From IMG/VR virus record IMGVR_UViG_2740892271_000012: a DNA stretch of 48,408 bases. One strand, written 5' to 3'. Below, piece by piece: positions 1-48,408 of this stretch (within the stretch, counting starts at the first letter, position 1; every line of letters begins with the position of its first letter). The notes under the pieces were generated by a model. It did not search any database. It had not been told where the DNA came from and saw only the letters and a list, made by a program, of their open reading frames with translations. Both the position numbers and the translations under genes were made by a program. The DNA comes from a virus. Taxonomy: Duplodnaviria > Heunggongvirae > Uroviricota > Caudoviricetes.

Positions 1-1236
1 CTACGATAACCGCGCATTCAACATGGCTACCTGTTCGTCGTTCATGTCATCAATCCACATACCGTAAATTTCATACACCATCTGCGCAGTTTCATGCCCC
101 ATCTGGCTGGCTATAAACGCCGGGTTCGCTCCTGCCGTCAACAGCCAGCAGGCAAAAGTATGCCGCGTATGGTACGGATTACGGCGGCGAATACCAGCAC
201 GTTTTACTGCTGCATTCCATCTCGCACCCAAACTGCTTACCGAGTAATAAGGTTTCTGTTTTCCGTTACACACTCTGGGCATGAAAACAAAATGCAGTTT
301 TTGCTTTTCGGTTCTGCCGTACTCCCGATGATAAAAAGTGATTTCGCTTTTGCGATGATGCCCGGTCAGTTTGTATTGCTCCTTCAGTGCTTCAAGAGCA
401 GGCTGCAGTAGTGTTACCGTCCGGATCCCCGCATTTGTTTTTGGGGGACCGAACATATCCAGTATCGTCAGGTTTCTTCTGACATTCACAACTCCCTTCT
501 CGAAATCCACATCCTCCCACGCCAGAGCAGCCAGTTCCCCGTGACGAAGCCCGGAGTATACGGCAAATTTCCACAAGTTCTGGCTCTGTCCTTTTTCACT
601 TTCCATTAATGCATTGAATTCTGTTTTAGATAACGGGTCAGGCTTTATTCTGTTTCTCTGTAATTTCTTTACTCCTTCAAATGGTTTGGTTGATATAAAT
701 CCCGACTGATACGCAAAACGTAACAACGAACAGAGCAGGGCGATATAGTTATCAACTGTGCGCACGGTTCTTCCTTTTTTGTTGGATCTTGGATTATCCA
801 GGTAAAGCGTTTCTCCATGCAGCAGTTCATTCCGGTAGTTTAAGATATCGCTATAACGAATATGCGATATCGGAGTACTCTCACAAATTATTATCCTGAG
901 TGTTTTTAATTGTGATTTCGTTTTCTTCATTGTGTTTGTTGTTAACTCTGTTTCTTTAATTTTTGTCCAGATATCACAAAGCTCCCCGAACGTTTTTATG
1001 ACCCTCGTTGTCACCATTTTTGCCCCAGTGCTGGACTGGGGAAAACGTCTTAAATACTCAAACTCACCGGAATTGATTTCATGAACTATCAACGCTCTTA
1101 AATTCCCGGCTTTTTTAATGTTACTGTTAGTAACCTCCCAGCCTTTCAATGTTTCCCGACATCGTTTTCCTCGAAACATGAACCAGATGCGAATGTATTT
1201 ACCTCGAATCTCGACACCTGTTGGTAATTTAGACAT
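1..1236 (-). CDS. intR: Tyrosine-type site-specific integrase (Rac IntR-like), 411 aa, stop codon at window start
   Basis: ORF track 411 aa beginning MSKLPTGVEIRGKYIRIWFMF and ending with R..HTxRHT..Y-type catalytic C-terminus; recalled near-identity to Rac IntR. Confidence 0.9.
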   Translation of the reverse strand: MSKLPTGVEIRGKYIRIWFMFRGKRCRETLKGWEVTNSNIKKAGNLRALIVHEINSGEFEYLRRFPQSSTGAKMVTTRVIKTFGELCDIWTKIKETELTTNTMKKTKSQLKTLRIIICESTPISHIRYSDILNYRNELLHGETLYLDNPRSNKKGRTVRTVDNYIALLCSLLRFAYQSGFISTKPFEGVKKLQRNRIKPDPLSKTEFNALMESEKGQSQNLWKFAVYSGLRHGELAALAWEDVDFEKGVVNVRRNLTILDMFGPPKTNAGIRTVTLLQPALEALKEQYKLTGHHRKSEITFYHREYGRTEKQKLHFVFMPRVCNGKQKPYYSVSSLGARWNAAVKRAGIRRRNPYHTRHTFACWLLTAGANPAFIASQMGHETAQMVYEIYGMWIDDMNDEQVAMLNARLS

Positions 1237-1237
1237 A

Positions 1238-1453
1238 TCATGAGTCTTTGATAAACTGATTTATCTTTGGATAGTTATACCAGATAATCCCTCGCTTACT
1301 GTCTGGCTTCCCTAAAGGAGATACTCGTTTGAAGTGGAAGCCTTCCACCCAACAGTTCTGGCGGTATGCTTCAATTTGTCTGGCCCCCAGACCAGTGCGA
1401 AGCATCAGGCCGTATTCAACCATCCACTCTTCATTAAAGATTACTTGTGCCAT
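1238..1453 (-). CDS. ydaQ: Excisionase-like small protein (YdaQ/XisR-like)
   Basis: ORF 1238-1477; internal ATG at 1453 gives [20 protein letters not shown]..., 71 aa; directly upstream of int on the same strand. Confidence 0.7.
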
Positions 1454-1552
1454 CGCATCACCTCTGGCAGGCGCCAATGTTAGACTTAAATTGACGCCCG
1501 ATGTTGATTATTAATAATCAGCTATGAAGTTTTAATTTGAATACAATGCAAT

Positions 1553-1813
1553 TCACGAGGACTGAAGTTTCTCGCAATTAAAATTTATCAGTTTTACTTT
1601 CTGCTCTCTGGAAACGCCTGCTTCTTTTTTACCTGAGAGCATTTTTTCGCATTCTGATTTCGTTAGTTTAGATTTTGAATATCTTGTCCAGTTAGTAGGA
1701 GTGCCACCTTCCTTTTCAATAGTGGCGGTAATTTTATACATGAACACCTCCATTATTATTTCCAGTGGTTCGTTTATTTCATCGTTCGAGTGCTTCTTTT
1801 TCACTTCCACCAT
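1553..1813 (-). CDS. ydaC: Small hypothetical protein YdaC-like
   Basis: ORF track 86 aa MVEVKKKHSNDEINEP...; position between xis-like gene and ralR as in Rac. Confidence 0.6.
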   Translation of the reverse strand: MVEVKKKHSNDEINEPLEIIMEVFMYKITATIEKEGGTPTNWTRYSKSKLTKSECEKMLSGKKEAGVSREQKVKLINFNCEKLQSS

Positions 1814-1940
1814 AACCGGTTCGGGATTCGCATCCGTTACACTTCGCTCGGTAATATCCTGAAATGGCTTTCACCGTTACTGATGGACAACCACAAAATG
1901 GACATGGTTTAACATTGTCATATCTCATAATTTTTCTCAT
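1779..1940 (-). CDS. ralR: RalR/Lar-like restriction alleviation protein (Cys-rich small protein; type I toxin in Rac)
   Basis: Hand translation of reverse strand: MRKIMRYDNVKPCPFCGCPSVTVKAISGYYRAKCNGCESRTGYGGSEKEALER, stop TGA at 1779-1781 overlapping ydaC start; below the 60 aa cutoff of the ORF track. Confidence 0.6.
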   Translation of the reverse strand: MRKIMRYDNVKPCPFCGCPSVTVKAISGYYRAKCNGCESRTGYGGSEKEALER

Positions 1941-1983
1941 AAAAATATTTCAAGTTGGCGGTGCATTACACCGCCAGGCTGAA

Positions 1984-2793
1984 TTATTCCTCTGAATTAT
2001 CGATTACACTGTATTCCCCGGTTAATACAGAGGAATCTGCAGGATCGATTGTCAGTGGTTCCTTTTCATCCATTGATACTGCACGCTGGATCTCAATTGA
2101 TACGGGCAGATATTTGAACAGGCGACGAATAGCCGTTTTCTTTGCCATTTCTTCCCAGTGAGTTACCCACGGCCCGTTATTACCAGCTTTACTCTGGCTG
2201 CGCACCAGCTCAATCTGTTTGCGCGTCATAACTTCAAACTGAGTACCTCCGTCTTTCAGTCTTGCGACAGCATAGACGTGGGTAACAGGGGCATCTTCGT
2301 TTTCTCCTGGGCGGTGTATTAACTTTTCATCAAGGCCAAATTCGAAATTAAACTCGTCACCTTCACGGACAACACGGGCTGACAGGCTGGCGATTTGACC
2401 TGAACGGCGAGCCAGATCAATCATGCCGCGATAGCCAATGATTAGCTGAACGTTTTTTTTACCGCTCTTTTCGTTTTTATTACCAAAAGGCAGTAAATAT
2501 GCATGACCGAGGGCGCTACCGGGCTCAAGTCCGAGCTGTGAACACTGTACGATTGCACTGACAAAACTCATAGTGTCACAGTTTCCTAACGCCGGAACTT
2601 TACGAATTTCTGTGGTGGCGATACGGATCATACGTTCAGCCGTCATATGGCGTGGAAGAGCTGCTGCCAGTTGCTCTTTCATTGATGGCTGGTTAATAAA
2701 ACTAATCACGTCGTTATTTTTAATTGCTGCTGGTGCACGGTTTCCCTGAGTTTTTTGCAGATCGGCTTTTGCGATTGGTGGTTGCTTAGTCAT
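1984..2793 (-). CDS. recT: RecT single-strand annealing recombinase
   Basis: ORF 1984-2850; start ATG at 2793 gives [16 protein letters not shown]..., 269 aa; start overlaps recE stop. Confidence 0.9.
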
Positions 2794-5386
2794 TTGCATA
2801 TTCCTTAGCCCAGCGGGGCAGTGATAACGTCTTAATAGCTGGCCATTCATCGGTATTGAGGCAGTCAGCCAGGGTTCGCAGATTGCGGTGATATTCCAGC
2901 TGACCTGCCAGTTTTGCTTCTTCGCCCATCATGAAAATTTCAACCGGATAACGTCCGCATTCAATAGTTGTGCTGGCAACCAGAAAAACGAAAGTTGGCT
3001 GCACTCCAAACTGTGCTTCATAACCGTCACTGTAGAATGCATCCTGAACGTGATAGCGGTAGTCGTAATAAGCGGTTTTGAATCGTTGAATATCCGCCGT
3101 AGTTTTCACGTCCATGATCCAGTGAAATTCAGGGATAATTTTGTCCGGACGGCACCGACACAAAATTGCTGTTTCAGGATCTTCCCAGTAAATTGATGAT
3201 TCAGCGTGTCCGGCGCTTTCAACAAGCCATTGCCCCAGCGGCAAAGCCATAACGCTCTGATACATGAGTTCAATTTTCCGGCCTTCTTCGGCAGTGATAA
3301 CCGTTTTTCCTGTGCTTGCGCATTCCCTCAGAAACGCTTTCTCTTCTTCTTTTCCGGAGTTTGTCCGGCGGTTAAATTCAGGTGCTACGATAAAGCGGTT
3401 ACTGAATTCTTCCGGCTCAAGTACCCGGCAGTGGAAAGCGGTTCCTAAATCGAGCGTTTTTGTCTTTGTGGTGTCCACGGGGGCATTTTTACGCCACAAA
3501 TACAGTGCCGGAGTATCAGCAATGTCATCGAGCTGAGACTTACTGACACCGGGACCCGCGTGGTAATTCTCATTCGAAATTCCGTAATAAATACCTGGCT
3601 CTATGTCTTCTACGATTACGGGATCTGCGACTTCGCCAGTTTCATCACTGCAATCGCGATGCGGATCGCTGCCAGCATTCTCATTGTGCGGATGTTCAGC
3701 GCCTTCCATTTCCTCCGGATCATTTTCCTTAGCTTCAACCTGACTCTCTTCATCGAATGTTTCCTGGTATGTTGCGTCGCCCATCACCGCACCACAGTCA
3801 GGGCAGTTATCCCCGCCAGTCTGGCCGCAGGCATTGCAGGCTATTTCCGGTTCCTGTTGCACTACTGGCTCAGGTTGATTCATATCCGGGCTGGTTTTTT
3901 CCGTTTCTGGCTGGTTCTGGTACACACAATCGCGAGTCTGGATCCCCTTTACCCATTTCGGATCGTTCGGGTCGCTAATTCCGTCAACAAATTCACCACG
4001 TGATGCAGCAAGCAATTTATCGGCATCGACAGGATTTTTTGATGGAATGTTTTTCCGGGCTTCATGGAGTTCTGCCCGCAGTTCCTGATATTTCGCATCA
4101 ACAGAATTTACCTGTGACTGAGCATCCAGCGGCTGCGTGTCCTGATGATGTTCAGTTGCGTCCGGTTCCATTGTTTCAGCCTCTCCCTGTTCAACTGCCG
4201 TTGTTCCAGATGGTTGCGGTTTTTCTTCATCATCCTGTTTTCCTTCTTCTGTTACTCGCTGCGGCATCGGGGCAGAGGAGCGACCGCAGGCAATATCCAC
4301 GATTTCCGGATCAGGGTTGGCATGATCGGTTTCAGTCAGTACTTTGTTCAGATATTCAGTGACGTGCGCGGGGATGACCTCGATCCCAATTGGTGCTTCT
4401 TTTACGGACGCAACCACGATGGCGCGGGAATAATCCAGCCCGCCAGGCATGGTGATGAATTTGTCGCGGAAAACAGAAAAGGGCGGTTTATTTTCAGCGA
4501 TAATTTCCTCAATGCGTTTAGCGTGTGCCGGATGAAGGTTATAGATGTCCAGATCCATTGAACGGGCCAGTACGCCAGTGGCTACGTCCCGCGCCAGTGA
4601 CGTCAGATCGTGTACGAAACCTTCGCCGCGATCGGTGAGGTTTCCGCCGCCAGCATTAGCACCGGAAGCCGTGCGAGTGATGTGTGAAACACGATTACCC
4701 TTCATCCACTCTTTTGTCAGCAGTCCTCGATCGGTGTAGTCAGCGTTCAGGTATGCTTCGAAAAAAGCAGTTATCAGTCCCAGGTTTGAATTACCAGGAT
4801 TAGGGAAAACTTTGTCAGTGTCACGAACCAGTTTGTGGAGTTCGCGAATTTCCAGCGGGTCGAGCAGGCTGGTTTTGTGGGAAACAGCCAGGGCAGTAAC
4901 AGCCGGTAGTTCTTCAGCCCGAGCAATGTGTAATGCCTGGAGTCCGTCGCGTGAAACGTGCGTTACCGGTTTTTCGCTGCCGTGTTGAGCAAGCCAACGA
5001 ATGGGCAGTTCCTGGCCAGAAATTGGGAGTAGCATATTCTCCTCAATCTCAGGCATGTCTTCGCCGTTGACGTTGGTATTGCCTTGATAGTGAGCGTTGT
5101 CTGGTGCTGCTCCCGGTTTTAGTTCCCATGTCATGGAGTCTTTGCTGAGTTGATAGCGTTCACTCCAGGTAAAATCGATCTCACCTTCAGCGGGCAGGTC
5201 ATTAACGACAGGAAAATTCGTGGCAACAGCTTTAAAATAGCTGCTCAGTTTTTTACCTGACTTAACGATCAGGTAGTCCAGAGTGGCACAGGTCGATTCA
5301 AAATCGTTGCTTGCCCACAGGACGACGTCAGGTTCACCGGATGATTTTTTCGCTTTCCGTAACAGGAAGAGTGGTTTTGTGCTCAT
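2786..5386 (-). CDS. recE: RecE exonuclease VIII (5'-3' dsDNA exonuclease)
   Basis: ORF track 866 aa, [30 protein letters not shown]...; full length, translationally coupled to recT. Confidence 0.9.
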
Positions 5387-5487
5387 TGTTTTTTAACCTC
5401 AACTCAGATTAAAATTCGTTTTGTTCAGTGAATGATCTTGCCGGATACACACTGTTCATAGCCTGCGCCATACGCAGGCTATTTCTT

Positions 5488-5763
5488 TCAGATTTCACCT
5501 TTTAATTTCATTGCAATTAGAGTTGCCAGAAATTCGGCTTTTTTTTCTGCGGGCAGATTCTTTCCGATATGCACCAGGCACATTTTTTTGACACCTTCAT
5601 CAAGTGTTTTTACGTTGCCTGATGGACCATCGATATCAACCACAGTGAATGGGGTTTCTTTATTTTCTGTTTTAATTACGTAGCCAATGCGCTTTCCTTC
5701 CAGATTCACCTCGTGAACAATGTCATCGGTAGTTACAACAGTGGCTTCATAATTGGTAATCAT
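5488..5763 (-). CDS. racC: RacC-like small protein
   Basis: ORF 5488-5811; ATG at 5763 with AAGGAG upstream gives MITNYEATVVTTDDIVHEV... Confidence 0.7.
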   Translation of the reverse strand: MITNYEATVVTTDDIVHEVNLEGKRIGYVIKTENKETPFTVVDIDGPSGNVKTLDEGVKKMCLVHIGKNLPAEKKAEFLATLIAMKLKGEI

Positions 5764-5837
5764 GTTTTTCTCCTTAATTAAGGTTGAGCGAATACCTGCC
5801 ATTTCTGGCATAAATTCAGTTTCGAATAGTCAATTAA

Positions 5838-6008
5838 TTAAAGTTCATGTGCCATCTGGTCTTTTTCGGCACAAGCTTCACTGCAATATTTTCTCGGTTC
5901 GTCTTTTGATAAAATCCCGTGCATGAAGTGAAGCATTCTTTCAATAGCTTTGCTTTCTTCAACGTCTTTTTTGCAAAGGTGGTAAGCACATTTTATTTTC
6001 TTAGTCAT
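5838..6008 (-). CDS. ydaE: YdaE-like Cys/His-rich small protein (56 aa)
   Basis: Hand translation: [56 protein letters not shown]; start overlaps kilR stop (ATGA). Confidence 0.6.
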   Translation of the reverse strand: MTKKIKCAYHLCKKDVEESKAIERMLHFMHGILSKDEPRKYCSEACAEKDQMAHEL

Positions 6009-6229
6009 CACCATGACTCCGCCTTTACAGGTAAACCATCACGACCGAGGAAGACTTTAATCATGCGGTCAGTAATGCATGTTTTTGTGGTCAGGTTACG
6101 AATATATAGTTTTCGCTTTTTAATATTGTTTGCCGAGGCAATATATGTCCGGCCTTCATGAAGAACATAATCGCCAGGAGTCACACACTGACGTGGTATT
6201 TCATCAGTTCCGAAGTGATGTGCAATCAT
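6008..6229 (-). CDS. kilR: KilR cell-division inhibitor (Kil family)
   Basis: ORF 6008-6241; ATG at 6229 with GGAG upstream gives [42 protein letters not shown]..., 73 aa. Confidence 0.8.
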
Positions 6230-6670
6230 AATTATCTCCATTTTTACAAATGAACTTTGTTGATGCGGTGCCTGGTGCCTCCAGGTGACTGCAACCAGTT
6301 AACAATTACAGTCGGCTTTCCCACCCAAACCAATAAGGACTAACATGACTTTTAACTGTGCCACGTGCGCTTAGCCGCATTCACCGCATCACAAAATTCA
6401 CTTTAAAAAGGGCGGACATCAGCCGAACTTCAAGAAAAAAACTGATGCCGCCAGGACTACACACAGCAATGTCGTTATTTACAACCGGAGGCGCACTCCC
6501 ACCATTTAAATTTAACAGACAAGACCGACTCTTTATGGATATCGGAAATGCGCCTTCGTGTTGTGCCCGGTTTTATTTCACCACCTCCGGGCTTCGGTGG
6601 TCTCGGCTATACCCCTACAGCGAGAGCTTGTGTTAACATTTCAATACCCTTACAGTTGAGAGTTATTGAT

Positions 6671-7159
6671 ATGTTGGATGTATTTACTCCATTGTTGAAA
6701 CTTTTTGCTAACGAGCCACTCGAAATACTTATGTATACGATTATCATTTTTGGTCTCACTCTCTGGCTGATACCGAAAGAGTTTACTGTCGCATTCAATG
6801 CTTATACTGAAATACCTTGGCTCTTTCAGATTATCGTTTTTGCCTTTTCTTTCGTGGTCGCCATTTCCTTCTCAAGATTGCGAGCACATATTCAAAAGCA
6901 TTATTCATTACTACCAGAGCAACGAGTATTGCTTCGTTTATCTGAGAAAGAAATCGCTGTATTTAAAGATTTCCTTAAAACAGGAAATCTTATTATCACT
7001 TCTCCTTGCCGTAACCCGGTTATGAAAAAATTAGAACGGAAGGGCATCATTCAACATCAGAGTGATAGCGCAAACTGTTCTTATTATCTCGTCACCGAAA
7101 AATACTCCCATTTTATGAAGTTATTCTGGAACAGCAGGAGTAGACGTTTTAATCGTTAG
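6671..7159 (+). CDS. sieB: Superinfection exclusion protein B (SieB)
   Basis: ORF 6548-7159; internal ATG at 6671 gives MLDVFTPLLKLFANEPLEILMYTIIIFGLTLWLIPKEF..., hydrophobic N-terminus; 162 aa. Confidence 0.85.
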   Translation: MLDVFTPLLKLFANEPLEILMYTIIIFGLTLWLIPKEFTVAFNAYTEIPWLFQIIVFAFSFVVAISFSRLRAHIQKHYSLLPEQRVLLRLSEKEIAVFKDFLKTGNLIITSPCRNPVMKKLERKGIIQHQSDSANCSYYLVTEKYSHFMKLFWNSRSRRFNR

Positions 7160-7311
7160 CTTACTGTGTGCTTCTCCAACCATCGGCGCGCACCAGTTTC
7201 GGTTTTAAATGTTTTGCTTTTGGTATACGTCATGGCAGTGAACGTTCCATCCTGGTTGGGGAACACGCCGCACACCAGGGATTCGTTGTTGCCGAGGTCG
7301 ATTTTTTGCAT
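7156..7311 (-). CDS. ydaF: YdaF-like small protein (51 aa)
   Basis: Hand translation: MQKIDLGNNESLVCGVFPNQDGTFTAMTYTKSKTFKTETGARRWLEKHTVS; convergent with sieB. Confidence 0.55.
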   Translation of the reverse strand: MQKIDLGNNESLVCGVFPNQDGTFTAMTYTKSKTFKTETGARRWLEKHTVS

Positions 7312-7321
7312 TTTGCGAATC

Positions 7322-7456
7322 TCACATCTTGTTGCTGTGTATAGCGACTTCTGCCTGCCAGAGATCCCAGTCGTTGCTGCGTAAAGCCTGCACAGCCTGG
7401 TTGTAAGTGATACCGCAACAATCCATCAAATACTGAACTACTTCGTAATGCACCAT
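7322..7456 (-). CDS. ydaG: YdaG-like small protein (44 aa)
   Basis: ORF 7322-7504; internal ATG at 7456 gives MVHYEVVQYLMDCCGITYNQAVQALRSNDWDLWQAEVAIHSNKM. Confidence 0.55.
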   Translation of the reverse strand: MVHYEVVQYLMDCCGITYNQAVQALRSNDWDLWQAEVAIHSNKM

Positions 7457-7624
7457 CTTATCTCTCCCCTTAACGCCGGGTGGCGGAACTGAAACCTGCT
7501 GCACTGCAAAATCTGAACCCTGCCGTCATGTTCATACGCCTCGGGCTGGCTACTTAACCCCTGACCACTGCCTGGTAACTCGAAGTATTGCCCTGCGTTC
7601 TGTGGGGCGGGGTGGGTTGGTAGG

Positions 7625-7672
7625 TATATAATGTACTTTGTGTTCATTGATGTAAAGTACTATAAGTACATT
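7625..7672. promoter_or_regulatory. Putative leftward early promoter/operator region with ATGTACT/AAGTACT/AAGTACA repeats
   Basis: Seen in sequence: atgtact 7631-7637, aagtact 7655-7661, aagtaca 7664-7670, next to a TATATAAT stretch; lies between the repressor gene and the leftward operon. Confidence 0.3.
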
Positions 7673-7746
7673 TTGTGTGTAAAAAAATGAGATGGGATAA
7701 AGTGAAGCACAAACCCGGAGGGGGACGCTACCGGATTTATGCTGGT

Positions 7747-8166
7747 TTAAGAGGCTTTTTGTTTTTTCTTTCGTGCTAGCTCTTCGTAAATTGCATTGTA
7801 CTTCTGTTTTTTCTCCTCAAGAGTTTTTAAAAGTTCATCTGTCTCACTGTCAGGGAGCTCGTCCAGAAGGTCAATGATGATTTTTTGTCTTGGATTTAAC
7901 TCCTGATAGAAACGTACCTGTCCACTTTCTTCTGTATCCTCTCCCAAAAGATAGGTTGGTGTTGTTCCAATGAGTGTTGCTAATTCCCTTAATTTCTCTC
8001 GGCGAGGAATTGTTTCGCCATTAAACCATTTGCTAACCGCTTTTGGTGTTAATTTCATTCGACGGGCAATTTCTGCCTGCCTTCCATGTTGTTCATAACC
8101 AGCGTTTTCACAGGCTAGCGCAAGCCTACTGGCGAACTCTTTACGCGCTTTATCTTCATGAACCAT
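7747..8166 (-). CDS. racR: Prophage repressor (cI-like HTH XRE-family, no S24 peptidase domain; RacR-like)
   Basis: ORF 7747-8184 (GTG); ATG at 8166 gives MVHEDKARKEFASRLALACENAGYEQHGRQAEIARRMKLTPKAVSKWFNGE..., a classic HTH; acidic coiled C-terminus. Confidence 0.7.
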   Translation of the reverse strand: MVHEDKARKEFASRLALACENAGYEQHGRQAEIARRMKLTPKAVSKWFNGETIPRREKLRELATLIGTTPTYLLGEDTEESGQVRFYQELNPRQKIIIDLLDELPDSETDELLKTLEEKKQKYNAIYEELARKKKQKAS

Positions 8167-8245
8167 AAGTTCAATGATATTCACTCTTGAATGTACTGTC
8201 AGTTCTGTTATAGCATGTACTCAAAGTTCACATTGTGAGGGTGAT
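8167..8245. promoter_or_regulatory. Divergent promoter/operator region between repressor and cro-like gene
   Basis: Two direct ATGTACT copies (8191-8197 and 8215-8221) in the 79-bp gap between divergent racR and ydaS starts; same heptamer as at 7631. Confidence 0.35.
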
Positions 8246-8500
8246 ATGAACCAGAAAACACTTGAAGATGTAATCAAAACTGTTCGCGTTTCTGTTGTGG
8301 CCGACGTTTGTGGTGTCAGCCAAAGAGCAATCTACAAATGGATGGATAACGGAAAATTGCCTCGCACAGAATATACCGGCGAAACAAATTACGCTGAAAA
8401 AATCGCTCATGCATCAAACGGATTATTTTCTGCTGATGTAATTTTAACTATTGGCAGAAATAAAACTACTACGAAAAAGCTGATGGGAGTTGATTCATGA
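8246..8500 (+). CDS. ydaS: Cro-like small DNA-binding protein (YdaS-like)
   Basis: ORF 8174-8500; ATG at 8246 gives MNQKTLEDVIKTVRVSVVADVCGVSQRAIYKWMDNGKLP (HTH); divergent from repressor. Confidence 0.7.
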   Translation: MNQKTLEDVIKTVRVSVVADVCGVSQRAIYKWMDNGKLPRTEYTGETNYAEKIAHASNGLFSADVILTIGRNKTTTKKLMGVDS

Positions 8501-8919
8501 AAATCAAGCATGAGCACATCGAGTCAGTGTTGTTAGCCCTGGCAGCCGAAAAAGGGCAGGCATGGGTAGCCAATGCCATTACTGAAGAATATCTGCGCCA
8601 GGGGGGCGGCGAATTGCCCCTGGTACCAGGCAAGGACTGGAATAATCAGCAGAATATCTATCACCGTTGGTTGAAAGGTGAAACGAAAACGCAAAGAGAA
8701 AAAATTCAGAAGCTGATCCCAGCAATTCTGGCAATCCTTCCGCGCGAGCTGCGTCACCGACTCTGCATCTTCGATACCCTGGAACGCCGTGCATTACTGG
8801 CGGCGCAGGAAGCGTTAAGTACGGCAATTGATGCGCATGATGATGCAGTCCAAGCCGTTTACCGGAAAGCGCATTTCAGCGGCGGCGGGTCTTCCGACGA
8901 TTCTGTCATTGTTCATTAA
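8497..8919 (+). CDS. ydaT: YdaT-like protein (CII-position regulator/toxin-like)
   Basis: ORF track 140 aa MKIKHEHIESVLLALAAEKGQAWVANAITEEYL...; start overlaps ydaS stop. Confidence 0.7.
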   Translation: MKIKHEHIESVLLALAAEKGQAWVANAITEEYLRQGGGELPLVPGKDWNNQQNIYHRWLKGETKTQREKIQKLIPAILAILPRELRHRLCIFDTLERRALLAAQEALSTAIDAHDDAVQAVYRKAHFSGGGSSDDSVIVH

Positions 8920-8931
8920 GCAAAAGTTTCC

Positions 8932-9789
8932 ATGCTGTTTGTGCTTATTCTAAGCCACCGGGCAGCATCATACGGGGCAATTATGGCCGCATTACCATAC
9001 ATGCAACTGTACATAGCTGATTACCTGGCTGACACCATGCATTTGTCAGCAGAGGAGCATGGTGCGTATTTGTTGCTGATGTTCAATTACTGGCAAACAG
9101 GAAAGCCAATACCTAAAAACAGGCTGGCAAAAATTGCCCGTCTGACTAACGAGCGATGGGCTGATGTTGAACCATCCTTGCAGGAGTTTTTTTGCGATAA
9201 CGGCGAGGAATGGGTGCATCTTCGGATTGAGGAAGATCTGGCATCAGTCAGGGAAAAATTAACCAAAAAATCAGCCGCAGGAAAAGCATCTGTTCAGGCC
9301 AGAAGAAGCAGAAAGGAAGCAGATGTTCAAACAAAACAAGAGAGAAATTTAACAGGTGTTCAAACAGATGTTGAAGTGGTGTTTGAACATGATGTCAACA
9401 CAAAGGCAACTAATAAAGATACAGATAAAGATCTAAAAACAGATCCCCCCCTAAATCCCCCCCGGGGGAATCGAGGTGTCAAAAAGTTTGACCCTCTGGA
9501 TATTGCTTTGCCGAACTGGATTTCTGTCTCGCTTTGGCGTGAGTGGGTTGAATTTCGCCAGGCATTGCGAAAACCGATTCGAACGGAGCAGGGCGCTAAC
9601 GGGGCGATACGGGAGCTGGAAAAATTCCGCCAGCAGGGTTTTTCACCTGAGCAGGTGATTCGACACAGCATCGCCAATGAATACCAGGGCTTGTTCGCGC
9701 CGAAAGGTGTTCGACCTGAGACGTTACTCCGACAGGTTAACACCGTCTCGTTACCGGATAGTGCGATCCCGCCAGGCTTCAGGGGGTAA
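8932..9789 (+). CDS. ydaU: Replication initiation protein (YdaU-like, lambda O-position)
   Basis: ORF track 285 aa; sits before the DnaC-like loader gene; contains an internal iteron-like cluster in an interdomain linker. Confidence 0.7.
   Translation: MLFVLILSHRAASYGAIMAALPYMQLYIADYLADTMHLSAEEHGAYLLLMFNYWQTGKPIPKNRLAKIARLTNERWADVEPSLQEFFCDNGEEWVHLRIEEDLASVREKLTKKSAAGKASVQARRSRKEADVQTKQERNLTGVQTDVEVVFEHDVNTKATNKDTDKDLKTDPPLNPPRGNRGVKKFDPLDIALPNWISVSLWREWVEFRQALRKPIRTEQGANGAIRELEKFRQQGFSPEQVIRHSIANEYQGLFAPKGVRPETLLRQVNTVSLPDSAIPPGFRG
9321..9390. repeat. Iteron-like cluster: three copies of TGTTCAAACA (two direct, one inverted) followed by an A-rich stretch; candidate phage replication origin
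   Basis: Seen in sequence: tgttcaaaca at 9324-9333 and 9357-9366, reverse complement tgtttgaaca at 9380-9389, then aataaagatacagataaagatctaaaaac. Confidence 0.35.
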
Positions 9790-9795
9790 CTGACC

Positions 9796-10542
9796 ATGAA
9801 AAATATTGCGACAGGCGACGTTCTTGAACGTATCCGCAGACTGGCCCCGTCACATGTAACCGCGCCATTCAAGACGGTAGCGGAGTGGCGCGAGTGGCAA
9901 CTTTCCGAAGGCCAGAAACGTTGTGAGGAGATCAACCGTCAGAATCGTCAGTTGCGGGTGGAAAAAATTCTGAATCGCTCTGGCATCCAGCCATTGCACC
10001 GCAAATGCTCGTTTTCGAATTACCAGGTGCAGAACGAAGCGCAGCGATACGCGTTGAGTCAGGCGAAATCCATCGCTGATGAACTGATGACCGGGTGTAC
10101 AAATTTTGCGTTCAGCGGAAAACCTGGTACCGGGAAGAACCACTTAGCGGCAGCTATCGGGAATCGCCTGCTGAAAGACGGTCAGACAGTGATTGTGGTT
10201 ACCGTGGCTGATGTTATGAGTGCCCTGCACGCCAGCTATGACGATGGGCAGTCAGGCGAAAAATTTTTGCGGGAACTATGCGAAGTGGATCTGCTGGTTC
10301 TTGATGAAATTGGCATTCAGCGCGAGACGAAAAACGAGCAGGTGGTGCTGCACCAGATTGTTGATCGCCGGACAGCGTCGATGCGCAGCGTGGGGATGCT
10401 GACAAACCTGAACTATGAGGCCATGAAAACATTGCTCGGCGAGCGGATTATGGATCGCATGACCATGAACGGCGGGCGATGGGTGAATTTTAACTGGGAG
10501 AGCTGGCGTCCGAATGTCGTCCAGCCAGGAATTGAGAAGTAA
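9796..10542 (+). CDS. ydaV: DnaC-like helicase loader / IstB-like AAA+ ATPase (lambda P-position)
   Basis: ORF track 248 aa with Walker A GKPGTGKN and Walker B LLVLDEIG. Confidence 0.85.
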
Positions 10543-10564
10543 TTTTTACCGGGAGGAAATTTTT

Positions 10565-11326
10565 ATGGAGACTGTTTTTGACGCACTGAAAGCAATGGGA
10601 AAAGCCACATCCATAGAACTTGCTGCGCGACTTGATATCAGTCGTGAAGAAGTGCTGAACGAACTATGGGAACTGAAAAAAGCTGGTTTCGTTGATAAAA
10701 GCGCGTACACCTGGCGTGTGGCTGATAACAACGTTCAGCAGGAACAGCCAATGCAGGCAGAACTGCCGGAAGAAACCACCACGGCAACTGTAGTGAAAAT
10801 CTCAGAGTGCGATTTAACCGCGACGATTGAACAACGCGGACCACAAACGGCGGATGAACTGGCTACGCTGTTCGGTACAACATCCCGCAAAGTTGCTTCA
10901 ACGCTGGCAATGGCAATCAGCAAAGGACGCCTGATTCGCGTAAACCAGAACAGTAAATTTCGTTACTGCATGCCGGGCGATAATTTACCAGCAGAGCCGA
11001 AAGCTGCATCGGTAGCGGAAACTGATGGTAAAGCCTTTCCTCAGCCAGCCGGTGTTGCGTTACCAGTACAGGAAGCGGCAACACAGGAAGATATTAAAAC
11101 AGAAACTGTGGCGGACATTGTGCAGTCGCTGCCATCGTTTACTGAAACGCAAGCGGATGACCTAGTTTTACCATCGCTGCATATGGCAAACCGCGAACTG
11201 CGTCGGGCGAAAAATCATGTCCAGAAGTGGGAGCGAGTCTGCGCCGCGCTGCGGGAGCTGAACAAGCACCGGGATATTGTCCGACAGATTGTCGATTCCT
11301 CCAGTCGTATTGTGTCGGAAAAGTGA
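10565..11326 (+). CDS. Hypothetical protein (YdaW-like)
   Basis: ORF 10514-11326; ATG at 10565 gives [31 protein letters not shown] (winged-helix-like N-terminus). Confidence 0.5.
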
Positions 11327-11341
11327 TTGCCGGAGGCGCTT

Positions 11342-11758
11342 ATGGCAAAAGTTTTTACACAGGAAGAGCGTGAAAAAATTAAGGAGCAGGTTGTTGAGTT
11401 GGTACGCCAGAGTGGGCGCGAGACGTTAAGGCAACTGGAGGCCAAGACAGGTGCGACAAGATATCTGATGAGCATTCTTGCCAGAGAGTTGGTTGCCAGT
11501 GGCGATGTATACAACTCTGGCTATGGGTTATTCCCGTCTGAACAGGCTCGTAAGGATTGGAAAAACGCCCGCAAAAAACTATCCAGGGCAAAGGTGAAAA
11601 AAACGGTTGTGGTTGATCCTGACCTTATCTGGTCATTACCAGACGGAGAAATACGCCGCTATGACAGGCGTCAGAACATAATCTGTCGCGAGTGCCGGAA
11701 GAGTGAAGTTATGAAACGTGTACTGGCATTTTATCAAGGAAATCTTCGGTATTTATAG
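11342..11758 (+). CDS. Hypothetical protein
   Basis: ORF 11327-11758, probable start MAKVFTQEEREKIKEQ at 11342; basic C-terminus. Confidence 0.45.
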   Translation: MAKVFTQEEREKIKEQVVELVRQSGRETLRQLEAKTGATRYLMSILARELVASGDVYNSGYGLFPSEQARKDWKNARKKLSRAKVKKTVVVDPDLIWSLPDGEIRRYDRRQNIICRECRKSEVMKRVLAFYQGNLRYL

Positions 11759-11896
11759 ACGTTACTAGATCAAAGAGCATTAGTTCATATGTAAATTGAC
11801 ATTTTTCTGGCACAGGGGAGAGCTAGCGTGGTTGTCCGCTTTGTGCCAATAGCGGACATTGCTGGCTCATGGTATGTTAGTTTAAGGAGGCAGGTT

Positions 11897-12919
11897 ATGC
11901 CCTGTATTTCGCTGTGGTATAATAGTTGCGCAATTGATACAAGGGAGCGTTACATCGTGAAAATTGTTTTCGAGGTTAATGGAAAGAAAGTTCCACTAAA
12001 ATCTTTAAAATACATAAGCAAAAAAGATCAACTCGAAGTAATGAAAAACTGGTTCTTTGAAAACTTTGAAGATCCGGCAAATGCTTGTCCGTATGAAAGT
12101 AGAGAAGGTGGCTATGCTTACATATATGGCGGGCCGTATGATGCGAGCGAAGAACTACAATCCATCTTCGGTCAATATGTTAAATCTGAGTATATTGAGG
12201 AATTAGTAGATGAATTACAAACACAATGTTTTGACTGGTCTGGAAACTCAAATAATATAGATGATTGGTACGATGATGATATCTACGACGCTGTAACGTC
12301 TTCCGGTAATCCGTATTTAAAATTCATTGATAATATCGATAAAATAAAAAAACTTGCAAAAGATAAAACTGAACAACAGCAAAAAAACCACTTGCTTAGT
12401 TTGCTCTACACGAATGTTATTACAGCTTTGGAAACGCTTTATGTTGAGCTATTCATTAATTCTATAGAGAAAGATGATGTCTACATAGCCAATTGTATAG
12501 AAAAAGGTAAGACTGAATTTAAAGTAAGCAAAGATATTGCTGCGTTGCCTTTCAAGGGTGAACCCATCGAGAAAATTAGGGGAGAGCTAATCAGGTCAAT
12601 CAAGGAACACTTGATCAGTGCAAGCTGGCATAGCACTAAAAAGGTAATCGACCGCTATGAAGCTACATTCGATATAAAAGTACAAAAAGACTGTCCGATA
12701 GAAGCTATTGAATTGGCAACCCTCAATCGAAATCACTTAGTGCATCGTGGTGGAAAGGATAAAGAAGGGAACCTCGTAGTGATTACAGACCAGGATCTTG
12801 AAACGCTGATTGAAAATGCATCGAACCTGGCAATTATGCTCTACAACAGTTTAAATGTAGCAACGAATAAAACCACCATTTTGCAACCAGATGACAAACC
12901 GTTCATTCATGAATTTTAA
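11897..12919 (+). CDS. Cargo protein A: uncharacterised protein with a C-terminal RNHLVH (Rx4H, HEPN-type) motif; candidate RNase-like effector
   Basis: ORF 11828-12919; strong SD AAGGAGG 6 nt before ATG at 11897 (alternative GTG at 11957 after AAGGGAG and a TGgTATAAT element); motif LNRNHLVHRGG encoded at 12722-12754; AT-rich codon usage by eye. Confidence 0.55.
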   Translation: MPCISLWYNSCAIDTRERYIVKIVFEVNGKKVPLKSLKYISKKDQLEVMKNWFFENFEDPANACPYESREGGYAYIYGGPYDASEELQSIFGQYVKSEYIEELVDELQTQCFDWSGNSNNIDDWYDDDIYDAVTSSGNPYLKFIDNIDKIKKLAKDKTEQQQKNHLLSLLYTNVITALETLYVELFINSIEKDDVYIANCIEKGKTEFKVSKDIAALPFKGEPIEKIRGELIRSIKEHLISASWHSTKKVIDRYEATFDIKVQKDCPIEAIELATLNRNHLVHRGGKDKEGNLVVITDQDLETLIENASNLAIMLYNSLNVATNKTTILQPDDKPFIHEF

Positions 12920-12934
12920 TAGCGCAGGTCATAC

Positions 12935-13936
12935 ATGGATATTCGCACACGAAAGACAAAATTTTTAGAGTCGTTAGATTCAACTGAAGTGATACGCAAA
13001 GCAGTAAGTCTCGCTATAGATTGCATTATTGATAATCATAATAGTAATGAAGATACCCCCTTAGTTATTACCAGCTATGATGATCTCTGTAGAATCCAGG
13101 TGCTAAATTATGTACAGGAGTTTTGCGAAGCTGCATTCCCTGATATGGATGAATATTACTTTAGTCCTAACATACTTCGCATCAACGGCAAGACTAGTGA
13201 AGAAGCTTGTATTAACTTAATTAAACTCTTAAGAAGTACAAAAGGCATGCTATTCTGGTCCGATGCCCCATCGTGGTTCGCTAGCCTCCCCGACGGATTA
13301 TTCCATGTTGTTAACATTGATCAAAAAATCGTTACTCGCGGCCTTAATAAGAAAAACTCTAAGCCGACAATAATCAATAAAGATTACAGTGTAGATACAC
13401 TACTATCAGAGCTATTTTTGAATGGCGCACACATGGAGCAACCCAACGTACACAACGTTTCTGAGGGAAACATGAAGTTCTATGATGAATGCCATGCTGG
13501 ATTAATCAGACCAATACCCGCTCCAATAGGCGCGTCATACGATGAAGAGATCACAATTAATTCTCCAGATTGGCAAAAGCTCGCGTGTGTAGCTTTACGC
13601 CGCTATCAGTCGAAGGAATGTCATGACGGAATGCAATGGGATACAACCGATCATGGTTGGACTGATGTAATCGCGTATCCATTCGTCGAAGAAATACAAT
13701 CAATGGATAATAGTGGTTATCGACAATGTTTAGTTGGGCTGGTCACAATAAACAATTCAAATGCAAATTCTCCGTACCTATCTACCGTTTGGATACATCC
13801 ATTTTATCGCAGGAGAGGGTTATTAAGTAAGTTATGGCCAAAATTACAAGAGTTATATGGAAGTAACTTCGAAATTGAGCGACCTAATGAAAATATGAAA
13901 GCATTTCTGAAAAGTGCGAAACACGCAGATTACTAA
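12935..13936 (+). CDS. Cargo protein B: two-domain protein with a C-terminal GNAT-like acetyltransferase fold
   Basis: ORF track 333 aa; 15 bp after gene A; C-terminal segment CLVGLVTI...VWIHPFYRRRGLLSKL resembles GNAT motif A (encoded around 13796-13825); N-terminal ~180 aa unrecognised. Confidence 0.6.
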   Translation: MDIRTRKTKFLESLDSTEVIRKAVSLAIDCIIDNHNSNEDTPLVITSYDDLCRIQVLNYVQEFCEAAFPDMDEYYFSPNILRINGKTSEEACINLIKLLRSTKGMLFWSDAPSWFASLPDGLFHVVNIDQKIVTRGLNKKNSKPTIINKDYSVDTLLSELFLNGAHMEQPNVHNVSEGNMKFYDECHAGLIRPIPAPIGASYDEEITINSPDWQKLACVALRRYQSKECHDGMQWDTTDHGWTDVIAYPFVEEIQSMDNSGYRQCLVGLVTINNSNANSPYLSTVWIHPFYRRRGLLSKLWPKLQELYGSNFEIERPNENMKAFLKSAKHADY

Positions 13937-14496
13937 TTTATGAATCAGTCTGTGGAGTTAGGGTTGGTGTGAACAAGTAGGGTAAGAGCCTCAACGTGAT
14001 GCTATGCCGACCTGCTCCCTGAGAATTCACACAGAAGGCTGCTAGCAATGTCTGCAGATCGCTCAAAGCGGACTAAAATGTTGGCTTGTTTCTGACTTAG
14101 AGCATTTAAGGAAGTGCTGGTGGTGACTGGTTGTTGTGTTCCATTTCTACAGAATAAAATCACAGAAACTATACCCAATAGTTGTATTGAATCACTGACG
14201 AGACAGCCTCATATTTATCAGGACTGGTGTGCGTCTAATACAGGGGGTTGTCGTGCTGGTTCTCAAATGTGCGCTGGCTATTGCGGCTGTAATGGCAATT
14301 TATTGTCTTGCTGTTGTTCTTATGGAGCGGCTTTCTGATTGATTACATACTGGCTAGAAAAAAGGTGTTACCTTGGTTTATCTTTGTCCGGCAAGGTGCG
14401 CTCATTAATCTTAAGTAAATTTATTGCTCAAGTATTCAGATTACTTCTTATGGTTGAAGTCTCCTGTCAATGTAGAACCAATATATTTACAAAAAT

Positions 14497-14527
14497 GAGA
14501 CCCGTCGGGGATAGCCCTGCCGGGTCT
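14497..14527 (-). terminator. Hairpin followed by T-run on the minus strand, downstream of the YeaR-like gene
   Basis: Seen in sequence: gagacccg...cgggtct inverted repeat 14497-14527; minus strand continues cattttt. Confidence 0.4.
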
Positions 14528-14556
14528 GACTGTTAAAGCATTTTTAATATGATCAT

Positions 14557-14895
14557 CTATTTTTTGGTGCTATAGACTTTTTCGCCCGAAAAGTCTGGAG
14601 CGACCCAAAAGTTAATATTAAACTGAGCATCATCGCTTAGTTCAACACGGTGCCAGTATTGTGGTGGGCTTGTTGCAAAAGCGCCAGCATTAATGACTAC
14701 TTTTATCTCCGGTTCAGTAGCATTCTCATCAGTAAAACCATAATATGTTACAGTGCCTTCCATTACGCACAACTGCCCAAAAACACCTGCTGCTGTATTA
14801 TGATGTGTTAATAACGCTGAAGGTACGTTCTCTTTTGTGAAGAACGGAGTTGAGCGTTTGATTACCCAATCTTTAGGAATTCTCTTGTGTGTCAT
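14557..14895 (-). CDS. YeaR-like DUF1971 protein
   Basis: ORF 14557-14919; ATG at 14895 after GGAGG; recalled alignment to E. coli YeaR (RSTPFW, VMHGAVKYLGY, FAVFPPEKWH, FNIDFFVAPE blocks conserved). Confidence 0.7.
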   Translation of the reverse strand: MTHKRIPKDWVIKRSTPFFTKENVPSALLTHHNTAAGVFGQLCVMEGTVTYYGFTDENATEPEIKVVINAGAFATSPPQYWHRVELSDDAQFNINFWVAPDFSGEKVYSTKK

Positions 14896-15708
14896 AACCA
14901 CCTCCTCCAAAACATGCATTAAAAATGCATCTTTTGGAGGGTTATGTCAAGCTGTTATGAAACACATAATTGATATGTTGATTAGAGGAGAAGATAGAAT
15001 AAATATGGTTGTTTTTCGTATAACTATTTGTTTTACTTTTAGTTTATGCATTCTGTGTGTTAGGAATAAGTTATTAAAGTTTAATCAAAAAATCTCGATG
15101 TAGTCCACATAGATTACTGTTACTGAACCTTATTGTGTGTATTAGTTGTGTTCTGAAATTTCAGCTTAATTATTTATGATGTATTTTTTAACGATAAATA
15201 TTTTCCCAGGATACCTTTACTGTGTATATAAATAAATTATATACGCATAAATAATGTAAAGGCGTCCTTTTAGATATATCTTATCAAATGTTAATGACTT
15301 GAGTGGGAAATATGATTCCAGCAACTTATCATGTGGCTACTTTATAAAAATAATGCCCATATAAAACAACAAGCGAAAAGGATTACGGATAAAAAAGGAG
15401 CGAGATGTGCGAACTTGTTATTTTCCATGTTTAACCACCTTAAATAATTGATGATGACGGGATGATTGCATCTGTAATGCTTTTATTGAAATGTTATGAT
15501 AAAAAAGAACTTTTGCATAACATTAAAATGTAATTTATCTAATCGTTTTTAATAATAAGTGTCGTATTTCTATCCTTGTACCAGCTATTTGATATGTAGT
15601 GTTTGTTCATGCTATGTGGGGCTTTACACCATAGCCAGTTTATTTATACTTTATTCGTCAGCCTGAACAACTGGCATCTGCTGCGCTGCGCCATCGAGAG
15701 ATTGAGAA

Positions 15709-16308
15709 ATGGCGCATATACAACTGGTCAAACAAACCTCTTCTGGTTTACTTCTCCCGGCGACGCCGGAGAGTTGCGATTTTCTGCATCAAATCAAAAT
15801 AGGTGAGTGGATACACGCAGACTTTAAGCGTGTGCGTAACTACGCATTCCACAAGCGTTTTTTCAAACTCCTGCAACTGGGATTCGATTACTGGACTCCG
15901 GTCGGTGGGGCGATCACGCCTCGCGAACGAGAACTGCTGTCTGGTTTCGTTGATTACCTGTGCGAATCAGTTGGTCGGGAACACACGCCAGCCCTGAGTG
16001 ATGCCGCAGAGCAATACCTTAACACCGTTGCGACTCGTAGAACCCGGGATACGGCGTTGCTAAAGTCGTTTGAGGCTTTCCGCGAGTGGGTAACCATTCA
16101 GGCCGGATTTTACACCGAGCATATTTATCCGGACGGTAGCCGTGGGCGTCGGGCAAAATCCATCGCTTTTGCGAATATGGACGAAGTCGAGTTTCAGCAG
16201 GTTTATAAATCTGTACTGAATGTGCTGTGGAACTGGATTCTGTTCCGTAAATTCTCCTCTCAGGAGGAAGTTGAAAATGTGGCCGCACAACTACTGGAGT
16301 TTGCGTAA
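15709..16308 (+). CDS. DUF1367-family phage protein (YbcN-like, nin-region)
   Basis: ORF track 199 aa MAHIQLVKQTSSGLLLPATPESCDFLHQIKIGEWIH...; sits upstream of the YbcO-like and Q-like genes. Confidence 0.6.
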   Translation: MAHIQLVKQTSSGLLLPATPESCDFLHQIKIGEWIHADFKRVRNYAFHKRFFKLLQLGFDYWTPVGGAITPRERELLSGFVDYLCESVGREHTPALSDAAEQYLNTVATRRTRDTALLKSFEAFREWVTIQAGFYTEHIYPDGSRGRRAKSIAFANMDEVEFQQVYKSVLNVLWNWILFRKFSSQEEVENVAAQLLEFA

Positions 16309-16598
16309 TGGTGAATTTACGTAAAGCGGCTAAAGGCCAGATGTGCCAGATCAGAATCCCTGGCTACTGCAATCACAATCCCGAAACCTCTGTGCTGGCG
16401 CATTACAGGCTGGCGGGGACGTGCGGAACAGCGACAAAACCACATGATATGCAGGCGGCGATAGCCTGTAGCTCATGCCACGATCTAATCGACGGGCGGG
16501 TAAAAACCAGCGATTACACCAAAGAAGAATTGCGCCTGATGCATGCTGAAGGGGTTTTTCGCACACAAGAAATCTGGAGAAAGAAAGGTCATTTATGA
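16308..16598 (+). CDS. YbcO-like DUF1364 protein (Cys4 putative nuclease)
   Basis: ORF track 96 aa MVNLRKAAKGQMCQIRIPGYCNHNPETSVLAH...CSSCHDLID; recalled similarity to DLP12 YbcO. Confidence 0.65.
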   Translation: MVNLRKAAKGQMCQIRIPGYCNHNPETSVLAHYRLAGTCGTATKPHDMQAAIACSSCHDLIDGRVKTSDYTKEELRLMHAEGVFRTQEIWRKKGHL

Positions 16599-17137
16599 TT
16601 TACCCAACGAATACAGGAAAAAGCGGAGAACACCTTCGCCTCACCACGCTGGAAAGTGTCTGGATTCAGGGAAAACTACGTATGTGGGGGCGCTGGTCGT
16701 ATATTGGCGGTGGCAGGTCAGGGAATATGTTCAATCAGTTGTTGGCATCCAAAAAACTGACGAAAACAGCCATTAATGAAGCCCTGCGCAGAATGAAAAA
16801 AGCGGGAATAGAGAAAGCTGAGCTGGAAGCGTTTTTGCGAGAGATGATCAACGGCAAGCAAAAGAGCTGGCTGGCGCATTGTACTGATGCAGAGGCGTTA
16901 TGTATTGATCGAGTCATAAGTGAGGTGCTGGCAGAGCATCCAGGATTGATTTGCATTCTCCGGCAACGCTATGAAGGGCGGGGGATGACTAAGCGCAAAA
17001 TGGCTGAATTGCTAAATGATGCACACCCAGAGTGGTGTTTTAGCACATGCGAAAAACGGATTGCTAATTGGTTAGCTGTTGCTGAGTATGCCCTATATAT
17101 TCCCATGCGTGAATCATTTGCTGAGAAAATGGCTTGA
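16595..17137 (+). CDS. Putative late-gene antiterminator (Q-like)
   Basis: ORF track 180 aa; last gene before the lysis region, overlapping start with the previous gene; WxxGxW-type block (RMWGRWSY); assignment is largely positional. Confidence 0.55.
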   Translation: MIYPTNTGKSGEHLRLTTLESVWIQGKLRMWGRWSYIGGGRSGNMFNQLLASKKLTKTAINEALRRMKKAGIEKAELEAFLREMINGKQKSWLAHCTDAEALCIDRVISEVLAEHPGLICILRQRYEGRGMTKRKMAELLNDAHPEWCFSTCEKRIANWLAVAEYALYIPMRESFAEKMA

Positions 17138-17217
17138 TTTCTTACGTATAAACTGCTTCAATTTTGCTATGCTTCGCAAAGCTGTATCGCGAGGCGGATT
17201 GCAGACATGGACATCGT

Positions 17218-17245
17218 AAAAAAACCGCTTAATGCGGTTTTTTTA
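17218..17245 (+). terminator. Rho-independent terminator-like hairpin (A-run, stem, T-run; potentially bidirectional)
   Basis: Seen in sequence: aaaaaaaccgc ttaat gcggttttttt about 80 bp after the Q-like stop. Confidence 0.5.
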
Positions 17246-17564
17246 CGTCAGGAAAGCAGGGGAGAATGCTGCTAGTTGGGCAACTGGTCTTTCTGCTCCA
17301 AATTATAACAGAGACCAGTTATAGTTTCGGTGCTGTGTTTTTTTTACAATATTGTGATAACACATTGCTGGCGGGAGTTTTGATATTTCTTGGCAGGGGC
17401 TGATGATGCGTTATCCTGATGTCGTCAACTCATATAAAATGAGATGAGAGATCATTGCAGGGTGGTTTGTAATTCGCTGTTTAGCGGGACAATATGTTGT
17501 CTGATACAAGACACCCGACGCCTCAGATTACTATAATAAAGACGAAGCATCCTTTGTATTGACC

Positions 17565-17590
17565 AACCGCCTGTTTAGGCGGTTCTTTTT
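17565..17590 (+). terminator. Rho-independent terminator-like hairpin, candidate tR'-type
   Basis: Seen in sequence: aaccgcc tgttta ggcggtt cttttt; a perfect TATAAT hexamer lies at 17532-17537 about 30 bp upstream. Confidence 0.45.
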
Positions 17591-18181
17591 GGGCTGGTTT
17601 ATTGTATGCCAAATGATTATTAAAAAGGTTGTGTTAATAACAAGATCCGAAATAATATGCCTGCATATTTTTATCTTGCTTATATTCTGCATATTGTGCA
17701 TAGCAGGCTCATCCCTGCAATCAAAACTGTATGATGAGTATTTTTTGTTTTCCTTTTTTCCAGTCATCTGATGATGACCTGCTTCTTTTTAATCCGGATC
17801 GACATCAGTTTTTTAAGATAATTCCTGCGAGTTATATGCATAAATGCCACAAACTCCGCATTTTATGTGGTTGGGAGTTGCCGGGCGCGCAGTGAGTTTG
17901 CTAAGAAAACTCCTGCATGGTGAATCCCCCTGTGCGGTGGGGTGATACCATTAACCTTTTCTGTCGCCGACAGGTATCACGAACATTTTGTTCACCGGGA
18001 GGCACCCGGCACCATGCACTTCAATAGATTCTCTCCACATTATGGATATTCTTTCAGAATATCCCACGCAGACTTTGTGTAAATGTTAACAAATGTGCGT
18101 TTTATTTGATCTGATTCGCTGTTTGAGCGTCCAAAACAACGGTATATATAATCCTTTACTATATGACATATGTGAGGAAAA

Positions 18182-18610
18182 ATGGGTTTTCGTAGCGCAT
18201 CAATTCTTACGTTGATTATTAGTGGGATTATTATCGGGTGCACTGATGCTGTATCGACAAATTATCATGACCGTACATCATATTACTCCGATAAAGCAAT
18301 AGAGACACAGTATGTGAGTTCATCTGAACGTACTTCTGATGTTAGTGAGGATATCCGTCTGTATGCCCATCAAATCAAGAGCGCCATCGAAAAACAGTTC
18401 GGGGATGCGAGTAAGTATTCAGGAAAAGAGTGTACACTGAGAATGCATATGGCCCCGAATGGCCTTCTACTGGAGGTTAAAAGAGAAAGTGGAGACCTCG
18501 ATTTATGTCGTGAAGCGATGAATGCGATAAAGAATGCTGATATACCTGCCCCCCCTTCGCCGGAAGTATATAAAGTATTTCAAAATGGGGTGCTGGATTT
18601 TAAACCCTGA
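18182..18610 (+). CDS. Lipoprotein with TolA C-terminal domain (domain III)-like region
   Basis: ORF track 142 aa; signal peptide with lipobox IIGC; C-terminus YAHQIKSAIEKQFGDASKYSGKECTLRMHMAPNGLLLEVKRESGDLDLCREAMNAIKNADIPAPPSPEVYKVFQNGVLDFKP aligns by recall to TolA ...YAGQIKSAIESKFYDASSYAGKTCTLRIKLAPDGMLLDIKPEGGDPALC...PLDFKP. Confidence 0.75.
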   Translation: MGFRSASILTLIISGIIIGCTDAVSTNYHDRTSYYSDKAIETQYVSSSERTSDVSEDIRLYAHQIKSAIEKQFGDASKYSGKECTLRMHMAPNGLLLEVKRESGDLDLCREAMNAIKNADIPAPPSPEVYKVFQNGVLDFKP

Positions 18611-18760
18611 TATTTATTGTTTTGTAATAAACGGTTTCGGCTTAGGTTTGTTCTGACACAGCTACGGCACTGAGCTAAATTTAGCGGATAGTCAGCTCTG
18701 AGCCAGTGGCGGACGTAACAACTACTATTGCTGAGATTTTAATGGATTGAGGAGCAAGAA

Positions 18761-19156
18761 GTGGGATTAAAGAAAATCGTTATGTTGACTTTTTGGGTCG
18801 GTTTTGTTGCGGGATGCACACCTTTACACCCTTCAGATTGCCACAAAACTACTGCTACAGGTAGTTGCAGTTCAGGACGCTGGGATGATCAGGATGAATG
18901 GGGGGCGCAAGCGCGGGGAATCAGAGCTGCAATTAATGCCAAACTTGATGAGCCGCATAACTGGAAAGGGAAAAAATGCAGGTTGCATATGGAATTCTCT
19001 CAGGATGGCACGGCGTTAAAAATATCTACCAGTAACGGTGATAAAGCCTATTGCGAAGCGATAAAGTCCGCAGCTCATAAAGCCAAATTTCCGGCCTTCA
19101 ACAATCCGGAAGTCTACAGAGATTTTCAGAAATCTGGCTTTGACATGCGAGGTTAG
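18761..19156 (+). CDS. Second lipoprotein with a diverged TolA domain III-like C-terminus (paralogue)
   Basis: ORF track 131 aa (GTG start after GAGGAG); lipobox VAGC; C-terminus KGKKCRLHMEFSQDGTALKISTSNGDKAYCEAIKSAAHKAKFPAFNNPEVYRDFQKSGFD has the same Cys spacing and motif order. Confidence 0.65.
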   Translation: MGLKKIVMLTFWVGFVAGCTPLHPSDCHKTTATGSCSSGRWDDQDEWGAQARGIRAAINAKLDEPHNWKGKKCRLHMEFSQDGTALKISTSNGDKAYCEAIKSAAHKAKFPAFNNPEVYRDFQKSGFDMRG

Positions 19157-19281
19157 CTCTTCAATTACTATATCTCATTCATAGCAAACTGACAGATTTG
19201 ATGATGTTCTATATACGAAACCTGTGATGTCAAGTCTGAGCTAATACAAATAAACATAATATCAGAGAAATACATTTTATT

Positions 19282-19306
19282 AGCTCGCTACGGCGAGCTT
19301 TTTATA
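19282..19306 (+). terminator. Rho-independent terminator after the lipoprotein gene pair
   Basis: Seen in sequence: agctcgc tacg gcgagct ttttatatt. Confidence 0.5.
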
Positions 19307-19407
19307 TTGCATCGTCTCCAGCATATATATCAATTAAGGCTCTGATTGATGTGTCTGAAAGCCTACACATAATAACTATGCCATCCGTTCCGTGCGGAGG
19401 TGAGGCT

Positions 19408-19623
19408 ATGAAATCCATGGACAAAATTTCAACAGGCATTGCCTACGGCACCTCCGCAGGCAGTGCTGGCTACTGGTTTTTACAGTTGCTCGATAGAGTA
19501 ACTCCGTCACAGTGGGCTGCAATCGGTGTGCTGGGTAGTCTGGTATTTGGCCTGCTGACGTACCTGACAAACCTTTATTTCAAGATTAAAGAAGATAAGC
19601 GCAAGGCTGCGAGAGGTGAATAA
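19408..19623 (+). CDS. Phage 21-type pinholin S with dual start (MKSM), 71 aa
   Basis: ORF 19351-19623; ATG at 19408 gives [71 protein letters not shown]. Confidence 0.85.
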
Positions 19624-20110
19624 TGCCTCCATCATTACGAAAAGTCGTTGCTGCTGCTATTGGTGGCGGAGCAATTGCTATAGCATCAGTGTTAATCACT
19701 GGCCCAAGTGGTAACGATGGTCTGGAAGGTGTCAGCTACATACCATACAAAGATATTGTTGGTGTATGGACTGTATGTCACGGGCATACAGGAAAAGACA
19801 TCATGNNNNNNNNNNNNNNNNNNNNNNNNNNNNNNNNNNNNNNNNNNNNNNNNNNNNNNNNNNNNNNNNNNNNNNNNNNNNNNNNNNNNNNNNNNNNNNN
19901 NNNNNNNNNNNNNNNNNNNNNNNNNNNNNNNNNNNNNNNNNNNNNNNNNNNNNNNNNNNNNNNNNNNNNNNNNNNNNNNNNNNNNNNNNNNNNNNNNNNN
20001 NNNNNNNNNNNNNNNNNNNNNNNNNNNNNNNNNNNNNNNNNNNNNNNNNNNNNNNNNNNNNNNNNNNNNNNNNNNNNNNNNNNNNNNNNNNNNNNNNNNN
20101 NNNNNNNNNN
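19623..20110 (+). CDS. SAR endolysin (phage 21 R / lysozyme family); 3' part masked by N-run
   Basis: Visible N-terminus [61 protein letters not shown] (Gly/Ala-rich SAR segment); end inferred from expected length. Confidence 0.7.
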
Positions 20111-20134
20111 NNNNNNNNNNNNNNNNNNNNNNNN
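19806..20134. other. N-run (masked or unresolved sequence), 329 nt, across the endolysin 3' end and Rz start
   Basis: Literal n characters in the supplied sequence. Confidence 1.
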
Positions 20135-20575
20135 TCCGCTCTGGTTATCTGCATCATCGTCTGCCTGTCATGGGCTGTTAATCATTACCGTGATAACGCC
20201 ATTACCTACAAAGCCCAGCGCGACAAAAATGCCAGAGAACTGAAGCTGGCGAACGCGGCAATTACTGACATGCAGATGCGTCAGCGTGATGTTGCTGCGC
20301 TCGATGCAAAATACACGAAGGAGTTAGCTGATGCGAAAGCTGAAAATGATGCTCTGCGTGATGATGTTGCCGCTGGTCGTCGTCGGTTGCACATCAAAGC
20401 AGTCTGTCAGTCAGTGCGTGAAGCCACCACCGCCTCCGGCGTGGATAATGCAGCCTCCCCCCGACTGGCAGACACCGCTGAACGGGATTATTTCACCCTC
20501 CGGGAACGACTGGTAATGATGCAGGCCCAACTTGAAGGTGCTCAGCAATACATAACCGAGCAGTGTTTAAAGTAA
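20108..20575 (+). CDS. Rz-like i-spanin; start masked by N-run
   Basis: Visible part [50 protein letters not shown]... in the frame of ORF 19766-20575; start coordinate inferred. Confidence 0.6.
20331..20516 (+). CDS. Rz1-like o-spanin lipoprotein embedded in the +1 frame of Rz
   Basis: ORF track 61 aa [24 protein letters not shown]...[15 protein letters not shown]; lipobox VVGC and proline-rich body. Confidence 0.7.
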
Positions 20576-20712
20576 AATCTTAACTACAATATGATTCATT
20601 TTGATGATTGTTTCATAAGGAACAGTGAAGTAAGATCTAAGAGGAGTTAAATTTTATACAGTATAATCATAATATTGCAGCAAGGTGGTTATAATTGAAA
20701 GAATATTTAGAT

Positions 20713-22170
20713 ATGAATACATCTCATGTAAGAGTTGTTACTCATATGTGTGGGTTCCTGGTTTGGCTCTATAGTCTTTCAATGTTGCCACCAATGGTTG
20801 TAGCATTGTTTTATAAAGAAAAAAGCCTGTTCGTTTTCTTTATAACTTTCGTTATATTTTTTTGCATTGGTGGCGGAGCGTGGTATACAACTAAGAAATC
20901 TGGCATTCAATTACGTACCCGTGATGGGTTTATTATAATTGTAATGTTTTGGATTTTGTTTTCTGTTATTAGTGCATTCCCTTTATGGATTGACTCAGAA
21001 CTTAATTTAACGTTCATTGATGCTCTGTTTGAAGGGGTTTCTGGAATAACAACAACAGGAGCAACTGTAATTGATGATGTTAGTTCATTACCTCGGGCAT
21101 ATTTGTACTATCGGTCACAGTTAAATTTTATAGGTGGTTTAGGAGTTATTGTTCTGGCGGTTGCAGTATTGCCATTATTGGGTATTGGTGGTGCAAAGCT
21201 TTATCAGTCAGAAATGCCGGGGCCATTTAAGGATGACAAACTCACTCCCCGCCTGGCCGATACGTCACGGACACTGTGGATAACTTATTCTTTATTAGGT
21301 ATTGCTTGTATTGTCTGTTATAGACTTGCAGGAATGCCTTTGTTTGATGCTATTTGTCACGGGATTTCCACAGTTTCGCTTGGTGGTTTCTCAACTCATA
21401 GCGAGAGTATCGGATATTTTAATAACTATTTGGTTGAGCTGGTGGCTGGTTCTTTTTCCCTGCTATCGGCTTTCAACTTCACTCTTTGGTATATTGTTAT
21501 TAGCAGAAAAACGATAAAACCTTTAATCAGAGATATTGAACTTCGTTTCTTTCTGTTAATAGCCTTAGGGGTGATCATTGTTACCTCTTTCCAGGTCTGG
21601 CATATAGGTATGTATGACTTGCATGGAAGTTTTATTCATTCGTTTTTTCTTGCCAGCTCCATGCTCACTGATAATGGTTTAGCTACGCAGGATTATGCAA
21701 ACTGGCCCACGCACACGATAGTGTTTTTGCTGTTGTCAAGTTTCTTTGGGGGATGTATAGGTTCAACCTGTGGTGGAATTAAGTCACTTCGATTTCTTAT
21801 ACTTTTCAAACAAAGCAAACACGAGATAAATCAGCTTTCTCATCCCAGAGCGTTGTTGAGTGTAAATGTAGGAGGGAAGATAGTTACAGATCGTGTAATG
21901 AGGTCTGTATGGAGTTTCTTTTTTCTTTATACTCTCTTCACGGTGTTTTTTATACTGGTGTTAAATGGTATGGGATATGATTTTCTTACATCATTTGCAA
22001 CAGTGGCTGCATGTATTAATAATATGGGATTAGGTTTTGGGGCTACTGCATCGTCATTCGGAGTGCTTAATGACATTGCAAAATATTTAATGTGCATAGC
22101 TATGATTCTTGGTCGCCTTGAAATTTATCCTGTTATTATATTGTTTTCAGGTTTTTTTTGGCGCTCCTAA
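20713..22170 (+). CDS. trkG: TrkG potassium uptake protein (TrkH family)
   Basis: ORF 20695-22170; ATG at 20713 gives MNTSHVRVVTHMCGFLVWLYSLSMLPPMVVALFYKEK...; multi-pass membrane protein; AT-rich. Confidence 0.9.
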   Translation: MNTSHVRVVTHMCGFLVWLYSLSMLPPMVVALFYKEKSLFVFFITFVIFFCIGGGAWYTTKKSGIQLRTRDGFIIIVMFWILFSVISAFPLWIDSELNLTFIDALFEGVSGITTTGATVIDDVSSLPRAYLYYRSQLNFIGGLGVIVLAVAVLPLLGIGGAKLYQSEMPGPFKDDKLTPRLADTSRTLWITYSLLGIACIVCYRLAGMPLFDAICHGISTVSLGGFSTHSESIGYFNNYLVELVAGSFSLLSAFNFTLWYIVISRKTIKPLIRDIELRFFLLIALGVIIVTSFQVWHIGMYDLHGSFIHSFFLASSMLTDNGLATQDYANWPTHTIVFLLLSSFFGGCIGSTCGGIKSLRFLILFKQSKHEINQLSHPRALLSVNVGGKIVTDRVMRSVWSFFFLYTLFTVFFILVLNGMGYDFLTSFATVAACINNMGLGFGATASSFGVLNDIAKYLMCIAMILGRLEIYPVIILFSGFFWRS

Positions 22171-22307
22171 TATATGGCTGATTTATAATTGTGAGTTTAA
22201 TATTATGTTGACTCACTCATTGATCCAATACCTAACTTTACCAGCAACACCTCCGCCCCCAGTAGCACTGGCTGCTGGGGTGCGTTTTATTCATAAAGCA
22301 AGGCTGT

Positions 22308-23096
22308 ATGAGCGAGAAATTAAAGATAGTCTATCGCCCATTACAAGAATTGTCACCGTATGCGCACAACGCCAGGACGCACAGTACTGAGCAGGTGGCA
22401 CAACTGGTAGAAAGTATTAAGCAATTCGGCTGGACTAATCCGGTGCTGATTGACGAAAAGGGCGAAATTATTGCGGGTCACGGTCGTGTTATGGCGGCTG
22501 AAATGCTCAAAATGGATTCTGTTCCGGTCATTGTTCTGTCTGGCCTGACGGATGAGCAGAAAAAGGCGTACCGCCTGGCAGATAATCGCCTGCCGATGAA
22601 TGCTGGCTGGGATGAAGATCTGTTGCGGATGGAGCTGTCGGACCTAATCAATGCTGATTTTGATGTCTCCCTGACAGGCTTCATCCCGGCAGAAATTGAT
22701 GAACTGTTGACGGATGTTTTGCCCGGTACAGGAAATGAGGAGGAGCCGTATACGACGAAAATTGATACGCCTGTTTATGAGCCGTCAGGCGGTAAACCGG
22801 ATATCAGTGAACTGTACGACGATACGAAAACTCAGGAGCTGATCAGCCGGATACGTTCGGCGTCCCTTGATCCTGATATTGAGAAATTCCTCCTGTGTGC
22901 AGCAGAACGTCACACGGTGTTTAATTTCAGCAGAATTGCGGACTATTACGCTCATGCCCCCGCTGAAATTCAGTGCCTTTTCGAGGAGTCGGCGCTGGTG
23001 ATCATTGATTATCAGCAGGCTATTGAAAATGGATTTGTCCGAATGACGCAGCGCATGGTGGAGATCATGCATGGCGGGGAGGAGGAATATGCGTGA
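22308..23096 (+). CDS. ParB-like nuclease domain protein (intact YnaK/YdaY-like)
   Basis: ORF track 262 aa MSEKLKIVYRPLQELSPYAHNARTHSTEQVAQLVESIKQFGWTNPVLIDEKGEIIAGHGR (ParB N-terminal nuclease-type motif). Confidence 0.75.
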   Translation: MSEKLKIVYRPLQELSPYAHNARTHSTEQVAQLVESIKQFGWTNPVLIDEKGEIIAGHGRVMAAEMLKMDSVPVIVLSGLTDEQKKAYRLADNRLPMNAGWDEDLLRMELSDLINADFDVSLTGFIPAEIDELLTDVLPGTGNEEEPYTTKIDTPVYEPSGGKPDISELYDDTKTQELISRIRSASLDPDIEKFLLCAAERHTVFNFSRIADYYAHAPAEIQCLFEESALVIIDYQQAIENGFVRMTQRMVEIMHGGEEEYA

Positions 23097-24021
23097 TGAT
23101 TTTTGCGCCTTTATTCTGACTCACGGGCGACCGGACAAAGTTCTGACTTACCGGACGTTGCGTCGTGCTGGCTATACCGGGAAAATTTTTATCGTTGTTG
23201 ATGATGAAGATAAGACACGGCATCAGTACATGGCTGAATTTGGTGAACAGGTGCTGGTATTTTCCAAAGCCGATATTGCTAGTCGTTTTGACGAAGCCGA
23301 TAATTTTAGTGACCGCCGCTCAATTTTTTACGCCCGTAATGCCTGTTTCGACCAGGCAAAACTGGTCGGGTGTAAATACTTCATTCAGCTCGATGATGAT
23401 TATCACGAGTTCCAGTTTCGGGTGGATCGCAACTATGACCAGGCCTATTTCCCGATAAGGAAACTGGATGAGATCCTTTCTGAAATGCTTGCGTACTACG
23501 AATCAATACCTGCTCTTTCCATCGCTATGTCGCAGGGCGGGGATTTTCTTGGTGACAATGGCGGCCATGCTTCGTGGGTGAAACGCAAGGCAATGAACAG
23601 CTTTATCTGTTCGGTTGATCGACCGTTCTCATTCATGGGGCGCATTAACGAGGATGTGAATACGTACACGAATCTCGGTCGCTGTGGTGAATTGTTTATG
23701 ACGATCGGTGCTGTCCAGTTAGGGCAGAAACAGACGCAGAAAAACAGCGGCGGAATGACCGAGCTGTATCTGGATTCCGGAACCTACGTTAAAAGTTTTT
23801 ACTCCGTCATGTATGCGCCGTCGTGCGTAAAAATCTCACTTATGGGTGCCAGTCATAAACGCATTCACCATCAGGTCACCTGGAACAACGCTGCAGTAAA
23901 AATCCTTCACGAAAAATACAGGAAGAAGACACCCTGCATATCAATGGGGGTGACAAATGATTCCGTATTCGAAAGTCGAGTCTCTGGCAGCGTGCCGGAT
24001 GACTGCACAACAAATCGCTGA
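23089..24021 (+). CDS. Hypothetical protein with possible GT-A-like features (DxD-like LDDDY)
   Basis: ORF 23071-24021; ATG at 23089 after GGAGGAGG, overlapping previous stop (ATGCGTGA); FILTHGRPDKV...IFIVVDDEDK...IQLDDDYHEF pattern; fold assignment is tentative. Confidence 0.45.
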   Translation: MRDDFCAFILTHGRPDKVLTYRTLRRAGYTGKIFIVVDDEDKTRHQYMAEFGEQVLVFSKADIASRFDEADNFSDRRSIFYARNACFDQAKLVGCKYFIQLDDDYHEFQFRVDRNYDQAYFPIRKLDEILSEMLAYYESIPALSIAMSQGGDFLGDNGGHASWVKRKAMNSFICSVDRPFSFMGRINEDVNTYTNLGRCGELFMTIGAVQLGQKQTQKNSGGMTELYLDSGTYVKSFYSVMYAPSCVKISLMGASHKRIHHQVTWNNAAVKILHEKYRKKTPCISMGVTNDSVFESRVSGSVPDDCTTNR

Positions 24022-24208
24022 CGTTCTGGATGTTGATCTGAACCGACTGAAAGAAAATCGGGAAGCAATGACAGATTTTTATGCGGCCATCCGTAAGGGC
24101 AGAGCGAAAGGTGAAGCCGAGTTACGAGCGGCATTGTTTAAGCTTGCCAGAAAAGGGGATGCCTTTGCTCTGCGCGAACTACTCAGGGTGGATAAAAATC
24201 AGGACTAA
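23957..24208 (+). CDS. Small hypothetical protein (helix-rich, basic)
   Basis: ORF track 83 aa overlapping the 3' end of the previous gene; immediately before the terminase small subunit. Confidence 0.35.
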   Translation: MIPYSKVESLAACRMTAQQIADVLDVDLNRLKENREAMTDFYAAIRKGRAKGEAELRAALFKLARKGDAFALRELLRVDKNQD

Positions 24209-24211
24209 CTG

Positions 24212-25306
24212 ATGAGCAGACCGGACTGGGGGGCGTTGCAGCAGGAGTATATTGCTGAATACACCCGCTCCGGTATATCTCCGGTGGCATGGTGTGAAGC
24301 AAGGGGACTGAATTACGCAACAGCCCGTCGTTACATCAAAAAAACTCCGAAAAATGCGCAGACAGAAATGTGCAAAACTGCGCAAAAAAGTGCGCAGAAA
24401 AAATCTGCGCAGACTGCACAAAAGCGGAACGAAAAATCTCAGGAAAAAAAGCCAGTATTCGATGCGGGCCTGAATGAGGGCGACGCGGAGGAATTTTCGT
24501 TCTGTCCCGATGAATTCGGCATTTCTGACCAGCAGGCTAAGTTTGCGATGCTTGTTGCTCAGGGTAAAAAGCCGACAGAGGCGTACCGACTAGCCGGTTA
24601 TGAGGGGCAAGGTGCGACAGCTAACAGCAACGCCAGTCGTATGCTTAGAAATGCCAGGGTTTTTCGCGCTATCAGCTACTTCCGCAATCAGTACCAGAAA
24701 CGCTATACCGCAGACCTGGATTTACTAGTGAGTCAGTTGATGGCTATTGTCCTGGCCGACCCCAATCAGCTTGCACAATTTCGCCGTGTTAACTGCCGTT
24801 ATTGCTGGGGCGAGAATCATCTCTACCAGTGGCGCGATATAGCAGAATTCGACAAGGCAGCGGCGCAGGCTTCCAGAGATGGCAAACCCGAACCGGAATA
24901 TGGAGGCCTCGGCTTTGTTGATAACGCCATACCCAATCCGGACTGCCCGAAGTGCTGCGGTGAGGGAACGGGACAGCTTTATATGGCTGATACCACTCTG
25001 CTTGATGGGGATGCGCGGCAATTATATGCAGGGGCAAAATTCGGAAAATTCGGCGTTGAGATCCTGCTGGAGGATAAGGCTGCCGCCCGGCGTGAATTGT
25101 TGCGTTTGTTTTCTGCTGGCGGGGCTTTATGTGCAGATAAGCGGCTACGGGAACTGGAAATTGAACGGCGCAGAATGGAAAACCAGAAGCTGCGCAAAGA
25201 GATCGAAACGGTGGAAGATAATGAACATCCCCAGCCTGTGGCGATCAATATTAATGTGGTTGATGCCAGAGTAAGGAGTGATGAAGATGATCTCTCCGAC
25301 GCTTAA
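24212..25306 (+). CDS. Terminase small subunit (N-terminal HTH)
   Basis: ORF track 364 aa; N-terminal GISPVAWCEARGLNYATARRYIKK; Cys-rich central region; directly precedes the terminase large subunit. Confidence 0.6.
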   Translation: MSRPDWGALQQEYIAEYTRSGISPVAWCEARGLNYATARRYIKKTPKNAQTEMCKTAQKSAQKKSAQTAQKRNEKSQEKKPVFDAGLNEGDAEEFSFCPDEFGISDQQAKFAMLVAQGKKPTEAYRLAGYEGQGATANSNASRMLRNARVFRAISYFRNQYQKRYTADLDLLVSQLMAIVLADPNQLAQFRRVNCRYCWGENHLYQWRDIAEFDKAAAQASRDGKPEPEYGGLGFVDNAIPNPDCPKCCGEGTGQLYMADTTLLDGDARQLYAGAKFGKFGVEILLEDKAAARRELLRLFSAGGALCADKRLRELEIERRRMENQKLRKEIETVEDNEHPQPVAININVVDARVRSDEDDLSDA

Positions 25307-26588
25307 TGTGCCTCAGGCGCGATTTCTTTCAATGCCCCATAAATTTAAAGCCTATATTGCTGGTTTTGGCTCGGGCAAAACATGGGTTGGGTGTGGCGGC
25401 ATATGCAAGGGGATTTGGGAGCATCCAGGTATAAATCAGGGATATTTTGCGCCAACGTATCCCCAAATTCGCGATATTTTTTACCCTACAGTGGAAGAAG
25501 TTGCTGCTGACTGGGGATTGAACGTAAAAATTAATGAGGGAAATAAAGAGGTTCACTTTTATTACGGACGCCAGTATCGGGGAACCACTATCTGCAGATC
25601 GATGGAGAAGCCACAAACGATCGTCGGTTTCAAAATTGGTAATGCGTTGGTGGATGAACTGGACATTTTGCCGAAGGAAAAAGCCAGAACGGCGTGGCGC
25701 AAGATAATTGCACGTATGCGTTATAAGATTGATGGACTTCGCAACGGTATTGACGTTACAACCACGCCGGAAGGATTCAAATTTGTCTACGAGCAGTTTG
25801 TTAAAGCCGTGCGTGAAAAAACAGAGCTGGCCTCACTGTATGGTCTGGTGCAGGCATCTACTTTCGATAATGAAAAGAACCTGCCAGCAGATTACATTCC
25901 TTCGCTTCTTGAATCATACCCTCCAGAGCTGATTAAAGCCTATCTTCGAGGACAGTTTACTAACCTGACAAGTGGTACTGTTTACCATCAGTTTGACCGG
26001 AAACTGAATAATTGCGAAGAAGTGGAGCAGCCAGGGGAGCCGATTTATATTGGGATGGATTTTAACGTTGGAAAGATGGCGGGAATCGTCCATGTGCTGC
26101 GTTTGGGGCTTCCATGTGCGGTAACTGAAATCATCAATGCCTACGATACGCCGGATATGATCCGCATCATTAAAGAACGCTTCTGGCTGTATGATGGGAA
26201 TGATTACCGGAAAGTGAGGGAAATTTATATTTATCCAGATGCTTCCGGGGATTCCAGAAAATCAAGTAACGCAAGTACGACGGATATAGCCCAGCTTAAG
26301 CAGGCTGGTTTTAACGTTGTGGTGAACAGCTCGAACCCGCCAGTAAAAGATCGCGTTAACTCAATGAATGCAATGTTCTGCAATGCCAATGGTGAGCGTC
26401 GCTATAAAGTTAATGTGAAGCGTTGCCCGTTATATGCCGAATCTCTGGAGCAACAGGTCTGGGATGAGAAGGGGGAGCCTGATAAAAAATCTGGCAATGA
26501 TCACCCGAATGATGCCGGAGGTTATTTCATCGTTAAGCAATTCCCTATTGTCAAACCGACCGGAAGAGTCACATCACTTCGGATTTAA
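25287..26588 (+). CDS. Terminase large subunit
   Basis: ORF 25278-26588; ATG at 25287 after AAGGAG; Walker A AGFGSGKT; C-terminal nuclease-like acidic residues. Confidence 0.8.
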   Translation: MISPTLNVPQARFLSMPHKFKAYIAGFGSGKTWVGCGGICKGIWEHPGINQGYFAPTYPQIRDIFYPTVEEVAADWGLNVKINEGNKEVHFYYGRQYRGTTICRSMEKPQTIVGFKIGNALVDELDILPKEKARTAWRKIIARMRYKIDGLRNGIDVTTTPEGFKFVYEQFVKAVREKTELASLYGLVQASTFDNEKNLPADYIPSLLESYPPELIKAYLRGQFTNLTSGTVYHQFDRKLNNCEEVEQPGEPIYIGMDFNVGKMAGIVHVLRLGLPCAVTEIINAYDTPDMIRIIKERFWLYDGNDYRKVREIYIYPDASGDSRKSSNASTTDIAQLKQAGFNVVVNSSNPPVKDRVNSMNAMFCNANGERRYKVNVKRCPLYAESLEQQVWDEKGEPDKKSGNDHPNDAGGYFIVKQFPIVKPTGRVTSLRI

Positions 26589-26590
26589 TT

Positions 26591-27997
26591 ATGGCTGATA
26601 TATCAACACCCAACCTCGACTATAACGATATGCTGGAGGCGTGGGATATTAACGACGCACTGATGGGCGGTACGCTTGAAATGCGCAGGCAGGGGGAAAA
26701 TTATCTCCCAAAATGGCCTAACGAAGATGAAGACGCTTATAAAAAACGCCTGTCTGTGGCTACGCTACTTCCTGTGTATGAAGAAAGCATCAAGCAAAAT
26801 ATTGGGCGCATATTTGCAGAGCCGACAGTATTGAGTGAGGAAACGCCGGCAAAAATCAGGGAATATGCAGAAAATATCGACATGGAGGGGAGCCGACTGG
26901 ATGTGTGGGCGCAGCAATTTTTCAGCCTCGCATTTCAGTATGGTGTGGCACATGCGCTGGTGGACTATCCACGAACGGATATGAAAGAGATTCGGACAAA
27001 AGCCGATGAAAACGCGACCGGTGGTCGTCCGTACGTTACGATGCTGAATCCACGCCAGGTTATTGGATGGAAATCGAAAGTTGAAAAAGGGAAAGTTGTT
27101 CTCACTGATTTGCGTATAAAAGAGGTCATCATTATTGATGGTGATGATTTCGGGCAGAAGAAGGTGGAGCAGATCCGCCATATTATGCCCCGTCGAGTTG
27201 AAATTTATCGACGTAGCGAAGGCACTAATGGCGAATCTGTCTGGACGCTTCATGAGTCATGGAATACCAGCCGTGATGATATTCCTCTGGTAACACTGTA
27301 CACGAAGAAAACAGGATTTATGCGTGGTACACCGCCATTGCTTAATCTTGGCTTGCTGAATATCAAGCACTGGCAAAGCCAGAGCGAGCAGGACAATATT
27401 CTTCATGTTGCCCGCGTTCCATTGCTGGTGGCCTACGGGCTGGACAGGAATGAAGAACTGACGGTTGGTGCATCCACCGCTACGATTTTTGAGGACAGAA
27501 CAAAAAATGGCCTCGAATATGTTGAACATAGTGGCGCAGCGATAGAATCTGGCGAAACATCACTTGAGAAGCTGGAAAATCAGATGCGTCATGCCGGCGC
27601 TAAACTTCTGCGTGCTGAAAATACATCCACCAAATCTGTTGATCAGACTAATGAAGAGCGAATGCAGGAAAACTCGCCGCTTTATACAATGGCGAACTCC
27701 CTCGAAGATGCCCTCGATAATATTCTCCAGATAATGGCGGAATGGATCGGAGAGAGTTGCGGTGGCAATGTGGATGTGCGCACTGAACTGGATGTATCTG
27801 CCCAGGTGTTTGACTCATCCTCCGCGCTGGCTGTTCAGTCATTGCGTCAGGGCGGTGATATACGTCAGATTGATGCGGTTCGGGTGTTGCAGGCGTTGAA
27901 ATTTATCGATCAGGATTCCCGTCCAGAGGAAGTGATCGATGAATTAAAAAATCAGAGTGTAATGCTGATGGAAATCAATGATGCAAACCGTGAATGA
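26591..27997 (+). CDS. Portal protein (putative)
   Basis: ORF track 468 aa immediately after the terminase large subunit; size and position typical. Confidence 0.65.
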   Translation: MADISTPNLDYNDMLEAWDINDALMGGTLEMRRQGENYLPKWPNEDEDAYKKRLSVATLLPVYEESIKQNIGRIFAEPTVLSEETPAKIREYAENIDMEGSRLDVWAQQFFSLAFQYGVAHALVDYPRTDMKEIRTKADENATGGRPYVTMLNPRQVIGWKSKVEKGKVVLTDLRIKEVIIIDGDDFGQKKVEQIRHIMPRRVEIYRRSEGTNGESVWTLHESWNTSRDDIPLVTLYTKKTGFMRGTPPLLNLGLLNIKHWQSQSEQDNILHVARVPLLVAYGLDRNEELTVGASTATIFEDRTKNGLEYVEHSGAAIESGETSLEKLENQMRHAGAKLLRAENTSTKSVDQTNEERMQENSPLYTMANSLEDALDNILQIMAEWIGESCGGNVDVRTELDVSAQVFDSSSALAVQSLRQGGDIRQIDAVRVLQALKFIDQDSRPEEVIDELKNQSVMLMEINDANRE

Positions 27998-29093
27998 ACG
28001 GCTGCGTGATGAATCAATTGCTCATGCAGTCTGGATATCCCGCTATAGCACTGGCGTGGCTGCCAGAATGGTGAAAATACTGAATGACAGCGATGCGGAA
28101 CTTACTGCTCGCCTGCTGATAGCACTGGACAGCCTCGATCCAGGTAGTTTTACCGTTAAGCGCCTGGAGTCACTTCTGGCGAGCGTCAGAGAGGTTAACC
28201 GCACTGCTATTAACAGCATGTTTACCAGTCTCTCCGGAGAGCTGAACGAGCTGGCAATTTATGAGGCTGGTTATCAGTTAAGTCTGTTTGATTCTATGCT
28301 ACCTGATTTTGTTGCTGATGTTCACCCTCTGGTTGGTATCTCTCCTGATGCACTTTATGCCGCTGCAATGGCGCGACCATTCCAGGGACGACTGCTCAGT
28401 GAGTGGGCCTCAGATCTTGAGGCGGATCGGCTCAGACGCATAACAAATACAGTGCGTCAGGGTTTTTTGCTGGGGGATACCAATGAGCAGATCGCAAGAA
28501 AAATTCGGGGACATGTCAGTAAGGGATTTCAGGATGGTGCATTGCAGATGAGCCGGGCTAATGCGGCCAGCATTGCAAAAACAGCGGTTGGACATCTTGC
28601 TGCTACTGCCCGTGAGAGTTTTGCCAGCGCGAATAATGATTTGATTAAGGGTAAGCAATGGTTATCAACGCTTGATAATCGTACTACGCCACAATGTCGA
28701 ATCAGGGATCGCCTCAAATATACGCTGAATAATAAACCTGTAGGTCACAGCGTGCCTTATTTGCAGGGGCCGGGAAAAATTCATTTCTGCTGCCGCTCAA
28801 CGGAAACGTTCATTCTGAAATCAGCGAAGGAACTGGGTATTGATGTTCGCGATATTTCCCCGGCTGAGCGGGCCAGCATGGATGGCGTGGTGGCCGGAGA
28901 TACAACCTACAGGGAATGGTTTTTGCGTCAGCCTTACACCAGACAAAAACAGATTGTGGGGGAAAGCCGAGCAAAGCTGATTCGGGATGGTGGTATGTCG
29001 CCAGATGAATTTTACACCGATAAAGGCGAATGGCTGACGCTGAAGCAGCTCCGTGAGCGTGATGCACAGGTATTCAGAAAAGCAGGGATTTAA
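27978..29093 (+). CDS. Head morphogenesis protein (Mu F / SPP1 gp7-like)
   Basis: ORF track 371 aa; region WLSTLDNRTTPQCRIRDRLKY typical of the MuF-like family. Confidence 0.75.
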   Translation: MMQTVNERLRDESIAHAVWISRYSTGVAARMVKILNDSDAELTARLLIALDSLDPGSFTVKRLESLLASVREVNRTAINSMFTSLSGELNELAIYEAGYQLSLFDSMLPDFVADVHPLVGISPDALYAAAMARPFQGRLLSEWASDLEADRLRRITNTVRQGFLLGDTNEQIARKIRGHVSKGFQDGALQMSRANAASIAKTAVGHLAATARESFASANNDLIKGKQWLSTLDNRTTPQCRIRDRLKYTLNNKPVGHSVPYLQGPGKIHFCCRSTETFILKSAKELGIDVRDISPAERASMDGVVAGDTTYREWFLRQPYTRQKQIVGESRAKLIRDGGMSPDEFYTDKGEWLTLKQLRERDAQVFRKAGI

Positions 29094-29112
29094 ATAAATC
29101 ATTTATTACAAC

Positions 29113-29138
29113 AGGCTACCTTCGGGTGGCCTTTTTTA
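29113..29138 (+). terminator. Terminator-like hairpin before the scaffold gene
   Basis: Seen in sequence: aggctacc ttcg ggtggcct tttttt (one G-U pair). Confidence 0.4.
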
Positions 29139-29197
29139 TTGCTGCGATCCGGATGGTGAGCAGCGTAACTGTCGGAAGACTTAAACCAGGTACTAAT

Positions 29198-29962
29198 ATG
29201 AAACTGAAAACGGTCGAGATTAACGGAAAACAATACGCAGAAATTGATACTGCTGGCCTGCCAGTTTATGTGCACGACGATGGTAAAGAAATTGGCTTCG
29301 ATGCACCGCTGGCGACAAAAAAAATTACAGAGCTTAATGGCGAGGCAAAAAATCATCGCCTGGCTAAAGAAGCTGCAGAGGAAAAACTGGCTAAGTTTGC
29401 CGCTATCGAAGACCCGAAGAAGGCGATCGAGGCACTGGAAATGCTGTCAAAAATCGACCAGAAAAAGCTGCTCGATGCGGGACAGGTTGACCAGGTTAAG
29501 GCAGAAATTACGAAAAATTTTCAGCAGCAATTAGATGAAGAAAAGCAACGCTCTCAGATGCTGGAGAAGCAGCTTTACGATTCTATGATTGGCGGTAGTT
29601 TTGCGGGTTCAAAATATATTGCCGATAAAATTGCGATCCCGGCAGATTTATTACAAGCCCGCTTCGGGCAGGCATTCAAAGTGGAAGAAGGGAGGATCGT
29701 TGCTTATGACGCTTCCGGCAACAAAATTTATTCCCGCGCGAAGCCTGGCGAACTGGCGCAGTTTGATGAGGCGCTGGAGTTCCTTGTCGAAAATTACCCT
29801 CAGAAAGACTACATCCTGAAAGCCAGTGGCAACAATGGCGGCGGCTCCCGTCCGACACAGCATGATATTGGTCAGAAAACGATGAAACGCTCTGCTTTTG
29901 ATGCACTGGATGTTGCAGGTAAGCAAAACGCATTGAAAGACGGTATCACAATCGTTGATTAA
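29198..29962 (+). CDS. Scaffolding protein (putative)
   Basis: ORF 29126-29962; ATG at 29198 gives MKLKTVEINGKQYAEID...; helical, charged, between MuF-like and capsid genes. Confidence 0.55.
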   Translation: MKLKTVEINGKQYAEIDTAGLPVYVHDDGKEIGFDAPLATKKITELNGEAKNHRLAKEAAEEKLAKFAAIEDPKKAIEALEMLSKIDQKKLLDAGQVDQVKAEITKNFQQQLDEEKQRSQMLEKQLYDSMIGGSFAGSKYIADKIAIPADLLQARFGQAFKVEEGRIVAYDASGNKIYSRAKPGELAQFDEALEFLVENYPQKDYILKASGNNGGGSRPTQHDIGQKTMKRSAFDALDVAGKQNALKDGITIVD

Positions 29963-30060
29963 CACATTTGTCAGCTTCCGGATGGGAGCTGGTGTCAGGG
30001 CTGGATAGCTCATTACTCCATCTATTCACAATTACGCAAATTTTTAAGGAATATTTAATT

Positions 30061-31200
30061 ATGGCTGGAAATACCCTGACCGGGTTGATCCCGACTATTT
30101 ATACCGCCCTGGATGTTGTATCCCGTGAGCAGGTAGGTTTTATCCCTGCGGTAGCAAAAAACGCAAAAGCTGACGCCGCAGCAAAAGATCAGACGGTAAC
30201 CGCGCCAGTTGCGCCTGAGGCGAAAACCGAAGATATCGTACCGGGGCCGTCAGCTCCGAATACCGGTGATCAAAATATTGGCACTGTTGATGTAAAAATT
30301 ACTAAATCCAAAATGGCACCGGTTAAATGGAATGGTGAAGAACAACTGGCTCTTGGCCCTTCAGGGACTTACAACACCATTCTGGCTGATCAGTTCAAGC
30401 AGGCTTTTCGCGCCCTTGCAAACGAGGTTGAGGCTGATCTTGGTGCGTTGTATTTCGGTGCTTCCCGCGCCGTGGGAACCGCAGGGACAACGCCGTTTGG
30501 TGTTAAAGATGATCTTTCTGATGCTGCTCTGGCTCGTCAGGTTCTGGAGGATAACGGCGCACCGACAACCGATCTGCAGATGGTGCTTGGCTCCACTGCC
30601 ATTGCTAATTTGCGCGGAAAACAGTCTGTATTGTTTAAAGTGAATGAATCCGGCACTGAACAGCTACTGCGTGAGGGCGTGTTGGGGCGTCTGGAGGGAT
30701 TCAATATTCACAGTTCGGCAGGTGTGAAACGAGCGCCAAAGGTTGCTGCAACTGGTTATCTCGTGAATGGAGAGAAAAAAGAAGGCGATGTTCTTATTTC
30801 CATTGATACTGGTTCGGGGAGTATTTCTGCAGGTCAGATTGTTACGTTCGCTGGTGATCCGAATCAGTATGTTGTGGCAGCAGCGACCAGCAATCTGATT
30901 ACTCTTGCAGCGCCCGGACTGCGTCAGGATCTGGCCGATGATACTGCCATCACAGTTGTTGGGGCCTTTACTGCAAATATGGCGTTTGATCGCAACGCGT
31001 TTCTGCTGGCATCCCGTACTCCGGCAATGCCGGAAGGTGGCGATAATGCTGATGATGTAATGAATGTTACGGACCCGATTTCAGGGATTACGTTCCAGAT
31101 TGCACTGTATCGTCAGTATCGCCAGGTGCGCTATGAAGTTGGACTGGCATGGGGTGTTTCATCAGTGAAGCCGGCACATGGTTGTCTGATTCTTGGTTAA
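30061..31200 (+). CDS. Major capsid protein (putative)
   Basis: ORF 29968-31200; ATG at 30061 gives MAGNTLTGLIPTIYTALDVVSREQVGF...; followed by a strong terminator. Confidence 0.65.
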   Translation: MAGNTLTGLIPTIYTALDVVSREQVGFIPAVAKNAKADAAAKDQTVTAPVAPEAKTEDIVPGPSAPNTGDQNIGTVDVKITKSKMAPVKWNGEEQLALGPSGTYNTILADQFKQAFRALANEVEADLGALYFGASRAVGTAGTTPFGVKDDLSDAALARQVLEDNGAPTTDLQMVLGSTAIANLRGKQSVLFKVNESGTEQLLREGVLGRLEGFNIHSSAGVKRAPKVAATGYLVNGEKKEGDVLISIDTGSGSISAGQIVTFAGDPNQYVVAAATSNLITLAAPGLRQDLADDTAITVVGAFTANMAFDRNAFLLASRTPAMPEGGDNADDVMNVTDPISGITFQIALYRQYRQVRYEVGLAWGVSSVKPAHGCLILG

Positions 31201-31210
31201 ACATTCAAAC

Positions 31211-31230
31211 GGGGCTTCGGCCCCATTTTT
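31211..31230 (+). terminator. Rho-independent terminator after the capsid gene
   Basis: Seen in sequence: ggggc ttcg gcccc attttt. Confidence 0.5.
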
Positions 31231-31242
31231 AATGGGGGGCAT

Positions 31243-31419
31243 ATGGCCGGATTAACTAAAGAGCAAAGAGCACAGCGTGAAGCCGCACAAAAAACGCAAA
31301 TTGAGTTAGTGGTTATGGTGACCGATTATCAGATGTTTCCCGGCGCACCAACTATCGCTAATGTTCATCCTGATGAAGTTGACAACTGGAAGGCTATGGG
31401 CTGGAAAACTCAGGAGTAA
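31243..31419 (+). CDS. Small hypothetical protein (58 aa)
   Basis: Hand translation MAGLTKEQRAQREAAQKTQIELVVMVTDYQMFPGAPTIANVHPDEVDNWKAMGWKTQE; G-rich SD-like run upstream; below ORF-track cutoff. Confidence 0.3.
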   Translation: MAGLTKEQRAQREAAQKTQIELVVMVTDYQMFPGAPTIANVHPDEVDNWKAMGWKTQE

Positions 31420-31422
31420 CAC

Positions 31423-31818
31423 ATGATCACTTACGTGACCTGTGATGACGTTGATAATGCGTTTGGGAACGCCTGGACGAGTGAGAACGCTAAAAATAAA
31501 GCTGTTTTAATGGCTAATGCCTGGCTTAATGGCTTCAACCTGAAAATTAACCCATCCCGTATTCCGGAAGAGGTAAAACTTGCGGGAGCATATGCAGCCA
31601 GAATTGCCTCATTCGGTAAGTTGTTTCAGCAGAAAAATGATTCTGGCGTTGTTATCAGTAAAGCCGTGTCGGCTGACGGGGTCAGTGTATCGAAATCATT
31701 TTCTGAGTTGCCAGCAAACAGCACTGCATTGCTTGAACCCGATTTACAGCTTGCGATAGCACTGCTGAAACCGTACGGACTTAGTCGCTCACAAGTCAGG
31801 GTTGTGAGGGGGGGATAA
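31423..31818 (+). CDS. Head-tail joining protein (putative)
   Basis: ORF track 131 aa; position after capsid, coupled to following genes. Confidence 0.45.
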   Translation: MITYVTCDDVDNAFGNAWTSENAKNKAVLMANAWLNGFNLKINPSRIPEEVKLAGAYAARIASFGKLFQQKNDSGVVISKAVSADGVSVSKSFSELPANSTALLEPDLQLAIALLKPYGLSRSQVRVVRGG

Positions 31819-32201
31819 TGGGGCTTCGTGAAGAGATTCAGTCAGAGGTTGCCGCTGCTTTTGATGAGGATTTAGCGGACGCCGTGAGTGATTTTTCTGG
31901 TTCTTACGTTACGCACCGGCACTGGGATCCTGTGACGGAAACTGGCGGCGAATCAACCGCAATCTATACCGGGCGAGGCGTGTTGACACGTTATAAGCTG
32001 GGCAGAATTGATGGGATTAATATTTTGCATGGTGACCTTAAATTAACCGCTCTGGTATGCGAGGTTACGGATAAACCAGCTGTCGACCATATTATTGAGA
32101 TTTATGATCCTGTATCAAGGCAGTTACAACGATACGAGGTAATTACAGCAAGTGTAGATCCTTCCGCATCAGTTTACTCTATCCAGTTAAGGAGAGCGTA
32201 A
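31818..32201 (+). CDS. Head-tail joining / head closure protein (putative)
   Basis: ORF track 127 aa; overlapping start with previous stop. Confidence 0.4.
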   Translation: MGLREEIQSEVAAAFDEDLADAVSDFSGSYVTHRHWDPVTETGGESTAIYTGRGVLTRYKLGRIDGINILHGDLKLTALVCEVTDKPAVDHIIEIYDPVSRQLQRYEVITASVDPSASVYSIQLRRA

Positions 32202-32582
32202 ATGGCAAAGGCATGGGATATAGAACCGTCAATATTTGCCGGGATGATTGAGGAAGATGTAGGGCTGAAGATTCGCTACATCGCTATGCAGATTCTTACT
32301 GCTATTGATATTGCTGCTCCGGTTGATACCGGACGTTTCAGAAATAACAACCTGGTGTCGTTACAGCATCCCGATTTTGGTATATCTGATAACGTGGATC
32401 CGAACGGTACGATTGCTGTTCAGCGTGGGATCGGGGTTATTTCGAAAGCTGCAAATTACGGGGTTATTTATATCCAGAATAACCTTCCTTATGCAGAGGC
32501 TCTTGAAAACGGTCATTCACAACAAGCGCCAACTGGCGTGTATGCCAACGCTTTTCATGGTGTTTTACAGGCTTACAAATGA
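32202..32582 (+). CDS. Tail completion protein (putative)
   Basis: ORF track 126 aa; tightly packed structural operon. Confidence 0.4.
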   Translation: MAKAWDIEPSIFAGMIEEDVGLKIRYIAMQILTAIDIAAPVDTGRFRNNNLVSLQHPDFGISDNVDPNGTIAVQRGIGVISKAANYGVIYIQNNLPYAEALENGHSQQAPTGVYANAFHGVLQAYK

Positions 32583-32971
32583 AGTTTACTGAAATCAGAA
32601 ATACGGTTATTTCCAGAATGACGGCACAGACGATTATTGATGGAAAAGACGTATTGTATCCGAACGGGCCAACGTTCGATCCTTCCGGTAAGTTAATCTG
32701 GGCGCGGTTAAGTAATATTCCCGGGCAGGCTGGAGTTAATGAAATTGGCGCGGGGCCGGTTGTTTATCGCACGGGGATAATCATTATTCAGTTATTTGTC
32801 CCCGCAGGTTCTGGTTCAAAACTCATTACTGAGACAGCCGATAAATTGCGGGAACTGTTTGAGTTTCAGGATGACGATCGTCTCAGTTACCAGGCTGTTT
32901 CCTCAATAGCCGTTGGCGAAAAGAATGGCTGGTTCCAGCTTAATCTTCAAATTCCATATCGCGCGCTCTAG
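32579..32971 (+). CDS. Tail terminator / minor tail protein (putative)
   Basis: ORF track 130 aa; overlapping start; precedes major tail gene. Confidence 0.4.
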   Translation: MKFTEIRNTVISRMTAQTIIDGKDVLYPNGPTFDPSGKLIWARLSNIPGQAGVNEIGAGPVVYRTGIIIIQLFVPAGSGSKLITETADKLRELFEFQDDDRLSYQAVSSIAVGEKNGWFQLNLQIPYRAL

Positions 32972-32997
32972 CGCAATTAATGACATAGGAGGCTCCT

Positions 32998-33960
32998 GTG
33001 AGTTCAGGTGCAAAGGTTATCTCGGCATTTATCCGGGAGACGGTTGCAGGCACTACGCCAGCAAGTGGTGACTGGAGTTTATTAAAACGCACAAGCTGGG
33101 GAGTAAAACCCACCCAGAATAAAGGCGAAAATAATGAGATTGGTGGCTCCCGGATGGCTCAGGGGGCGACGCCTGGCACTGTGGATGTCGGCGGTGATGT
33201 TGGTACCAAATTTCGCTGGGGTCAACATGATGATTTTCTTGCATCCTGTTTCGGCGCGGAATGGTCAGGCGATTCTCTGACAATGGGGAATGAGCGAATA
33301 ACATTTTCTCTGGCGACCTATGCGTCCGATGTCGGAATTGCCTCTGTCGTCAGAGGAGCGCAGGTTGGCTCATGGAAAATGCAGATCCCTAACGACGGCG
33401 ATATTACAGCGACCGTAACCTTTGCCGGACTGGACTGGGAATCAAAGGCCGATGATACGAATTTTATCAAAGGCGAACCTGTGGATAGTGCAGGAAAGCT
33501 ACGTTATTCGTTTAAGGAGGTTTCAGCAGTAAGCCTGAATGGTGTTGCCGGAGGTAACGGTTTTTGTATCGACAGTTTTGATATTCAGTTCGATAACAAA
33601 CTCCAGACACAGCGTTGTATCGGGACTGGCTCGCCTTATGCAGGAGCAAATATTCCGACTACTTTTACACCGTCCGGTACGGTGACGCTTTCATGGTCTA
33701 AAGCCGCGTGGGAAATCTGGAGTAAAACACTGACTGGAGAAACAGTTCCGTTCAGCTTCACGCTTTCGAATGGAGAGGGGGCATACACTTTCAGTTTCCC
33801 GAAGGTTCAGGTGTCAGGTGAATGGCCTGATGGGGGTAATAGCGACATTATCCAGGTTCAATTGAGCATTACCGCAGCAGATGAAGCACCTACGATAACC
33901 AGAAAAAAAAATTCCCCGGCTGCCGTGATCGCAAAAGCCAGTGCTGAGGCGATTAGTTGA
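32998..33960 (+). CDS. Major tail tube protein (putative)
   Basis: ORF track 320 aa, Gly/Thr/Ser-rich; lies immediately upstream of the chaperone frameshift pair. Confidence 0.55.
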   Translation: MSSGAKVISAFIRETVAGTTPASGDWSLLKRTSWGVKPTQNKGENNEIGGSRMAQGATPGTVDVGGDVGTKFRWGQHDDFLASCFGAEWSGDSLTMGNERITFSLATYASDVGIASVVRGAQVGSWKMQIPNDGDITATVTFAGLDWESKADDTNFIKGEPVDSAGKLRYSFKEVSAVSLNGVAGGNGFCIDSFDIQFDNKLQTQRCIGTGSPYAGANIPTTFTPSGTVTLSWSKAAWEIWSKTLTGETVPFSFTLSNGEGAYTFSFPKVQVSGEWPDGGNSDIIQVQLSITAADEAPTITRKKNSPAAVIAKASAEAIS

Positions 33961-34008
33961 TTTTCCGTTATTCCTCCTGTGGTACTGCCCTACAGGGGGA
34001 CGCATTGA

Positions 34009-34470
34009 ATGAGGTTATGGATGTTTATTCTTAATCAGAAAATTATCATTGGTGGAGAACGCTGGTTTACGCCAATGAAGGACTTAAAACCTGTAGACGG
34101 GTTAAAACTGTTGGTGGCAAGCAGCGATAACGATCAGTATCGCTCCCGTAATGCATTAATCCGTCGCCACATTGAGAAAATGGATGCCAGTTTGCACGTC
34201 GGAACGAAGGAGTTTGATATTTCAAAGGTTTCCGAGGTGGATTCTGTTGATGATTTACTCATTGATAATGCCGCTCGTTATCTGCTGAAAGACTGGAAAG
34301 GGGTTGGTGAACTGGTTAATGGTGTTGAGGTTGCACTGGAATATACGGCAGAACGAGGGATCGCGCTGCTTAAGCAGAATCCAGAGTTGTACTGGCAGAT
34401 CCTTGCAGAAGCAGCCAGCATCGCCCAGGGTAAAGAGCAGCAGAAGCAGGATACGATAAAAAAGCCATAG
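34009..34470 (+). CDS. Tail assembly chaperone (lambda G-position)
   Basis: ORF track 153 aa ending ...QQKQDTIKKP; slippery A AAA AAG at 34458-34464 near the 3' end. Confidence 0.6.
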   Translation: MRLWMFILNQKIIIGGERWFTPMKDLKPVDGLKLLVASSDNDQYRSRNALIRRHIEKMDASLHVGTKEFDISKVSEVDSVDDLLIDNAARYLLKDWKGVGELVNGVEVALEYTAERGIALLKQNPELYWQILAEAASIAQGKEQQKQDTIKKP

Positions 34471-34778
34471 CTGCCCAGCGGTGGTTATCGGAGTTCGGGG
34501 GAGAAAGGGGGGAAAAGGCAAGATGGAAGCGAGAAAAACTCAGGTTGCCACCGATACCGGAACCAGAAATAGACCCGGTGCTTAAGGAGTTGTTGTACGC
34601 CTATTCGGTAATATCCCGTGCCCGACGTTATGCTGGAATGGCTGGGGTGCCTTTGCCTTTATCTCTGACAGAGATAAATGAATATTTAGCCACTCATCCG
34701 GTATTGATTGAGCGCGATGAATTTGAAGCAGTGATCTTTGCACTGGATGACCAGTATTTTCAGGAGCAGTGTGTGTAG
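34009..34778 (+). CDS. Tail assembly chaperone -1 frameshift fusion product (lambda G-T-like)
   Basis: The -1 frame from 34464 is open to the stop at 34776-34778 and contains ORF 34545-34778. Confidence 0.5.
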
Positions 34779-34898
34779 TTGTTAATTACGTACACTCTGT
34801 TACAGAGATGTGATGGTGTCTTTAATTAAATCGATGATGCTCCTGGAGAAAAGCATTGCGTGGCCTCGTAATCGCTATATCTACTATTATGTCGCCTG

Positions 34899-34924
34899 AA
34901 ACCCACTTCGCGGTGGGTTTTTTG
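34899..34924 (+). terminator. Terminator-like hairpin before the tape measure gene
   Basis: Seen in sequence: aaacccac ttcgcg gtgggttt tttt. Confidence 0.4.
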
Positions 34925-34943
34925 TTGTCAGGAGTTTTAATAA

Positions 34944-37900
34944 ATGGCAGAGCAAACCTCGCGTCTCGCAATAATTATTGATAGCACTGGAGCGAAAAAT
35001 AATGCTGACAATCTGACCTCCTCATTAGTCAAAATGACGCAGGCTGGGGAAACTGCTGCAAATAGCGCAGGGAAAGTGACTAAGGCAACAGAAGATGAGA
35101 AGAACGCGCTCGCAAAATTAAAAGCAGCTATTGATCCAGTTGGTGCCGCAATTGATACTGTCGGTCGACGCTATTCTGAATTAAAGAAATTTTTCGATAA
35201 AGGGCTTATTGATAAAGAAGAATATGAATTTCTTGTCCGTAAACTTAATGAAACCACAGAGGAATTGAGCGGGGTTGCGCAAGCGCAGAGAGAAGCCGAG
35301 AAGGCCGGAAAACTTGCTGCCGCCCAGCAGGAAGCGCAGGCTCAGGCCTTTCAAAGAATGCTGGACAAGATCGACCCTCTGGCTGCGGCGCTAAGAAATC
35401 TTGAACAACAGCATGATGAACTTAATGCTGCGTTTGCATCCGGGAAAATAAATGGTTCTCAGTTTGAGAATTATAGCCGAAAAATACAGGAAACACGGCG
35501 AGAGCTTACCGGAGAGGCTCAGGCAGAGCGAGAAGCAGCAAAAGCGCATGATGAACAGGTTGTTGCTTTGCAACGTCTGATTGCTCAACTTGATCCTGTC
35601 GGAACTGCTTTTAATCGTCTGGTAGAACAACAGAAACAGCTCAATGAAGCAAAAGCTAAGGGGATGCTTTCTCCTGAAATGTATGAGGAGCTTTCTGGAA
35701 AACTTCGTGCTATGCGGAGTGAGCTTGAGGTTACTCAATCACAATTAAGCAAAACCGGAATGTCGGCAAAACAAACGGCTTTTGCTATGCGCATGTTGCC
35801 TGTACAAATGACGGATATTGTTGTTGGGTTGTCCACTGGTCAGTCGCCATTTATGGTGTTAATGCAGCAGGGCGGCCAGCTAAAAGATATGTTCGGTGGG
35901 ATTGGCCCGGCGATCAAAGGTGTAGGTTCTTATGTGCTGGGATTAATTAATCCTTTTACCCTGGCCGCAGCAGCCGTTGGGGTCTTAGGACTGGCTTACT
36001 ATAAAGGCTCTCAGGAGCAGGACGAATTTAATAAATCTCTTATTCTTACCGGAAATCAGTTGGGGACAACCAGCGGGCAATTGGGCGATATAGCTCAACG
36101 TGCCGGGAATGCGGCTGATTCGACAACTGGTGCTGCGGCGGCAGTATTAAATCAGCTTGTGCGTTCGGGAAAGGTAGCGAGCAGTTCGCTGGAGCAAGTG
36201 ACGACAGCGATAGTAAAAACGAGCGAAGTAACAGGAATATCAACCGAACAACTGGTTAATGACTTCAATGAAATTGCAAAGGATCCTGTCAGTGCCATAT
36301 CAAAACTTAATGATCAGTACCATTTTCTGACACTTGCGACTTATAACCAGATTAAGGCGCTACAGGATGAAGGGAACCAGCAGGAGGCCGCCCGCATTGC
36401 GACAGAAGAATACTCATCCTCAATGATCCAGCGCACCAACCAGATTAAAGAAAATCTTGGTTATCTTGAGACTGCATGGAAAGCTGTCGCAGACTCCGCA
36501 AAATGGGCATGGGATTCCATGCTGGATATTGGCCGTGAGGCCTCCCTTGATCAAAAAATCTCAGATGTTCTCCGTCAAATTGATGAAATAGAAAAAAATA
36601 CCCGACCCGGAGTTTTCGGGTTAGGTGGCATTGGAGATGGCGGAGCTCAAAATAAAAGGCTGGCACGATTAAAGCAGCAATTGGGCGTACTTCAAGCAGA
36701 AAAAATTGCTCAGGACGTACTAAATTCATCAATAAACGATTACAACAAGCGACAACAGGAAGGAATTGAACTCAGACAGAGAGCAGATGCCTTTTCAAAA
36801 CAATATCAGACCCGGGAGCAGCAGAGAGCTAGTGAACTTGCAAAACTGGAAAAGCTAAAGAATCAGTATTCAAAGGAAGAATATAATAATCTTATCGCTC
36901 AAATAAATGAGCGTTATAAAGATCCAAAGCAACCAAAGGCGAAAGGTTATTCTGATGATGCAGCCCAACGAATGATTGATCATCTGAATCAACAGAATGC
37001 GTTACTAAGTTCACAAGCTGAGTTGACCGTTAAATTAAGTTCCTCTGAACAGGAACTGGTTAAGTGGCGTCAGCGGATTGCCGACCTAGAGTCACGACCA
37101 TCATCGAAATTAACCCAGGATCAGAAATCGCTTCTCTTACACCGGGAAGAAATAACCACGTTGATGGAGAAAAATGTTGCGATTGAAAAAAATAACAGGC
37201 TAATCAAGGAATCCGCCGAAATAACAGCATGGCGTGATTCATTGCAGGCTTCGATTGATAATCGTCAGCAGGGGTATGATATTCAGATTGCTGGTTATGG
37301 GGTTGGCGATAAAAATCAGCAACGCCAGCAGGAATTACTGCGGATTGAACATGGATATAACAATCAGCGTCTGCAACTTGAACGTGACTATGCAGATAAA
37401 TCCCGTGGAATGTCAGATCATGTTTTTCAAGAGAAAATGCAGGCTCTGAATGATGCTCTGGAACGGGAAAAAGAAATTGTCAGACAGAAAAACGAGCAGC
37501 TCGATATTCAGGCAGGAGACTGGGTTAGTGGTGCCTCCCAGGGATTCAATAACTGGCTGGATGACACTAAGGATATCAGTGAGCAGATAAAATCAACCAC
37601 GACTCAGATGTTTGATGGGATGACCGATGCGCTGGGTGATTTTGTCACGACAGGCAAGGCAAATTTTCGTTCTTTCGCTACTTCCGTGATTTCGGATCTT
37701 AGTCGAATAGCATTAAAGGCTTCAATTACTGGGATTTTCGACAGCATTAGTAACAGTTCTTCTGGGGGGATTTTAGGAACTATCGGGAGTGCTATTAGTA
37801 AATTTATTCCGAATGCAAAGGGCGGTGTTTATGAGTCTCCGTCATTGAGCACGTATTCGAACGGTATTTATGATTCCCCGCAATTTTTTGCTTTTGCAAA

Positions 37901-38177
37901 AGGGGCTGGTGTTTTTGGTGAGGCTGGACCGGAAGCCATTATGCCATTAACACGAACTTCCGATGGTTCTCTTGGTGTCAGAGCTATTAATAGTAAAAGT
38001 GGTAATGGAGGCGGAGATATTACCTATGCCCCTGTATACCAAATCACTATTCAAAATGACGGCCAGAATGGAGAGATTGGCCCTCAGGCAATAAAAGCAC
38101 TTATGGGGATGGTTGATCAGCGGGTGCAGGGCAATCTGTTAAATATGCGACGTGATGGGGGAATGTTAAGTGGCTAA
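34944..38177 (+). CDS. Tail tape measure protein (lambda H-like)
   Basis: ORF track 1077 aa, coiled-coil-rich; block [38 protein letters not shown] matches lambda H by recall. Confidence 0.9.
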
Positions 38178-38211
38178 TACGGAAGAATTTCACTGGTTAC
38201 CAGAGGATGGA

Positions 38212-38508
38212 ATGAAAACAGAAAATAAACCATCGATAAAAACTGTAAGATTTGGTGATGGTTATGAGCAACGAAGTCCAAATGGACTTAATCATTCTCT
38301 GCGCGTTTTCACCTGTGATTTCAAAGTTGAGGCGAATGAACGTGATTCATTTGAAAAATTTTTAGCCCGGCATGAAGGCTATAAATCTTTTTTTTGGCGC
38401 CCGCCGGGTATTAACAGAAAAATCAGAGTGGTGTGTCGAACGTGGTCAGCGACAGAACATATCACCTATACCGATTTTTCGTGTCAGTTTGACGAAGTGG
38501 TGATCTGA
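38212..38508 (+). CDS. Minor tail protein (lambda M-like)
   Basis: ORF 38170-38508; ATG at 38212 gives MKTENKPSIKTVRFGDGY... comparable to lambda M VRFGDGY. Confidence 0.8.
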   Translation: MKTENKPSIKTVRFGDGYEQRSPNGLNHSLRVFTCDFKVEANERDSFEKFLARHEGYKSFFWRPPGINRKIRVVCRTWSATEHITYTDFSCQFDEVVI

Positions 38509-39206
38509 TGCAGGACATACAACAGGAAACGCTGAATGAATGCATTCGTGCGGAGCAGTCGGCCAGCGTGGTGCTCTGGGAAATCGACCTGACCGAGGTA
38601 GGCGGGGATCGCTACTTTTTCTGCAATGAGCAGAACGAGAAAGGAGAGTCTGTCACCTGGCAGAGTCGGCAGTATCAGGCCTATCCCATTCAGGGGAGTG
38701 GATTTGAGATGAACGGCAAAGGTGCCAGTGCAAGGCCAACGCTGAAAGTCTCTAATCTGCACGGCATGGTCACCGGGATGGCGGAAGACCTGCAGAGTCT
38801 GGTCGGCGGAACGGTGGTCAGGCGTAAGGTTTACGCCCGTTTTCTGGATGCGGTGAACTTCGTCAACGGAAACAGTGACGCCGATCCGGAGCAGGAGGTG
38901 ATCAGCCGCTGGCGTATTGAGCAGTGCAGCGAACTGAGCGCGGTCAGTGCCTCCTTTGTACTGTCCACGCCGACGGAAACGGACGGCGCTGTTTTTCCGG
39001 GGCGCATCATGCTTGCTAATACCTGCACCTGGACCTATCGCGGTGATGAGTGCGGTTATCACGGTCCGGCTGTCGCGGATGAATATGACCAGCCAACGTC
39101 CGATATCACGAAGGATAAATGCAGCAAATGCCTGAGCGGTTGTAAGTTCCGCAATAACGTCGGCAACTTTGGCGGCTTCCTTTCCATTAACAAACTTTCG
39201 CAGTAA
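38508..39206 (+). CDS. Minor tail protein (lambda L-like)
   Basis: ORF track 232 aa MQDIQQETLNECIRAEQSASVVLWEIDLTEVGG...; near-identical to lambda L by recall. Confidence 0.9.
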   Translation: MQDIQQETLNECIRAEQSASVVLWEIDLTEVGGDRYFFCNEQNEKGESVTWQSRQYQAYPIQGSGFEMNGKGASARPTLKVSNLHGMVTGMAEDLQSLVGGTVVRRKVYARFLDAVNFVNGNSDADPEQEVISRWRIEQCSELSAVSASFVLSTPTETDGAVFPGRIMLANTCTWTYRGDECGYHGPAVADEYDQPTSDITKDKCSKCLSGCKFRNNVGNFGGFLSINKLSQ

Positions 39207-39211
39207 ATCCC

Positions 39212-40001
39212 ATGACACAGACAGAATCAGCGATTCTGGCGCACGCCCGGCGATGTGCGCCAGCGGAGTCGTGCGGCTTCGTGGTGAGAACACCGGAGGG
39301 GGAAAGATATTTTCCCTGCGTGAATATTTCCGGTGAGCCGGAGGAGTATTTCCGGATGGCTCCGGAGGACTGGCTGCAGGCAGAGATGCAGGGTGAGATT
39401 GTGGCGCTGGTCCACAGCCNNNNNNNNNNNNNNNNNNNNNNNNNNNNNNNNNNNNNNNNNNNNNNNNNNNNNNNNNNNNNNNNGGCTGAGTGAGGCCGAC
39501 CGGCGGCTGCAGGTGCAGAGTGATTTGTCGTGGTGGCTGGTCTGCCGCGGGGCGATTCACAAGTTCCGCTGTGTGCCGCATCTCACCGGGCGGCGCTTTG
39601 AGCACGGGGTGACGGACTGTTACACGCTGTTCCGGGACGCTTACCATCTGGCGGGAATTGAGATGCCAGATTTTCATCGTGAGGACGACTGGTGGCGTAA
39701 TGGTCAGAATCTCTATCTGGATAATCTGGAGGCTACAGGGCTGTATCAGGTGCCGTTGTCAACGGCGCAGCCGGGCGATGTGCTGCTGTGCTGTTTTGGT
39801 TCATCGGTGCCGAATCATGCCGCCATTTACTGTGGTGACGGCGAGCTGCTGCACCATATTCCTGAACAACTGAGTAAACGAGAGAGGTACACCGACAAAT
39901 GGCAGCGACGCACACACTCCCTCTGGCGTCACCGGGCATGGCACGCATCTGCCTTTACGGGGATTTGCAGCGATTTGGCCGCCGCATCGACCTTCGTGTG
40001 A
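39212..40001 (+). CDS. Tail assembly protein (lambda K-like; JAB/MPN plus NlpC/P60 regions); interrupted by 64-nt N-run
   Basis: N-terminal MTQTESAILAHARRCAPAESCGFVV...; after the gap a C-terminal Cys/His region (VLLCCFGSSVPNHAAIYCGDGELLHH); frame across the gap is inferred. Confidence 0.75.
39420..39483. other. N-run, 64 nt, inside the K-like gene
   Basis: Literal n characters. Confidence 1.
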
Positions 40002-40546
40002 AAACGGGGGCCGAAGCCATCCGGGCACTGGCCACACAGCTCCCGGCATTTCGTCAGAAACTGAGCGACGGCTGGTATCAGGTGCGCATTGCCGGGCGTG
40101 ATGCAGGCGAAAATGAATTATCTGCCCGTCTTAATGAACCGCTGGCAAATGGTGCCGTGATCCACATCGTTCCGCGTCTGGCGGGTGCCAAAAGTGGCGG
40201 TGTGTTTCAGGCGGTGCTGGGTGCGGCGCTGATTGCGGTGGCATGGTGGAACCCTGTGGGCTGGCTGGGGGCCGCGGCTGTATCGGGTATGTATGCAGCA
40301 GGGGCCAGTATGATCCTGGGTGGTGTGGCGCAGATGCTGGCACCGAAAGCCAGGACGCCCACGGCAGCCAGTACAGATAACGGCAAACAGAACACGTATT
40401 TCTCGTCACTGGATAACATGGTTGCCCAGGGTAATGTTCTGCCTGTTCTGTACGGGGAAATGCGCGTGGGGTCACGTGTGGTTTCTCAGGAGATCAGCAC
40501 GGCAGACGAAGGGGATGGTGGTCAGGTTGTGGTGATTGGTCGCTGA
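39899..40546 (+). CDS. Tail assembly protein (lambda I-like)
   Basis: ORF track 215 aa MAATHTLPLASPGMARICLYGDLQRFGRRIDLRV...DEGDGGQVVVIGR; matches lambda I by recall. Confidence 0.85.
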   Translation: MAATHTLPLASPGMARICLYGDLQRFGRRIDLRVKTGAEAIRALATQLPAFRQKLSDGWYQVRIAGRDAGENELSARLNEPLANGAVIHIVPRLAGAKSGGVFQAVLGAALIAVAWWNPVGWLGAAAVSGMYAAGASMILGGVAQMLAPKARTPTAASTDNGKQNTYFSSLDNMVAQGNVLPVLYGEMRVGSRVVSQEISTADEGDGGQVVVIGR

Positions 40547-40606
40547 TGCAAAATGTTTTATGAGAAACCGCCTGCGGGCGGTTTTGTCGTTTATGGAGCG
40601 TGAGGA

Positions 40607-43600
40607 ATGGGTAAAGGCAGCAGTAAGGGGCATACCCCGCGCGAAGCGAAGGACAACCTGAAGTCCACGCAGCTGCTGAGTGTGATCGATGCCATCAGTG
40701 AAGGGCCGGTTGAAGGTCCGGTGGATGGATTAAAAAGCGTGCTGCTGAACAGTACGCCGGTGCTGGACAATGAGGGGAATACCAACATCTCCGGCGTCAC
40801 GGTGGTGTTCCGGGCAGGTGAGCAGGAACAGACACCGCCGGAGGGATTTGAATCATCAGGTTCCGAGACGGTACTGGGTACGGAAGTGAAATATGACACG
40901 CCGATCACCCGGACCATCACGTCGGCAAACATCGACCGTCTGCGCTTTACCTTCGGTGTACAGGCACTGGTGGAAACCACCTCAAAGGGAGACAGGAATC
41001 CGTCGGAAGTCCGCCTGCTGGTTCAGATACAACGTAATGGTGGCTGGGTGACGGAAAAAGACATCACCATTAAGGGCAAAACCACCTCGCAGTATCTGGT
41101 CTCGGTGGTGGTGGATAACCTGCCTCCGCGCCCGTTCAGTATCCGGATGCGCAGGATGACACCGGACAGCACCACAGACCAGCTGCAGAACAAAACGCTC
41201 TGGTCGTCATACACCGAAATCATCGATGTGAAACAGTGCTACCCGAACACTGCACTGGTCGGCGTACAGGTGGACTCGGAGCAGTTCGGCAGCCAGCAGG
41301 TGAGTCGTAATTATCATCTTCGCGGGCGCATTCTGCAGGTGCCGTCGAACTATAACCCGCAGACGCGACAATACAGCGGTATCTGGGACGGAACGTTAAA
41401 ACCAGCATACAGCAACAACATGGCCTGGTGTCTGTGGGATATGCTGACCCACCCGCGCTACGGCATGGGGAAACGTCTTGGTGCGGCGGATGTGGACAAA
41501 TGGGCGCTGTATGTCATCGGCCAGTACTGCGACCAGTCAGTGCCGGACGGCTTTGGCGGCACGGAGCCGCGCATCACCTGTAATGCGTACCTGACCACAC
41601 AGCGCAAGGCGTGGGATGTGCTCAGTGATTTCTGCTCGGCGATGCGCTGTATGCCGGTATGGAACGGGCAGACGCTGACGTTCGTGCAGGACCGACCGTC
41701 GGATAAGGTGTGGACCTATAACCGCAGTAATGTGGTGATGCCGGATGATGGCGCGCCGTTCCGCTACAGCTTCAGCGCCCTGAAAGACCGCCATAATGCC
41801 GTTGAGGTGAACTGGATTGACCCGGATAACGGCTGGGAGACGGCGACANNNNNNNNNNNNNNNNNNNNNNNNNNNNNNNNNNNNNNNNNNNNNNNNNNNN
41901 NNNNNNNNNNNNNNNNNNNNNNNNNNNNNNNNNNNNNNNNNNNNNNNNNNNNNNNNNNNNNNNNNNNNNNNNNNNNNNNNNNNNNNNNNNNNNNNNNNNN
42001 NNNNNNNNNNNNNNNNNNNNNNNNNNNNNNNNNNNNNNNNNNNNNNNNNNNNNNNNNNNNNNNNNNNNNNNNNNNNNNNNNNNNNNNNNNNNNNNNNNNN
42101 NNNNNNNNNNNNNNNNNNNNNNNNNNNNNNNNNNNNNNNNNNNNNNNNNNNNNNNNNNNNGCTGACGCTCGACCGTGAAATCACGCTGCCATCCTCCGGT
42201 ACCATGCTGATAAGCCTGGTTGACGGAAGTGGCAATCCGGTCAGCGTGGAGGTTCAGTCCGTCACCGACGGCGTGAAGGTGAAAGTGAGCCGTGTTCCTG
42301 ACGGCGTTGCTGAATACAGCGTGTGGGGGCTGAAGCTGCCGACGTTGCGCCAGCGCCTGTTCCGCTGTGTGAGTATCCGTGAGAACGATGACGGCACGTA
42401 TGCCATCACTGCCGTGCAGCATGTACCGGAAAAAGAAGCCATCGTGGATAACGGGGCGCACTTTGACGGCGACCAGAGCGGCACGGTGAATGGTGTCACG
42501 CCGCCAGCGGTGCAGCACCTGACTGCCGAAGTCACCGCAGACAGCGGGGAATATCAGGTGCTGGCGCGCTGGGACACGCCGAAGGTGGTGAAGGGGGTGA
42601 GCTTTATGCTTCGCCTGACCGTGGCAGCGGATGACGGCAGTGAGCGGCTGGTCAGCACGGCCCGGACGACGGAAACCACATACCGCTTCACGCAACTGGC
42701 GCTGGGACGGTACACGCTGACAGTCCGGGCGGTAAATGCCTGGGGACAGCAGGGCGATCCGGCGTCGGTATCGTTCAGGATTGCCGCACCGGTAGCACCG
42801 TCGCGGATTGAGCTGACGCCGGGCTATTTTCAGATAACTGCCACGCCGCATCTTGCGGTTTATGATCCGACGGTACAGTTTGAGTTCTGGTTCTCGGAAA
42901 CGCGGATTACCGATATCAGGCAGGTTGAAACCACAGCCCGCTACCTTGGCGCGGGGCTGTACTGGATAGCCGCCAGTATCAATATCAAACCGGGCCATGA
43001 TTATTACTTTTATATCCGCAGTGTGAACACCGTTGGCAAATCGGCATTCGTGGAGGCCGTCGGTCGGGCGAGCGATGATGCGGAAGGTTACCTGGATTTT
43101 TTCAAAGGCAAGATAACCGAATCCCATCTCGGTAAAGAGCTGCTGGAAAAAGTTGATCTGACGGAGGATAACGCCAGCAGACTGGATGAGTTTTCGAAAG
43201 AGTGGAAGGACGCTAACGATAAATGGAATGCGATGTGGGGCGTCAAAATTGAGCAGACCAAAGACGGCAAACATTATGTCGCGGGTATTGGCCTCAGCAT
43301 GGAGGACACGGAGGAAGGCAAGCTGAGCCAGTTTCTGGTTGCCGCCAATCGTATCGCGTTTATTGACCCGGCAAACGGGAATGAAACGCCGATGTTTGTG
43401 GCGCAGGGCAACCAGATATTCATGAACGACGTGTTCCTGAAGCGCCTGACAGCCCCCGCCATTACCAGCGGTGGCAGTCCTCCGGTATTTTCCCTGACAT
43501 CAGACGGAAAGCTGACCGCTAAAAATGCGGATATCAGTGGTAGTGTGAATGCGAACTCAGGAACGCTCAACAATGTCACGATTAACCAGAACTGTACGAT

Positions 43601-44063
43601 TAAGGGCATGCTGGAGGCGACCCAGGTCAGAGGGGATTTCGTTAAAGCTGTATCAAAAGCCTTCCCGAAAAAAGTCGGTACGTGGGGTAACACGGAAACA
43701 CCAGACGGTACGGTTACAGTCACCATCAGCGATGATCATAACTTTGACCGCCAGATTATTATTCCGCCCATTATTTTTAACGGTATAGCGTATGACGATC
43801 CGGGGAGCGGAAATAACCCAGGAGGCACGCGATACACGGGTTATGGTTTTGAAGTTCGCAAAAACGGCGTATTAATCGCATCCAGAGAAACTAAAGGGGC
43901 CATTCCCGGTAGTTACAGTGCAGTTATTGATATGCCTAGTGGTGGTGGTAGCGTCACTCTGGAGTTTAAGATTTTCCAGAAAGGCAATCAGGGGGCAGGC
44001 AATATCACCGACTGTACGGTGATTGTGACCAAAAAAGCGGCTTCCGGCATCAGTATTCGTTGA
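40607..44063 (+). CDS. Host specificity / central tail fibre protein (lambda J-like); interrupted by 312-nt N-run
   Basis: N-terminal [34 protein letters not shown]... and C-terminal ...[16 protein letters not shown] match lambda J by recall; the middle is masked. Confidence 0.9.
41849..42160. other. N-run, 312 nt, inside the J-like gene
   Basis: Literal n characters. Confidence 1.
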
Positions 44064-44086
44064 AATATTTATAACCCCAATAAATG

Positions 44087-44110
44087 GCGTCAGGAATGAC
44101 GCCTTTTTTA
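44087..44110 (+). terminator. Rho-independent terminator after J
   Basis: Seen in sequence: ggcgtca ggaa tgacgcc tttttt. Confidence 0.45.
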
Positions 44111-44114
44111 TTGC

Positions 44115-44708
44115 NNNNNNNNNNNNNNNNNNNNNNNNNNNNNNNNNNNNNNNNNNNNNNNNNNNNNNNNNNNNNNNNNNNNNNNNNNNNNNNNNNNNNN
44201 NNNNNNNNNNNNNNNNNNNNNNNNNNNNNNNNNNNNNNNNNNNNNNNNNNNNNNNNNNNNNNNNNNNNNNNNNNNNNNNNNNNNNNNNNNNNNNNNNNNN
44301 NNNNNNNNNNNNNNNNNNNNNNNNNNNNNNNNNNNNNNNNNNNNNNNNNNNNNNNNNNNNNNNNNNNNNNNNNNNNNNNNNNNNNNNNNNNNNNNNNNNN
44401 NNNNNNNNNNNNNNNNNNNNNNNNNNNNNNNNNNNNNNNNNNNNNNNNNNNNNNNNNNNNNNNNNNNNNNNNNNNNNNNNNNNNNNNNNNNNNNNNNNNN
44501 NNNNNNNNNNNNNNNNNNNNNNNNNNNNNNNNNNNNNNNNNNNNNNNNNNNNNNNNNNNNNNNNNNNNNNNNNNNNNNNNNNNNNNNNNNNNNNNNNNNN
44601 NNNNNNNNNNNNNNNNNNNNNNNNNNNNNNNNNNNNNNNNNNNNNNNNNNNNNNNNNNNNNNNNNNNNNNNNNNNNNNNNNNNNNNNNNNNNNNNNNNNN
44701 NNNNNNNN
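44115..44708. other. N-run, 594 nt, covering most of the lom-like gene and its upstream region
   Basis: Literal n characters. Confidence 1.
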
Positions 44709-44793
44709 GGCCATTGATATTGCTTATGAAGGCTCCGGCAGTGGCGACTGGCGCACTGACGGTTTCATCGTGGGTGTCGGTTATAAATTCTGA
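44173..44793 (+). CDS. Lom-like outer membrane protein (Ail/Lom family); only the last ~85 nt are unmasked
   Basis: Visible C-terminus ...AIDIAYEGSGSGDWRTDGFIVGVGYKF with stop at 44791-44793; start coordinate is a guess from typical length because 44115-44708 is N. Confidence 0.45.
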   Translation, partial: XXXXXXXXXXXXXXXXXXXXXXXXXXXXXXXXXXXXXXXXXXXXXXXXXXXXXXXXXXXXXXXXXXXXXXXXXXXXXXXXXXXXXXXXXXXXXXXXXXXXXXXXXXXXXXXXXXXXXXXXXXXXXXXXXXXXXXXXXXXXXXXXXXXXXXXXXXXXXXXXXXXXXXXXXXXXXXXXXXXAIDIAYEGSGSGDWRTDGFIVGVGYKF

Positions 44794-44819
44794 TTAGCCA
44801 GGTAACACAGTGTTATGAC

Positions 44820-44846
44820 AGCCCGCCGGTTCAGGCGGGCTTTTTT
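44820..44846 (+). terminator. Rho-independent terminator after lom
   Basis: Seen in sequence: agcccgcc ggttca ggcgggc tttttt. Confidence 0.5.
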
Positions 44847-44857
44847 GTGGGGTGAAT

Positions 44858-47824
44858 ATGGCAGTAAAGATTTCAGGTGTACTGAAAGACGGCACAGGAA
44901 AACCGGTACAGAACTGCACAATCCAGCTGAAAGCAAAACGTAACAGCACCACGGTGGTGGTGAACACGCTGGCCTCAGAAAATCCGGATGAAGCCGGGCG
45001 TTACAGCATGGACGTTGAGTACGGTCAGTACAGCGTTATTCTGTTGGTGGAAGGATTCCCGCCGTCACATGCCGGGACCATCACTGTGTATGAAGATTCC
45101 CGACCCGGTACGCTGAATGATTTTCTCGGTGCCATGACGGAGGATGATGCCCGTCCGGAGGCTCTGCGCCGTTTTGAACTGATGGTGGAAGAGGTGGCGC
45201 GTAACGCGTCCGCGGTGGCACAGAACACGGCAGCCGCGAAGAAGTCAGCCAGTGATGCCGGCACATCTGCCCGTGAGGCGGCAACCCATGCGACTGATGC
45301 TGCAGGCTCAGCGCGTGCAGCCAGCACGTCAGCCGGACAGGCCGCGACTTCGGCTCAGGAGGCGTCTTCCAGCGCAGGAACGGCATCAACAAAGGCCACT
45401 GAAGCATCAAAAAGTGCTGCCGCTGCAGAGTCCTCAAAAAGCGCGGCGGCCACCAGTGCCGGTGCGGCGAAAACGTCAGAAACGAATGCTGCAGCGTCAC
45501 AAAAATCAGCAGCCACTTCTGCATCCACTGCGACAACGAAAGCGTCAGAAGCCGCCACTTCAGCCAGAGATGCGGCGGCCTCCAAAGAGGCGGCAAAATC
45601 ATCAGAAACGAACGCCTCCACAAGCGCCAGCAGTGCAGCCTCCTCGGCAACGGCGGCAGGAAATTCCGTGAAGGCGGCAAAAACGTCCGAGACGAATGCT
45701 AAGTCTTCTGAAACGGCAGCGGAACAGAGCGCCTCAGCTGCGGCAGACTCTGAGACAGCAGCTGCATCATNNNNNNNNNNNNNNNNNNNNNNNNNNNNNN
45801 NNNNNNNNNNNNNNNNNNNNNNNNNNNNNNNNNNNNNNNNNNNNNNNNNNNNNNNNNNNNNNNNNNNNNNNNNNNNNNNNNNNNNNNNNNNNNNNNNNNN
45901 NNNNNNNNNNNNNNNNNNNNNNNNNNNNNNNNNNNNNNNNNNNNNNNNNNNNNNNNNNNNNNNNNNNNNNNNNNNNNNNNNNNNNNNNNNNNNNNNNNNN
46001 NNNNNNNNNNNNNNNNNNNNGGCGTCATCGGCATCATCTGCGTCTGCTTCAAAAGATGAGGCGACCAGACAGGCGTCAGCAGCGAGGGGCAGCGCCACGA
46101 CGGCATCCACGAAGGCGACAGAGGCTGCTGGCAGTGCGGCAGCGGCAGCACAGAGCAAAAGTACGGCGGAATCCGCGGCAACGCGCGCCGAGACAGCAGC
46201 AAAACGGGCAGAGGATATTGCATCCGCCGTGGCGCTTGAGGATGCGAGCACGACGAAAAAGGGGATAGTACAGCTCAGCAGTGCGACCAACAGCACTTCC
46301 GAGTCACAGGCGGCAACGCCAAAAGCCGTTAAGGCCGCGTATGACCTGGCTAACGGGAAATACACCGCACAGGATGCAACGACAGCACAGAAAGGGATAG
46401 TTCAGCTCAGCAGTGCGACTAACAGCACTTCCGAGTCACAGGCGGCAACGCCAAAAGCCGTTAAGGCCGCGTATGACCTGGCTAACGGGAAATACACCGC
46501 ACAGGACGCTACGACAGCACAAAAAGGAATTGTCCAGCTCAGTAGTGCAACCAACAGCACATCTGAAACGCTTGCTGCGACACCGAAAGCAGTGAAAGCA
46601 GCTAATGACAATGCGAATGGTCGGGTACCTTCTGCCCGTAAGGTGAATGGTAAGGCGCTTTCAGCGGATATAACACTGACGCCGAAAGATATTGGTACGC
46701 TTAACTCAACAACAATGTCATTCAGCGGTGGTGCTGGTTGGTTCAAATTAGCAACGGTAACCATGCCACAGGCGAGTTCTGTTGTTTCAATTACGTTGAT
46801 TGGTGGCGCTGGATTTAACGTGGGGTCACCTCAACAGGCAGGTATATCTGAACTTGTTTTACGTGCAGGTAATGGTAATCCGAAGGGGATTACTGGTGCT
46901 TTATGGCAGCGCACATTGACAGGGTTTACAAATTTTGCCTGGGTTAATACATCTGGTGATACTTACGATATTTACGTTGCAATCGGAAATTATGCGACTG
47001 GTGTAAATATTCAATGGGATTATACCAGTAATGCCAGCGTGACGATTCATACGTCACCAGCATATTCTGCTAATAAGCCGGAAGGGTTAACGGACGGTAC
47101 AGTTTATTCACTCTATACGCCATCAGAGCAGTTTTATCCGCCTGGCGCACCAATCCCGTGGCCATCAGATACCGTTCCGTCTGGCTATGCCCTGATGCAG
47201 GGGCAGGCTTTTGACAAATCTGCATACCCGAAACTTGCAGCGGCTTATCCGTCAGGCGTGATCCCTGATATGCGTGGCTGGACGATTAAGGGCAAACCTG
47301 CCAGTGGTCGGGCCGTATTGTCTCAGGAACAGGACGGCATTAAATCGCATACCCACAGCGCCAGCGCATCCAGTACGGATTTGGGGACGAAAACCACATC
47401 GTCGTTTGATTACGGCACTAAATCCACGAATAACACTGGTGCGCATACCCATAGTTTAAGTGGCAGCACGAATGCAGCTGGTAATCACAGCCATAGAGAT
47501 GGCCGTCGATTTAACCCCAGTGTTTTTAAAGATACTTATCAATATGGTTATACAAGCTCAGGTCAAAATACCTGGGGTGTACAAGGCTCAGTAGGTATGT
47601 CTACGGGGTGGTTAGCGAATACCAGTACAGATGGTAATCATAGCCACTCACTGTCCGGCACAGCAGCATCTGCAGGTGCACACGCGCATACTGTCGGTAT
47701 TGGTGCTCATACGCACTCCGTTGCGATTGGTTCACATGGACACACCATCACCGTTAACGCTGCTGGTAACGCGGAAAACACCGTCAAAAACATCGCATTT
47801 AACTATATTGTGAGGCTTGCATAA
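44858..47824 (+). CDS. stfR: Side tail fibre protein (Stf-like); interrupted by 250-nt N-run
   Basis: ATG at 44858 gives [26 protein letters not shown]... (lambda Stf-like N-terminus); long Ala/Ser/Thr-rich repeats; tandem 44-aa repeats; His-rich C-terminal tip. Confidence 0.85.
45771..46020. other. N-run, 250 nt, inside stf
   Basis: Literal n characters. Confidence 1.
46256..46650 (+). repeat. Tandem ~132-bp repeats inside stf (two near-identical copies plus one diverged copy)
   Basis: Seen in sequence: gggatagtacagctcagcagtgcgaccaacagcacttccgagtcacaggcggcaacgccaaaagccgttaaggccgcgtatgacctggctaacgggaaatacaccgcacagga recurs from 46262 and 46394 with a few substitutions; third copy from about 46526. 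Confidence 0.6.
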
Positions 47825-48408
47825 TGGCATTCAGAATGAGTGAACAACCACGGACCATAAAAATTTATAATCTGCTGGCCGGAACTAATGAATTTATTGG
47901 TGAAGGTGATGCATATATTCCGCCTCATACAGGTCTGCCAGCAAACAGTACCGATATTGCACCGCCAGATATTCCGGCTGGCTTCGTGGCTGTTTTCAAC
48001 AGTGATGAGTCATCGTGGCATCTCGTTGAAGATCATCGGGGTAAAACGGTTTATGACGTGGCTTCCGGCGACGCGTTATTTATTTCTGAACTCGGTCCGT
48101 TACCGGAAAATGTTACCTGGTTATCGCCGGAAGGGGAGTTTCAGAAGTGGAACGGCACAGCCTGGGTGAAGGATACGGAAGCAGAAAAACTGTTCCGGAT
48201 CCGGGAGGCGGAAGAAACAAAAAACAACCTGATGCAGGTAGCCAGTGAGCATATTGCGCCGCTTCAGGATGCTGCAGATCTGGAAATTGCAACGGAGGAA
48301 GAAATCTCGTTGCTGGAAGCATGGAAAAAGTATCGGGTATTGCTGAACCGTGTTGATACGTCAACTGCACCTGATATTGAGTGGCCTACGAACCCTGTCA
48401 GGGAGTAA
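47824..48408 (+). CDS. tfaR: Tail fibre assembly protein (Tfa-like)
   Basis: ORF track 194 aa [45 protein letters not shown]...; start overlaps stf stop; stop codon at window end. Confidence 0.85.

Follow-up and report, generated by a model that had tools for sequence, protein, structure and literature searches.

A candidate lambda-style replication origin within the initiator gene ydaU of a Rac-type prophage

Introduction

The Rac prophage has an active origin of replication, named oriJ (PMC3945230), and plasmid replication based on oriJ is the subject of a reference cited in PMC11014345. Where this origin lies at the level of single bases is the question raised by the locus described here. 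The published 'oriJ' primers map to ydaV (10053-10207), about 650 bp downstream of a repeat array in the preceding gene, ydaU, and their amplicon is ordinary in composition. No base-level position of oriJ was found in the accessible literature, and in the K-12 RefSeq record the examined part of Rac, which includes ydaU, is without a rep_origin annotation.

We analysed a stretch of 48,408 nucleotides, referred to as the window, in which a sequence-only reading had proposed a candidate origin within ydaU. Our main conclusion, to which we assign a probability of roughly 80%, is that positions 9284-9444, in the linker-coding part of ydaU, represent the cis-acting replication origin of the Rac-type prophage and correspond to oriJ, an element known from the genetics of E. 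coli K-12. As no base-level map was accessible and the only 'oriJ' primers found map to ydaV, we infer this correspondence. By its layout, the locus is very probably an origin of the lambda style that belongs to another family of initiators.

The ydaU gene and its neighbours

The genes and protein domains surrounding the candidate origin are the following:

7747..8919, upstream immunity and early region, with Pfam matches to HTH_3, P22_Cro-like and YdaT_toxin
7747-8184, minus strand, repressor gene
8174-8500, Cro-like gene
8497-8919, ydaT
8932..9789, plus strand, ydaU, replication initiator gene (longest ORF in the ORF list, 285 aa)
8983..9339, plus strand, N-terminal DUF1376 domain of YdaU, predicted to form a winged helix-turn-helix and, after it, a long helix
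9470..9789, plus strand, DnaT-like C-terminal domain of YdaU, which would recruit the complex of loader and helicase
9796..10542, plus strand, ydaV, DnaC-like helicase loader, partner of the YdaU C-domain

The gene order upstream of ydaU matches that of K-12 Rac. The ydaT-ydaU-ydaV module is nearly identical to its K-12 counterpart (99.9% identity for ydaU, with the sole difference at 9505, outside the candidate origin), and the immunity region of the window differs from that of K-12. A promoter-like site is present in the divergent region upstream, within the immunity region. Judging by gene orientation, early rightward transcription would run from there through ydaU and the candidate origin.

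In ydaU relatives the annotated start is an internal ATG, here at 8983, giving a protein of 268 aa (MAALPYMQLY...). YdaU belongs to the Pfam DUF1376/YdaU family (PF07120; score of 92.2 bits, above the gathering cut-off of 30.1, with E 2.7e-26), and its PHROG matches are the 'primosomal protein' and 'replication initiation O-like' families; a search for literature on the function of DUF1376 returned nothing usable. YdaV matched NCBIfam PRK12377 (E 5e-152), Pfam IstB_IS21 and Bac_DnaA, and the PHROG family of DnaC-like helicase loaders, with a DnaC equivalog match below the cut-off.

A model of the N-domain (pLDDT 91.5) adopted a winged-helix fold. Among the compact structures nearest to it are a plasmid replication initiator (4pta_D), winged helices of ORC/Cdc6 and the N-terminal domain of DnaD. 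When the N-domain was searched against the PDB by sequence and by profile, no significant match was obtained. The structural scores are modest both for plasmid initiators of the RepA_N type, such as that of a multiresistance plasmid (PDB 4pta), and for the N-terminal domain of DnaD; these proteins have no detectable sequence similarity to YdaU and differ from it in host range and partner proteins. We propose the DUF1376 N-domain as the iteron-binding domain. The single-sequence AlphaFold model of the 268-aa protein reached an overall pLDDT of only 49 and was drawn on solely for the linker, which lacked secondary structure and had the lowest confidence.

A phased repeat array followed by an A-rich stretch

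Within ydaU, the candidate origin is composed of three elements:

9284..9333, outlying pair of iteron units, AAGCATCTGTTC at 9284 and AAGCAGATGTTCAAACA at 9317
9350..9400, core iteron array with a period of about 12 bp, holding the second and third copies of TGTTCAAACA
9401..9444, A-rich, low-stability stretch, candidate DNA unwinding element

The decamer TGTTCAAACA occurs exactly at 9324-9333 (plus), 9357-9366 (plus) and 9380-9389 (minus), with no further exact copy in the window, so that the three copies first reported, two direct and one inverted within 70 bp, were all recovered. It is the only 10-mer with three non-overlapping copies in 70 nt on both strands of the whole window, and no such triple arose in dinucleotide-preserving shuffles (0/200), indicating a non-random arrangement; at the level of 8-mers, a single further triple is present in the window, at 24355. 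The three 10-mers that had been taken as the repeat unit are thus real, but they undercount what is a phased array: ten alternating inverted AACA/TGTT half-sites fall within the 77 nt of 9324-9400, the maximum in the window (Poisson P about 3e-8). In the core array these are ordered AACA gg TGTT ca AACA ga TGTT ... TGTT tg AACA tga TGTC AACA.

The array as a whole has a period of 12/33 bp. The outlying units are placed 33 bp from each other and 33 bp from the core array, and the spacings of the repeat family D1 are 33, 33 and 12. Perfect AACANNTGTT sites occur only twice in the window, at 9351 and 9363, and sites with at most one mismatch are found at 9285 and 9318. The best cluster in a looser scan for AACANNTGTT (up to two mismatches) was no better than in shuffles; that scan was superseded by the stricter tests, i.e., the 10-mer triple and the half-site count. 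As supposed earlier, the elements lie in the inter-domain linker, between DUF1376 (residues 22-104 of the 285-aa ORF) and the C-terminal domain (residues about 172-285).

The A-rich segment that had been noted 3' of the repeats is equally evident, with a GC content of 0.28 in 9380-9439 and a local stability minimum at 9408-9438, which is the least stable 30-bp duplex in 8000-11000 and is undercut by only 0.2% of window positions. Its letters, CAACTAATAAA GATACA GATAAA GATCTA AAAACA GATC, form a degenerate hexamer repeat that includes two GATC (Dam) sites 12 bp apart, at 9430 and 9442. In 17 enterobacterial relatives, which share common ancestry, GATC is enriched 5-fold at the corresponding position, with 18 per kb compared to 3.7 per kb elsewhere. 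Clusters of GATC in the AT-rich opening region are a mark of Dam/SeqA-controlled origins of the oriC and P1 oriR type. The bottom-strand sequences GATCTGTTTTTAG and GATCTTTATCTGT presumably resemble the 13-mers of oriC, which we regard as a lead only. The locus does not have the make-up of a DnaA-dependent origin of the oriC type, as 8400-10600 contains no cluster of DnaA boxes (TTWTNCACA), with no perfect box and only three scattered one-mismatch sites. A scan for IHF returned no site in the candidate origin region, and 9284-9470 gave no Rfam match and no promoter-like or terminator-like sites.

Recurrence of the layout across the family and in lambda

Diverse relatives of YdaU were obtained by profile search; a plain protein search returned near-identical YdaU copies only. 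The resulting comparison set comprised 83 diverse DUF1376 initiator loci from many phyla, and as these are related by descent, their common layout is in part inheritance. Exact 9-mer repeat pairs were present in 56% of the 83 loci at +300..+400 from the start of the N-domain and in 29% at +400..+500, against a background of about 12% elsewhere in 4.3 kb, and 61 of the 83 loci had repeats at the expected place. The motifs of the relatives follow a common palindromic theme, AAC[G/A]NN[C/T]GTT, and include homologous arrays of AACGNNCGTT with an 11-bp period as well as an iteron type of Pseudomonas relatives, AACGACCGTT. Across the family, the deepest GC dip (0.08-0.11) and A enrichment (A fraction 0.36-0.40) follow directly 3' of the repeats, at the equivalent +380..+440, and in 25 relatives the A-rich position is occupied by (GATACA)n, (AACCAG)n or (AAGAG)n microsatellites. 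In the comparison across relatives that had been suggested at the outset, the array layout recurs and the C tracts do not change by single bases. The outlying units (9284 and 9317) and the first copy of the decamer vary in close relatives and are lost in 83%-identical ones, which counts against the origin reading.

The likeness to the lambda origin, i.e., iterons followed by an AT-rich region, also held against the annotated lambda record, with nearly the same position in the gene. In lambda, the iterons occupy nt 349-433 of O and the A-rich stretch nt 434-480, and the corresponding positions in ydaU are about +302..+418 and +419..+462. In both, the iterons precede an A-rich, purine-skewed stretch in the inter-domain linker of the initiator gene, which itself lies just downstream of the immunity and cII-like region, and the origin pairs with the N-domain, the loader with the C-domain. 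The two systems differ in that lambda has four 18-bp units, whereas Rac has 4-bp half-sites with an 11-12 bp period, and in that the Rac loader is DnaC-like rather than lambda P and the YdaU C-domain DnaT-like. Homology between the A-rich stretches of Rac and lambda was considered and dropped, as the alignment was too weak. YdaU has no Phage_rep_O match (PF04492), only DUF1376, and an L003-type relative likewise lacks Phage_rep_O. By these comparisons YdaU appears to work like O, yet it is outside the O family.

Two initiators, those of mEpX1 and SPN3UB, do carry a Phage_rep_O N-domain. They share with YdaU the C-domain family, found in lambda-O-type initiators that precede DnaC-like loaders, as well as its C-run/Pro-rich start and the loader type, and SPN3UB also shares the tail, in the form ...IPTGFRG. 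Their iterons are located mid-gene like those of ydaU, but are of the ATCCCCGAAAA and TTAGAGACA types, and their N-domain family differs.

The array could instead have a regulatory purpose, with YdaU or a different phage protein binding it for autoregulation, as a roadblock or for copy-number control by handcuffing, and the true origin would then be found elsewhere, e.g., within or close to ydaV or in the immunity region. The published ydaV amplicon would fit an origin elsewhere, several relatives carry extra decamer copies within the N-domain coding part, and a binding-site array and an origin are inseparable by sequence alone. However, no other repeat cluster or stability minimum was found from ydaS to ydaV, the ydaV amplicon is of ordinary composition, and the array is coupled family-wide to an A-rich minimum, which a pure operator would not need. 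Together with the match to the annotated lambda ori, this makes a purely regulatory role unlikely.

Evidence for selection at the DNA level

The spacings in Rac (12 and 33 bp) are all multiples of 3 and, for this one sequence, compatible by themselves with a peptide repeat. The repeats might merely reflect a disordered peptide linker of repetitive make-up (VQT, DV.., TD) that arose by slippage or duplication, with no function at the DNA level: the Rac units are in frame and translate as DVQT, GVQT, DVEV and DVNT, the linker is predicted to be disordered, and (GATACA)n stands always in the (TD)n frame in 15 relatives. Across the family, however, direct repeats in the linker are spaced by 11 bp in 21 loci, by 22 bp in 8 and by 33 bp in 9. 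The 11- and 22-bp spacings, 29 loci in all, place the copies in different frames, which argues for selection on the DNA rather than on the peptide. In addition, the DNA motif is kept in relatives although their linker peptides differ, the (AAGAG)4 pentamers are out of frame, and neither the palindromic units nor the one inverted copy in Rac is explicable as a peptide repeat. We therefore consider a mere by-product of the protein very unlikely.

Module exchange at the linker

Among 80 close relatives, every module exchange has its breakpoint immediately 3' of the A-rich stretch. This stretch travels in one block with the iterons and the N-domain, and the C-domain is swapped together with the loader gene, which is either DnaC-like (YdaV) or lambda P-like; in mosaic relatives, the same N-domain and iterons were found with a C-domain and loader of the DnaC type or of the lambda P type. 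Motifs also change with the N-domain. In the sample displayed, three loci whose N-domains start with MNYY..HHIGD (L154, L156 and L167) carry AACCCAG motifs instead, a non-DUF1376 N-domain joined to the same C-domain is accompanied by GCGTTAC repeats at the same spot, and the lambda-O-type N-domains of SPN3UB and mEpX1 have their own iterons there. This pattern suggests that origin specificity goes with the N-domain and loader specificity with the C-domain. Two independent IS insertions were observed in the linker region.

Such exchange could also mean that the linker DNA is conserved chiefly as a junction for recombination, where common sequence lets phage initiator genes shuffle their modules. 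The breakpoints of all observed swaps lie no more than about 15 bp 3' of the A-rich stretch, a CAACTAATAAAGATACAGAT-like sequence is common to otherwise diverged enterobacterial relatives, and the IS insertions would fit as well. Use as a junction is, however, expected of an origin that separates two functional modules, the situation in lambdoid O genes, and the phased palindromic half-sites, the 11-bp period and the co-variation with the N-domain would be left unexplained. We give this explanation only a very slim chance.

The C7 tracts

Directly 3' of the A-rich stretch follows a GC-rich segment:

9445..9468, plus strand, two C7 tracts within CCCCCCCTAAATCCCCCCCGGGGG, start of the exchangeable C-terminal module, encoding PPLNPPRG

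The two runs of seven C described by the sequence-only reading are located at 9445-9451 and 9457-9463, form a 12-nt direct repeat, ATCCCCCCC, and represent two of only four C/G runs of at least 7 in the window. Their assignment to the origin did not hold. The module-swap breakpoints all lie just 5' of this segment, the tracts begin the exchangeable C-module and encode Pro-Pro-Leu-Asn-Pro-Pro-Arg, and the Pro-rich motif recurs at the start of other C-modules (DLPLNPPR in L004, TPFNPPKG in SPN3UB), where related modules write it with shorter C runs. The C7 tracts are thus coding sequence for the Pro-rich start of the C-module and not origin signals. The proposed slippage was not borne out either, as C7 and C7 were present, without any single-base change in length, in every one of the 57 relatives that carry this module, the only length change being an in-frame duplication of the 12-nt unit (L013). 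A phase-variable (contingency) switch that toggles the initiator by single-base slippage, to which the 12-nt distance and rarity of the runs and a decayed copy with C7 and C6 among many other lesions (L002) might point, has hardly any chance of being correct, given this invariance and the shorter C runs of related modules.

Discussion

For the candidate Rac-type origin, the features described above are consistent with a three-step mechanism of iteron binding by the N-domain, unwinding and helicase loading. The winged-helix DUF1376 N-domain of YdaU would bind the phased AACA/TGTT array, in which sites at multiples of about 11-12 bp would lie on the same face of the helix. The nucleoprotein complex would then distort the DNA and open the A-rich stretch at 9401-9444, probably aided by early rightward transcription through ydaU. 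Finally, the DnaT-like C-domain may recruit host DnaB via the DnaC-like loader YdaV, so that the helicase would be loaded on the opened DNA.

With this locus, a candidate position at single-base level is available for oriJ, an origin that belongs to a classic K-12 prophage and has already been used as a plasmid replicon. DUF1376, a domain of unknown function, would gain a concrete role as an origin-binding winged helix with a recognition motif predictable from each gene, which would enable the annotation of origins in many prophages and phages. A broader generalization is put forward tentatively, at somewhat less than even odds: DUF1376 would be the origin-binding winged helix of a large uncharacterised class of phage and prophage initiators in Proteobacteria and beyond, with a nearly universal in-gene origin grammar. 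This grammar would consist of alternating half-sites of the AACG/CGTT type (in Rac, AACA/TGTT) that recur every 11 bp and, 3' of them, an A-rich microsatellite of variable length, e.g., (GATACA)n, as unwinding element. Dam (GATC) sites would have been acquired in enterobacteria, and microsatellite length and Dam methylation could tune firing.

The locus also appears to add a further example of modular exchange between an origin with its N-domain and a C-domain with its loader. As the recruiting domain here is DnaT-like, the example is relevant to the phage ancestry of dnaT-dnaC. DnaT itself is without an origin-binding N-domain and acts in replication restart rather than at an iteron origin. 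Its C-terminus is matched by that of YdaU in a weak PDB sequence match (2ru8_A, 9zbt_D) that includes the tail motif VNTVS.PDS.IPPGFRG, and the order ydaU-ydaV mirrors that of dnaT-dnaC.

The ydaU gene carries a repeat array followed by an A-rich stretch

The ORF list and domain searches revealed the early region of a Rac-type prophage in the window, with the following genes:

7747-8184, minus strand, repressor gene (ORF list and domain searches)
8174-8500, Cro-like gene
8497-8919, ydaT
8932-9789, ydaU
9796-10542, ydaV

Over the 901 nt of 8900-9800, a segment that includes ydaU, identity to many E. coli genomes, K-12 among them, is 99.9-100%, and ydaU differs from that of MG1655 by a single base, at 9505. 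The immunity genes (repressor and Cro-like gene, 7747-8500) are unrelated to K-12 racR/ydaS, whereas ydaT-ydaU-ydaV is near-identical to K-12; thus, this prophage combines the same replication module with a different immunity module. Stretches of N, where bases are masked or unknown, occupy 19806-20134, 39420-39483, 41849-42160, 44115-44708 and 45771-46020 of the window.

The sequence-only reading had proposed an origin inside ydaU, pointing to three copies of TGTTCAAACA, an A-rich segment and two runs of seven C, and all of these elements were recovered. The TGTTCAAACA copies are located at 9324 (+), 9357 (+) and 9380 (-), with no other copy in the window, GC content drops to 0.28 in 9380-9439, and the C7 runs (9445-9451 and 9457-9463) form a 12-nt direct repeat. 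Across the 48 kb, TGTTCAAACA is the sole 10-mer with three copies inside 70 nt, and none of 200 dinucleotide shuffles held any such triple; the repeat cluster exceeds chance expectation. At the 8-mer level, the window has one other triple within 70 nt, TCTGCGCA at 24355, 24391 and 24404 (24355-24411; strands combined).

The three copies are embedded in an array of higher density, in which inverted half-sites alternate (AACA gg TGTT ca AACA ga TGTT ... TGTT tg AACA tga TGTC AACA). Ten AACA/TGTT tetramers within 9324-9400 represent the window maximum (Poisson P ~3e-8), perfect AACANNTGTT sites occur in the window only twice, at 9351 and 9363, and weaker repeat units occur at 9284 and 9317; the spacings of 33, 33 and 12 bp are multiples of roughly one turn of the helix. 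As the half-sites alternate, both the originally proposed register, TGTT-CA-AACA, and AACA-NN-TGTT are palindromic, and a protein dimer may use either. The array is followed directly on its 3' side by 9408-9438, where the stability of the 30-bp duplex reaches its minimum for 8000-11000; lower values occur at just 0.2% of the positions in the window.

YdaU combines a predicted winged-helix domain with a DnaT-like C-terminus

The N-terminal domain of YdaU is DUF1376, and its C-terminal domain is common to 'replication protein O-like' initiators. An AlphaFold2 model of the N-domain, based on 103 diverse homologues, confidently predicted a winged helix-turn-helix with a long helix (pLDDT 91.5). 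Foldseek returned weak matches only, nearly all of them winged-helix proteins or domains, chiefly MarR-type regulators. The last ~75 residues (window 9560-9789) match the DnaT C-terminus (2ru8_A, 9zbt_D), including the tail VNTVS.PDS.IPPGFRG. According to domain and family searches YdaV is a DnaC-like loader, and we take the ydaU-ydaV pair to mirror the dnaT-dnaC gene pair. HNH endonuclease domains (PF01844, PF14279) are fused to some DUF1376 proteins (P0160, P0165, P0186, P0195, P0196, P0217, P0226, P0239).

In the annotated lambda record, gene O has four iterons at nt 349-433 and then, at 434-480, a stretch that is rich in A and skewed towards purines. Numbered from the MAALPY start (8983), ydaU has its iterons at ~+302..+418 and its A-rich stretch at +419..+462, so that the proposed lambda-ori-like arrangement inside an initiator gene matches the annotated layout. 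However, the protein family differs from that of lambda O, as YdaU has no Phage_rep_O match.

The layout recurs across the DUF1376 family

Family-wide conservation was determined in 83 loci (80 species-level genomes and three phages) from Enterobacteriaceae, Pseudomonas, Alphaproteobacteria, Planctomycetes and others, scoring exact 9-mer pairs, direct or inverted, at most 100 nt apart after removal of low complexity. With positions counted in nt from where the N-domain begins, such pairs occurred in 56% of the loci at +300..+400 and in 29% of them at +400..+500, against a background of ~12% over 4.3 kb. The motifs are lineage-specific with a common theme (AACGACCGTT, AACGGTCGT, AACGAACGTT, AACAGCCGTT, CAACGGGTGT, TCAACACCTG); among the loci displayed, three with N-domains starting MNYY..HHIGD (L154, L156, L167) have AACCCAG/CTGGGTT instead. 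Among direct repeats in the linker, a spacing of 11 bp was seen at 21 loci, one of 22 bp at 8 and one of 33 bp at 9. As spacings of 11 and 22 bp shift the copies between reading frames, the repeat is maintained as DNA and not as peptide.

Directly 3' of the repeats, GC content in the family loci drops further than anywhere else nearby (by 0.08 to 0.11), at an A fraction of 0.36-0.40. This A-rich dip often takes the form of a microsatellite, which is (GATACA)n at 15 loci, (AACCAG)n at 5 and (AAGAG)n at 3. The Rac stretch is a degenerate hexamer version, GATACA GATAAA GATCTA AAAACA GATC, with two GATC sites. In 17 enterobacterial relatives GATC is enriched 5-fold in the A-rich stretch (+396..+475; 18 per kb vs 3.7 per kb elsewhere), which at most hints at Dam control. 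Bottom-strand GATCTGTTTTTAG and GATCTTTATCTGT (window 9430-9445) presumably recall the 13-mers of oriC. Of these findings, novelty is most probable for the origin grammar shared across the DUF1376 family.

In eight relatives the linker motif (9-10 nt) was found one or two extra times, at +109 to +188 in the coding part for the N-domain, with L139 as exception (L008 +109; L106 +164, +188; L109 +182; L122 +138; L124 +139, +172; L126 +164; L147 +165; L168 +176). Some of these copies overlap conserved N-D-R-W codons (AACGACCGTTGG); they may act as additional sites for binding or arise by coincidence from the coding sequence.

Mosaic exchange leaves N-domain, iterons and A-rich stretch together

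Among 80 close relatives taken from viral contigs, N-domain, iterons and A-rich stretch were never separated, and exchange affects the sequence beyond ~9430-9445, where four C-terminal versions occur:

Version 1: window-type DnaT-like C-domain, then ydaV
Version 2 (L003 type, L003 1508-2972): sister C-domain with the Pfam DnaT DNA-binding domain, then a lambda-P-like gene
Version 3: 114-aa in-frame insertion
Version 4: further C-terminal type

The 114-aa insertion, a sequence with no Pfam match, is present in 382-aa YdaU variants (L044, L074, L075, L079, L081-L083) and is positioned exactly at the C-tract site (~9445-9470), the boundary between A-rich stretch and C-domain. In E. coli H2 and A1.S1.160, the window-type C-domain and ydaV follow an N-domain that is unrelated and matches no Pfam family; at the same place in mid-gene these strains carry distinct repeats, GCGTTAC/GTAACGC in four to five copies. 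L004 (1074-1862) and L005 (970-1758) join a Pfam-less N-domain, which may be another uncharacterised origin-binding domain, to a YdaU-type C-domain, with GCGTTAC repeated at nt 149-173 and 368-403 of the gene. In phages SPN3UB and mEpX1 a true Phage_rep_O N-domain precedes a C-domain of YdaU type, which is followed by a DnaC-like loader; these genes have their own iterons at the same place. By sequence comparison, the mosaic genes follow the lambdoid rule that the N-domain carries origin specificity and the C-domain loader specificity. Two independent truncations of ydaU start inside the candidate origin, in L084 from ~2152 (window ~9396) and in L012 from ~2174 (~9422) onward; the sequence that follows we take to resemble the ends of insertion sequences, those of IS2 in L084 and of the IS3 family in L012.

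The C7 tracts encode DPPLNPPRG, with which the exchangeable C-terminal module opens. Other carriers of the C-domain have a comparable Pro-rich motif with shorter C runs (L004, DLPLNPPR; SPN3UB; mEpX1). The suggestion that the tracts could promote slippage found no support, as C7 + C7 was uniform in 57 of 57 relatives with this module and none had a single-base length change. The sole length change was an in-frame duplication of one 12-nt unit (PPLN x3 in L013), leaving a phase-variable C tract unsupported.

The array is a candidate origin and likely corresponds to oriJ

The sequence anatomy and statistics of the array, its conservation in the family, repeat spacing that is out of frame, mosaic linkage and the predicted fold support the earlier origin interpretation, with array and A-rich stretch as a candidate lambda-style intragenic iteron origin of a different initiator family, DUF1376. 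The winged-helix domain of YdaU would bind the phased half-site array to form an O-some-like complex, the adjacent A-rich stretch would open, probably with the help of early transcription running rightward across ydaU, and the DnaT-like C-domain would recruit the YdaV-DnaB complex. Alternatively, the array may consist of regulatory binding sites with the origin elsewhere, but this would leave the coupled A-rich minimum unexplained, and the module has no other origin candidate. The linker DNA does have a role as recombination junction, and this is best understood as following from where the origin lies. A pure peptide-repeat effect cannot account for repeats spaced by 11 bp, for palindromic units or for an inverted copy.

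In E. coli K-12, oriJ is known genetically. According to PMC3945230 and PMC11014345, Rac has an active origin, oriJ, and one of the two cites a study of oriJ-based plasmid replication. No base-level map of oriJ was found in the accessible literature, nor a rep_origin feature in the Rac stretch examined in the K-12 record. The only 'oriJ' qPCR primers found (PMC3945230) amplify 10053-10207 inside ydaV, ~650 bp downstream of the array. This amplicon is of ordinary composition, without repeats or origin-like features, and was therefore taken as a nearby proxy for oriJ. The iteron array within ydaU is likely to be oriJ of Rac.

Follow-up and report, generated by a model that had tools for sequence, protein, structure and literature searches.

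A two-gene cargo cassette of an E. coli lambdoid prophage encoding a probable stand-alone HEPN-type anti-phage ribonuclease and a separable GNAT-fold protein

The cassette and its genomic site

The window, meaning here the whole stretch of 48,408 nucleotides that was analysed, belongs to a Rac-like lambdoid prophage of E. coli and carries an AT-rich cassette of two genes, A and B, between the replication genes and the nin/Q region. As the preliminary description had stated, the genes are tightly linked: both ORFs are present on the + strand, with a gap of 15 nt from the stop codon of A to the ATG of B, and a site scan revealed no promoter- or terminator-like site between them. The main features are as follows.

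About 11897-14010 (~2.1 kb), + strand: mobile cassette, in the variable slot after the DUF977 gene
11957..12919, + strand: gene A, 320 aa, RefSeq WP_014639476, PHROG 17908; HEPN/RES-NTD1 plus RiboL-PSP-type HEPN
12935..13936, + strand: gene B, 333 aa, RefSeq WP_000354966, PHROG 16994; family-specific N-terminal domain plus C-terminal GNAT-fold module
13937..14010, + strand: right end of the cassette; copies in other backbones are homologous up to 14006-14010

The GC fraction lies between 0.34 and 0.43 across 11800-14000, versus 0.50-0.55 at 9400-11600 and 0.49-0.53 at 15600-16600. The atypical composition claimed earlier is therefore real, but the AT-rich tract is wider than had been stated, reaching ~15600 and taking in the DUF1971 gene and two non-coding stretches. 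The position had also been rightly recognised as a cargo site, since other E. coli lambdoid prophages hold different cargo after the DUF977 gene (QueH, a DUF5677 protein, an alpha/beta hydrolase, IS30 or an AbiH abortive-infection gene). The locus thus combines the features of a moron or cargo cassette, namely atypical composition (GC profile), a variable slot (alternative cargo) and a predicted promoter of its own (a conserved extended -10, described below).

From position 14011 onward the sequence is prophage backbone, present in 1758 E. coli genomes. No convincing terminator was found after B, the predicted fold of 13930-14030 being unremarkable (z -1.3), and the closest terminator-like sites to the right end of the cassette lie at 14277-14331. 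A Cys-rich ORF of 74 aa at 14114-14338 was considered as a further gene and rejected; it belongs to a backbone element found ahead of hokD in other prophages and is never annotated. The same backbone carries, within the window, the RalA sRNA, a toxin-antitoxin element, and hokD adjoins the cargo slot in related prophages.

The cassette is present in 209 of 5426 complete E. coli genomes (~4%), including the type strain ATCC 11775 and ExPEC isolates, and the per-gene counts are equal (209 genomes for A, 209 for B). The pairing had been described as unlike any named system, and this holds: both PHROGs are classed as of unknown function, RefSeq labels both products hypothetical, and neither protein received a functional name from PADLOC, NCBIfam or PHROGs. 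In PADLOC-DB 2.0 there was no real match, the best E-value for A being 0.01, on unrelated short stretches, with none for B. Comparison of the family profiles of A and B with all PDB sequences returned chance-level matches only.

Predicted promoter and start of gene A

The left end of the cassette was delimited by aligning the upstream regions of 11 loci carrying the A-B pair, from E. coli, Serratia, Aeromonas and metagenomes. Their flanks are unrelated, and conservation begins ~60 nt before the start of A. Two blocks can be distinguished.

11832..11896, + strand: upstream leader block, conserved in enterobacterial copies only
11897..11956, + strand: left end of the cassette, promoter-like element seen in the alignment of 11 paired loci

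Within the second block an extended -10 (TGGTATAAT, 11915-11923) and a Shine-Dalgarno sequence (AAGGGAG, 11941-11947) both precede the GTG at 11957. The TGnTAYAAT pattern, the Shine-Dalgarno sequence and the GTG are retained across the 11 paired loci, and, judging from this conservation, the TGGTATAAT element probably acts as the cassette's own promoter. A generic sigma-70 scan did not find a cassette promoter, because the -35 is poor; the element was revealed by the comparative alignment. The leader block upstream carries a hairpin-like GTCCGC...GCGGAC and a second extended -10-like sequence (TGGTATGTT). It is conserved in the window and in loci L003, L096, L100, L107 and L120, is not conserved in the Aeromonas loci, and is still there in variants from which A has been deleted (L104, L153 and L154).

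The ORF of A spans 11828-12919 and contains the ATG at 11897 that had been taken as its start. That assignment did not survive comparison: this ATG is not conserved and lies inside the conserved promoter-like element. The start of gene A is most likely the GTG at 11957, because homologues begin at the aligned residue, the RefSeq entry WP_014639476 starts there, and the GTG and its Shine-Dalgarno sequence are conserved. In a model of the 340-aa version of A, residues 1-15 have pLDDT below 50.

Protein A, a two-domain HEPN protein

Protein A is a HEPN protein. The search for relatives returned 121 homologues, the AlphaFold2 model has a pLDDT of 87.7, and the gene is under purifying selection (dN/dS 0.12-0.18). 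Its domains, in the numbering of the 340-aa version, are the following.

12032..12232, + strand: N-terminal HEPN/RES NTD1 core, residues 46-112
12374..12886, + strand: all-helical HEPN domain, about residues 160-330
12728..12748, + strand: RNHLVHR in translation, predicted catalytic Rx4H motif of the HEPN domain (R278, H283, R284)

The HEPN assignment had been made from the Rx4-6H signature. Although an Rx4H string is by itself frequent by chance, all of the 60 homologues compared, some with as little as 25% identity, retain R278, H283 and R284. The model displays the all-alpha HEPN fold and matches the structure of HepS (9oik); HEPN toxins of toxin-antitoxin pairs are also among its structural matches. 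At the level of Pfam families, 29 of the 60 aligned homologues match HEPN_RiboL-PSP (PF18735; best E 7.1e-11), with no match at E<=0.01 for the window protein itself.

The signature was thus read correctly, but a described Pfam domain in the N-terminal half, HEPN/RES NTD1 (PF18870), had been overlooked. The window protein scores against it with E 2.5e-4 and 21.8 bits, under the gathering cut-off of 27.4, whereas 55 of 60 homologues match at E<=0.01 and many carry a precomputed assignment. Residues P65, G78, G79, P80, F91 and W114 are invariant in the NTD1 of the family. The same domain is also found fused to PIN in P0116 and to RES in the aRES proteins.

Homologues of A are almost always monocistronic and without B. 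In a scan using one genome per species, B is missing from 78 of the 81 loci that carry A, among them enterobacterial ones with an A of 62-76% identity, and no conserved neighbour of A was found in the 81 genome loci, the gene after A being often far off or on the opposite strand. Some A homologues have neighbourhoods of defence type: one homologue (L005), in a P2-like prophage, lies between that prophage's gene A and portal gene and adjoins an ApeA_NTD1 protein, another (L012) adjoins a PD-T7-5-like gene, and a third (L025) adjoins a type III restriction-like gene.

Protein B, a GNAT-fold protein of mobile elements

For B, 66 homologues were found; the AlphaFold2 model has a pLDDT of 90.6 and the gene is also under purifying selection (dN/dS 0.2-0.4). 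Three features were mapped.

12935..13459, + strand: N-terminal alpha/beta domain, about residues 1-175
13487..13933, + strand: GNAT-fold module, about residues 185-333
13778..13837, + strand: LSTVWIHPFYRRRGLLSKLW in translation, beta4-alpha3 'motif A' region of the GNAT fold, degenerate

The N-terminal domain received no assignment in a Foldseek search of the PDB. The C-terminus has the GNAT fold. That B ends in a GNAT-like segment had been proposed from the motif A region, and both the fold and the Pfam alignment of that stretch agree: residues 264-311 align to positions 42-91 of Acetyltransf_1 (PF00583), with 19.9 bits for the window protein against a cut-off of 20.7 and matches in 17 of 45 homologues (best E 6e-6). 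Motif A itself reads R292-R-R-G-L-L in place of Q/R-x-x-G-x-G/A, the final position not being G/A in the window protein. Across the family R292 is invariant, W286, H288 and P289 are conserved, and G295 is conserved in <90%. The nearest folds are those of protein-lysine acetyltransferases (alpha-TAT, ESCO1, HAT1, MYST). The GNAT module of B is also found elsewhere as stand-alone proteins of 150-180 aa; a back-translated CWIHPFxR pattern, run on viral contigs, gave only chance matches for this stand-alone module.

Homologues of B at or below about 70% identity are all without A, while the lone-B cases at 86% identity are deletions of A. Lone B genes are found on an ICE, on conjugative or mobilisable elements and on plasmids, beside a ddrB-ParB gene on an unclassified contig, after a Toprim-D5 primase of satellite or phage type, and adjoining polA in marine bacteria. 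No conserved neighbour was found in 16 lone-B loci. Downstream ORFs of 267-279 aa were considered as a shared partner and rejected, as they fall into three unrelated groups; upstream ORFs of 1197, 1005 and 780 aa were likewise rejected as an alternative effector, being a primase and unassigned proteins.

Such a distribution invites the view that B is a counter-defence or host-modifying acetyltransferase of mobile elements, merely packaged beside a defence gene. A precedent for an acetyltransferase in counter-defence is AcrVA5, an anti-CRISPR protein. Besides the contexts of lone B just listed, the view draws on the deletion variants that retain B together with the promoter, and on the small stand-alone GNAT-module proteins that occur in prophage cargo regions. 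However, no similarity of B to known anti-defence proteins was found, and a protein-level search of 50,697 GenBank phage records failed to detect B. Some stand-alone relatives, moreover, lie in defence-like neighbourhoods (adjoining AAA_13, Abi_2, an NPHP3_N-like giant protein or a PLD nuclease), which fits a defence role equally well. On balance, counter-defence is considered an improbable explanation of B.

Linkage of the two genes and natural knock-outs

Where A and B do occur together their arrangement is stable. The spacing stays at 16-19 nt from 100% down to 78% identity in A and 74% in B, and the pair is found in a lambdoid prophage, in an Aeromonas mobilisable element and on plasmids. 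The dS values of the two genes are similar in most comparisons. Such stable pairing could reflect functional coupling and not mere adjacency, and one may ask whether A and B form one two-component system in which B regulates A or serves as its antitoxin by acetylating A, its trigger or its target. This would resemble the MNT nucleotidyltransferases that AMPylate HEPN toxins (type VII), with phage infection relieving or redirecting the control. Spacing held constant across ~25% protein divergence and different mobile elements, the short gap devoid of promoter or terminator, the similar dS, the equal counts of the two genes in E. coli and the likeness of B to protein-lysine acetyltransferases all agree with such a system.

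The natural variants bear on the same question. At least two independent deletions (L104/L153 versus L154) have taken out A while sparing the leader and B, and an orphan B after deletion of A is the decay path expected of an antitoxin. On the other hand, in E. coli SF-173 an IS1A splits B at about codon 187 and cuts off its GNAT half, yet A is identical and intact; what remains of B still codes for its first 187 aa, and this N-terminal part might suffice to neutralise A. In strain MB56, ISSen4 lies at the 5' end of B. Also against a two-component system stand the predominance of A without B at the species level, enterobacterial copies included, the lack of an alternative conserved partner of A, the consistent absence of A beside the more diverged B homologues, and the fact that aRES, with the same N-terminal domain, works alone. 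Altogether, a two-component system appears rather unlikely.

A and B travel together, but a need for each other is not apparent. The effector-partner or toxin-immunity pair proposed earlier is not borne out, given that A is mostly solitary, that B below ~70% identity is without A, and that natural knock-outs of either gene exist; of the suggested predicted RNase with an acetyltransferase partner, the HEPN and GNAT identities hold, and the partnership is not supported. The same data weigh on a further possibility, that the cassette simply keeps the prophage stable, as an addiction (post-segregational killing) module, and plays no role against other phages. HEPN proteins are common as toxins of toxin-antitoxin pairs, and the backbone harbours other toxin-antitoxin elements (RalA, and hokD by the slot in related prophages). 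Nevertheless, a small labile antitoxin gene is absent, the A family consists mostly of solitary genes, one gene can disappear while the other persists, and the closest characterised relatives of the architecture of A are defence proteins, all of which make simple addiction very improbable.

Proposed function and significance

The explanation that we favour, with somewhat more than even confidence, is that of a mobile, promoter-bearing cargo ('moron') cassette in which A is a self-contained RNase of abortive-infection type and B a separable gene. By analogy with characterised relatives, A is probably a stand-alone anti-phage RNase of the HEPN type, in which an N-terminal HEPN/RES-NTD1 would be joined to a predicted HEPN ribonuclease domain whose Rx4H site is intact. 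If A behaves as aRES and HepS do, the lysogen would make it constitutively and hold it inactive until a cue from an infecting phage switched it on; the activated protein would then cut cellular RNA (tRNA or mRNA), which would stop both growth and the superinfecting phage. B would be co-transcribed with A from the same predicted promoter, as a putative GNAT-fold acyltransferase that would not be an obligate antidote or partner of A.

More ambitiously, the cassette could be an immune module of a novel type that pairs an acetyltransferase with a HEPN nuclease, although this seems doubtful. In one version B would gate the RNase by acetylating A, its trigger or its target, which would make the cassette the acetylation counterpart of AMPylation in HEPN-MNT systems. 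In the other, B would itself be a new acetyltransferase effector whose family-specific N-terminal domain senses infection, and two layered defences would be placed under one promoter.

The products of the cassette are still labelled hypothetical despite their presence in ~4% of complete E. coli genomes. If A does protect against phages, HEPN/RES-NTD1 would emerge as a portable module driving RES (in aRES), HEPN (in A) and PIN (elsewhere), which raises the question of what this domain senses. As for B, it represents a well-conserved family that combines an N-terminal domain without detectable relatives with a divergent GNAT core, and its substrate, once found, could point to a novel role for acetylation where phages, mobile elements and hosts are in conflict. 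Genetic tests are eased by the natural variants that already lack A or an intact B.

Comparison with known systems

Like the type II GNAT toxins (TacT/AtaT/KacT), B has a GNAT fold and is found on mobile elements. Those toxins are proteins of ~170 aa that acetylate aminoacyl-tRNA and are encoded next to a small RHH/DUF1778 antitoxin (PMC9177977), whereas B has an extra N-terminal domain of 175 aa and a degenerate motif A, and neither an ORF nor an annotation corresponding to an RHH/DUF1778 antitoxin was found by B, which places it outside the GNAT-RHH class. The HEPN-MNT systems (type VII, for example SO_3166/SO_3165) differ in that their partner is an obligatory nucleotidyltransferase, while here it has a GNAT fold and is dispensable by distribution; A is in addition more than twice the length of those toxins and has an extra domain, so that the cassette falls outside this type as well.

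Closer to A is the RiboL-PSP-HEPN family (PF18735; Anantharaman et al. 2013, PMC3710099), which is listed as catalytically active and as a distant relative of AbiD/AbiF. The likeness lies in the PF18735 matches of about half of the aligned homologues (29/60) and in the active Rx4-6H of that family. The name-giving members, however, are fused to endoRNase L-PSP or lie in operons with ParB, whereas A has NTD1, and the window protein is too diverged to match the PF18735 profile.

HepS, of the Salmonella prophage Gifsy-1, is a solo HEPN abortive-infection protein that is made constitutively, has no partner gene and carries an Rx4H site; its gene occupies the accessory slot that, in this lambdoid prophage, separates the replication genes from the late-regulation region (PMC13043305). 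A resembles it in the equivalent prophage slot, the Rx4H site and the match of its model to the HepS structure, although it falls outside the HepS type taken strictly as a prophage protein of a single HEPN domain working without a partner.

The aRES genes are defined by a RES Pfam domain together with PF18870, and they are stand-alone genes of defence islands for which phage protection with growth arrest was demonstrated experimentally (Osterman et al., bioRxiv 10.64898/2026.01.28.702374). Their effector is a RES NAD+ phosphorylase, while A has a predicted HEPN RNase domain; a Pfam search found no RES domain in A, which sets it apart from aRES as defined. The stand-alone layout of aRES is true of the A family broadly, whereas in this window B sits directly downstream. 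What A shares with aRES is the PF18870 N-terminal domain, the two-domain layout and, in the family at large, the organisation as a stand-alone gene.

Prophage context and cargo slot

The window is a lambdoid, Rac-like E. coli prophage; an identical stretch occurs in strain FORC_081, flanked on one side by recE, racC, kilR, sieB, ydaT, ydaU and a DUF977 gene, and on the other by DUF1971, DUF1367, DUF1364 and DUF1133 genes together with lysis genes. The DUF977 gene is present in prophages of 3900 of 5426 genomes and is followed on its 3' side by cargo that differs among prophages, such as QueH, a DUF5677 protein, an alpha/beta hydrolase, IS30 with small genes, or the abortive-infection gene AbiH. 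These alternative occupants bear out the cargo site proposed in the preliminary description, and add to it a known Abi gene in the same place. In O78 strain 3 (NZ_CP084096), an IS2 copy lies between the DUF977 gene and A.

In the window the slot is occupied by two genes in the same orientation, designated A and B, which are separated by a gap of 15 nt where a search for promoter- or terminator-like sites found none. The cassette has the following features:

11828-12919, + strand: ORF holding A
11915-11923: extended -10 element, TGGTATAAT in the window and TGnTAYAAT in most other loci
11941-11947: Shine-Dalgarno AAGGGAG, conserved in the upstream alignment
11957: GTG start codon of A, conserved in the upstream alignment
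11957-12919, + strand: gene A, HEPN-type
12935-13936, + strand: ORF of B, GNAT fold

The GC content is 0.34-0.43 over A and B and 0.50-0.55 over the replication genes, the low-GC tract being wider than the two genes and extending to about position 15600. This tract also includes, outside the mobile unit, a DUF1971 (TehB-like) gene on the strand opposite to the cassette (14557-14919, -) and, between the DUF1971 and DUF1367 genes, a non-coding and very AT-rich stretch of about 790 nt (14920-15708, GC 0.27-0.31). Elsewhere in the window, Rfam matches above the gathering score correspond to RalA, the antitoxin sRNA of the Rac RalR/RalA pair (1557-1735), STnc100 (17885-18071) and IS009 (48167-48365); a search for tRNA genes across the window found none.

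Boundaries and expression signals

The 230 nt located 5' of A were aligned for eleven loci carrying both genes (E. coli, Serratia, Aeromonas and metagenomes). The flanks were unrelated up to about 60 nt 5' of the GTG at 11957 and conserved from there onward; judging from this conserved sequence, the cassette most likely has a promoter of its own. The ATG at 11897 was rejected as the start of A, as it lies inside the promoter-like element and is not conserved; homologues begin at the residue aligned with 11957, and the 20 extra residues that it would add are modelled with pLDDT below 50. A therefore corresponds to 11957-12919. At the right edge, homology with copies in other backbones ends at 14006-14010, while the sequence from 14011 on is backbone found in 1758 E. 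coli genomes, which places the mobile unit at about 11897-14010. Thus, the two genes originally described were confirmed, with the start codon of A moved from 11897 to 11957 and with the probable promoter and the edges added.

Just beyond this edge (14055-14357), the backbone has an element of about 300 nt that carries no annotation. Its conservation is around 90% in many of the E. coli genomes matching 14011-14556, of which there are 1758, and in other prophages it is found directly 5' of hokD. The copy in the window holds a Cys-rich ORF of 74 aa (14114-14338) as well as two hairpins resembling terminators (14277-14331). The element is probably not a gene but what is left of a hok locus, or else a regulatory RNA.

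Gene A is a HEPN protein

In RefSeq, A is a hypothetical protein of 320 aa (WP_014639476); both A and B are found in PHROGs, each as a family of unknown function, and searches of PADLOC and NCBIfam with the two proteins gave no meaningful match. The 121 homologues of A include proteins of Enterobacterales and Aeromonas at 56-88% identity and, at 25-39%, proteins of Acidobacteriota, Chloroflexota, cyanobacteria and others. In an alignment of 60 sequences (residues in 340-aa numbering), R278, H283 and R284 of RNHLVHR are invariant, as are W244, H245, E179 and an N-terminal-domain block composed of P65, G78, G79, P80, F91 and W114. When these 60 members were scanned against Pfam, 55 matched HEPN_RES_NTD1 (PF18870) and 29 matched HEPN_RiboL-PSP (PF18735; best E 7e-11), the window's own A scoring 21.8 bits on PF18870, below the cut-off of 27.4. 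The RiboL-PSP-HEPN family has been described as catalytically active and as a distant relation of AbiD/AbiF (PMC3710099). The HEPN assignment, first made from the motif, is therefore correct on evidence reaching far beyond it.

A scan of one genome per species gave 80 loci with A, or 81 with the E. coli reference locus. Clustering of the neighbouring ORFs revealed no gene common to more than three loci, and the gene after A is often distant or on the opposite strand. Several of the named neighbours are of defence or mobile kind: a PD-T7-5-like gene (locus L012), a type III restriction-like gene (L025) and an integrase (L007). At the Yersinia alsatica locus (L005; 4392-5753, -), a P2-like prophage carries a stand-alone homologue of about 75% identity in the interval from replication gene A to the portal and terminase genes. 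This homologue adjoins a protein of 453 aa bearing an ApeA_NTD1 domain, so that two HEPN-type candidates share one P2 cargo spot. In Bradyrhizobium canariense (6025-8106), the longest ORF encodes 693 aa with HEPN/RES NTD1, S1 and RNase E/G domains, which could be a genuine fusion or could have arisen from choosing the longest ORF.

Gene B has a GNAT fold

B is a hypothetical protein of 333 aa in RefSeq (WP_000354966), with 66 homologues in Enterobacterales, Aeromonas, Shewanella, Marinomonas, Idiomarina and marine metagenomes, strongly conserved over the full length. Its structure model is confident (pLDDT 90.6), and Foldseek returned HAT1, ESCO1 and MYST enzymes as top matches (E about 1e-4); in Pfam, 17 of 45 members have a match to Acetyltransf_1, the window's B reaching 19.9 bits against a cut-off of 20.7. 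The folds initially assigned to both proteins, HEPN and GNAT, are confirmed. The GNAT motif A reported for B does fall in the beta4-alpha3 motif A region, but it is degenerate, with R292 invariant and the glycines not.

When 1.84 billion representative proteins were searched with a profile, the full two-domain B appeared in only about eleven clusters. Its C-terminal module (around residues 185-333) was also found by itself, in proteins 150-180 aa long (E 1e-37 to 1e-20), and the N-terminal 175 or so residues had no relatives outside the B family in this search.

Linkage and separate loss of A and B

The preliminary description had paired a predicted RNase effector with an acetyltransferase partner. 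Such a relation is favoured by tight linkage: among copies of B that have 73% identity or more and sequence on their 5' side, A is almost always immediately 5', with a spacing of 16-19 nt, and each gene is present in 209 of 5426 E. coli genomes. Synonymous divergence of A is similar to that of B in most comparisons. The linked copies include those on plasmids, metagenomic contigs and an Aeromonas mobilisable element beside a SIR2 and cREC_REC pair. In the A. caviae copies (L082-L085, locus coordinates 7212-8293), the element bears a relaxase and the pair is convergent, about 1.2 kb from the cassette; it looks like another defence module.

Against a partner relation stand the distribution of the two genes and natural knock-outs. 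In almost every other species A occurs without B, enterobacterial copies of 62-76% identity among them. B accompanies it in three of the 81 loci: the reference locus, Serratia grimesii, and a contig identical to the reference that is filed as part of a Collinsella MAG. The 3.3-kb Collinsella contig (JAIHTM010000277.1), 100% identical to the E. coli cassette within an actinobacterial MAG, most likely reflects contamination during binning. Copies of B with identities of 70% or below always lack A; they reside in an ICE, or have as neighbour a ddrB-ParB gene, polA, or AAA_13 or Abi_2 genes. The polA-adjoining copies (Marinomonas and a metagenome; 51-56% identity) lie directly 3' of polA on marine gammaproteobacterial contigs, in one case with an Abi_2-like gene alongside, which suggests that this site is a variable island.

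Three related contigs (L104, L153 and L154; B at 86% identity), compared with 11832-11933 and 12856-12919 of the window, are natural A knock-outs. In them an internal deletion has spared the leader, the final 40-65 nt of A and an intact B. The two different junctions (11933->12856 in two contigs, 11890->12878 in one) point to at least two separate losses of A, with B and the signals upstream of it retained. Conversely, in E. coli SF-173 (NZ_CP012631) IS1A splits B at about codon 187, keeping the N-terminal domain, next to an intact and identical A; this cassette occupies another lambdoid backbone, where hokD, DUF968 and RusA come after it. In MB56 (NZ_CP073936), ISSen4 is found at the 5' end of B and also upstream of A. 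Loss in both directions would be expected of two separable genes, and not of a toxin with its antidote, with the caveat of the N-terminal domain that the truncated B of SF-173 keeps, and we regard an effector-partner relation as unlikely.

Proposed function and relation to known systems

We lean towards viewing the unit as a promoter-bearing cargo cassette in which A would act as a self-contained abortive-infection RNase, resembling aRES or HepS, and B would be a GNAT-fold protein separable from it. It is a common cassette in E. coli that can readily be tested, and it includes a protein domain without detectable relatives. The architecture of A is already catalogued in Pfam and its RES-fused sibling is known to defend; a literature search for tests of the HEPN version or of B found no report.

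This sibling, aRES, is defined by a RES domain joined to PF18870, and is encoded by stand-alone genes in defence islands; it protected E. coli from diverse phages, with growth arrest and NAD+ depletion (bioRxiv 10.64898/2026.01.28.702374). A has the same architecture, with HEPN replacing RES. Elsewhere the PF18870 domain is joined to a PIN nuclease (P0116) or, in alphaproteobacteria, to unassigned C-terminal domains; it behaves as a module combined with different toxic effectors. The second precedent is HepS of Gifsy-1, a solo HEPN protein whose gene occupies the accessory slot of a lambdoid prophage, located between replication and late-regulation genes; it is expressed constitutively and stays inactive until it meets a phage tail-tip protein, then becoming a tRNA anticodon nuclease (PMC13043305).

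Follow-up and report, generated by a model that had tools for sequence, protein, structure and literature searches.

What do two small genes wedged between the late antiterminator gene and the holin gene of a Rac-type prophage encode, and what would a lysogen gain from them? The window (the whole stretch of 48,408 nucleotides that was analysed) derives from a full-length Rac prophage of Escherichia coli, and the two genes, here called A and B, occupy the Q-S site at which Stx phages carry stx. An initial annotation had described both products as lipoproteins with C-termini resembling domain III of the host protein TolA (TolAIII), and had suggested that they act as decoys for colicins or phages, or that they modulate the Tol-Pal system during lysis. 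The TolA route for colicins and filamentous phage is a textbook entry system, and natural Tol tolerance is usually attributed to immunity proteins and to mutations affecting receptors or tol genes. The analysis below partly supports the earlier interpretation. In the explanation that we consider most likely, and hold tentatively, A and B are outer-membrane-tethered decoys that make the cell tolerant of filamentous phages and of bacteriocins that rely on Tol.

A and B encode predicted lipoproteins with a TolA domain III

Both products begin with a basic n-region and a hydrophobic core followed by a canonical lipobox ([LVI][ASTVI][GAS]C), consistent with the lipoproteins that the initial annotation had proposed (Table 1). 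The N-terminus of A reads MGFRSASILTLIISGIIIGC followed by TD, and that of B reads MGLKKIVMLTFWVGFVAGC followed by TP. Gene B starts with a GTG codon 6 nt 3' of a GAGGAG Shine-Dalgarno sequence; PGAP places the start elsewhere, at an ATG at 18782. The +2 residue is threonine in both proteins, and an aspartate at +2, the Lol avoidance signal, is absent. Judged only by the +2 rule, both proteins would go to the outer membrane. Homologues retain the lipobox, which is present in no fewer than 58 of the 95 short cluster representatives. Downstream of the signal, A has a disordered linker rich in serine, threonine and tyrosine (residues 21-53), and B has a linker (residues 20-44) that holds a conserved Cys-x8-Cys motif (CHKTTATGSC), also found in many of the 50%-identity cluster representatives.

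Table 1 Features of the A-B locus and its flanks.
Feature	Position (nt)	Residues	Strand	Details
Q-like late-gene antiterminator	16595-17137		+	Pfam DUF1133, E 2.5e-107; upstream edge of moron site
Candidate late promoter	17508-17537		+	AAGACA-18-TATAAT; consensus scan only
Terminator-like hairpin	17565-17584		+	dG -14.3, z = -1.9
STnc100-family sRNA-like element	17885-18071		+	Rfam RF02076, 86.6 bits, E 2.8e-17; directly 5' of A
Sigma-70 promoter-like site	18123-18152		+	TTGAGC-18-TATAAT; 10/12 consensus matches; 30 nt before A start
Gene A, lipoprotein with TolA domain III	18182-18610		+	142 aa
A, signal peptide and lipobox	18182-18241	1-20	+	Lipobox IIGC, Cys20
A, TolAIII domain	18341-18607	54-142	+	Domain part of gene A
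A-B spacer	18611-18760		+	Terminator scan: none; fold against shuffles z = -0.83, indistinguishable
Gene B, lipoprotein with diverged TolA domain III	18761-19156		+	131 aa; product WP_001348108.1
B, signal peptide and lipobox		1-19	+	Lipobox VAGC, Cys19
B, TolAIII domain	18893-19153	45-131	+	Domain part of gene B
Intrinsic terminator	19282-19305		+	7-bp GC-rich stem, 4-nt loop, T-run; ends the two-gene unit ahead of the holin
P21-type holin	19351-19623		+	Pfam Phage_holin_2_1, E 4.5e-35; downstream edge

The remainder of each protein matches Pfam PF06519 (TolA_C) above its gathering cut-off of 25 bits: residues 49-140 of A with an E-value of 2.4e-23 (82.6 bits) and residues 44-125 of B with 1.3e-14 (54.6 bits). 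Pairwise alignment and structure prediction, which the initial annotation had named as checks, both agreed with its assignment. A is 60% identical to E. coli TolA, its residues 55-142 aligning to TolA 334-421 (E ~1e-28), and can fairly be called very close, as had been claimed; B is 34% identical to TolA, and the two proteins share 29% identity with each other. The best PDB matches that Foldseek returned for the AlphaFold models were both E. coli TolAIII: 2x9a_B for A (rmsd 0.6 Å over 88 columns, TM 0.96) and 3qdp for B (rmsd 1.1 Å over 83 columns, TM 0.89). PDB 2x9a is the g3p of phage IF1 in complex with TolAIII. In both models pLDDT was 84-96 across the domain and below 50 in the initial ~40-50 residues. 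At the level of these models, the domains are confirmed as TolAIII folds, of the alpha/beta type in which helices back a three-stranded sheet, that superpose on solved structures. The cysteines that form the disulfide of TolA (C363/C388) correspond to C84/C109 in A and C73/C98 in B, and both columns are invariant among 18 aligned sequences from the two families.

Comparison with host TolA domain III (TolA 325-421; 1TOL, 2X9A, 3QDP/3QDR, 1S62) therefore shows the same fold and the same disulfide cysteines in a different setting. Whereas host TolA has an inner-membrane anchor, a domain II and a link to TolQR, A and B have neither the inner-membrane TolQ-TolR anchor nor the long helical domain II; each has instead a cleavable lipoprotein signal and a short disordered linker that would tether the domain to the opposite membrane. 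Unlike tolA, both genes lie on mobile elements and have a lower GC content, 40-46% for the unit against ~50% upstream.

This truncated architecture has a consequence in the databases. In the Rac context PGAP calls A a tolA pseudogene ("incomplete, missing N-terminus"), while in other prophages it records the gene as an intact CDS of 142 aa. The label stems from the TIGR02794 score of A, which exceeds the full-length cut-off (75.6 against 59.45) although only the C-terminal part of the model, positions 265-362, is matched; B scores 47.2, below that cut-off, and both fall short of the cut-off of 213 for full-length TolA in NF007065 (107.8 for A, 53.7 for B). RefSeq systematically mis-annotates A, naming an intact gene a tolA pseudogene. 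The product record of B is titled [quoted passage not shown]. The label implies that the genes are decayed, captured tolA fragments without function, and several truncated or frameshifted variants do occur among database clusters (P0010). We regard decay as very improbable: A and B are both intact open reading frames, and each has a start codon, a Shine-Dalgarno sequence and a lipoprotein signal of its own; sequence identity over the A-B region is 99% or higher across about 780 genomes; and dN/dS is well under 1, at 0.28-0.40 for A against the variants from Stx-like phages and at 0.04-0.12 for B, where the linker that has no counterpart in TolA is constrained too. In comparisons of B across genera, linker included, the values are 0.015-0.10. 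Judging by these ratios, purifying selection acts on both genes.

A and B form a moron-like unit at the Q-S site

The placement of A and B at a moron site between Q and the holin stood up to closer inspection. The upstream gene, placed ahead of the lysis genes in the Rac-type prophage, is Q-like by its DUF1133 match, and its match to Phage_antitermQ is borderline (26.1 bits; cut-off 26). Downstream, the P21-type holin gene, labelled essD in an identical prophage, is followed by genes for an endolysin and Rz/Rz1, a full spanin pair. By analogy with lambdoid architecture, the candidate late promoter and hairpin at 17508-17584 may represent a pR'/tR'-like arrangement. The STnc100-like element scores well above the RF02076 gathering score of 47, and its GGTGAATCCCCCTGTGCGG motif recurs downstream of the A variant in locus L085.

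The terminator that had been noted at the end of the unit is well supported, its hairpin (19282-19299) folding with a dG of -13 kcal/mol (z = -4.23), a value that 0 of 200 shuffles matched. The spacer between the genes, in which the scan found no terminator, is compatible with co-transcription of A and B. With a promoter-like site ahead of A and a terminator behind B, the pair appears to be arranged as a moron, and lysogens could then express it; late in infection, Q-modified polymerase would read through both genes. tRNA genes of the kind found at the Stx-phage site are absent from the window, and the Q-S slot of Rac-type phages holds two genes without tRNAs. We dropped the idea that LexA drives co-induction of the pair with release or lysis functions, having found no LexA box in the window or before the related plasmid operon described below.

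A is predicted to mimic TolA on both binding edges and B on one

Ligands of TolAIII are known to engage two of its edges. The β3 site, L417-D418-F419-K420-P421, is used by TolB, ColN and g3p, and binding is lost in the D418P or K420P mutants of TolA (PMC4339652; PMC7391070). In A the predicted equivalent strand is identical to that of TolA (LDFKP), and the protein ends in GVLDFKP where TolA ends in APLDFKP, in keeping with the VLDFKP terminus pointed out in the initial annotation; in B the strand is similar only (FDMRG). The ColA site comprises β2 residues L375-P380 together with K368, K379 and K396 (PMC3365938). Its equivalents in A are LLEVKR and H89/K100/K117, so that the β2 edge is almost kept, whereas in B they are ALKIST and E78/S89/H106, and all three lysines are gone. 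From these alignments A would be a close TolAIII mimic on both edges, while B would keep only a β3-like edge, and the two proteins differ sharply in how faithfully they appear to imitate TolA. The affinities of the natural interactions also differ, at 1 µM for ColN-TolA against 40 µM for TolA-TolB (PMC4339652).

The outer-membrane place, ligand binding, tolerance and lysogen expression that we infer for A and B would combine as follows. The lipid-anchored proteins would sit in the outer membrane, with TolAIII free on a tether of ~25-33 residues just under the porins. To be drawn into the cell, group A colicins and klebicins that pass OmpF/OmpC, and filamentous phages with their g3p tips, need to bind TolAIII or a TolB that itself has to dock on TolAIII. 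Tethered copies that lack the TolQR motor would trap these ligands through β-strand addition of the same kind and so keep them away from the energised TolA of the host, leaving the lysogen tolerant. Because parasite ligands bind at ~1 µM and TolB at ~40 µM, a modest dose of decoy could suffice against invaders with little harm to Tol-Pal. There may be a division of labour, with A faithful on both edges and B an older, widely spread paralogue that offers the β3-type edge only.

The same biochemistry would also fit a possible antagonism of Tol-Pal

Laboratory constructs offer a precedent for the decoys. In 1993 Levengood-Freyermuth, Click and Webster reportedly exported free TolA domain III to the periplasm of wild-type cells and obtained tolerance to colicins E1, E2, E3 and A, and the same study is said to have described periplasmic leakage. 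An exported free TonB C-terminal domain is likewise reported to give colicin tolerance. A and B resemble these periplasmic TolAIII and TonB constructs in being docking domains without a motor, but the constructs were artificial, soluble and overproduced, and reportedly leaky, whereas A and B are natural, lipid-anchored and presumably produced at a low level. Because of the leakage, a decoy would carry a cost, and the same biochemistry also fits the view that A and B are Tol-Pal antagonists.

As antagonists, the tethered TolAIII domains would bind the N-terminus of TolB away from TolA, so that Pal is sequestered and the outer membrane loosened. We consider this unlikely, and equally unlikely the purpose it might serve, a weakened envelope for the passage of progeny, bacteriocin or DNA, or the production of more vesicles. 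The leakage reported for free periplasmic TolAIII in the 1993 study would fit antagonism, as would the identity of the TolB-binding β3 strand of A with that of TolA, the presence of a relative on a bacteriocin-release plasmid, and the location of A and B in the late operon directly ahead of holin, endolysin and spanin genes, where Q-dependent read-through would give a burst of expression at lysis. A review of Tol-Pal also points out that vesiculation could be regulated by altering the contacts of TolB with TolA or Pal (PMC7391070). However, the dedicated terminator before the holin and the promoter-like site are the layout of morons expressed in the lysogen, the spanin pair of the phage is already complete, and the TolA-TolB affinity of 40 µM is weak. 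The plasmid operon argues in the same direction, since its TonB C-terminal domain has no role in membrane stability and no LexA box like the one controlling cloacin and lysis genes precedes it. Finally, modulation of Tol-Pal during lysis, the second suggestion of the initial annotation, is weakened because relatives of B occur mostly outside phages, mainly in non-lytic settings, on the chromosomes of some 12 genera or in the backbone of IncI1-type plasmids.

Relatives of A and B are widespread on mobile elements

Among 5426 complete E. coli genomes, megablast found gene A in 888 and gene B in 1269. Host tolA is unmatched at megablast level, so A is not a recent tolA fragment; a recent duplication of host tolA was likewise rejected, A being found in 888 rather than in all 5426 genomes and having a lower GC content. 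Locus comparison showed that the A open reading frame alone is common to unrelated lambdoid prophages. In Stx-like prophages an 82%-identical variant of A follows tRNA-Ile and tRNA-Arg and precedes the nanS-p esterase gene, as stxAB does, and the A open reading frame is the only part of the site that these prophages share with Rac-type prophages. The variant lies in the exact stx slot, which makes the link to stx stronger than first noted. The cargo differs in kind, stx encoding a secreted toxin and A and B predicted periplasmic lipoproteins; the stx slot of lambdoid prophages also carries envelope cargo such as A.

Relatives of B are found on plasmids and also on the chromosomes of about 12 enterobacterial genera, where they are solitary genes. 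On IncI1-type (MPF_I) plasmids, whose pili draw TolA-dependent filamentous phage, they follow the relaxase gene and lie ahead of trbC/trbB/trbA, and pO157 carries a remnant of this region. On a Klebsiella MPF_I plasmid the relative adjoins a gene for a thioredoxin-fold protein, and in Serratia B lies beside a GmrSD_N and HEPN gene pair. Viral contigs scanned with B yielded 80 Rac-type loci, all nearly identical, and no extra diversity. A Klebsiella pneumoniae cloacin plasmid carries an operon in which a gene for a TolAIII lipoprotein (lipobox LTAC) overlaps one for a Sec-exported TonB C-terminal domain, a natural operon encoding both kinds of laboratory construct. By sequence, each of the two import routes for bacteriocins has its docking domain encoded there. 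The sole LexA box of the plasmid is at the cloacin promoter. One paper mentions "TolA and TolB family proteins" on a cloacin plasmid (PMC10269471).

A and B belong to a large class, mostly on mobile elements, and are not a local oddity. The cloacin plasmid operon, the IncI1-type plasmids and the Serratia GmrSD_N and HEPN neighbourhood are contexts that would fit host protection, and the decoy proposal gains indirect support from these mobile-element contexts together with the conserved binding edges of A. It is conceivable, although more doubtful than the proposal for A and B themselves, that secreted stand-alone TolAIII domains, mostly lipoprotein-tethered and sometimes paired with a free TonB C-terminal domain, constitute a widespread, unrecognised class of defence genes. 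Found in prophages, on conjugative and bacteriocin plasmids and in chromosomal islands, its members would use co-receptor mimicry to provide broad tolerance of Tol/Ton-dependent bacteriocins and pilus-specific filamentous phages; within E. coli, about one strain in five would then have its response to colicins and phages altered.

Several observations count against the decoy reading. B is only 34% identical to TolAIII and lacks the ColA-site lysines, it is often a solitary chromosomal gene without defence neighbours, and the promoter of the A-B unit is a consensus match only. Moreover, the dN/dS of about 0.05 and the Cys-x8-Cys motif, absent in TolA, suggest that B recognises a conserved partner, which is not necessarily a colicin or phage. 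B in particular may therefore bind some other periplasmic partner, the TolAIII/TonB C-terminal fold being a general β-strand-addition module. Candidates may include the plug of an outer-membrane protein, CpoB, or a conjugation or pilus component, with a role in transfer, entry exclusion or envelope stress rather than against colicins. Strong conservation across genera, including the linker, recurrence of Cys-x8-Cys in cluster representatives, loss of all three ColA-site lysines and the positions between relaxase and trbC/trbB/trbA or beside a thioredoxin-fold protein would all agree with such a partner. Against it, B also occurs in genomes and prophages without conjugation genes nearby and retains the β3-type pattern of its C-terminal strand, and no conserved neighbour, and hence no encoded partner, emerged across 25 B loci, where nothing recurred except generic LysR paralogues and an antisense open reading frame. 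On balance we think another partner improbable, slightly more so than antagonism of Tol-Pal.

Decoys would imitate a co-receptor rather than mask a receptor

The earlier statement that the pair has no assigned function was borne out: among PHROGs only phrog_5772 matches A and B, and it is of "unknown function"; PADLOC-DB 2.0 has no match for A, B or the plasmid TolAIII/TonB pair; and a full-text literature search, with most subscription journals outside its scope, returned no papers on prophage- or plasmid-encoded TolA domains. If A and B are decoys, a horizontally spread co-receptor mimic would be a new and simple principle of resistance, in which the hub is imitated instead of the receptor masked. 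It may help to explain differences in colicin sensitivity between strains. It would also bear on the antimicrobial use of colicins and klebicins, on phage-display hosts, and on the ecology of IncI1-type plasmids and pO157.

Other small lipoproteins of mobile elements also alter entry into the cell, among them Llp of T5, Cor of phi80 and N15 (both FhuA blockers), TraT of the F plasmid and Bor of lambda, and these are often morons near lysis genes. Pfam and PHROG comparisons found no relation of A or B to known entry-blocking lipoprotein families, and the site of action would differ, since Llp, Cor, TraT and Bor mask a surface receptor whereas A and B would imitate a periplasmic co-receptor. Another parallel is the superinfection exclusion that Boeke, Model and Zinder reportedly described in 1982, in which g3p fragments occupy TolA. 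The same TolA-g3p interaction is targeted there, with Tol-dependent entry of phage and colicins blocked, and the logic is the mirror image: in g3p exclusion the ligand saturates the receptor, whereas with A and B the ligand would be absorbed by an extra receptor domain.

TolA domain III lipoproteins between a Q-like gene and the holin

[quoted passage not shown] Both are intact, same-strand open reading frames, with GAGGAG lying 6 nt 5' of the gene B start codon. Each product begins with a basic n-region and a hydrophobic stretch, followed by a canonical lipobox, IIGC in A (Cys20) and VAGC in B (Cys19), with threonine at +2. Under the standard Lol rule, lipoproteins with such a +2 residue are sent to the outer membrane and face the periplasm, and this is the predicted location of A and B.

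The C-terminal ~88 residues of both proteins constitute TolAIII. They match Pfam PF06519 (E 2.4e-23 for A, 1.3e-14 for B), and residues 55-142 of A align with residues 334-421 of E. coli TolA in seven solved entries (E about 1e-28). A, which the initial annotation had called very close, shares 60% identity with E. coli TolAIII and B shares 34%; between A and B the figure is 29%. AlphaFold models had pLDDT values of 84-96 in the domain and a disordered region before it, and the top Foldseek match was solved E. coli TolAIII for both A (0.6 Å over 88 columns) and B (1.1 Å over 83 columns), with TonB C-terminal domains (TonB-CTD) listed only as distant matches. Collectively, the reading frames, lipoboxes, PF06519 matches, identities and fold agreement indicate that the original observation is correct in all particulars. 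A and B have a TolA_C family domain but are not TolA, as they lack its membrane anchor, domain II and motor coupling.

The prophage carries intR, xisR, ralR/RalA, recET, kilR, sieB, replication genes, hokD, a YbcO-like gene and a gene resembling the late antiterminator Q, followed by A, B, a P21-type holin gene, endolysin, Rz/Rz1, trkG and ynaK. As had been proposed, the pair thus lies between Q (here a Q-like gene) and the holin, and appears to form its own unit ending in a terminator. A scan of the A-B intergenic region found no terminator, and GC content is 40-46% in the unit versus about 50% in upstream genes. Judged from sequence, this resembles classic moron anatomy, with a putative promoter recognized by consensus match only. 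The core of the STnc100-family element, GGTGAATCCCCCTGTGCGG, was found again 3' of an A variant in a Stx-like prophage (L085, about 5500-5560), suggesting that it may be a conserved late-region element bounding cargo insertions.

Features of the A-B region and of plasmid loci with B-family genes (window coordinates unless a comparison locus, L, is named)
Feature	Position	Strand	Description
Q-like gene before the pair	16595-17137		DUF1133; Phage_antitermQ match borderline
Promoter-like site, then hairpin	17508-17584		resembles pR'/tR' pair
STnc100-family sRNA element	17885-18071	+	Rfam, 86.6 bits; just 5' of gene A
Second promoter-like site	30 nt 5' of A		TTGAGC-18-TATAAT; consensus match only
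Gene A	18182-18610	+	intact ORF, 142 aa
Gene B	18761-19156	+	intact ORF, 131 aa, GTG start
Strong terminator closing the A-B unit before the holin	19282-19299		dG -13 kcal/mol, z -4.2
B-family gene, E. coli IncI1-type plasmid	L117 4964-5395		directly 3' of the nikB relaxase gene, before trbC/trbB/trbA
B-family gene, pO157	L116 4964-5395		beside nikB pseudogene, near toxB; remnant arrangement

Elsewhere in the prophage, a non-phage cargo block (about 8100-14400; L001 10215-16465) between the replication genes and hokD encodes a BCCT transporter, a DUF2254 protein, a LysR regulator, a gamma-glutamylcyclotransferase and an MFS transporter. A run of N from 19827 to about 20140 masks most of the endolysin gene, leaving the lysis cassette incompletely readable; an identical prophage in NZ_CP033250 has rrrD at that position. 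The RalA antitoxin sRNA (1557-1735, 225 bits) lies at the Rac left end, and an IS009 Rfam element (48167-48365, 221 bits) is found at the right end of the window.

Selection on A and B

In Rac-type prophages, the intact 142-aa gene A is entered in RefSeq (PGAP) as a tolA pseudogene of 261 bp that lacks the N-terminus (L001 20451-20711). A exceeds the cut-off of the full-length TIGR02794 model though it matches the last ~100 positions only, indicating that the label is an artefact, a systematic mis-annotation from the full-length TolA equivalog model. Pairwise dN/dS was 0.28-0.40 for A against variants in other prophages and 0.04-0.12 for B, its 25-residue linker included, against plasmid, Enterobacter and Serratia copies. 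These dN/dS values, like the intact signal peptides, count against non-functional remnants, which we regard as very improbable, and argue for functional genes rather than tolA debris. Also in favour of function, about 780 genomes carry the whole A-B unit with 99% identity or more. A recent origin of A as a host tolA fragment was rejected because megablast matched it in 888 of the 5426 complete E. coli genomes, not in every one; B matched in 1269, with 525 places on plasmids.

The linker of B (residues 20-44, window 18818-18892; CTPLHPSDCHKTTATGSCSSGRWDDQDEW) has no TolA counterpart and is conserved as strongly as the domain (dN/dS 0.015-0.10). Its Cys-x8-Cys motif was seen again in distant cluster representatives, and probably closes a conserved extra loop by a disulfide.

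A large class carried mostly by mobile elements

Stand-alone TolAIII proteins are a large class, mostly borne by mobile elements. An A variant with 82% nucleotide identity is present in 97 genomes in Stx-like prophages, ordered Q, methyltransferase, tRNA-Ile, tRNA-Arg, A variant, nanS-p esterase, holin. This site is the stx slot itself, bearing out the suggested link to the stx position; B is not there, and the flanks are unrelated to those in Rac, only the reading frame being common. Relatives of B (~88% identity) lie among transfer genes of IncI1-type plasmids, and in Enterobacter and Serratia are solitary chromosomal genes. In Serratia marcescens (L090 6957-8736), a GmrSD_N (DUF262) and HEPN gene pair, a defence-like module, adjoins the B orthologue between nrdDG and an arsenic permease gene. 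Species representatives from about 12 enterobacterial genera carry B, and a search of 25 B loci found no conserved neighbour.

A 10-kb Klebsiella pneumoniae cloacin plasmid (CP043367.1; L002 3687-4420) encodes a TolAIII lipoprotein (lipobox LTAC, ending APLDFRP) whose gene overlaps by 4 nt that of a Sec-exported stand-alone TonB-CTD. Found on hundreds of small Klebsiella plasmids, this operon seems to unite copies of the Tol and Ton docking domains in a natural pair. A Klebsiella MPF_I plasmid carries another TolAIII lipoprotein (lipobox ITAC). By tblastn, TolAIII-like reading frames were found on 1300 plasmids, and a profile run against 1.8 billion cluster representatives gave 576 matches; among the 150 top-ranked ones, 95 fall below 175 aa, at least 58 have a lipobox and a few have ordinary signal peptides. 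The genes were already annotated by domain, and the absence of an assigned function holds: PHROGs places both in phrog_5772 ("unknown function"), PADLOC gave no match, and the full-text literature open to search yielded no functional study of such proteins.

Fidelity of the binding edges

The β3 edge of TolA is the strand-addition site for TolB, g3p-N1 and ColN, and D418P or K420P abolishes binding and gives a full tol phenotype (PMC4339652; PMC7391070). ColA uses the β2 edge (L375-P380) and cation-pi lysines K368, K379 and K396 (PMC3365938). In our numbering, TolA position equals A position + 279 or B position + 290. At the β3 edge, A has the same LDFKP as TolA, in line with its annotated TolA-like ending, and B has FDMRG; at the β2 edge, A has LLEVKR with H, K and K at the lysine positions, and B has ALKIST with E, S and H. 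The TolAIII cysteine pair is invariant in both families. From these residues, A should be able to engage any E. coli TolAIII ligand by either edge, and B would retain at most a β3-type mode. The lost ColA-site lysines, extra Cys loop, extreme conservation and placement among transfer genes would all suit a different conserved partner, for B especially, a reading we consider quite unlikely overall.

A and B as possible decoys of the Tol co-receptor

We tentatively propose, at somewhat under an even chance, that A and B are outer-membrane-tethered decoys of the Tol co-receptor. A tether of about 25-33 residues would hold TolAIII between the outer membrane and the cell wall, where colicin translocation domains exit porins and phage g3p arrives, and an invader bound to a motor-less TolAIII would reach a dead end. 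A parasite ligand binds at 1 µM and TolB at 40 µM, ~40-fold tighter for parasite ligands (PMC4339652). This gap would leave a window in which decoys protect without crippling Tol-Pal. Free periplasmic TolAIII reportedly caused tolerance to colicins E1, E2, E3 and A, plus leakage, in a 1993 experiment.

Deliberate antagonism of Tol-Pal, to promote lysis, release or vesiculation, would involve identical biochemistry and suits the late-operon position. However, the private terminator of the A-B unit, the frequent occurrence of B in non-lytic settings and the TonB-CTD partner on the plasmid operon fit it poorly, and we consider it unlikely. For the decoy reading, we judge that operon the most telling comparative clue: on a plasmid that itself encodes a bacteriocin, it combines the docking modules for each of the two bacteriocin import routes, and no LexA box of its own precedes it. 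Carriage on MPF_I plasmids also fits, since their pili attract filamentous phages and g3p of phage IF1 is bound to TolAIII in the solved complex 2x9a. Functions beyond those considered here take the remaining probability.

In their proposed action, A and B resemble the entry-blocking lipoproteins Llp, Cor and TraT; whereas those mask a surface receptor, A and B would imitate a periplasmic hub, the mirror of g3p-mediated exclusion.

Follow-up and report, generated by a model that had tools for sequence, protein, structure and literature searches.

What does a DNA-type glycosyltransferase do without a hydroxymethyl base? A gene pair in an E. coli prophage now makes this question testable. Glycosylation of phage DNA is a major route for evading restriction and CRISPR, and to our knowledge every case so far goes back to a dedicated enzyme that supplies a hydroxymethylated (or hydroxylated) pyrimidine. 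In large surveys, approximately 65% of phage glycosyltransferase contigs were left aside, those in which such an enzyme was lacking.

The window (the whole stretch of DNA that was analyzed, 48,408 nucleotides) comes from an E. coli prophage in which the gene pair sits just 5' of the DNA-packaging genes. An ORF check of the window found all three open reading frames of the region where an earlier note on this DNA had placed them, all on the plus strand. The first (22308-23096) is intact, as that note had claimed; it encodes a 262-aa ParB-like protein that we regard as a putative two-domain adaptor and is the intact form of K-12 ynaK. The second (23089-24021) encodes the glycosyltransferase, which is 310 aa long and not 311 aa as first given because the stop codon had been counted. 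The starts of both genes are identical in RefSeq/PGAP. At the junction between them (23076-23096, plus strand, read from the sequence), a strong G-rich Shine-Dalgarno sequence, GGGGAGGAGG, occupies positions 23076-23085 ahead of the transferase ATG at 23089, which overlaps the TGA of the ParB-like gene as ATGCGTGA (23089-23096). Thus, the translational coupling that had been proposed is borne out.

Upstream of the pair, a hairpin resembling an intrinsic terminator (22257-22290, plus strand; 10 stem pairs, 7 of them G-C; tail TGCGTTTTAT) follows a low-GC trkG insertion. Because no promoter-like site was found between this hairpin and the ParB start, the pair is probably read from an antiterminated late transcript; a Q-type antiterminator (DUF1133/Phage_antitermQ) is encoded at 16595-17137. 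Late expression of the pair is suggested.

Is the pair functional in its present host? The K-12 Rac prophage was said to hold only fragments at this position, and the comparison agrees. Rac of MG1655 matches the window at 20135-22561 and picks up again at 34119, so 11.56 kb (22562-34118) has been cleanly deleted, and what remains are the first ~85 codons of the ParB-like gene (ynaK), which abut ydaY. Rac-type prophages are often defective, this region was lost in K-12, and PGAP labels the ParB-like gene of an identical copy a partial pseudogene, all of which would fit a decaying or selfish passenger that has no current function in the prophage. We consider this very improbable. The PGAP flag is a naming artefact that arose because the gene was named after the truncated K-12 protein. 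Among closely related viral loci, the transferase gene is intact in 114 of 114 and the ParB-like gene in 96 of 99. Their dN/dS values (0.07 for the transferase, 0.12 for the ParB-like gene) equal that of the terminase small subunit gene (terS), that of the 83-aa ORF is 0.05, and the pair is conserved in viruses of both bacteria and archaea. All three genes are under purifying selection and are genuine rather than open frames that arose by chance. Of 5426 complete E. coli genomes, 866 contain the 2.1-kb stretch at ≥80% coverage, so that roughly one of every six sequenced strains carries the pair.

The second protein had been described as unassigned, with Rossmann-like and DxD-like elements. Its family is in fact already classified, so the assignment is not new: residues 8-222 match PF20691 (TET-associated glycosyltransferase, TAGT) at 118.9 bits against a cutoff of 27.5 (E 3.7e-34), RefSeq names the protein "GREB1-related protein", and PF20691 is carried by all 120 database homologs among the matches listed. 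The TAGT family was reportedly defined by Iyer et al. in 2013. Among its members are the glucosyltransferase of trypanosome base J and phage enzymes that add sugars to 5-hydroxymethylcytosine in DNA. The two elements seen earlier correspond to the GT-A fold, which an AlphaFold2 model of the 23089-24021 product predicts at pLDDT 89.6, and to a DDD triplet at residues 102-104; models of viral TAGT proteins align with it at TM values of up to 0.78/0.86. The residues of the catalytic motif are R14, D102-D104 (nt 23392-23400) and N187-E-D189, of which R14, D102, D103, D104, N187 and D189 are invariant or nearly so among 64 homologs. Phage GT-A DNA glycosyltransferases and JGT are reported to carry an R...DDD...ED motif (bioRxiv 10.1101/2023.12.21.572611), and comparison with this published motif, rather than alignment to JGT, shows it to be intact in the transferase. 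As judged from its sequence and model, the transferase is an active-looking member of the TAGT family.

Transferases related to this one carry as fused domains, or have as neighbours, a second TAGT, class I methyltransferases, a sulfotransferase, a P-loop kinase-like domain, radical SAM and GT1 proteins and a histidine phosphatase-cytidylyltransferase. Such tailoring neighbours argue for a real glycan product. We found no ParB-TAGT fusion protein, the other N-terminal extensions of TAGT proteins being P-loop kinase-like, methyltransferase or a second TAGT; one apparent ParB-TAGT fusion (P0081) looks like a miscalled junction. Neither the transferase nor the small ORF has a match in PADLOC, and the locus is therefore not a known defence system.

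The transferase ends in a lineage-specific C-terminal extension that is predicted to be disordered (aa ~289-310; 23953-24021, plus strand; pLDDT <50 for residues 294-310). Its relatives are 285-290 aa long, with a stop TGA inside GGGGGTGA, just before the ATG of the next gene. It is because of this tail that the 83-aa ORF (23957-24208, plus strand) overlaps the 3' end of the transferase gene, by 65 nt, an overlap that the earlier note had already seen. That note had listed this ORF together with the ParB-like gene and its partner. It instead belongs to the terminase module, outside the ParB-TAGT pair: its basic product (pI 9.3) matches phrog_309 (terminase small subunit; 8e-23, profile positions 145-218 of 319), and it is present in 21 of 48 loci, only those with the matching terminase type. 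PGAP calls a shorter, 69-aa form that starts at 23999; the N-terminus MIPYxKVESLAACRM is conserved in relatives from the first ATG. Directly downstream on the plus strand (24212-26588) lie the genes for the terminase small subunit (24212-25306) and large subunit (25278-26588), recognized by Pfam Terminase_2, Terminase_6N and Terminase_6C and by PHROG 51. A search of 22100-25400 for parS-like or other repeats gave nothing convincing within the pair; its sole finding was a TGCGCA cluster inside terS.

What, then, is the protein encoded upstream of the transferase? The 262-aa ParB-like protein is very acidic (pI 4.5), matches PHROG 620 over residues 1-250 (1.7e-90) and phrog_15396 (1.6e-51), and is built from a ParB_N domain, a linker and a conserved C-terminal domain. 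The first of these (aa 1-140; 22308-22727, plus strand) is a ParB/Srx domain of the nucleotide-binding type, whose match to PF02195 is marginal (29.3 bits against a cutoff of 26.3). Like partition ParB proteins (Spo0J/ParB-parS-ParA), it has a ParB_N fold, matching the Spo0J/ParB structures 1vz0, 4umk and 6sdk at 1e-4 to 1e-5 (best 1.8e-5). Unlike them, it reads GHGR (A-G-H-G-R60) in place of GERR at box II in the alignment to Spo0J, the E and the first R being replaced while G57 is conserved at ≥95% and R60 at 80-95% in the family. Pfam detects no HTH DNA-binding domain in the protein, the TIGR00180 score of 38.1 bits falls short of the 58.45 cutoff and concerns the N-domain only, and no parA gene was found in the neighbourhood of the pair; on these grounds, identity with partition ParB was rejected. 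The name "nuclease", used in the earlier note, goes back to an outdated Pfam name of ParB_N. We identified no nuclease-specific motif in the protein, nothing else indicates nuclease activity, and ParB_N, the least conserved part of the partner protein within the family, is lacking in about one module in four. A single-sequence AlphaFold2 model of the ParB-like protein was unusable (pLDDT 36).

The best conserved region, exceeding ParB_N, is the C-terminal domain (aa ~147-245; 22746-23042, plus strand), a previously undescribed domain that we call the TAGT-partner domain. It opens with the motif Y148-T-x-K-I-x-x-P-x-Y157-E-P...P164 and continues with a helical part that contains R201-H202 and S-A-L-V-I-I-D234. 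Sequence and profile searches of Pfam, NCBIfam and the PDB gave no relatives of this domain; the best PDB match, Adhesin A (E-value 0.04), was judged to be due to chance. It is fused to ParB_N in 59 of 79 loci. In the remaining 20, ParB_N is missing and the partner domain mostly stands alone, in proteins of ~132 aa. An N-terminal MKQxxLFG, found in 59 of 83 stand-alone partners, resembles the beta-clamp-binding motif QL[SD]LF. The partner domain is recognizable as far away as Lactobacillus phage c5, the halovirus HHTV-2 and a Vibrio jumbo phage (1e-45 to 1e-53).

The partner domain and the transferase go together almost without exception. A ParB homolog lies directly upstream of the transferase gene, with a start/stop overlap, in 47 of 48 diverse loci, and a TAGT gene lies immediately downstream of the partner domain in 77 of 80 viral loci and 74 of 75 genome loci. 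Two loci that have no transferase (L196 and L197) are deletion derivatives, and the only genome locus that lacks a TAGT gene (L275) has a different, unassigned N-terminal region and lies at an apparent prophage edge. Across the 48, 80 and 79 loci compared, the partner and the transferase alone are universal; where genes are inserted between them, all encode sugar-tailoring or donor-synthesis enzymes. The pairwise identities of the two proteins correlate (r = 0.85), and the loci span many phyla, from E. coli to Lactobacillus, Vibrio and haloarchaeal viruses. These observations support the two genes as a coupled functional unit. The conserved C-terminal partner domain and its strict link to TAGT genes are new here.

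The pair usually precedes terminase genes, a position that the earlier note had taken as a possible sign of a role in packaging initiation. The ParB-like protein would then be a nuclease or site-binding factor that aids terminase at pac or cos, and the transferase would be incidental. In most loci, the pair is indeed immediately 5' of terS/terL, and in phage c5, it lies directly after cos. A proposal by Aravind and co-workers, as quoted in PMC8256090, has ParB directing modification machinery during packaging, which also counts in favour. The terminases concerned, however, belong to at least four unrelated types (Terminase_6, Terminase_4/TerL_ATPase, GpA and Terminase_3), all of which the pair accompanies alike, and the pair also occurs within replication gene clusters, distant from terminases and structural genes. 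Moreover, ParB_N is the part that varies most and is missing from 20 of the 79 loci, and what the conserved domain invariably accompanies is the transferase rather than the terminase. A packaging accessory is thus a poor candidate, with little chance of being correct.

DNA modification, the other role suggested earlier, is the best-supported type of role on present sequence evidence. Whether the chemistry known for the family could operate depends on an enzyme that makes 5hmC or 5hmU. No TET/JBP dioxygenase (PF12851) or hydroxymethylase was recognized in the window, among the neighbours at 10 looked-up loci, among the gene clusters that recur as neighbours, or in phage c5, whose complete genome spans 31.8 kb, and the TET/JBP (5mYOX) gene association that gave the TAGT family its name was not encountered here. 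Because no 5hmC/5hmU-making enzyme was found, the family's known chemistry cannot apply as is. With no hydroxymethylated base expected, the product would therefore be either an undescribed DNA glycosylation or a glycan on an acceptor other than a base.

The reading we favour, at about an even chance of being correct, is a late-expressed, adaptor-dependent phage glycosylation module whose target is phage DNA or something attached to it. The late transcript would yield both proteins together, immediately ahead of terminase. The transferase, a predicted GT-A enzyme of the TAGT family, would add a sugar. The ParB-like protein would be its obligatory partner, with the C-terminal domain presumably binding or activating the transferase and the ParB/Srx N-terminal domain serving as an exchangeable targeting module. 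The sugar would most likely be attached before packaging, either to the DNA of progeny phage or to a molecule bound there, and its purpose would probably be escape from host nucleases. What family and fold the transferase has, how strictly the genes are paired and that they are under purifying selection is shown by the results above, as is the lack of any dioxygenase or hydroxymethylase that could be recognized; that the two proteins interact physically, that they modify DNA and that they counter restriction is inferred. A link to DNA comes from the nearest ParB_N relatives, which are fused to DNA methyltransferases, from phage ParB homologs without a DNA-binding domain that activate thymine dioxygenases on dsDNA (PMC13229309), and from the MKQxxLFG start of many stand-alone partners, with its likeness to the beta-clamp-binding motif. 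Against it stand the strong acidity of the partner together with its lack of a DNA-binding domain, and the fact that one family member, GREB1, glycosylates a protein (PMC7968844).

This last point leads to a protein acceptor. The transferase could O-glycosylate its own partner, in the manner of glycogenin priming glycogen, with the invariant Tyr or Ser/Thr of Y-[ST]-x-K-I-x-x-P-x-Y-E-P as candidate sites; or its acceptors could be virion or packaging proteins that are synthesized concurrently. In that case, the ParB or clamp-binding module would either bring a glycoprotein to DNA or have nothing to do with the substrate. We hold this reading to be unlikely, at roughly one chance in five. Consistent with it, eukaryotic GREB1 O-GlcNAcylates a protein (PMC7968844), the partner is very acidic and presents Y148, T149 and Y157 in an invariant, exposed-looking linear motif, and no source of a hydroxylated base was found. 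The structural neighbours of the transferase include SunS/ThuS and glycogenin, peptide- or self-glycosylating GT-A enzymes, though these matches are generic to the fold. In mycobacteriophages, glycosyltransferases of the late operon glycosylate virions (for context, PMC4351075). On the other hand, the N-terminal modules of the partner are of DNA-associated types, the characterized microbial and viral TAGT members act on DNA, and the pair is also found among replication genes, distant from structural genes. Invariance of the motif, moreover, does not prove an acceptor role.

A second alternative keeps the classical acceptor: 5hmU or 5hmC might be made by an enzyme too divergent to recognize, or by one whose gene lies at another site in the phage or in the host. 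In favour are the family name, the dependence of all characterized DNA-acting members on 5hmC or 5hmU, and the specific link of ParB homologs to 5mYOX pathways; divergent dioxygenases can evade Pfam, and thousands of 5mYOX-like contigs have no Pfam TET/JBP match (PMC13229309). One locus (L170) has a C5-cytosine methyltransferase two genes upstream. No candidate appeared, however, among the neighbours in the 48, 80 and 79 loci, the genes inserted within the pair are all of the sugar-tailoring or donor-synthesis kind, and phage c5 offers a single unassigned ORF of >180 aa, which has no Pfam match. We know of no such enzyme in E. coli. A hidden hydroxymethyl-pyrimidine is therefore improbable in our estimation.

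A bolder form of the favoured reading, a phage glycosylation module acting on DNA, is that the partner domain and this TAGT clade form a self-sufficient two-component system that glycosylates DNA with no prior hydroxymethylation. We put this forward tentatively, as a possibility with a good deal less than an even chance. If true, the sugar would go straight onto a canonical base or a DNA end, by N- or O-glycosylation, or a glycan would be primed on the partner and carried on DNA. Targeting to DNA would be by interchangeable modules, either the NTP-binding domain of ParB or the beta-clamp-binding motif.

How does the unit compare with known systems? The ParB-dependent 5mYOX clusters (O'Toole et al., PNAS 2026, PMC13229309) likewise have a phage ParB made of an NBD and a CTD with no DNA-binding domain, its gene adjoins that of a DNA-modifying enzyme, and glycosyltransferases and terminases frequently co-occur. 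The likeness between the CTD of ParB176 and the C-terminal partner domain is one of domain layout, and N14/R16/R56 of ParB176 resemble the box I N-x-R and box II Arg found here by residue numbering only. Those clusters differ in having a dioxygenase; here none was recognized, ParB is coupled to the glycosyltransferase, and about a quarter of the modules have no ParB domain at all. Phage GT-A DNA glycosyltransferases linked to C5-MT/5mYOX and the kinetoplastid base-J glucosyltransferase JGT (Pyle et al. 2023/2024; Burke et al. 2021) share PF20691, the GT-A fold and the R...DDD...ED motif, and related loci elaborate the sugar through second glycosyltransferases and tailoring enzymes; whereas those enzymes use 5hmC or 5hmU from a neighbouring dioxygenase or thymidylate-synthase homolog, the clade described here has no such recognized enzyme and has a dedicated partner domain instead.

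The fusions of ParB_N to DNA methyltransferases (phrog_498; PADLOC MTase_II; Kaljevic et al., PNAS 2025, PMC12704722) provide the closest ParB_N profiles (6e-51 and 1.5e-38, respectively). They too occupy a prophage site near terminase genes and presumably modify phage DNA late, but here a separate glycosyltransferase polypeptide is joined through an extra conserved domain. Animal GREB1 (Shin et al. 2021, PMC7968844) has a homologous glycosyltransferase domain but is a large cytoplasmic protein with reported O-GlcNAcylation of the oestrogen receptor and no ParB partner or phage context. The literature searched yielded nothing relevant on experiments with this clade or on DNA modification in HHTV-2.

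Partner genes of this kind are at present mislabelled as partition proteins, nucleases or pseudogenes, and their annotation would improve. One large, coherent subset of the contigs left aside by the surveys is a conserved two-gene unit with its own partner domain. Because this strictly conserved unit is under selection in a tractable, inducible E. coli prophage, the acceptor question is directly testable. Any outcome would be informative, be it new DNA chemistry, a DNA-tethered glycoprotein or an unrecognized base oxidase. If the pair does prove self-sufficient on DNA, it would represent an undescribed chemistry of DNA modification in viruses of many bacterial and archaeal phyla.

The window holds an E. 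coli prophage, lambdoid and of the Rac type, in which recET, kilR, sieB, ydaT/U/V, a Q-like antiterminator, lysis genes and a trkG insertion are followed by head and tail genes. The three ORFs that the earlier note had placed next to terminase were found where it put them: a ParB-like gene (gene 1; 22308-23096, 262 aa), a second gene (gene 2; 23089-24021, 310 aa) and a small ORF (23957-24208, 83 aa). The ATG of gene 2 overlaps the TGA of gene 1 (ATGCGTGA), with GGGGAGGAGG immediately 5', and RefSeq uses the same starts for both genes. K-12 Rac does carry only fragments, as claimed: MG1655 Rac aligns to window 20135-22561 and again from 34119, and has thus lost 11.56 kb comprising the remainder of the ParB gene, gene 2, terminase, portal, head and proximal tail genes. 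What remains in K-12 is an 87-aa ynaK abutting ydaY. Of 5426 complete E. coli genomes, 866 contain the 2.1-kb stretch almost in full, as do 10 phage records. Runs of masked N in the lysis and tail-fibre regions (19806-20134, 39420-39483, 41849-42160, 44115-44708 and 45771-46020) do not touch the finding. Two adjacent early-region ORFs (11828-12919, 363 aa; 12935-13936, 333 aa) gave weak sub-threshold Pfam matches to HEPN/RES N-terminal domain 1 (2e-4) and a GNAT acetyltransferase (9e-4), respectively, and no PADLOC match; the second is frameshifted in strain EC2. They may form an uncharacterised accessory or defence pair.

The ParB gene is named "chromosome (plasmid) partitioning protein" in phage records. 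PGAP labels the intact 262-aa gene "ynaK, missing C-terminus", a partial pseudogene, as in locus L001 (NZ_CP058571.1, 20109-20366, corresponding to window 22308-22565), which is 100% identical to the window across the ParB region. This label apparently arises because the annotation is referenced to the truncated 87-aa YnaK of K-12, and many E. coli genomes are likely affected. Alleles of the E. coli lineage give dN/dS values of 0.12 (ParB), 0.07 (gene 2), 0.05 (small ORF) and 0.09 (the terminase small subunit gene, terS), and 96/99, 114/114 and 111/111 copies of the first three are intact; that the locus is simply decaying is very improbable.

The gene 2 product had been regarded as unassigned. 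It matches the TET-associated glycosyltransferase family (TAGT; Pfam PF20691) at 3.7e-34 and phrog_842 at 7.5e-104, and newer RefSeq annotation calls it a "GREB1-related protein". No solved structure is close to it in sequence; an AlphaFold2 model computed from 64 homologs has a pLDDT of 89.6. Residues R14, D102-D104 and N187/D189, invariant in the 64-homolog alignment, correspond to the R...DDD...ED motif that Pyle et al. describe in the base-J glucosyltransferase as well as in GT-A DNA glycosyltransferases of phages (bioRxiv 10.1101/2023.12.21.572611).

The N-terminus of the gene 1 product gives a marginal Pfam ParB_N match and strong PHROG matches. The profiles nearest to its first ~140 residues, phrog_498 (6e-51) and PADLOC MTase_II (1.5e-38), are ParB_N domains fused to DNA methyltransferases. 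The protein is very acidic (pI 4.5), scores under the cutoff for the partition ParB family, has GHGR where Spo0J has GERR, and yielded no HTH domain.

We compared 48 diverse loci, viral or metagenomic in origin, with transferases sharing 55-82% identity with the one in the window. Only the ParB homolog and the transferase were universal among the neighbours, the former being present in 48/48 loci and lying directly upstream of, and overlapping, the latter in 47/48. In the partner alignment the ParB_N part is weakly conserved and residues ~147-245 strongly, with the motifs Y148-T-x-K-I-x-x-P-x-Y-E-P...P164, F-L-x-x-A-A-x-R201-H, I-A-D-Y-Y-A-H and S-A-L-V-I-I-D234. This partner domain has no relative in Pfam or PDB; it also occurs as a stand-alone protein of ~132 aa, likewise directly upstream of a TAGT gene. 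When it alone was used as query, a TAGT gene was the next gene downstream in 77 of 80 viral loci (of the three others, two are deletion derivatives and one has a donor-synthesis gene inserted) and in 74 of the 75 genome loci with flanking sequence long enough. These genome loci came from Enterobacterales, Bacteroidota, Clostridia, Veillonella, Verrucomicrobiota, Patescibacteria, Acidimicrobiia, Methanosphaera and others. In 59 of 79 loci the partner domain carries a fused ParB_N. Isolated viruses with the module, in which the domain is detectable at 1e-45 to 1e-53, are Lactobacillus phages c5, LL-Ku and phi jlb1, Nocardia phage NTR1, 191-196-kb Vibrio phages and haloarchaeal virus HHTV-2. Judged from these alignments and neighbourhoods, the core of the conserved pair is the partner domain, an undescribed domain. 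In a Syntrophorhabdus MAG (L275 2557-3360) one partner-domain protein differs in its N-terminal region (~140 aa), which has no Pfam match, and is not followed by a TAGT gene; its neighbours look chromosomal (one is GlgC-like), and the locus may lie at the edge of a prophage or at a join in the assembly.

The stand-alone partners (P0276-P0382, e.g., L170 8001-8402) mostly begin MKQxxLFG, and 59 of 83 have Qxx[LMIVF][FL] inside the first 14 residues; the start is absent from the Vibrio phage protein. It resembles the bacterial beta-clamp-binding motif QL[SD]LF, a likeness that may point to DNA as the target.

Terminase nearly always lies downstream of the pair, in unrelated families (Terminase_6, Terminase_4/TerL_ATPase, lambda GpA and Terminase_3). 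In phage c5 the pair is ORF1 and ORF2, right after cos, and in some phages it sits among replication genes instead; a packaging nuclease role has only a slim chance of being correct. In the window, the lysis genes are separated from the late packaging operon by trkG (20695-22170), an insertion of low GC content (34-42%). The pair is probably expressed from an antiterminated late transcript, since a strong terminator-like hairpin (22257-22290; 10 pairs, tail TGCGTTTTAT) stands after trkG, just 5' of the ParB gene, and no promoter-like site was seen ahead of the pair.

The small ORF does overlap gene 2, as reported, and belongs to the packaging module rather than to the pair. It corresponds to part of a PHROG for the terminase small subunit, is seen only with the window's terminase type and is conserved from its first ATG in relatives (MIPYxKVESLAACRM...), whose transferase ends at a TGA inside GGGGGTGA, just 5' of that ATG. 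In the E. coli lineage the transferase continues through this stretch in a different frame, giving an extension of ~22 residues, predicted to be disordered; thus, the overlap is a lineage-specific by-product. Inside terS, a cluster of the palindromic hexamer TGCGCA (24337-24413) includes degenerate copies (TGTGCAAA, TGCACAAA) spaced 12-24 bp, and 5 of the window's 8 TGCGCARA matches are within 59 bp there. The region codes for a K/A/Q linker of low complexity in the small terminase, and the cluster may be an array for protein binding (pac-type or other) or may simply mirror the peptide repeat.

Next to relatives of the transferase, or fused to them, are (i) a second TAGT (tandem paralogs), (ii) class I SAM methyltransferases, (iii) a sulfotransferase (as a fusion), (iv) an N-terminal P-loop kinase-like domain (MIYLIVGxSxAGKS), (v) a radical SAM enzyme, (vi) a GT1 enzyme (as a fragment) and (vii) a histidine phosphatase-cytidylyltransferase fusion, probably for donor synthesis. 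Such modules include L247 2942-3895, L164 80-1042, L166 2222-2614 and 3418-5190, L285 3347-4183, L301 3344-4195, L308 3341-4174, P0150/P0184/P0195, P0128/P0132/L152 and P0146/P0148. This range of enzymes points to a real glycan product, apparently elaborated further in some phages, and the modules as a whole suggest a family of glycan modifications that are diverse and tailored.

Characterised TAGT members that act on DNA need 5hmC or 5hmU from a neighbouring dioxygenase or thymidylate-synthase homolog (bioRxiv 10.1101/2023.12.21.572611; PMC8256090). No such enzyme was found in the window, among recurrent neighbour clusters or in the complete phage c5 genome (31.8 kb); every insert separating the partner and transferase genes was a tailoring or donor-synthesis enzyme. 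Pfam-annotated neighbours in ten locus look-ups also gave none. All of these absences are limited by the ability of divergent dioxygenases to escape Pfam (PMC13229309). A hydroxymethyl base supplied by such a hidden precursor enzyme is a rather improbable acceptor. In L170, a C5-cytosine DNA methyltransferase (PF00145; 6868-7614) lies two genes upstream of a stand-alone partner and TAGT pair, with no Pfam-matching dioxygenase nearby.

The best-supported reading of the pair is an adaptor-dependent glycosylation module, in which the conserved C-terminal domain of the partner would bind or activate the transferase and its N-terminal module would give targeting. DNA is further suggested as the target because the ParB_N is of the type fused to DNA methyltransferases and because phage ParB homologs without a DNA-binding domain activate thymine dioxygenases on dsDNA (PMC13229309). 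Progeny DNA would be modified before packaging, with which late co-expression with terminase fits, as Aravind's group proposed for ParB-linked modification enzymes (in the part quoted in PMC8256090). We give an even chance to the acceptor being DNA, or a target bound to DNA, with no classical precursor involved. By analogy with GREB1 and glycogenin, the acceptor could instead be protein (for example, virion proteins or the partner itself, at its invariant Tyr/Thr motif), which we consider unlikely. The ParB-glycosyltransferase-terminase association in general and the transferase family are both already known; in the searched literature we found no description of the dedicated partner domain, of its near-absolute coupling to the window's TAGT clade, with or without ParB_N, or of the consistent absence of a precursor-forming enzyme in that clade. 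The interest of the module lies partly in its direct testability in E. coli, and if DNA is the acceptor, the modification would proceed by an undescribed chemistry.
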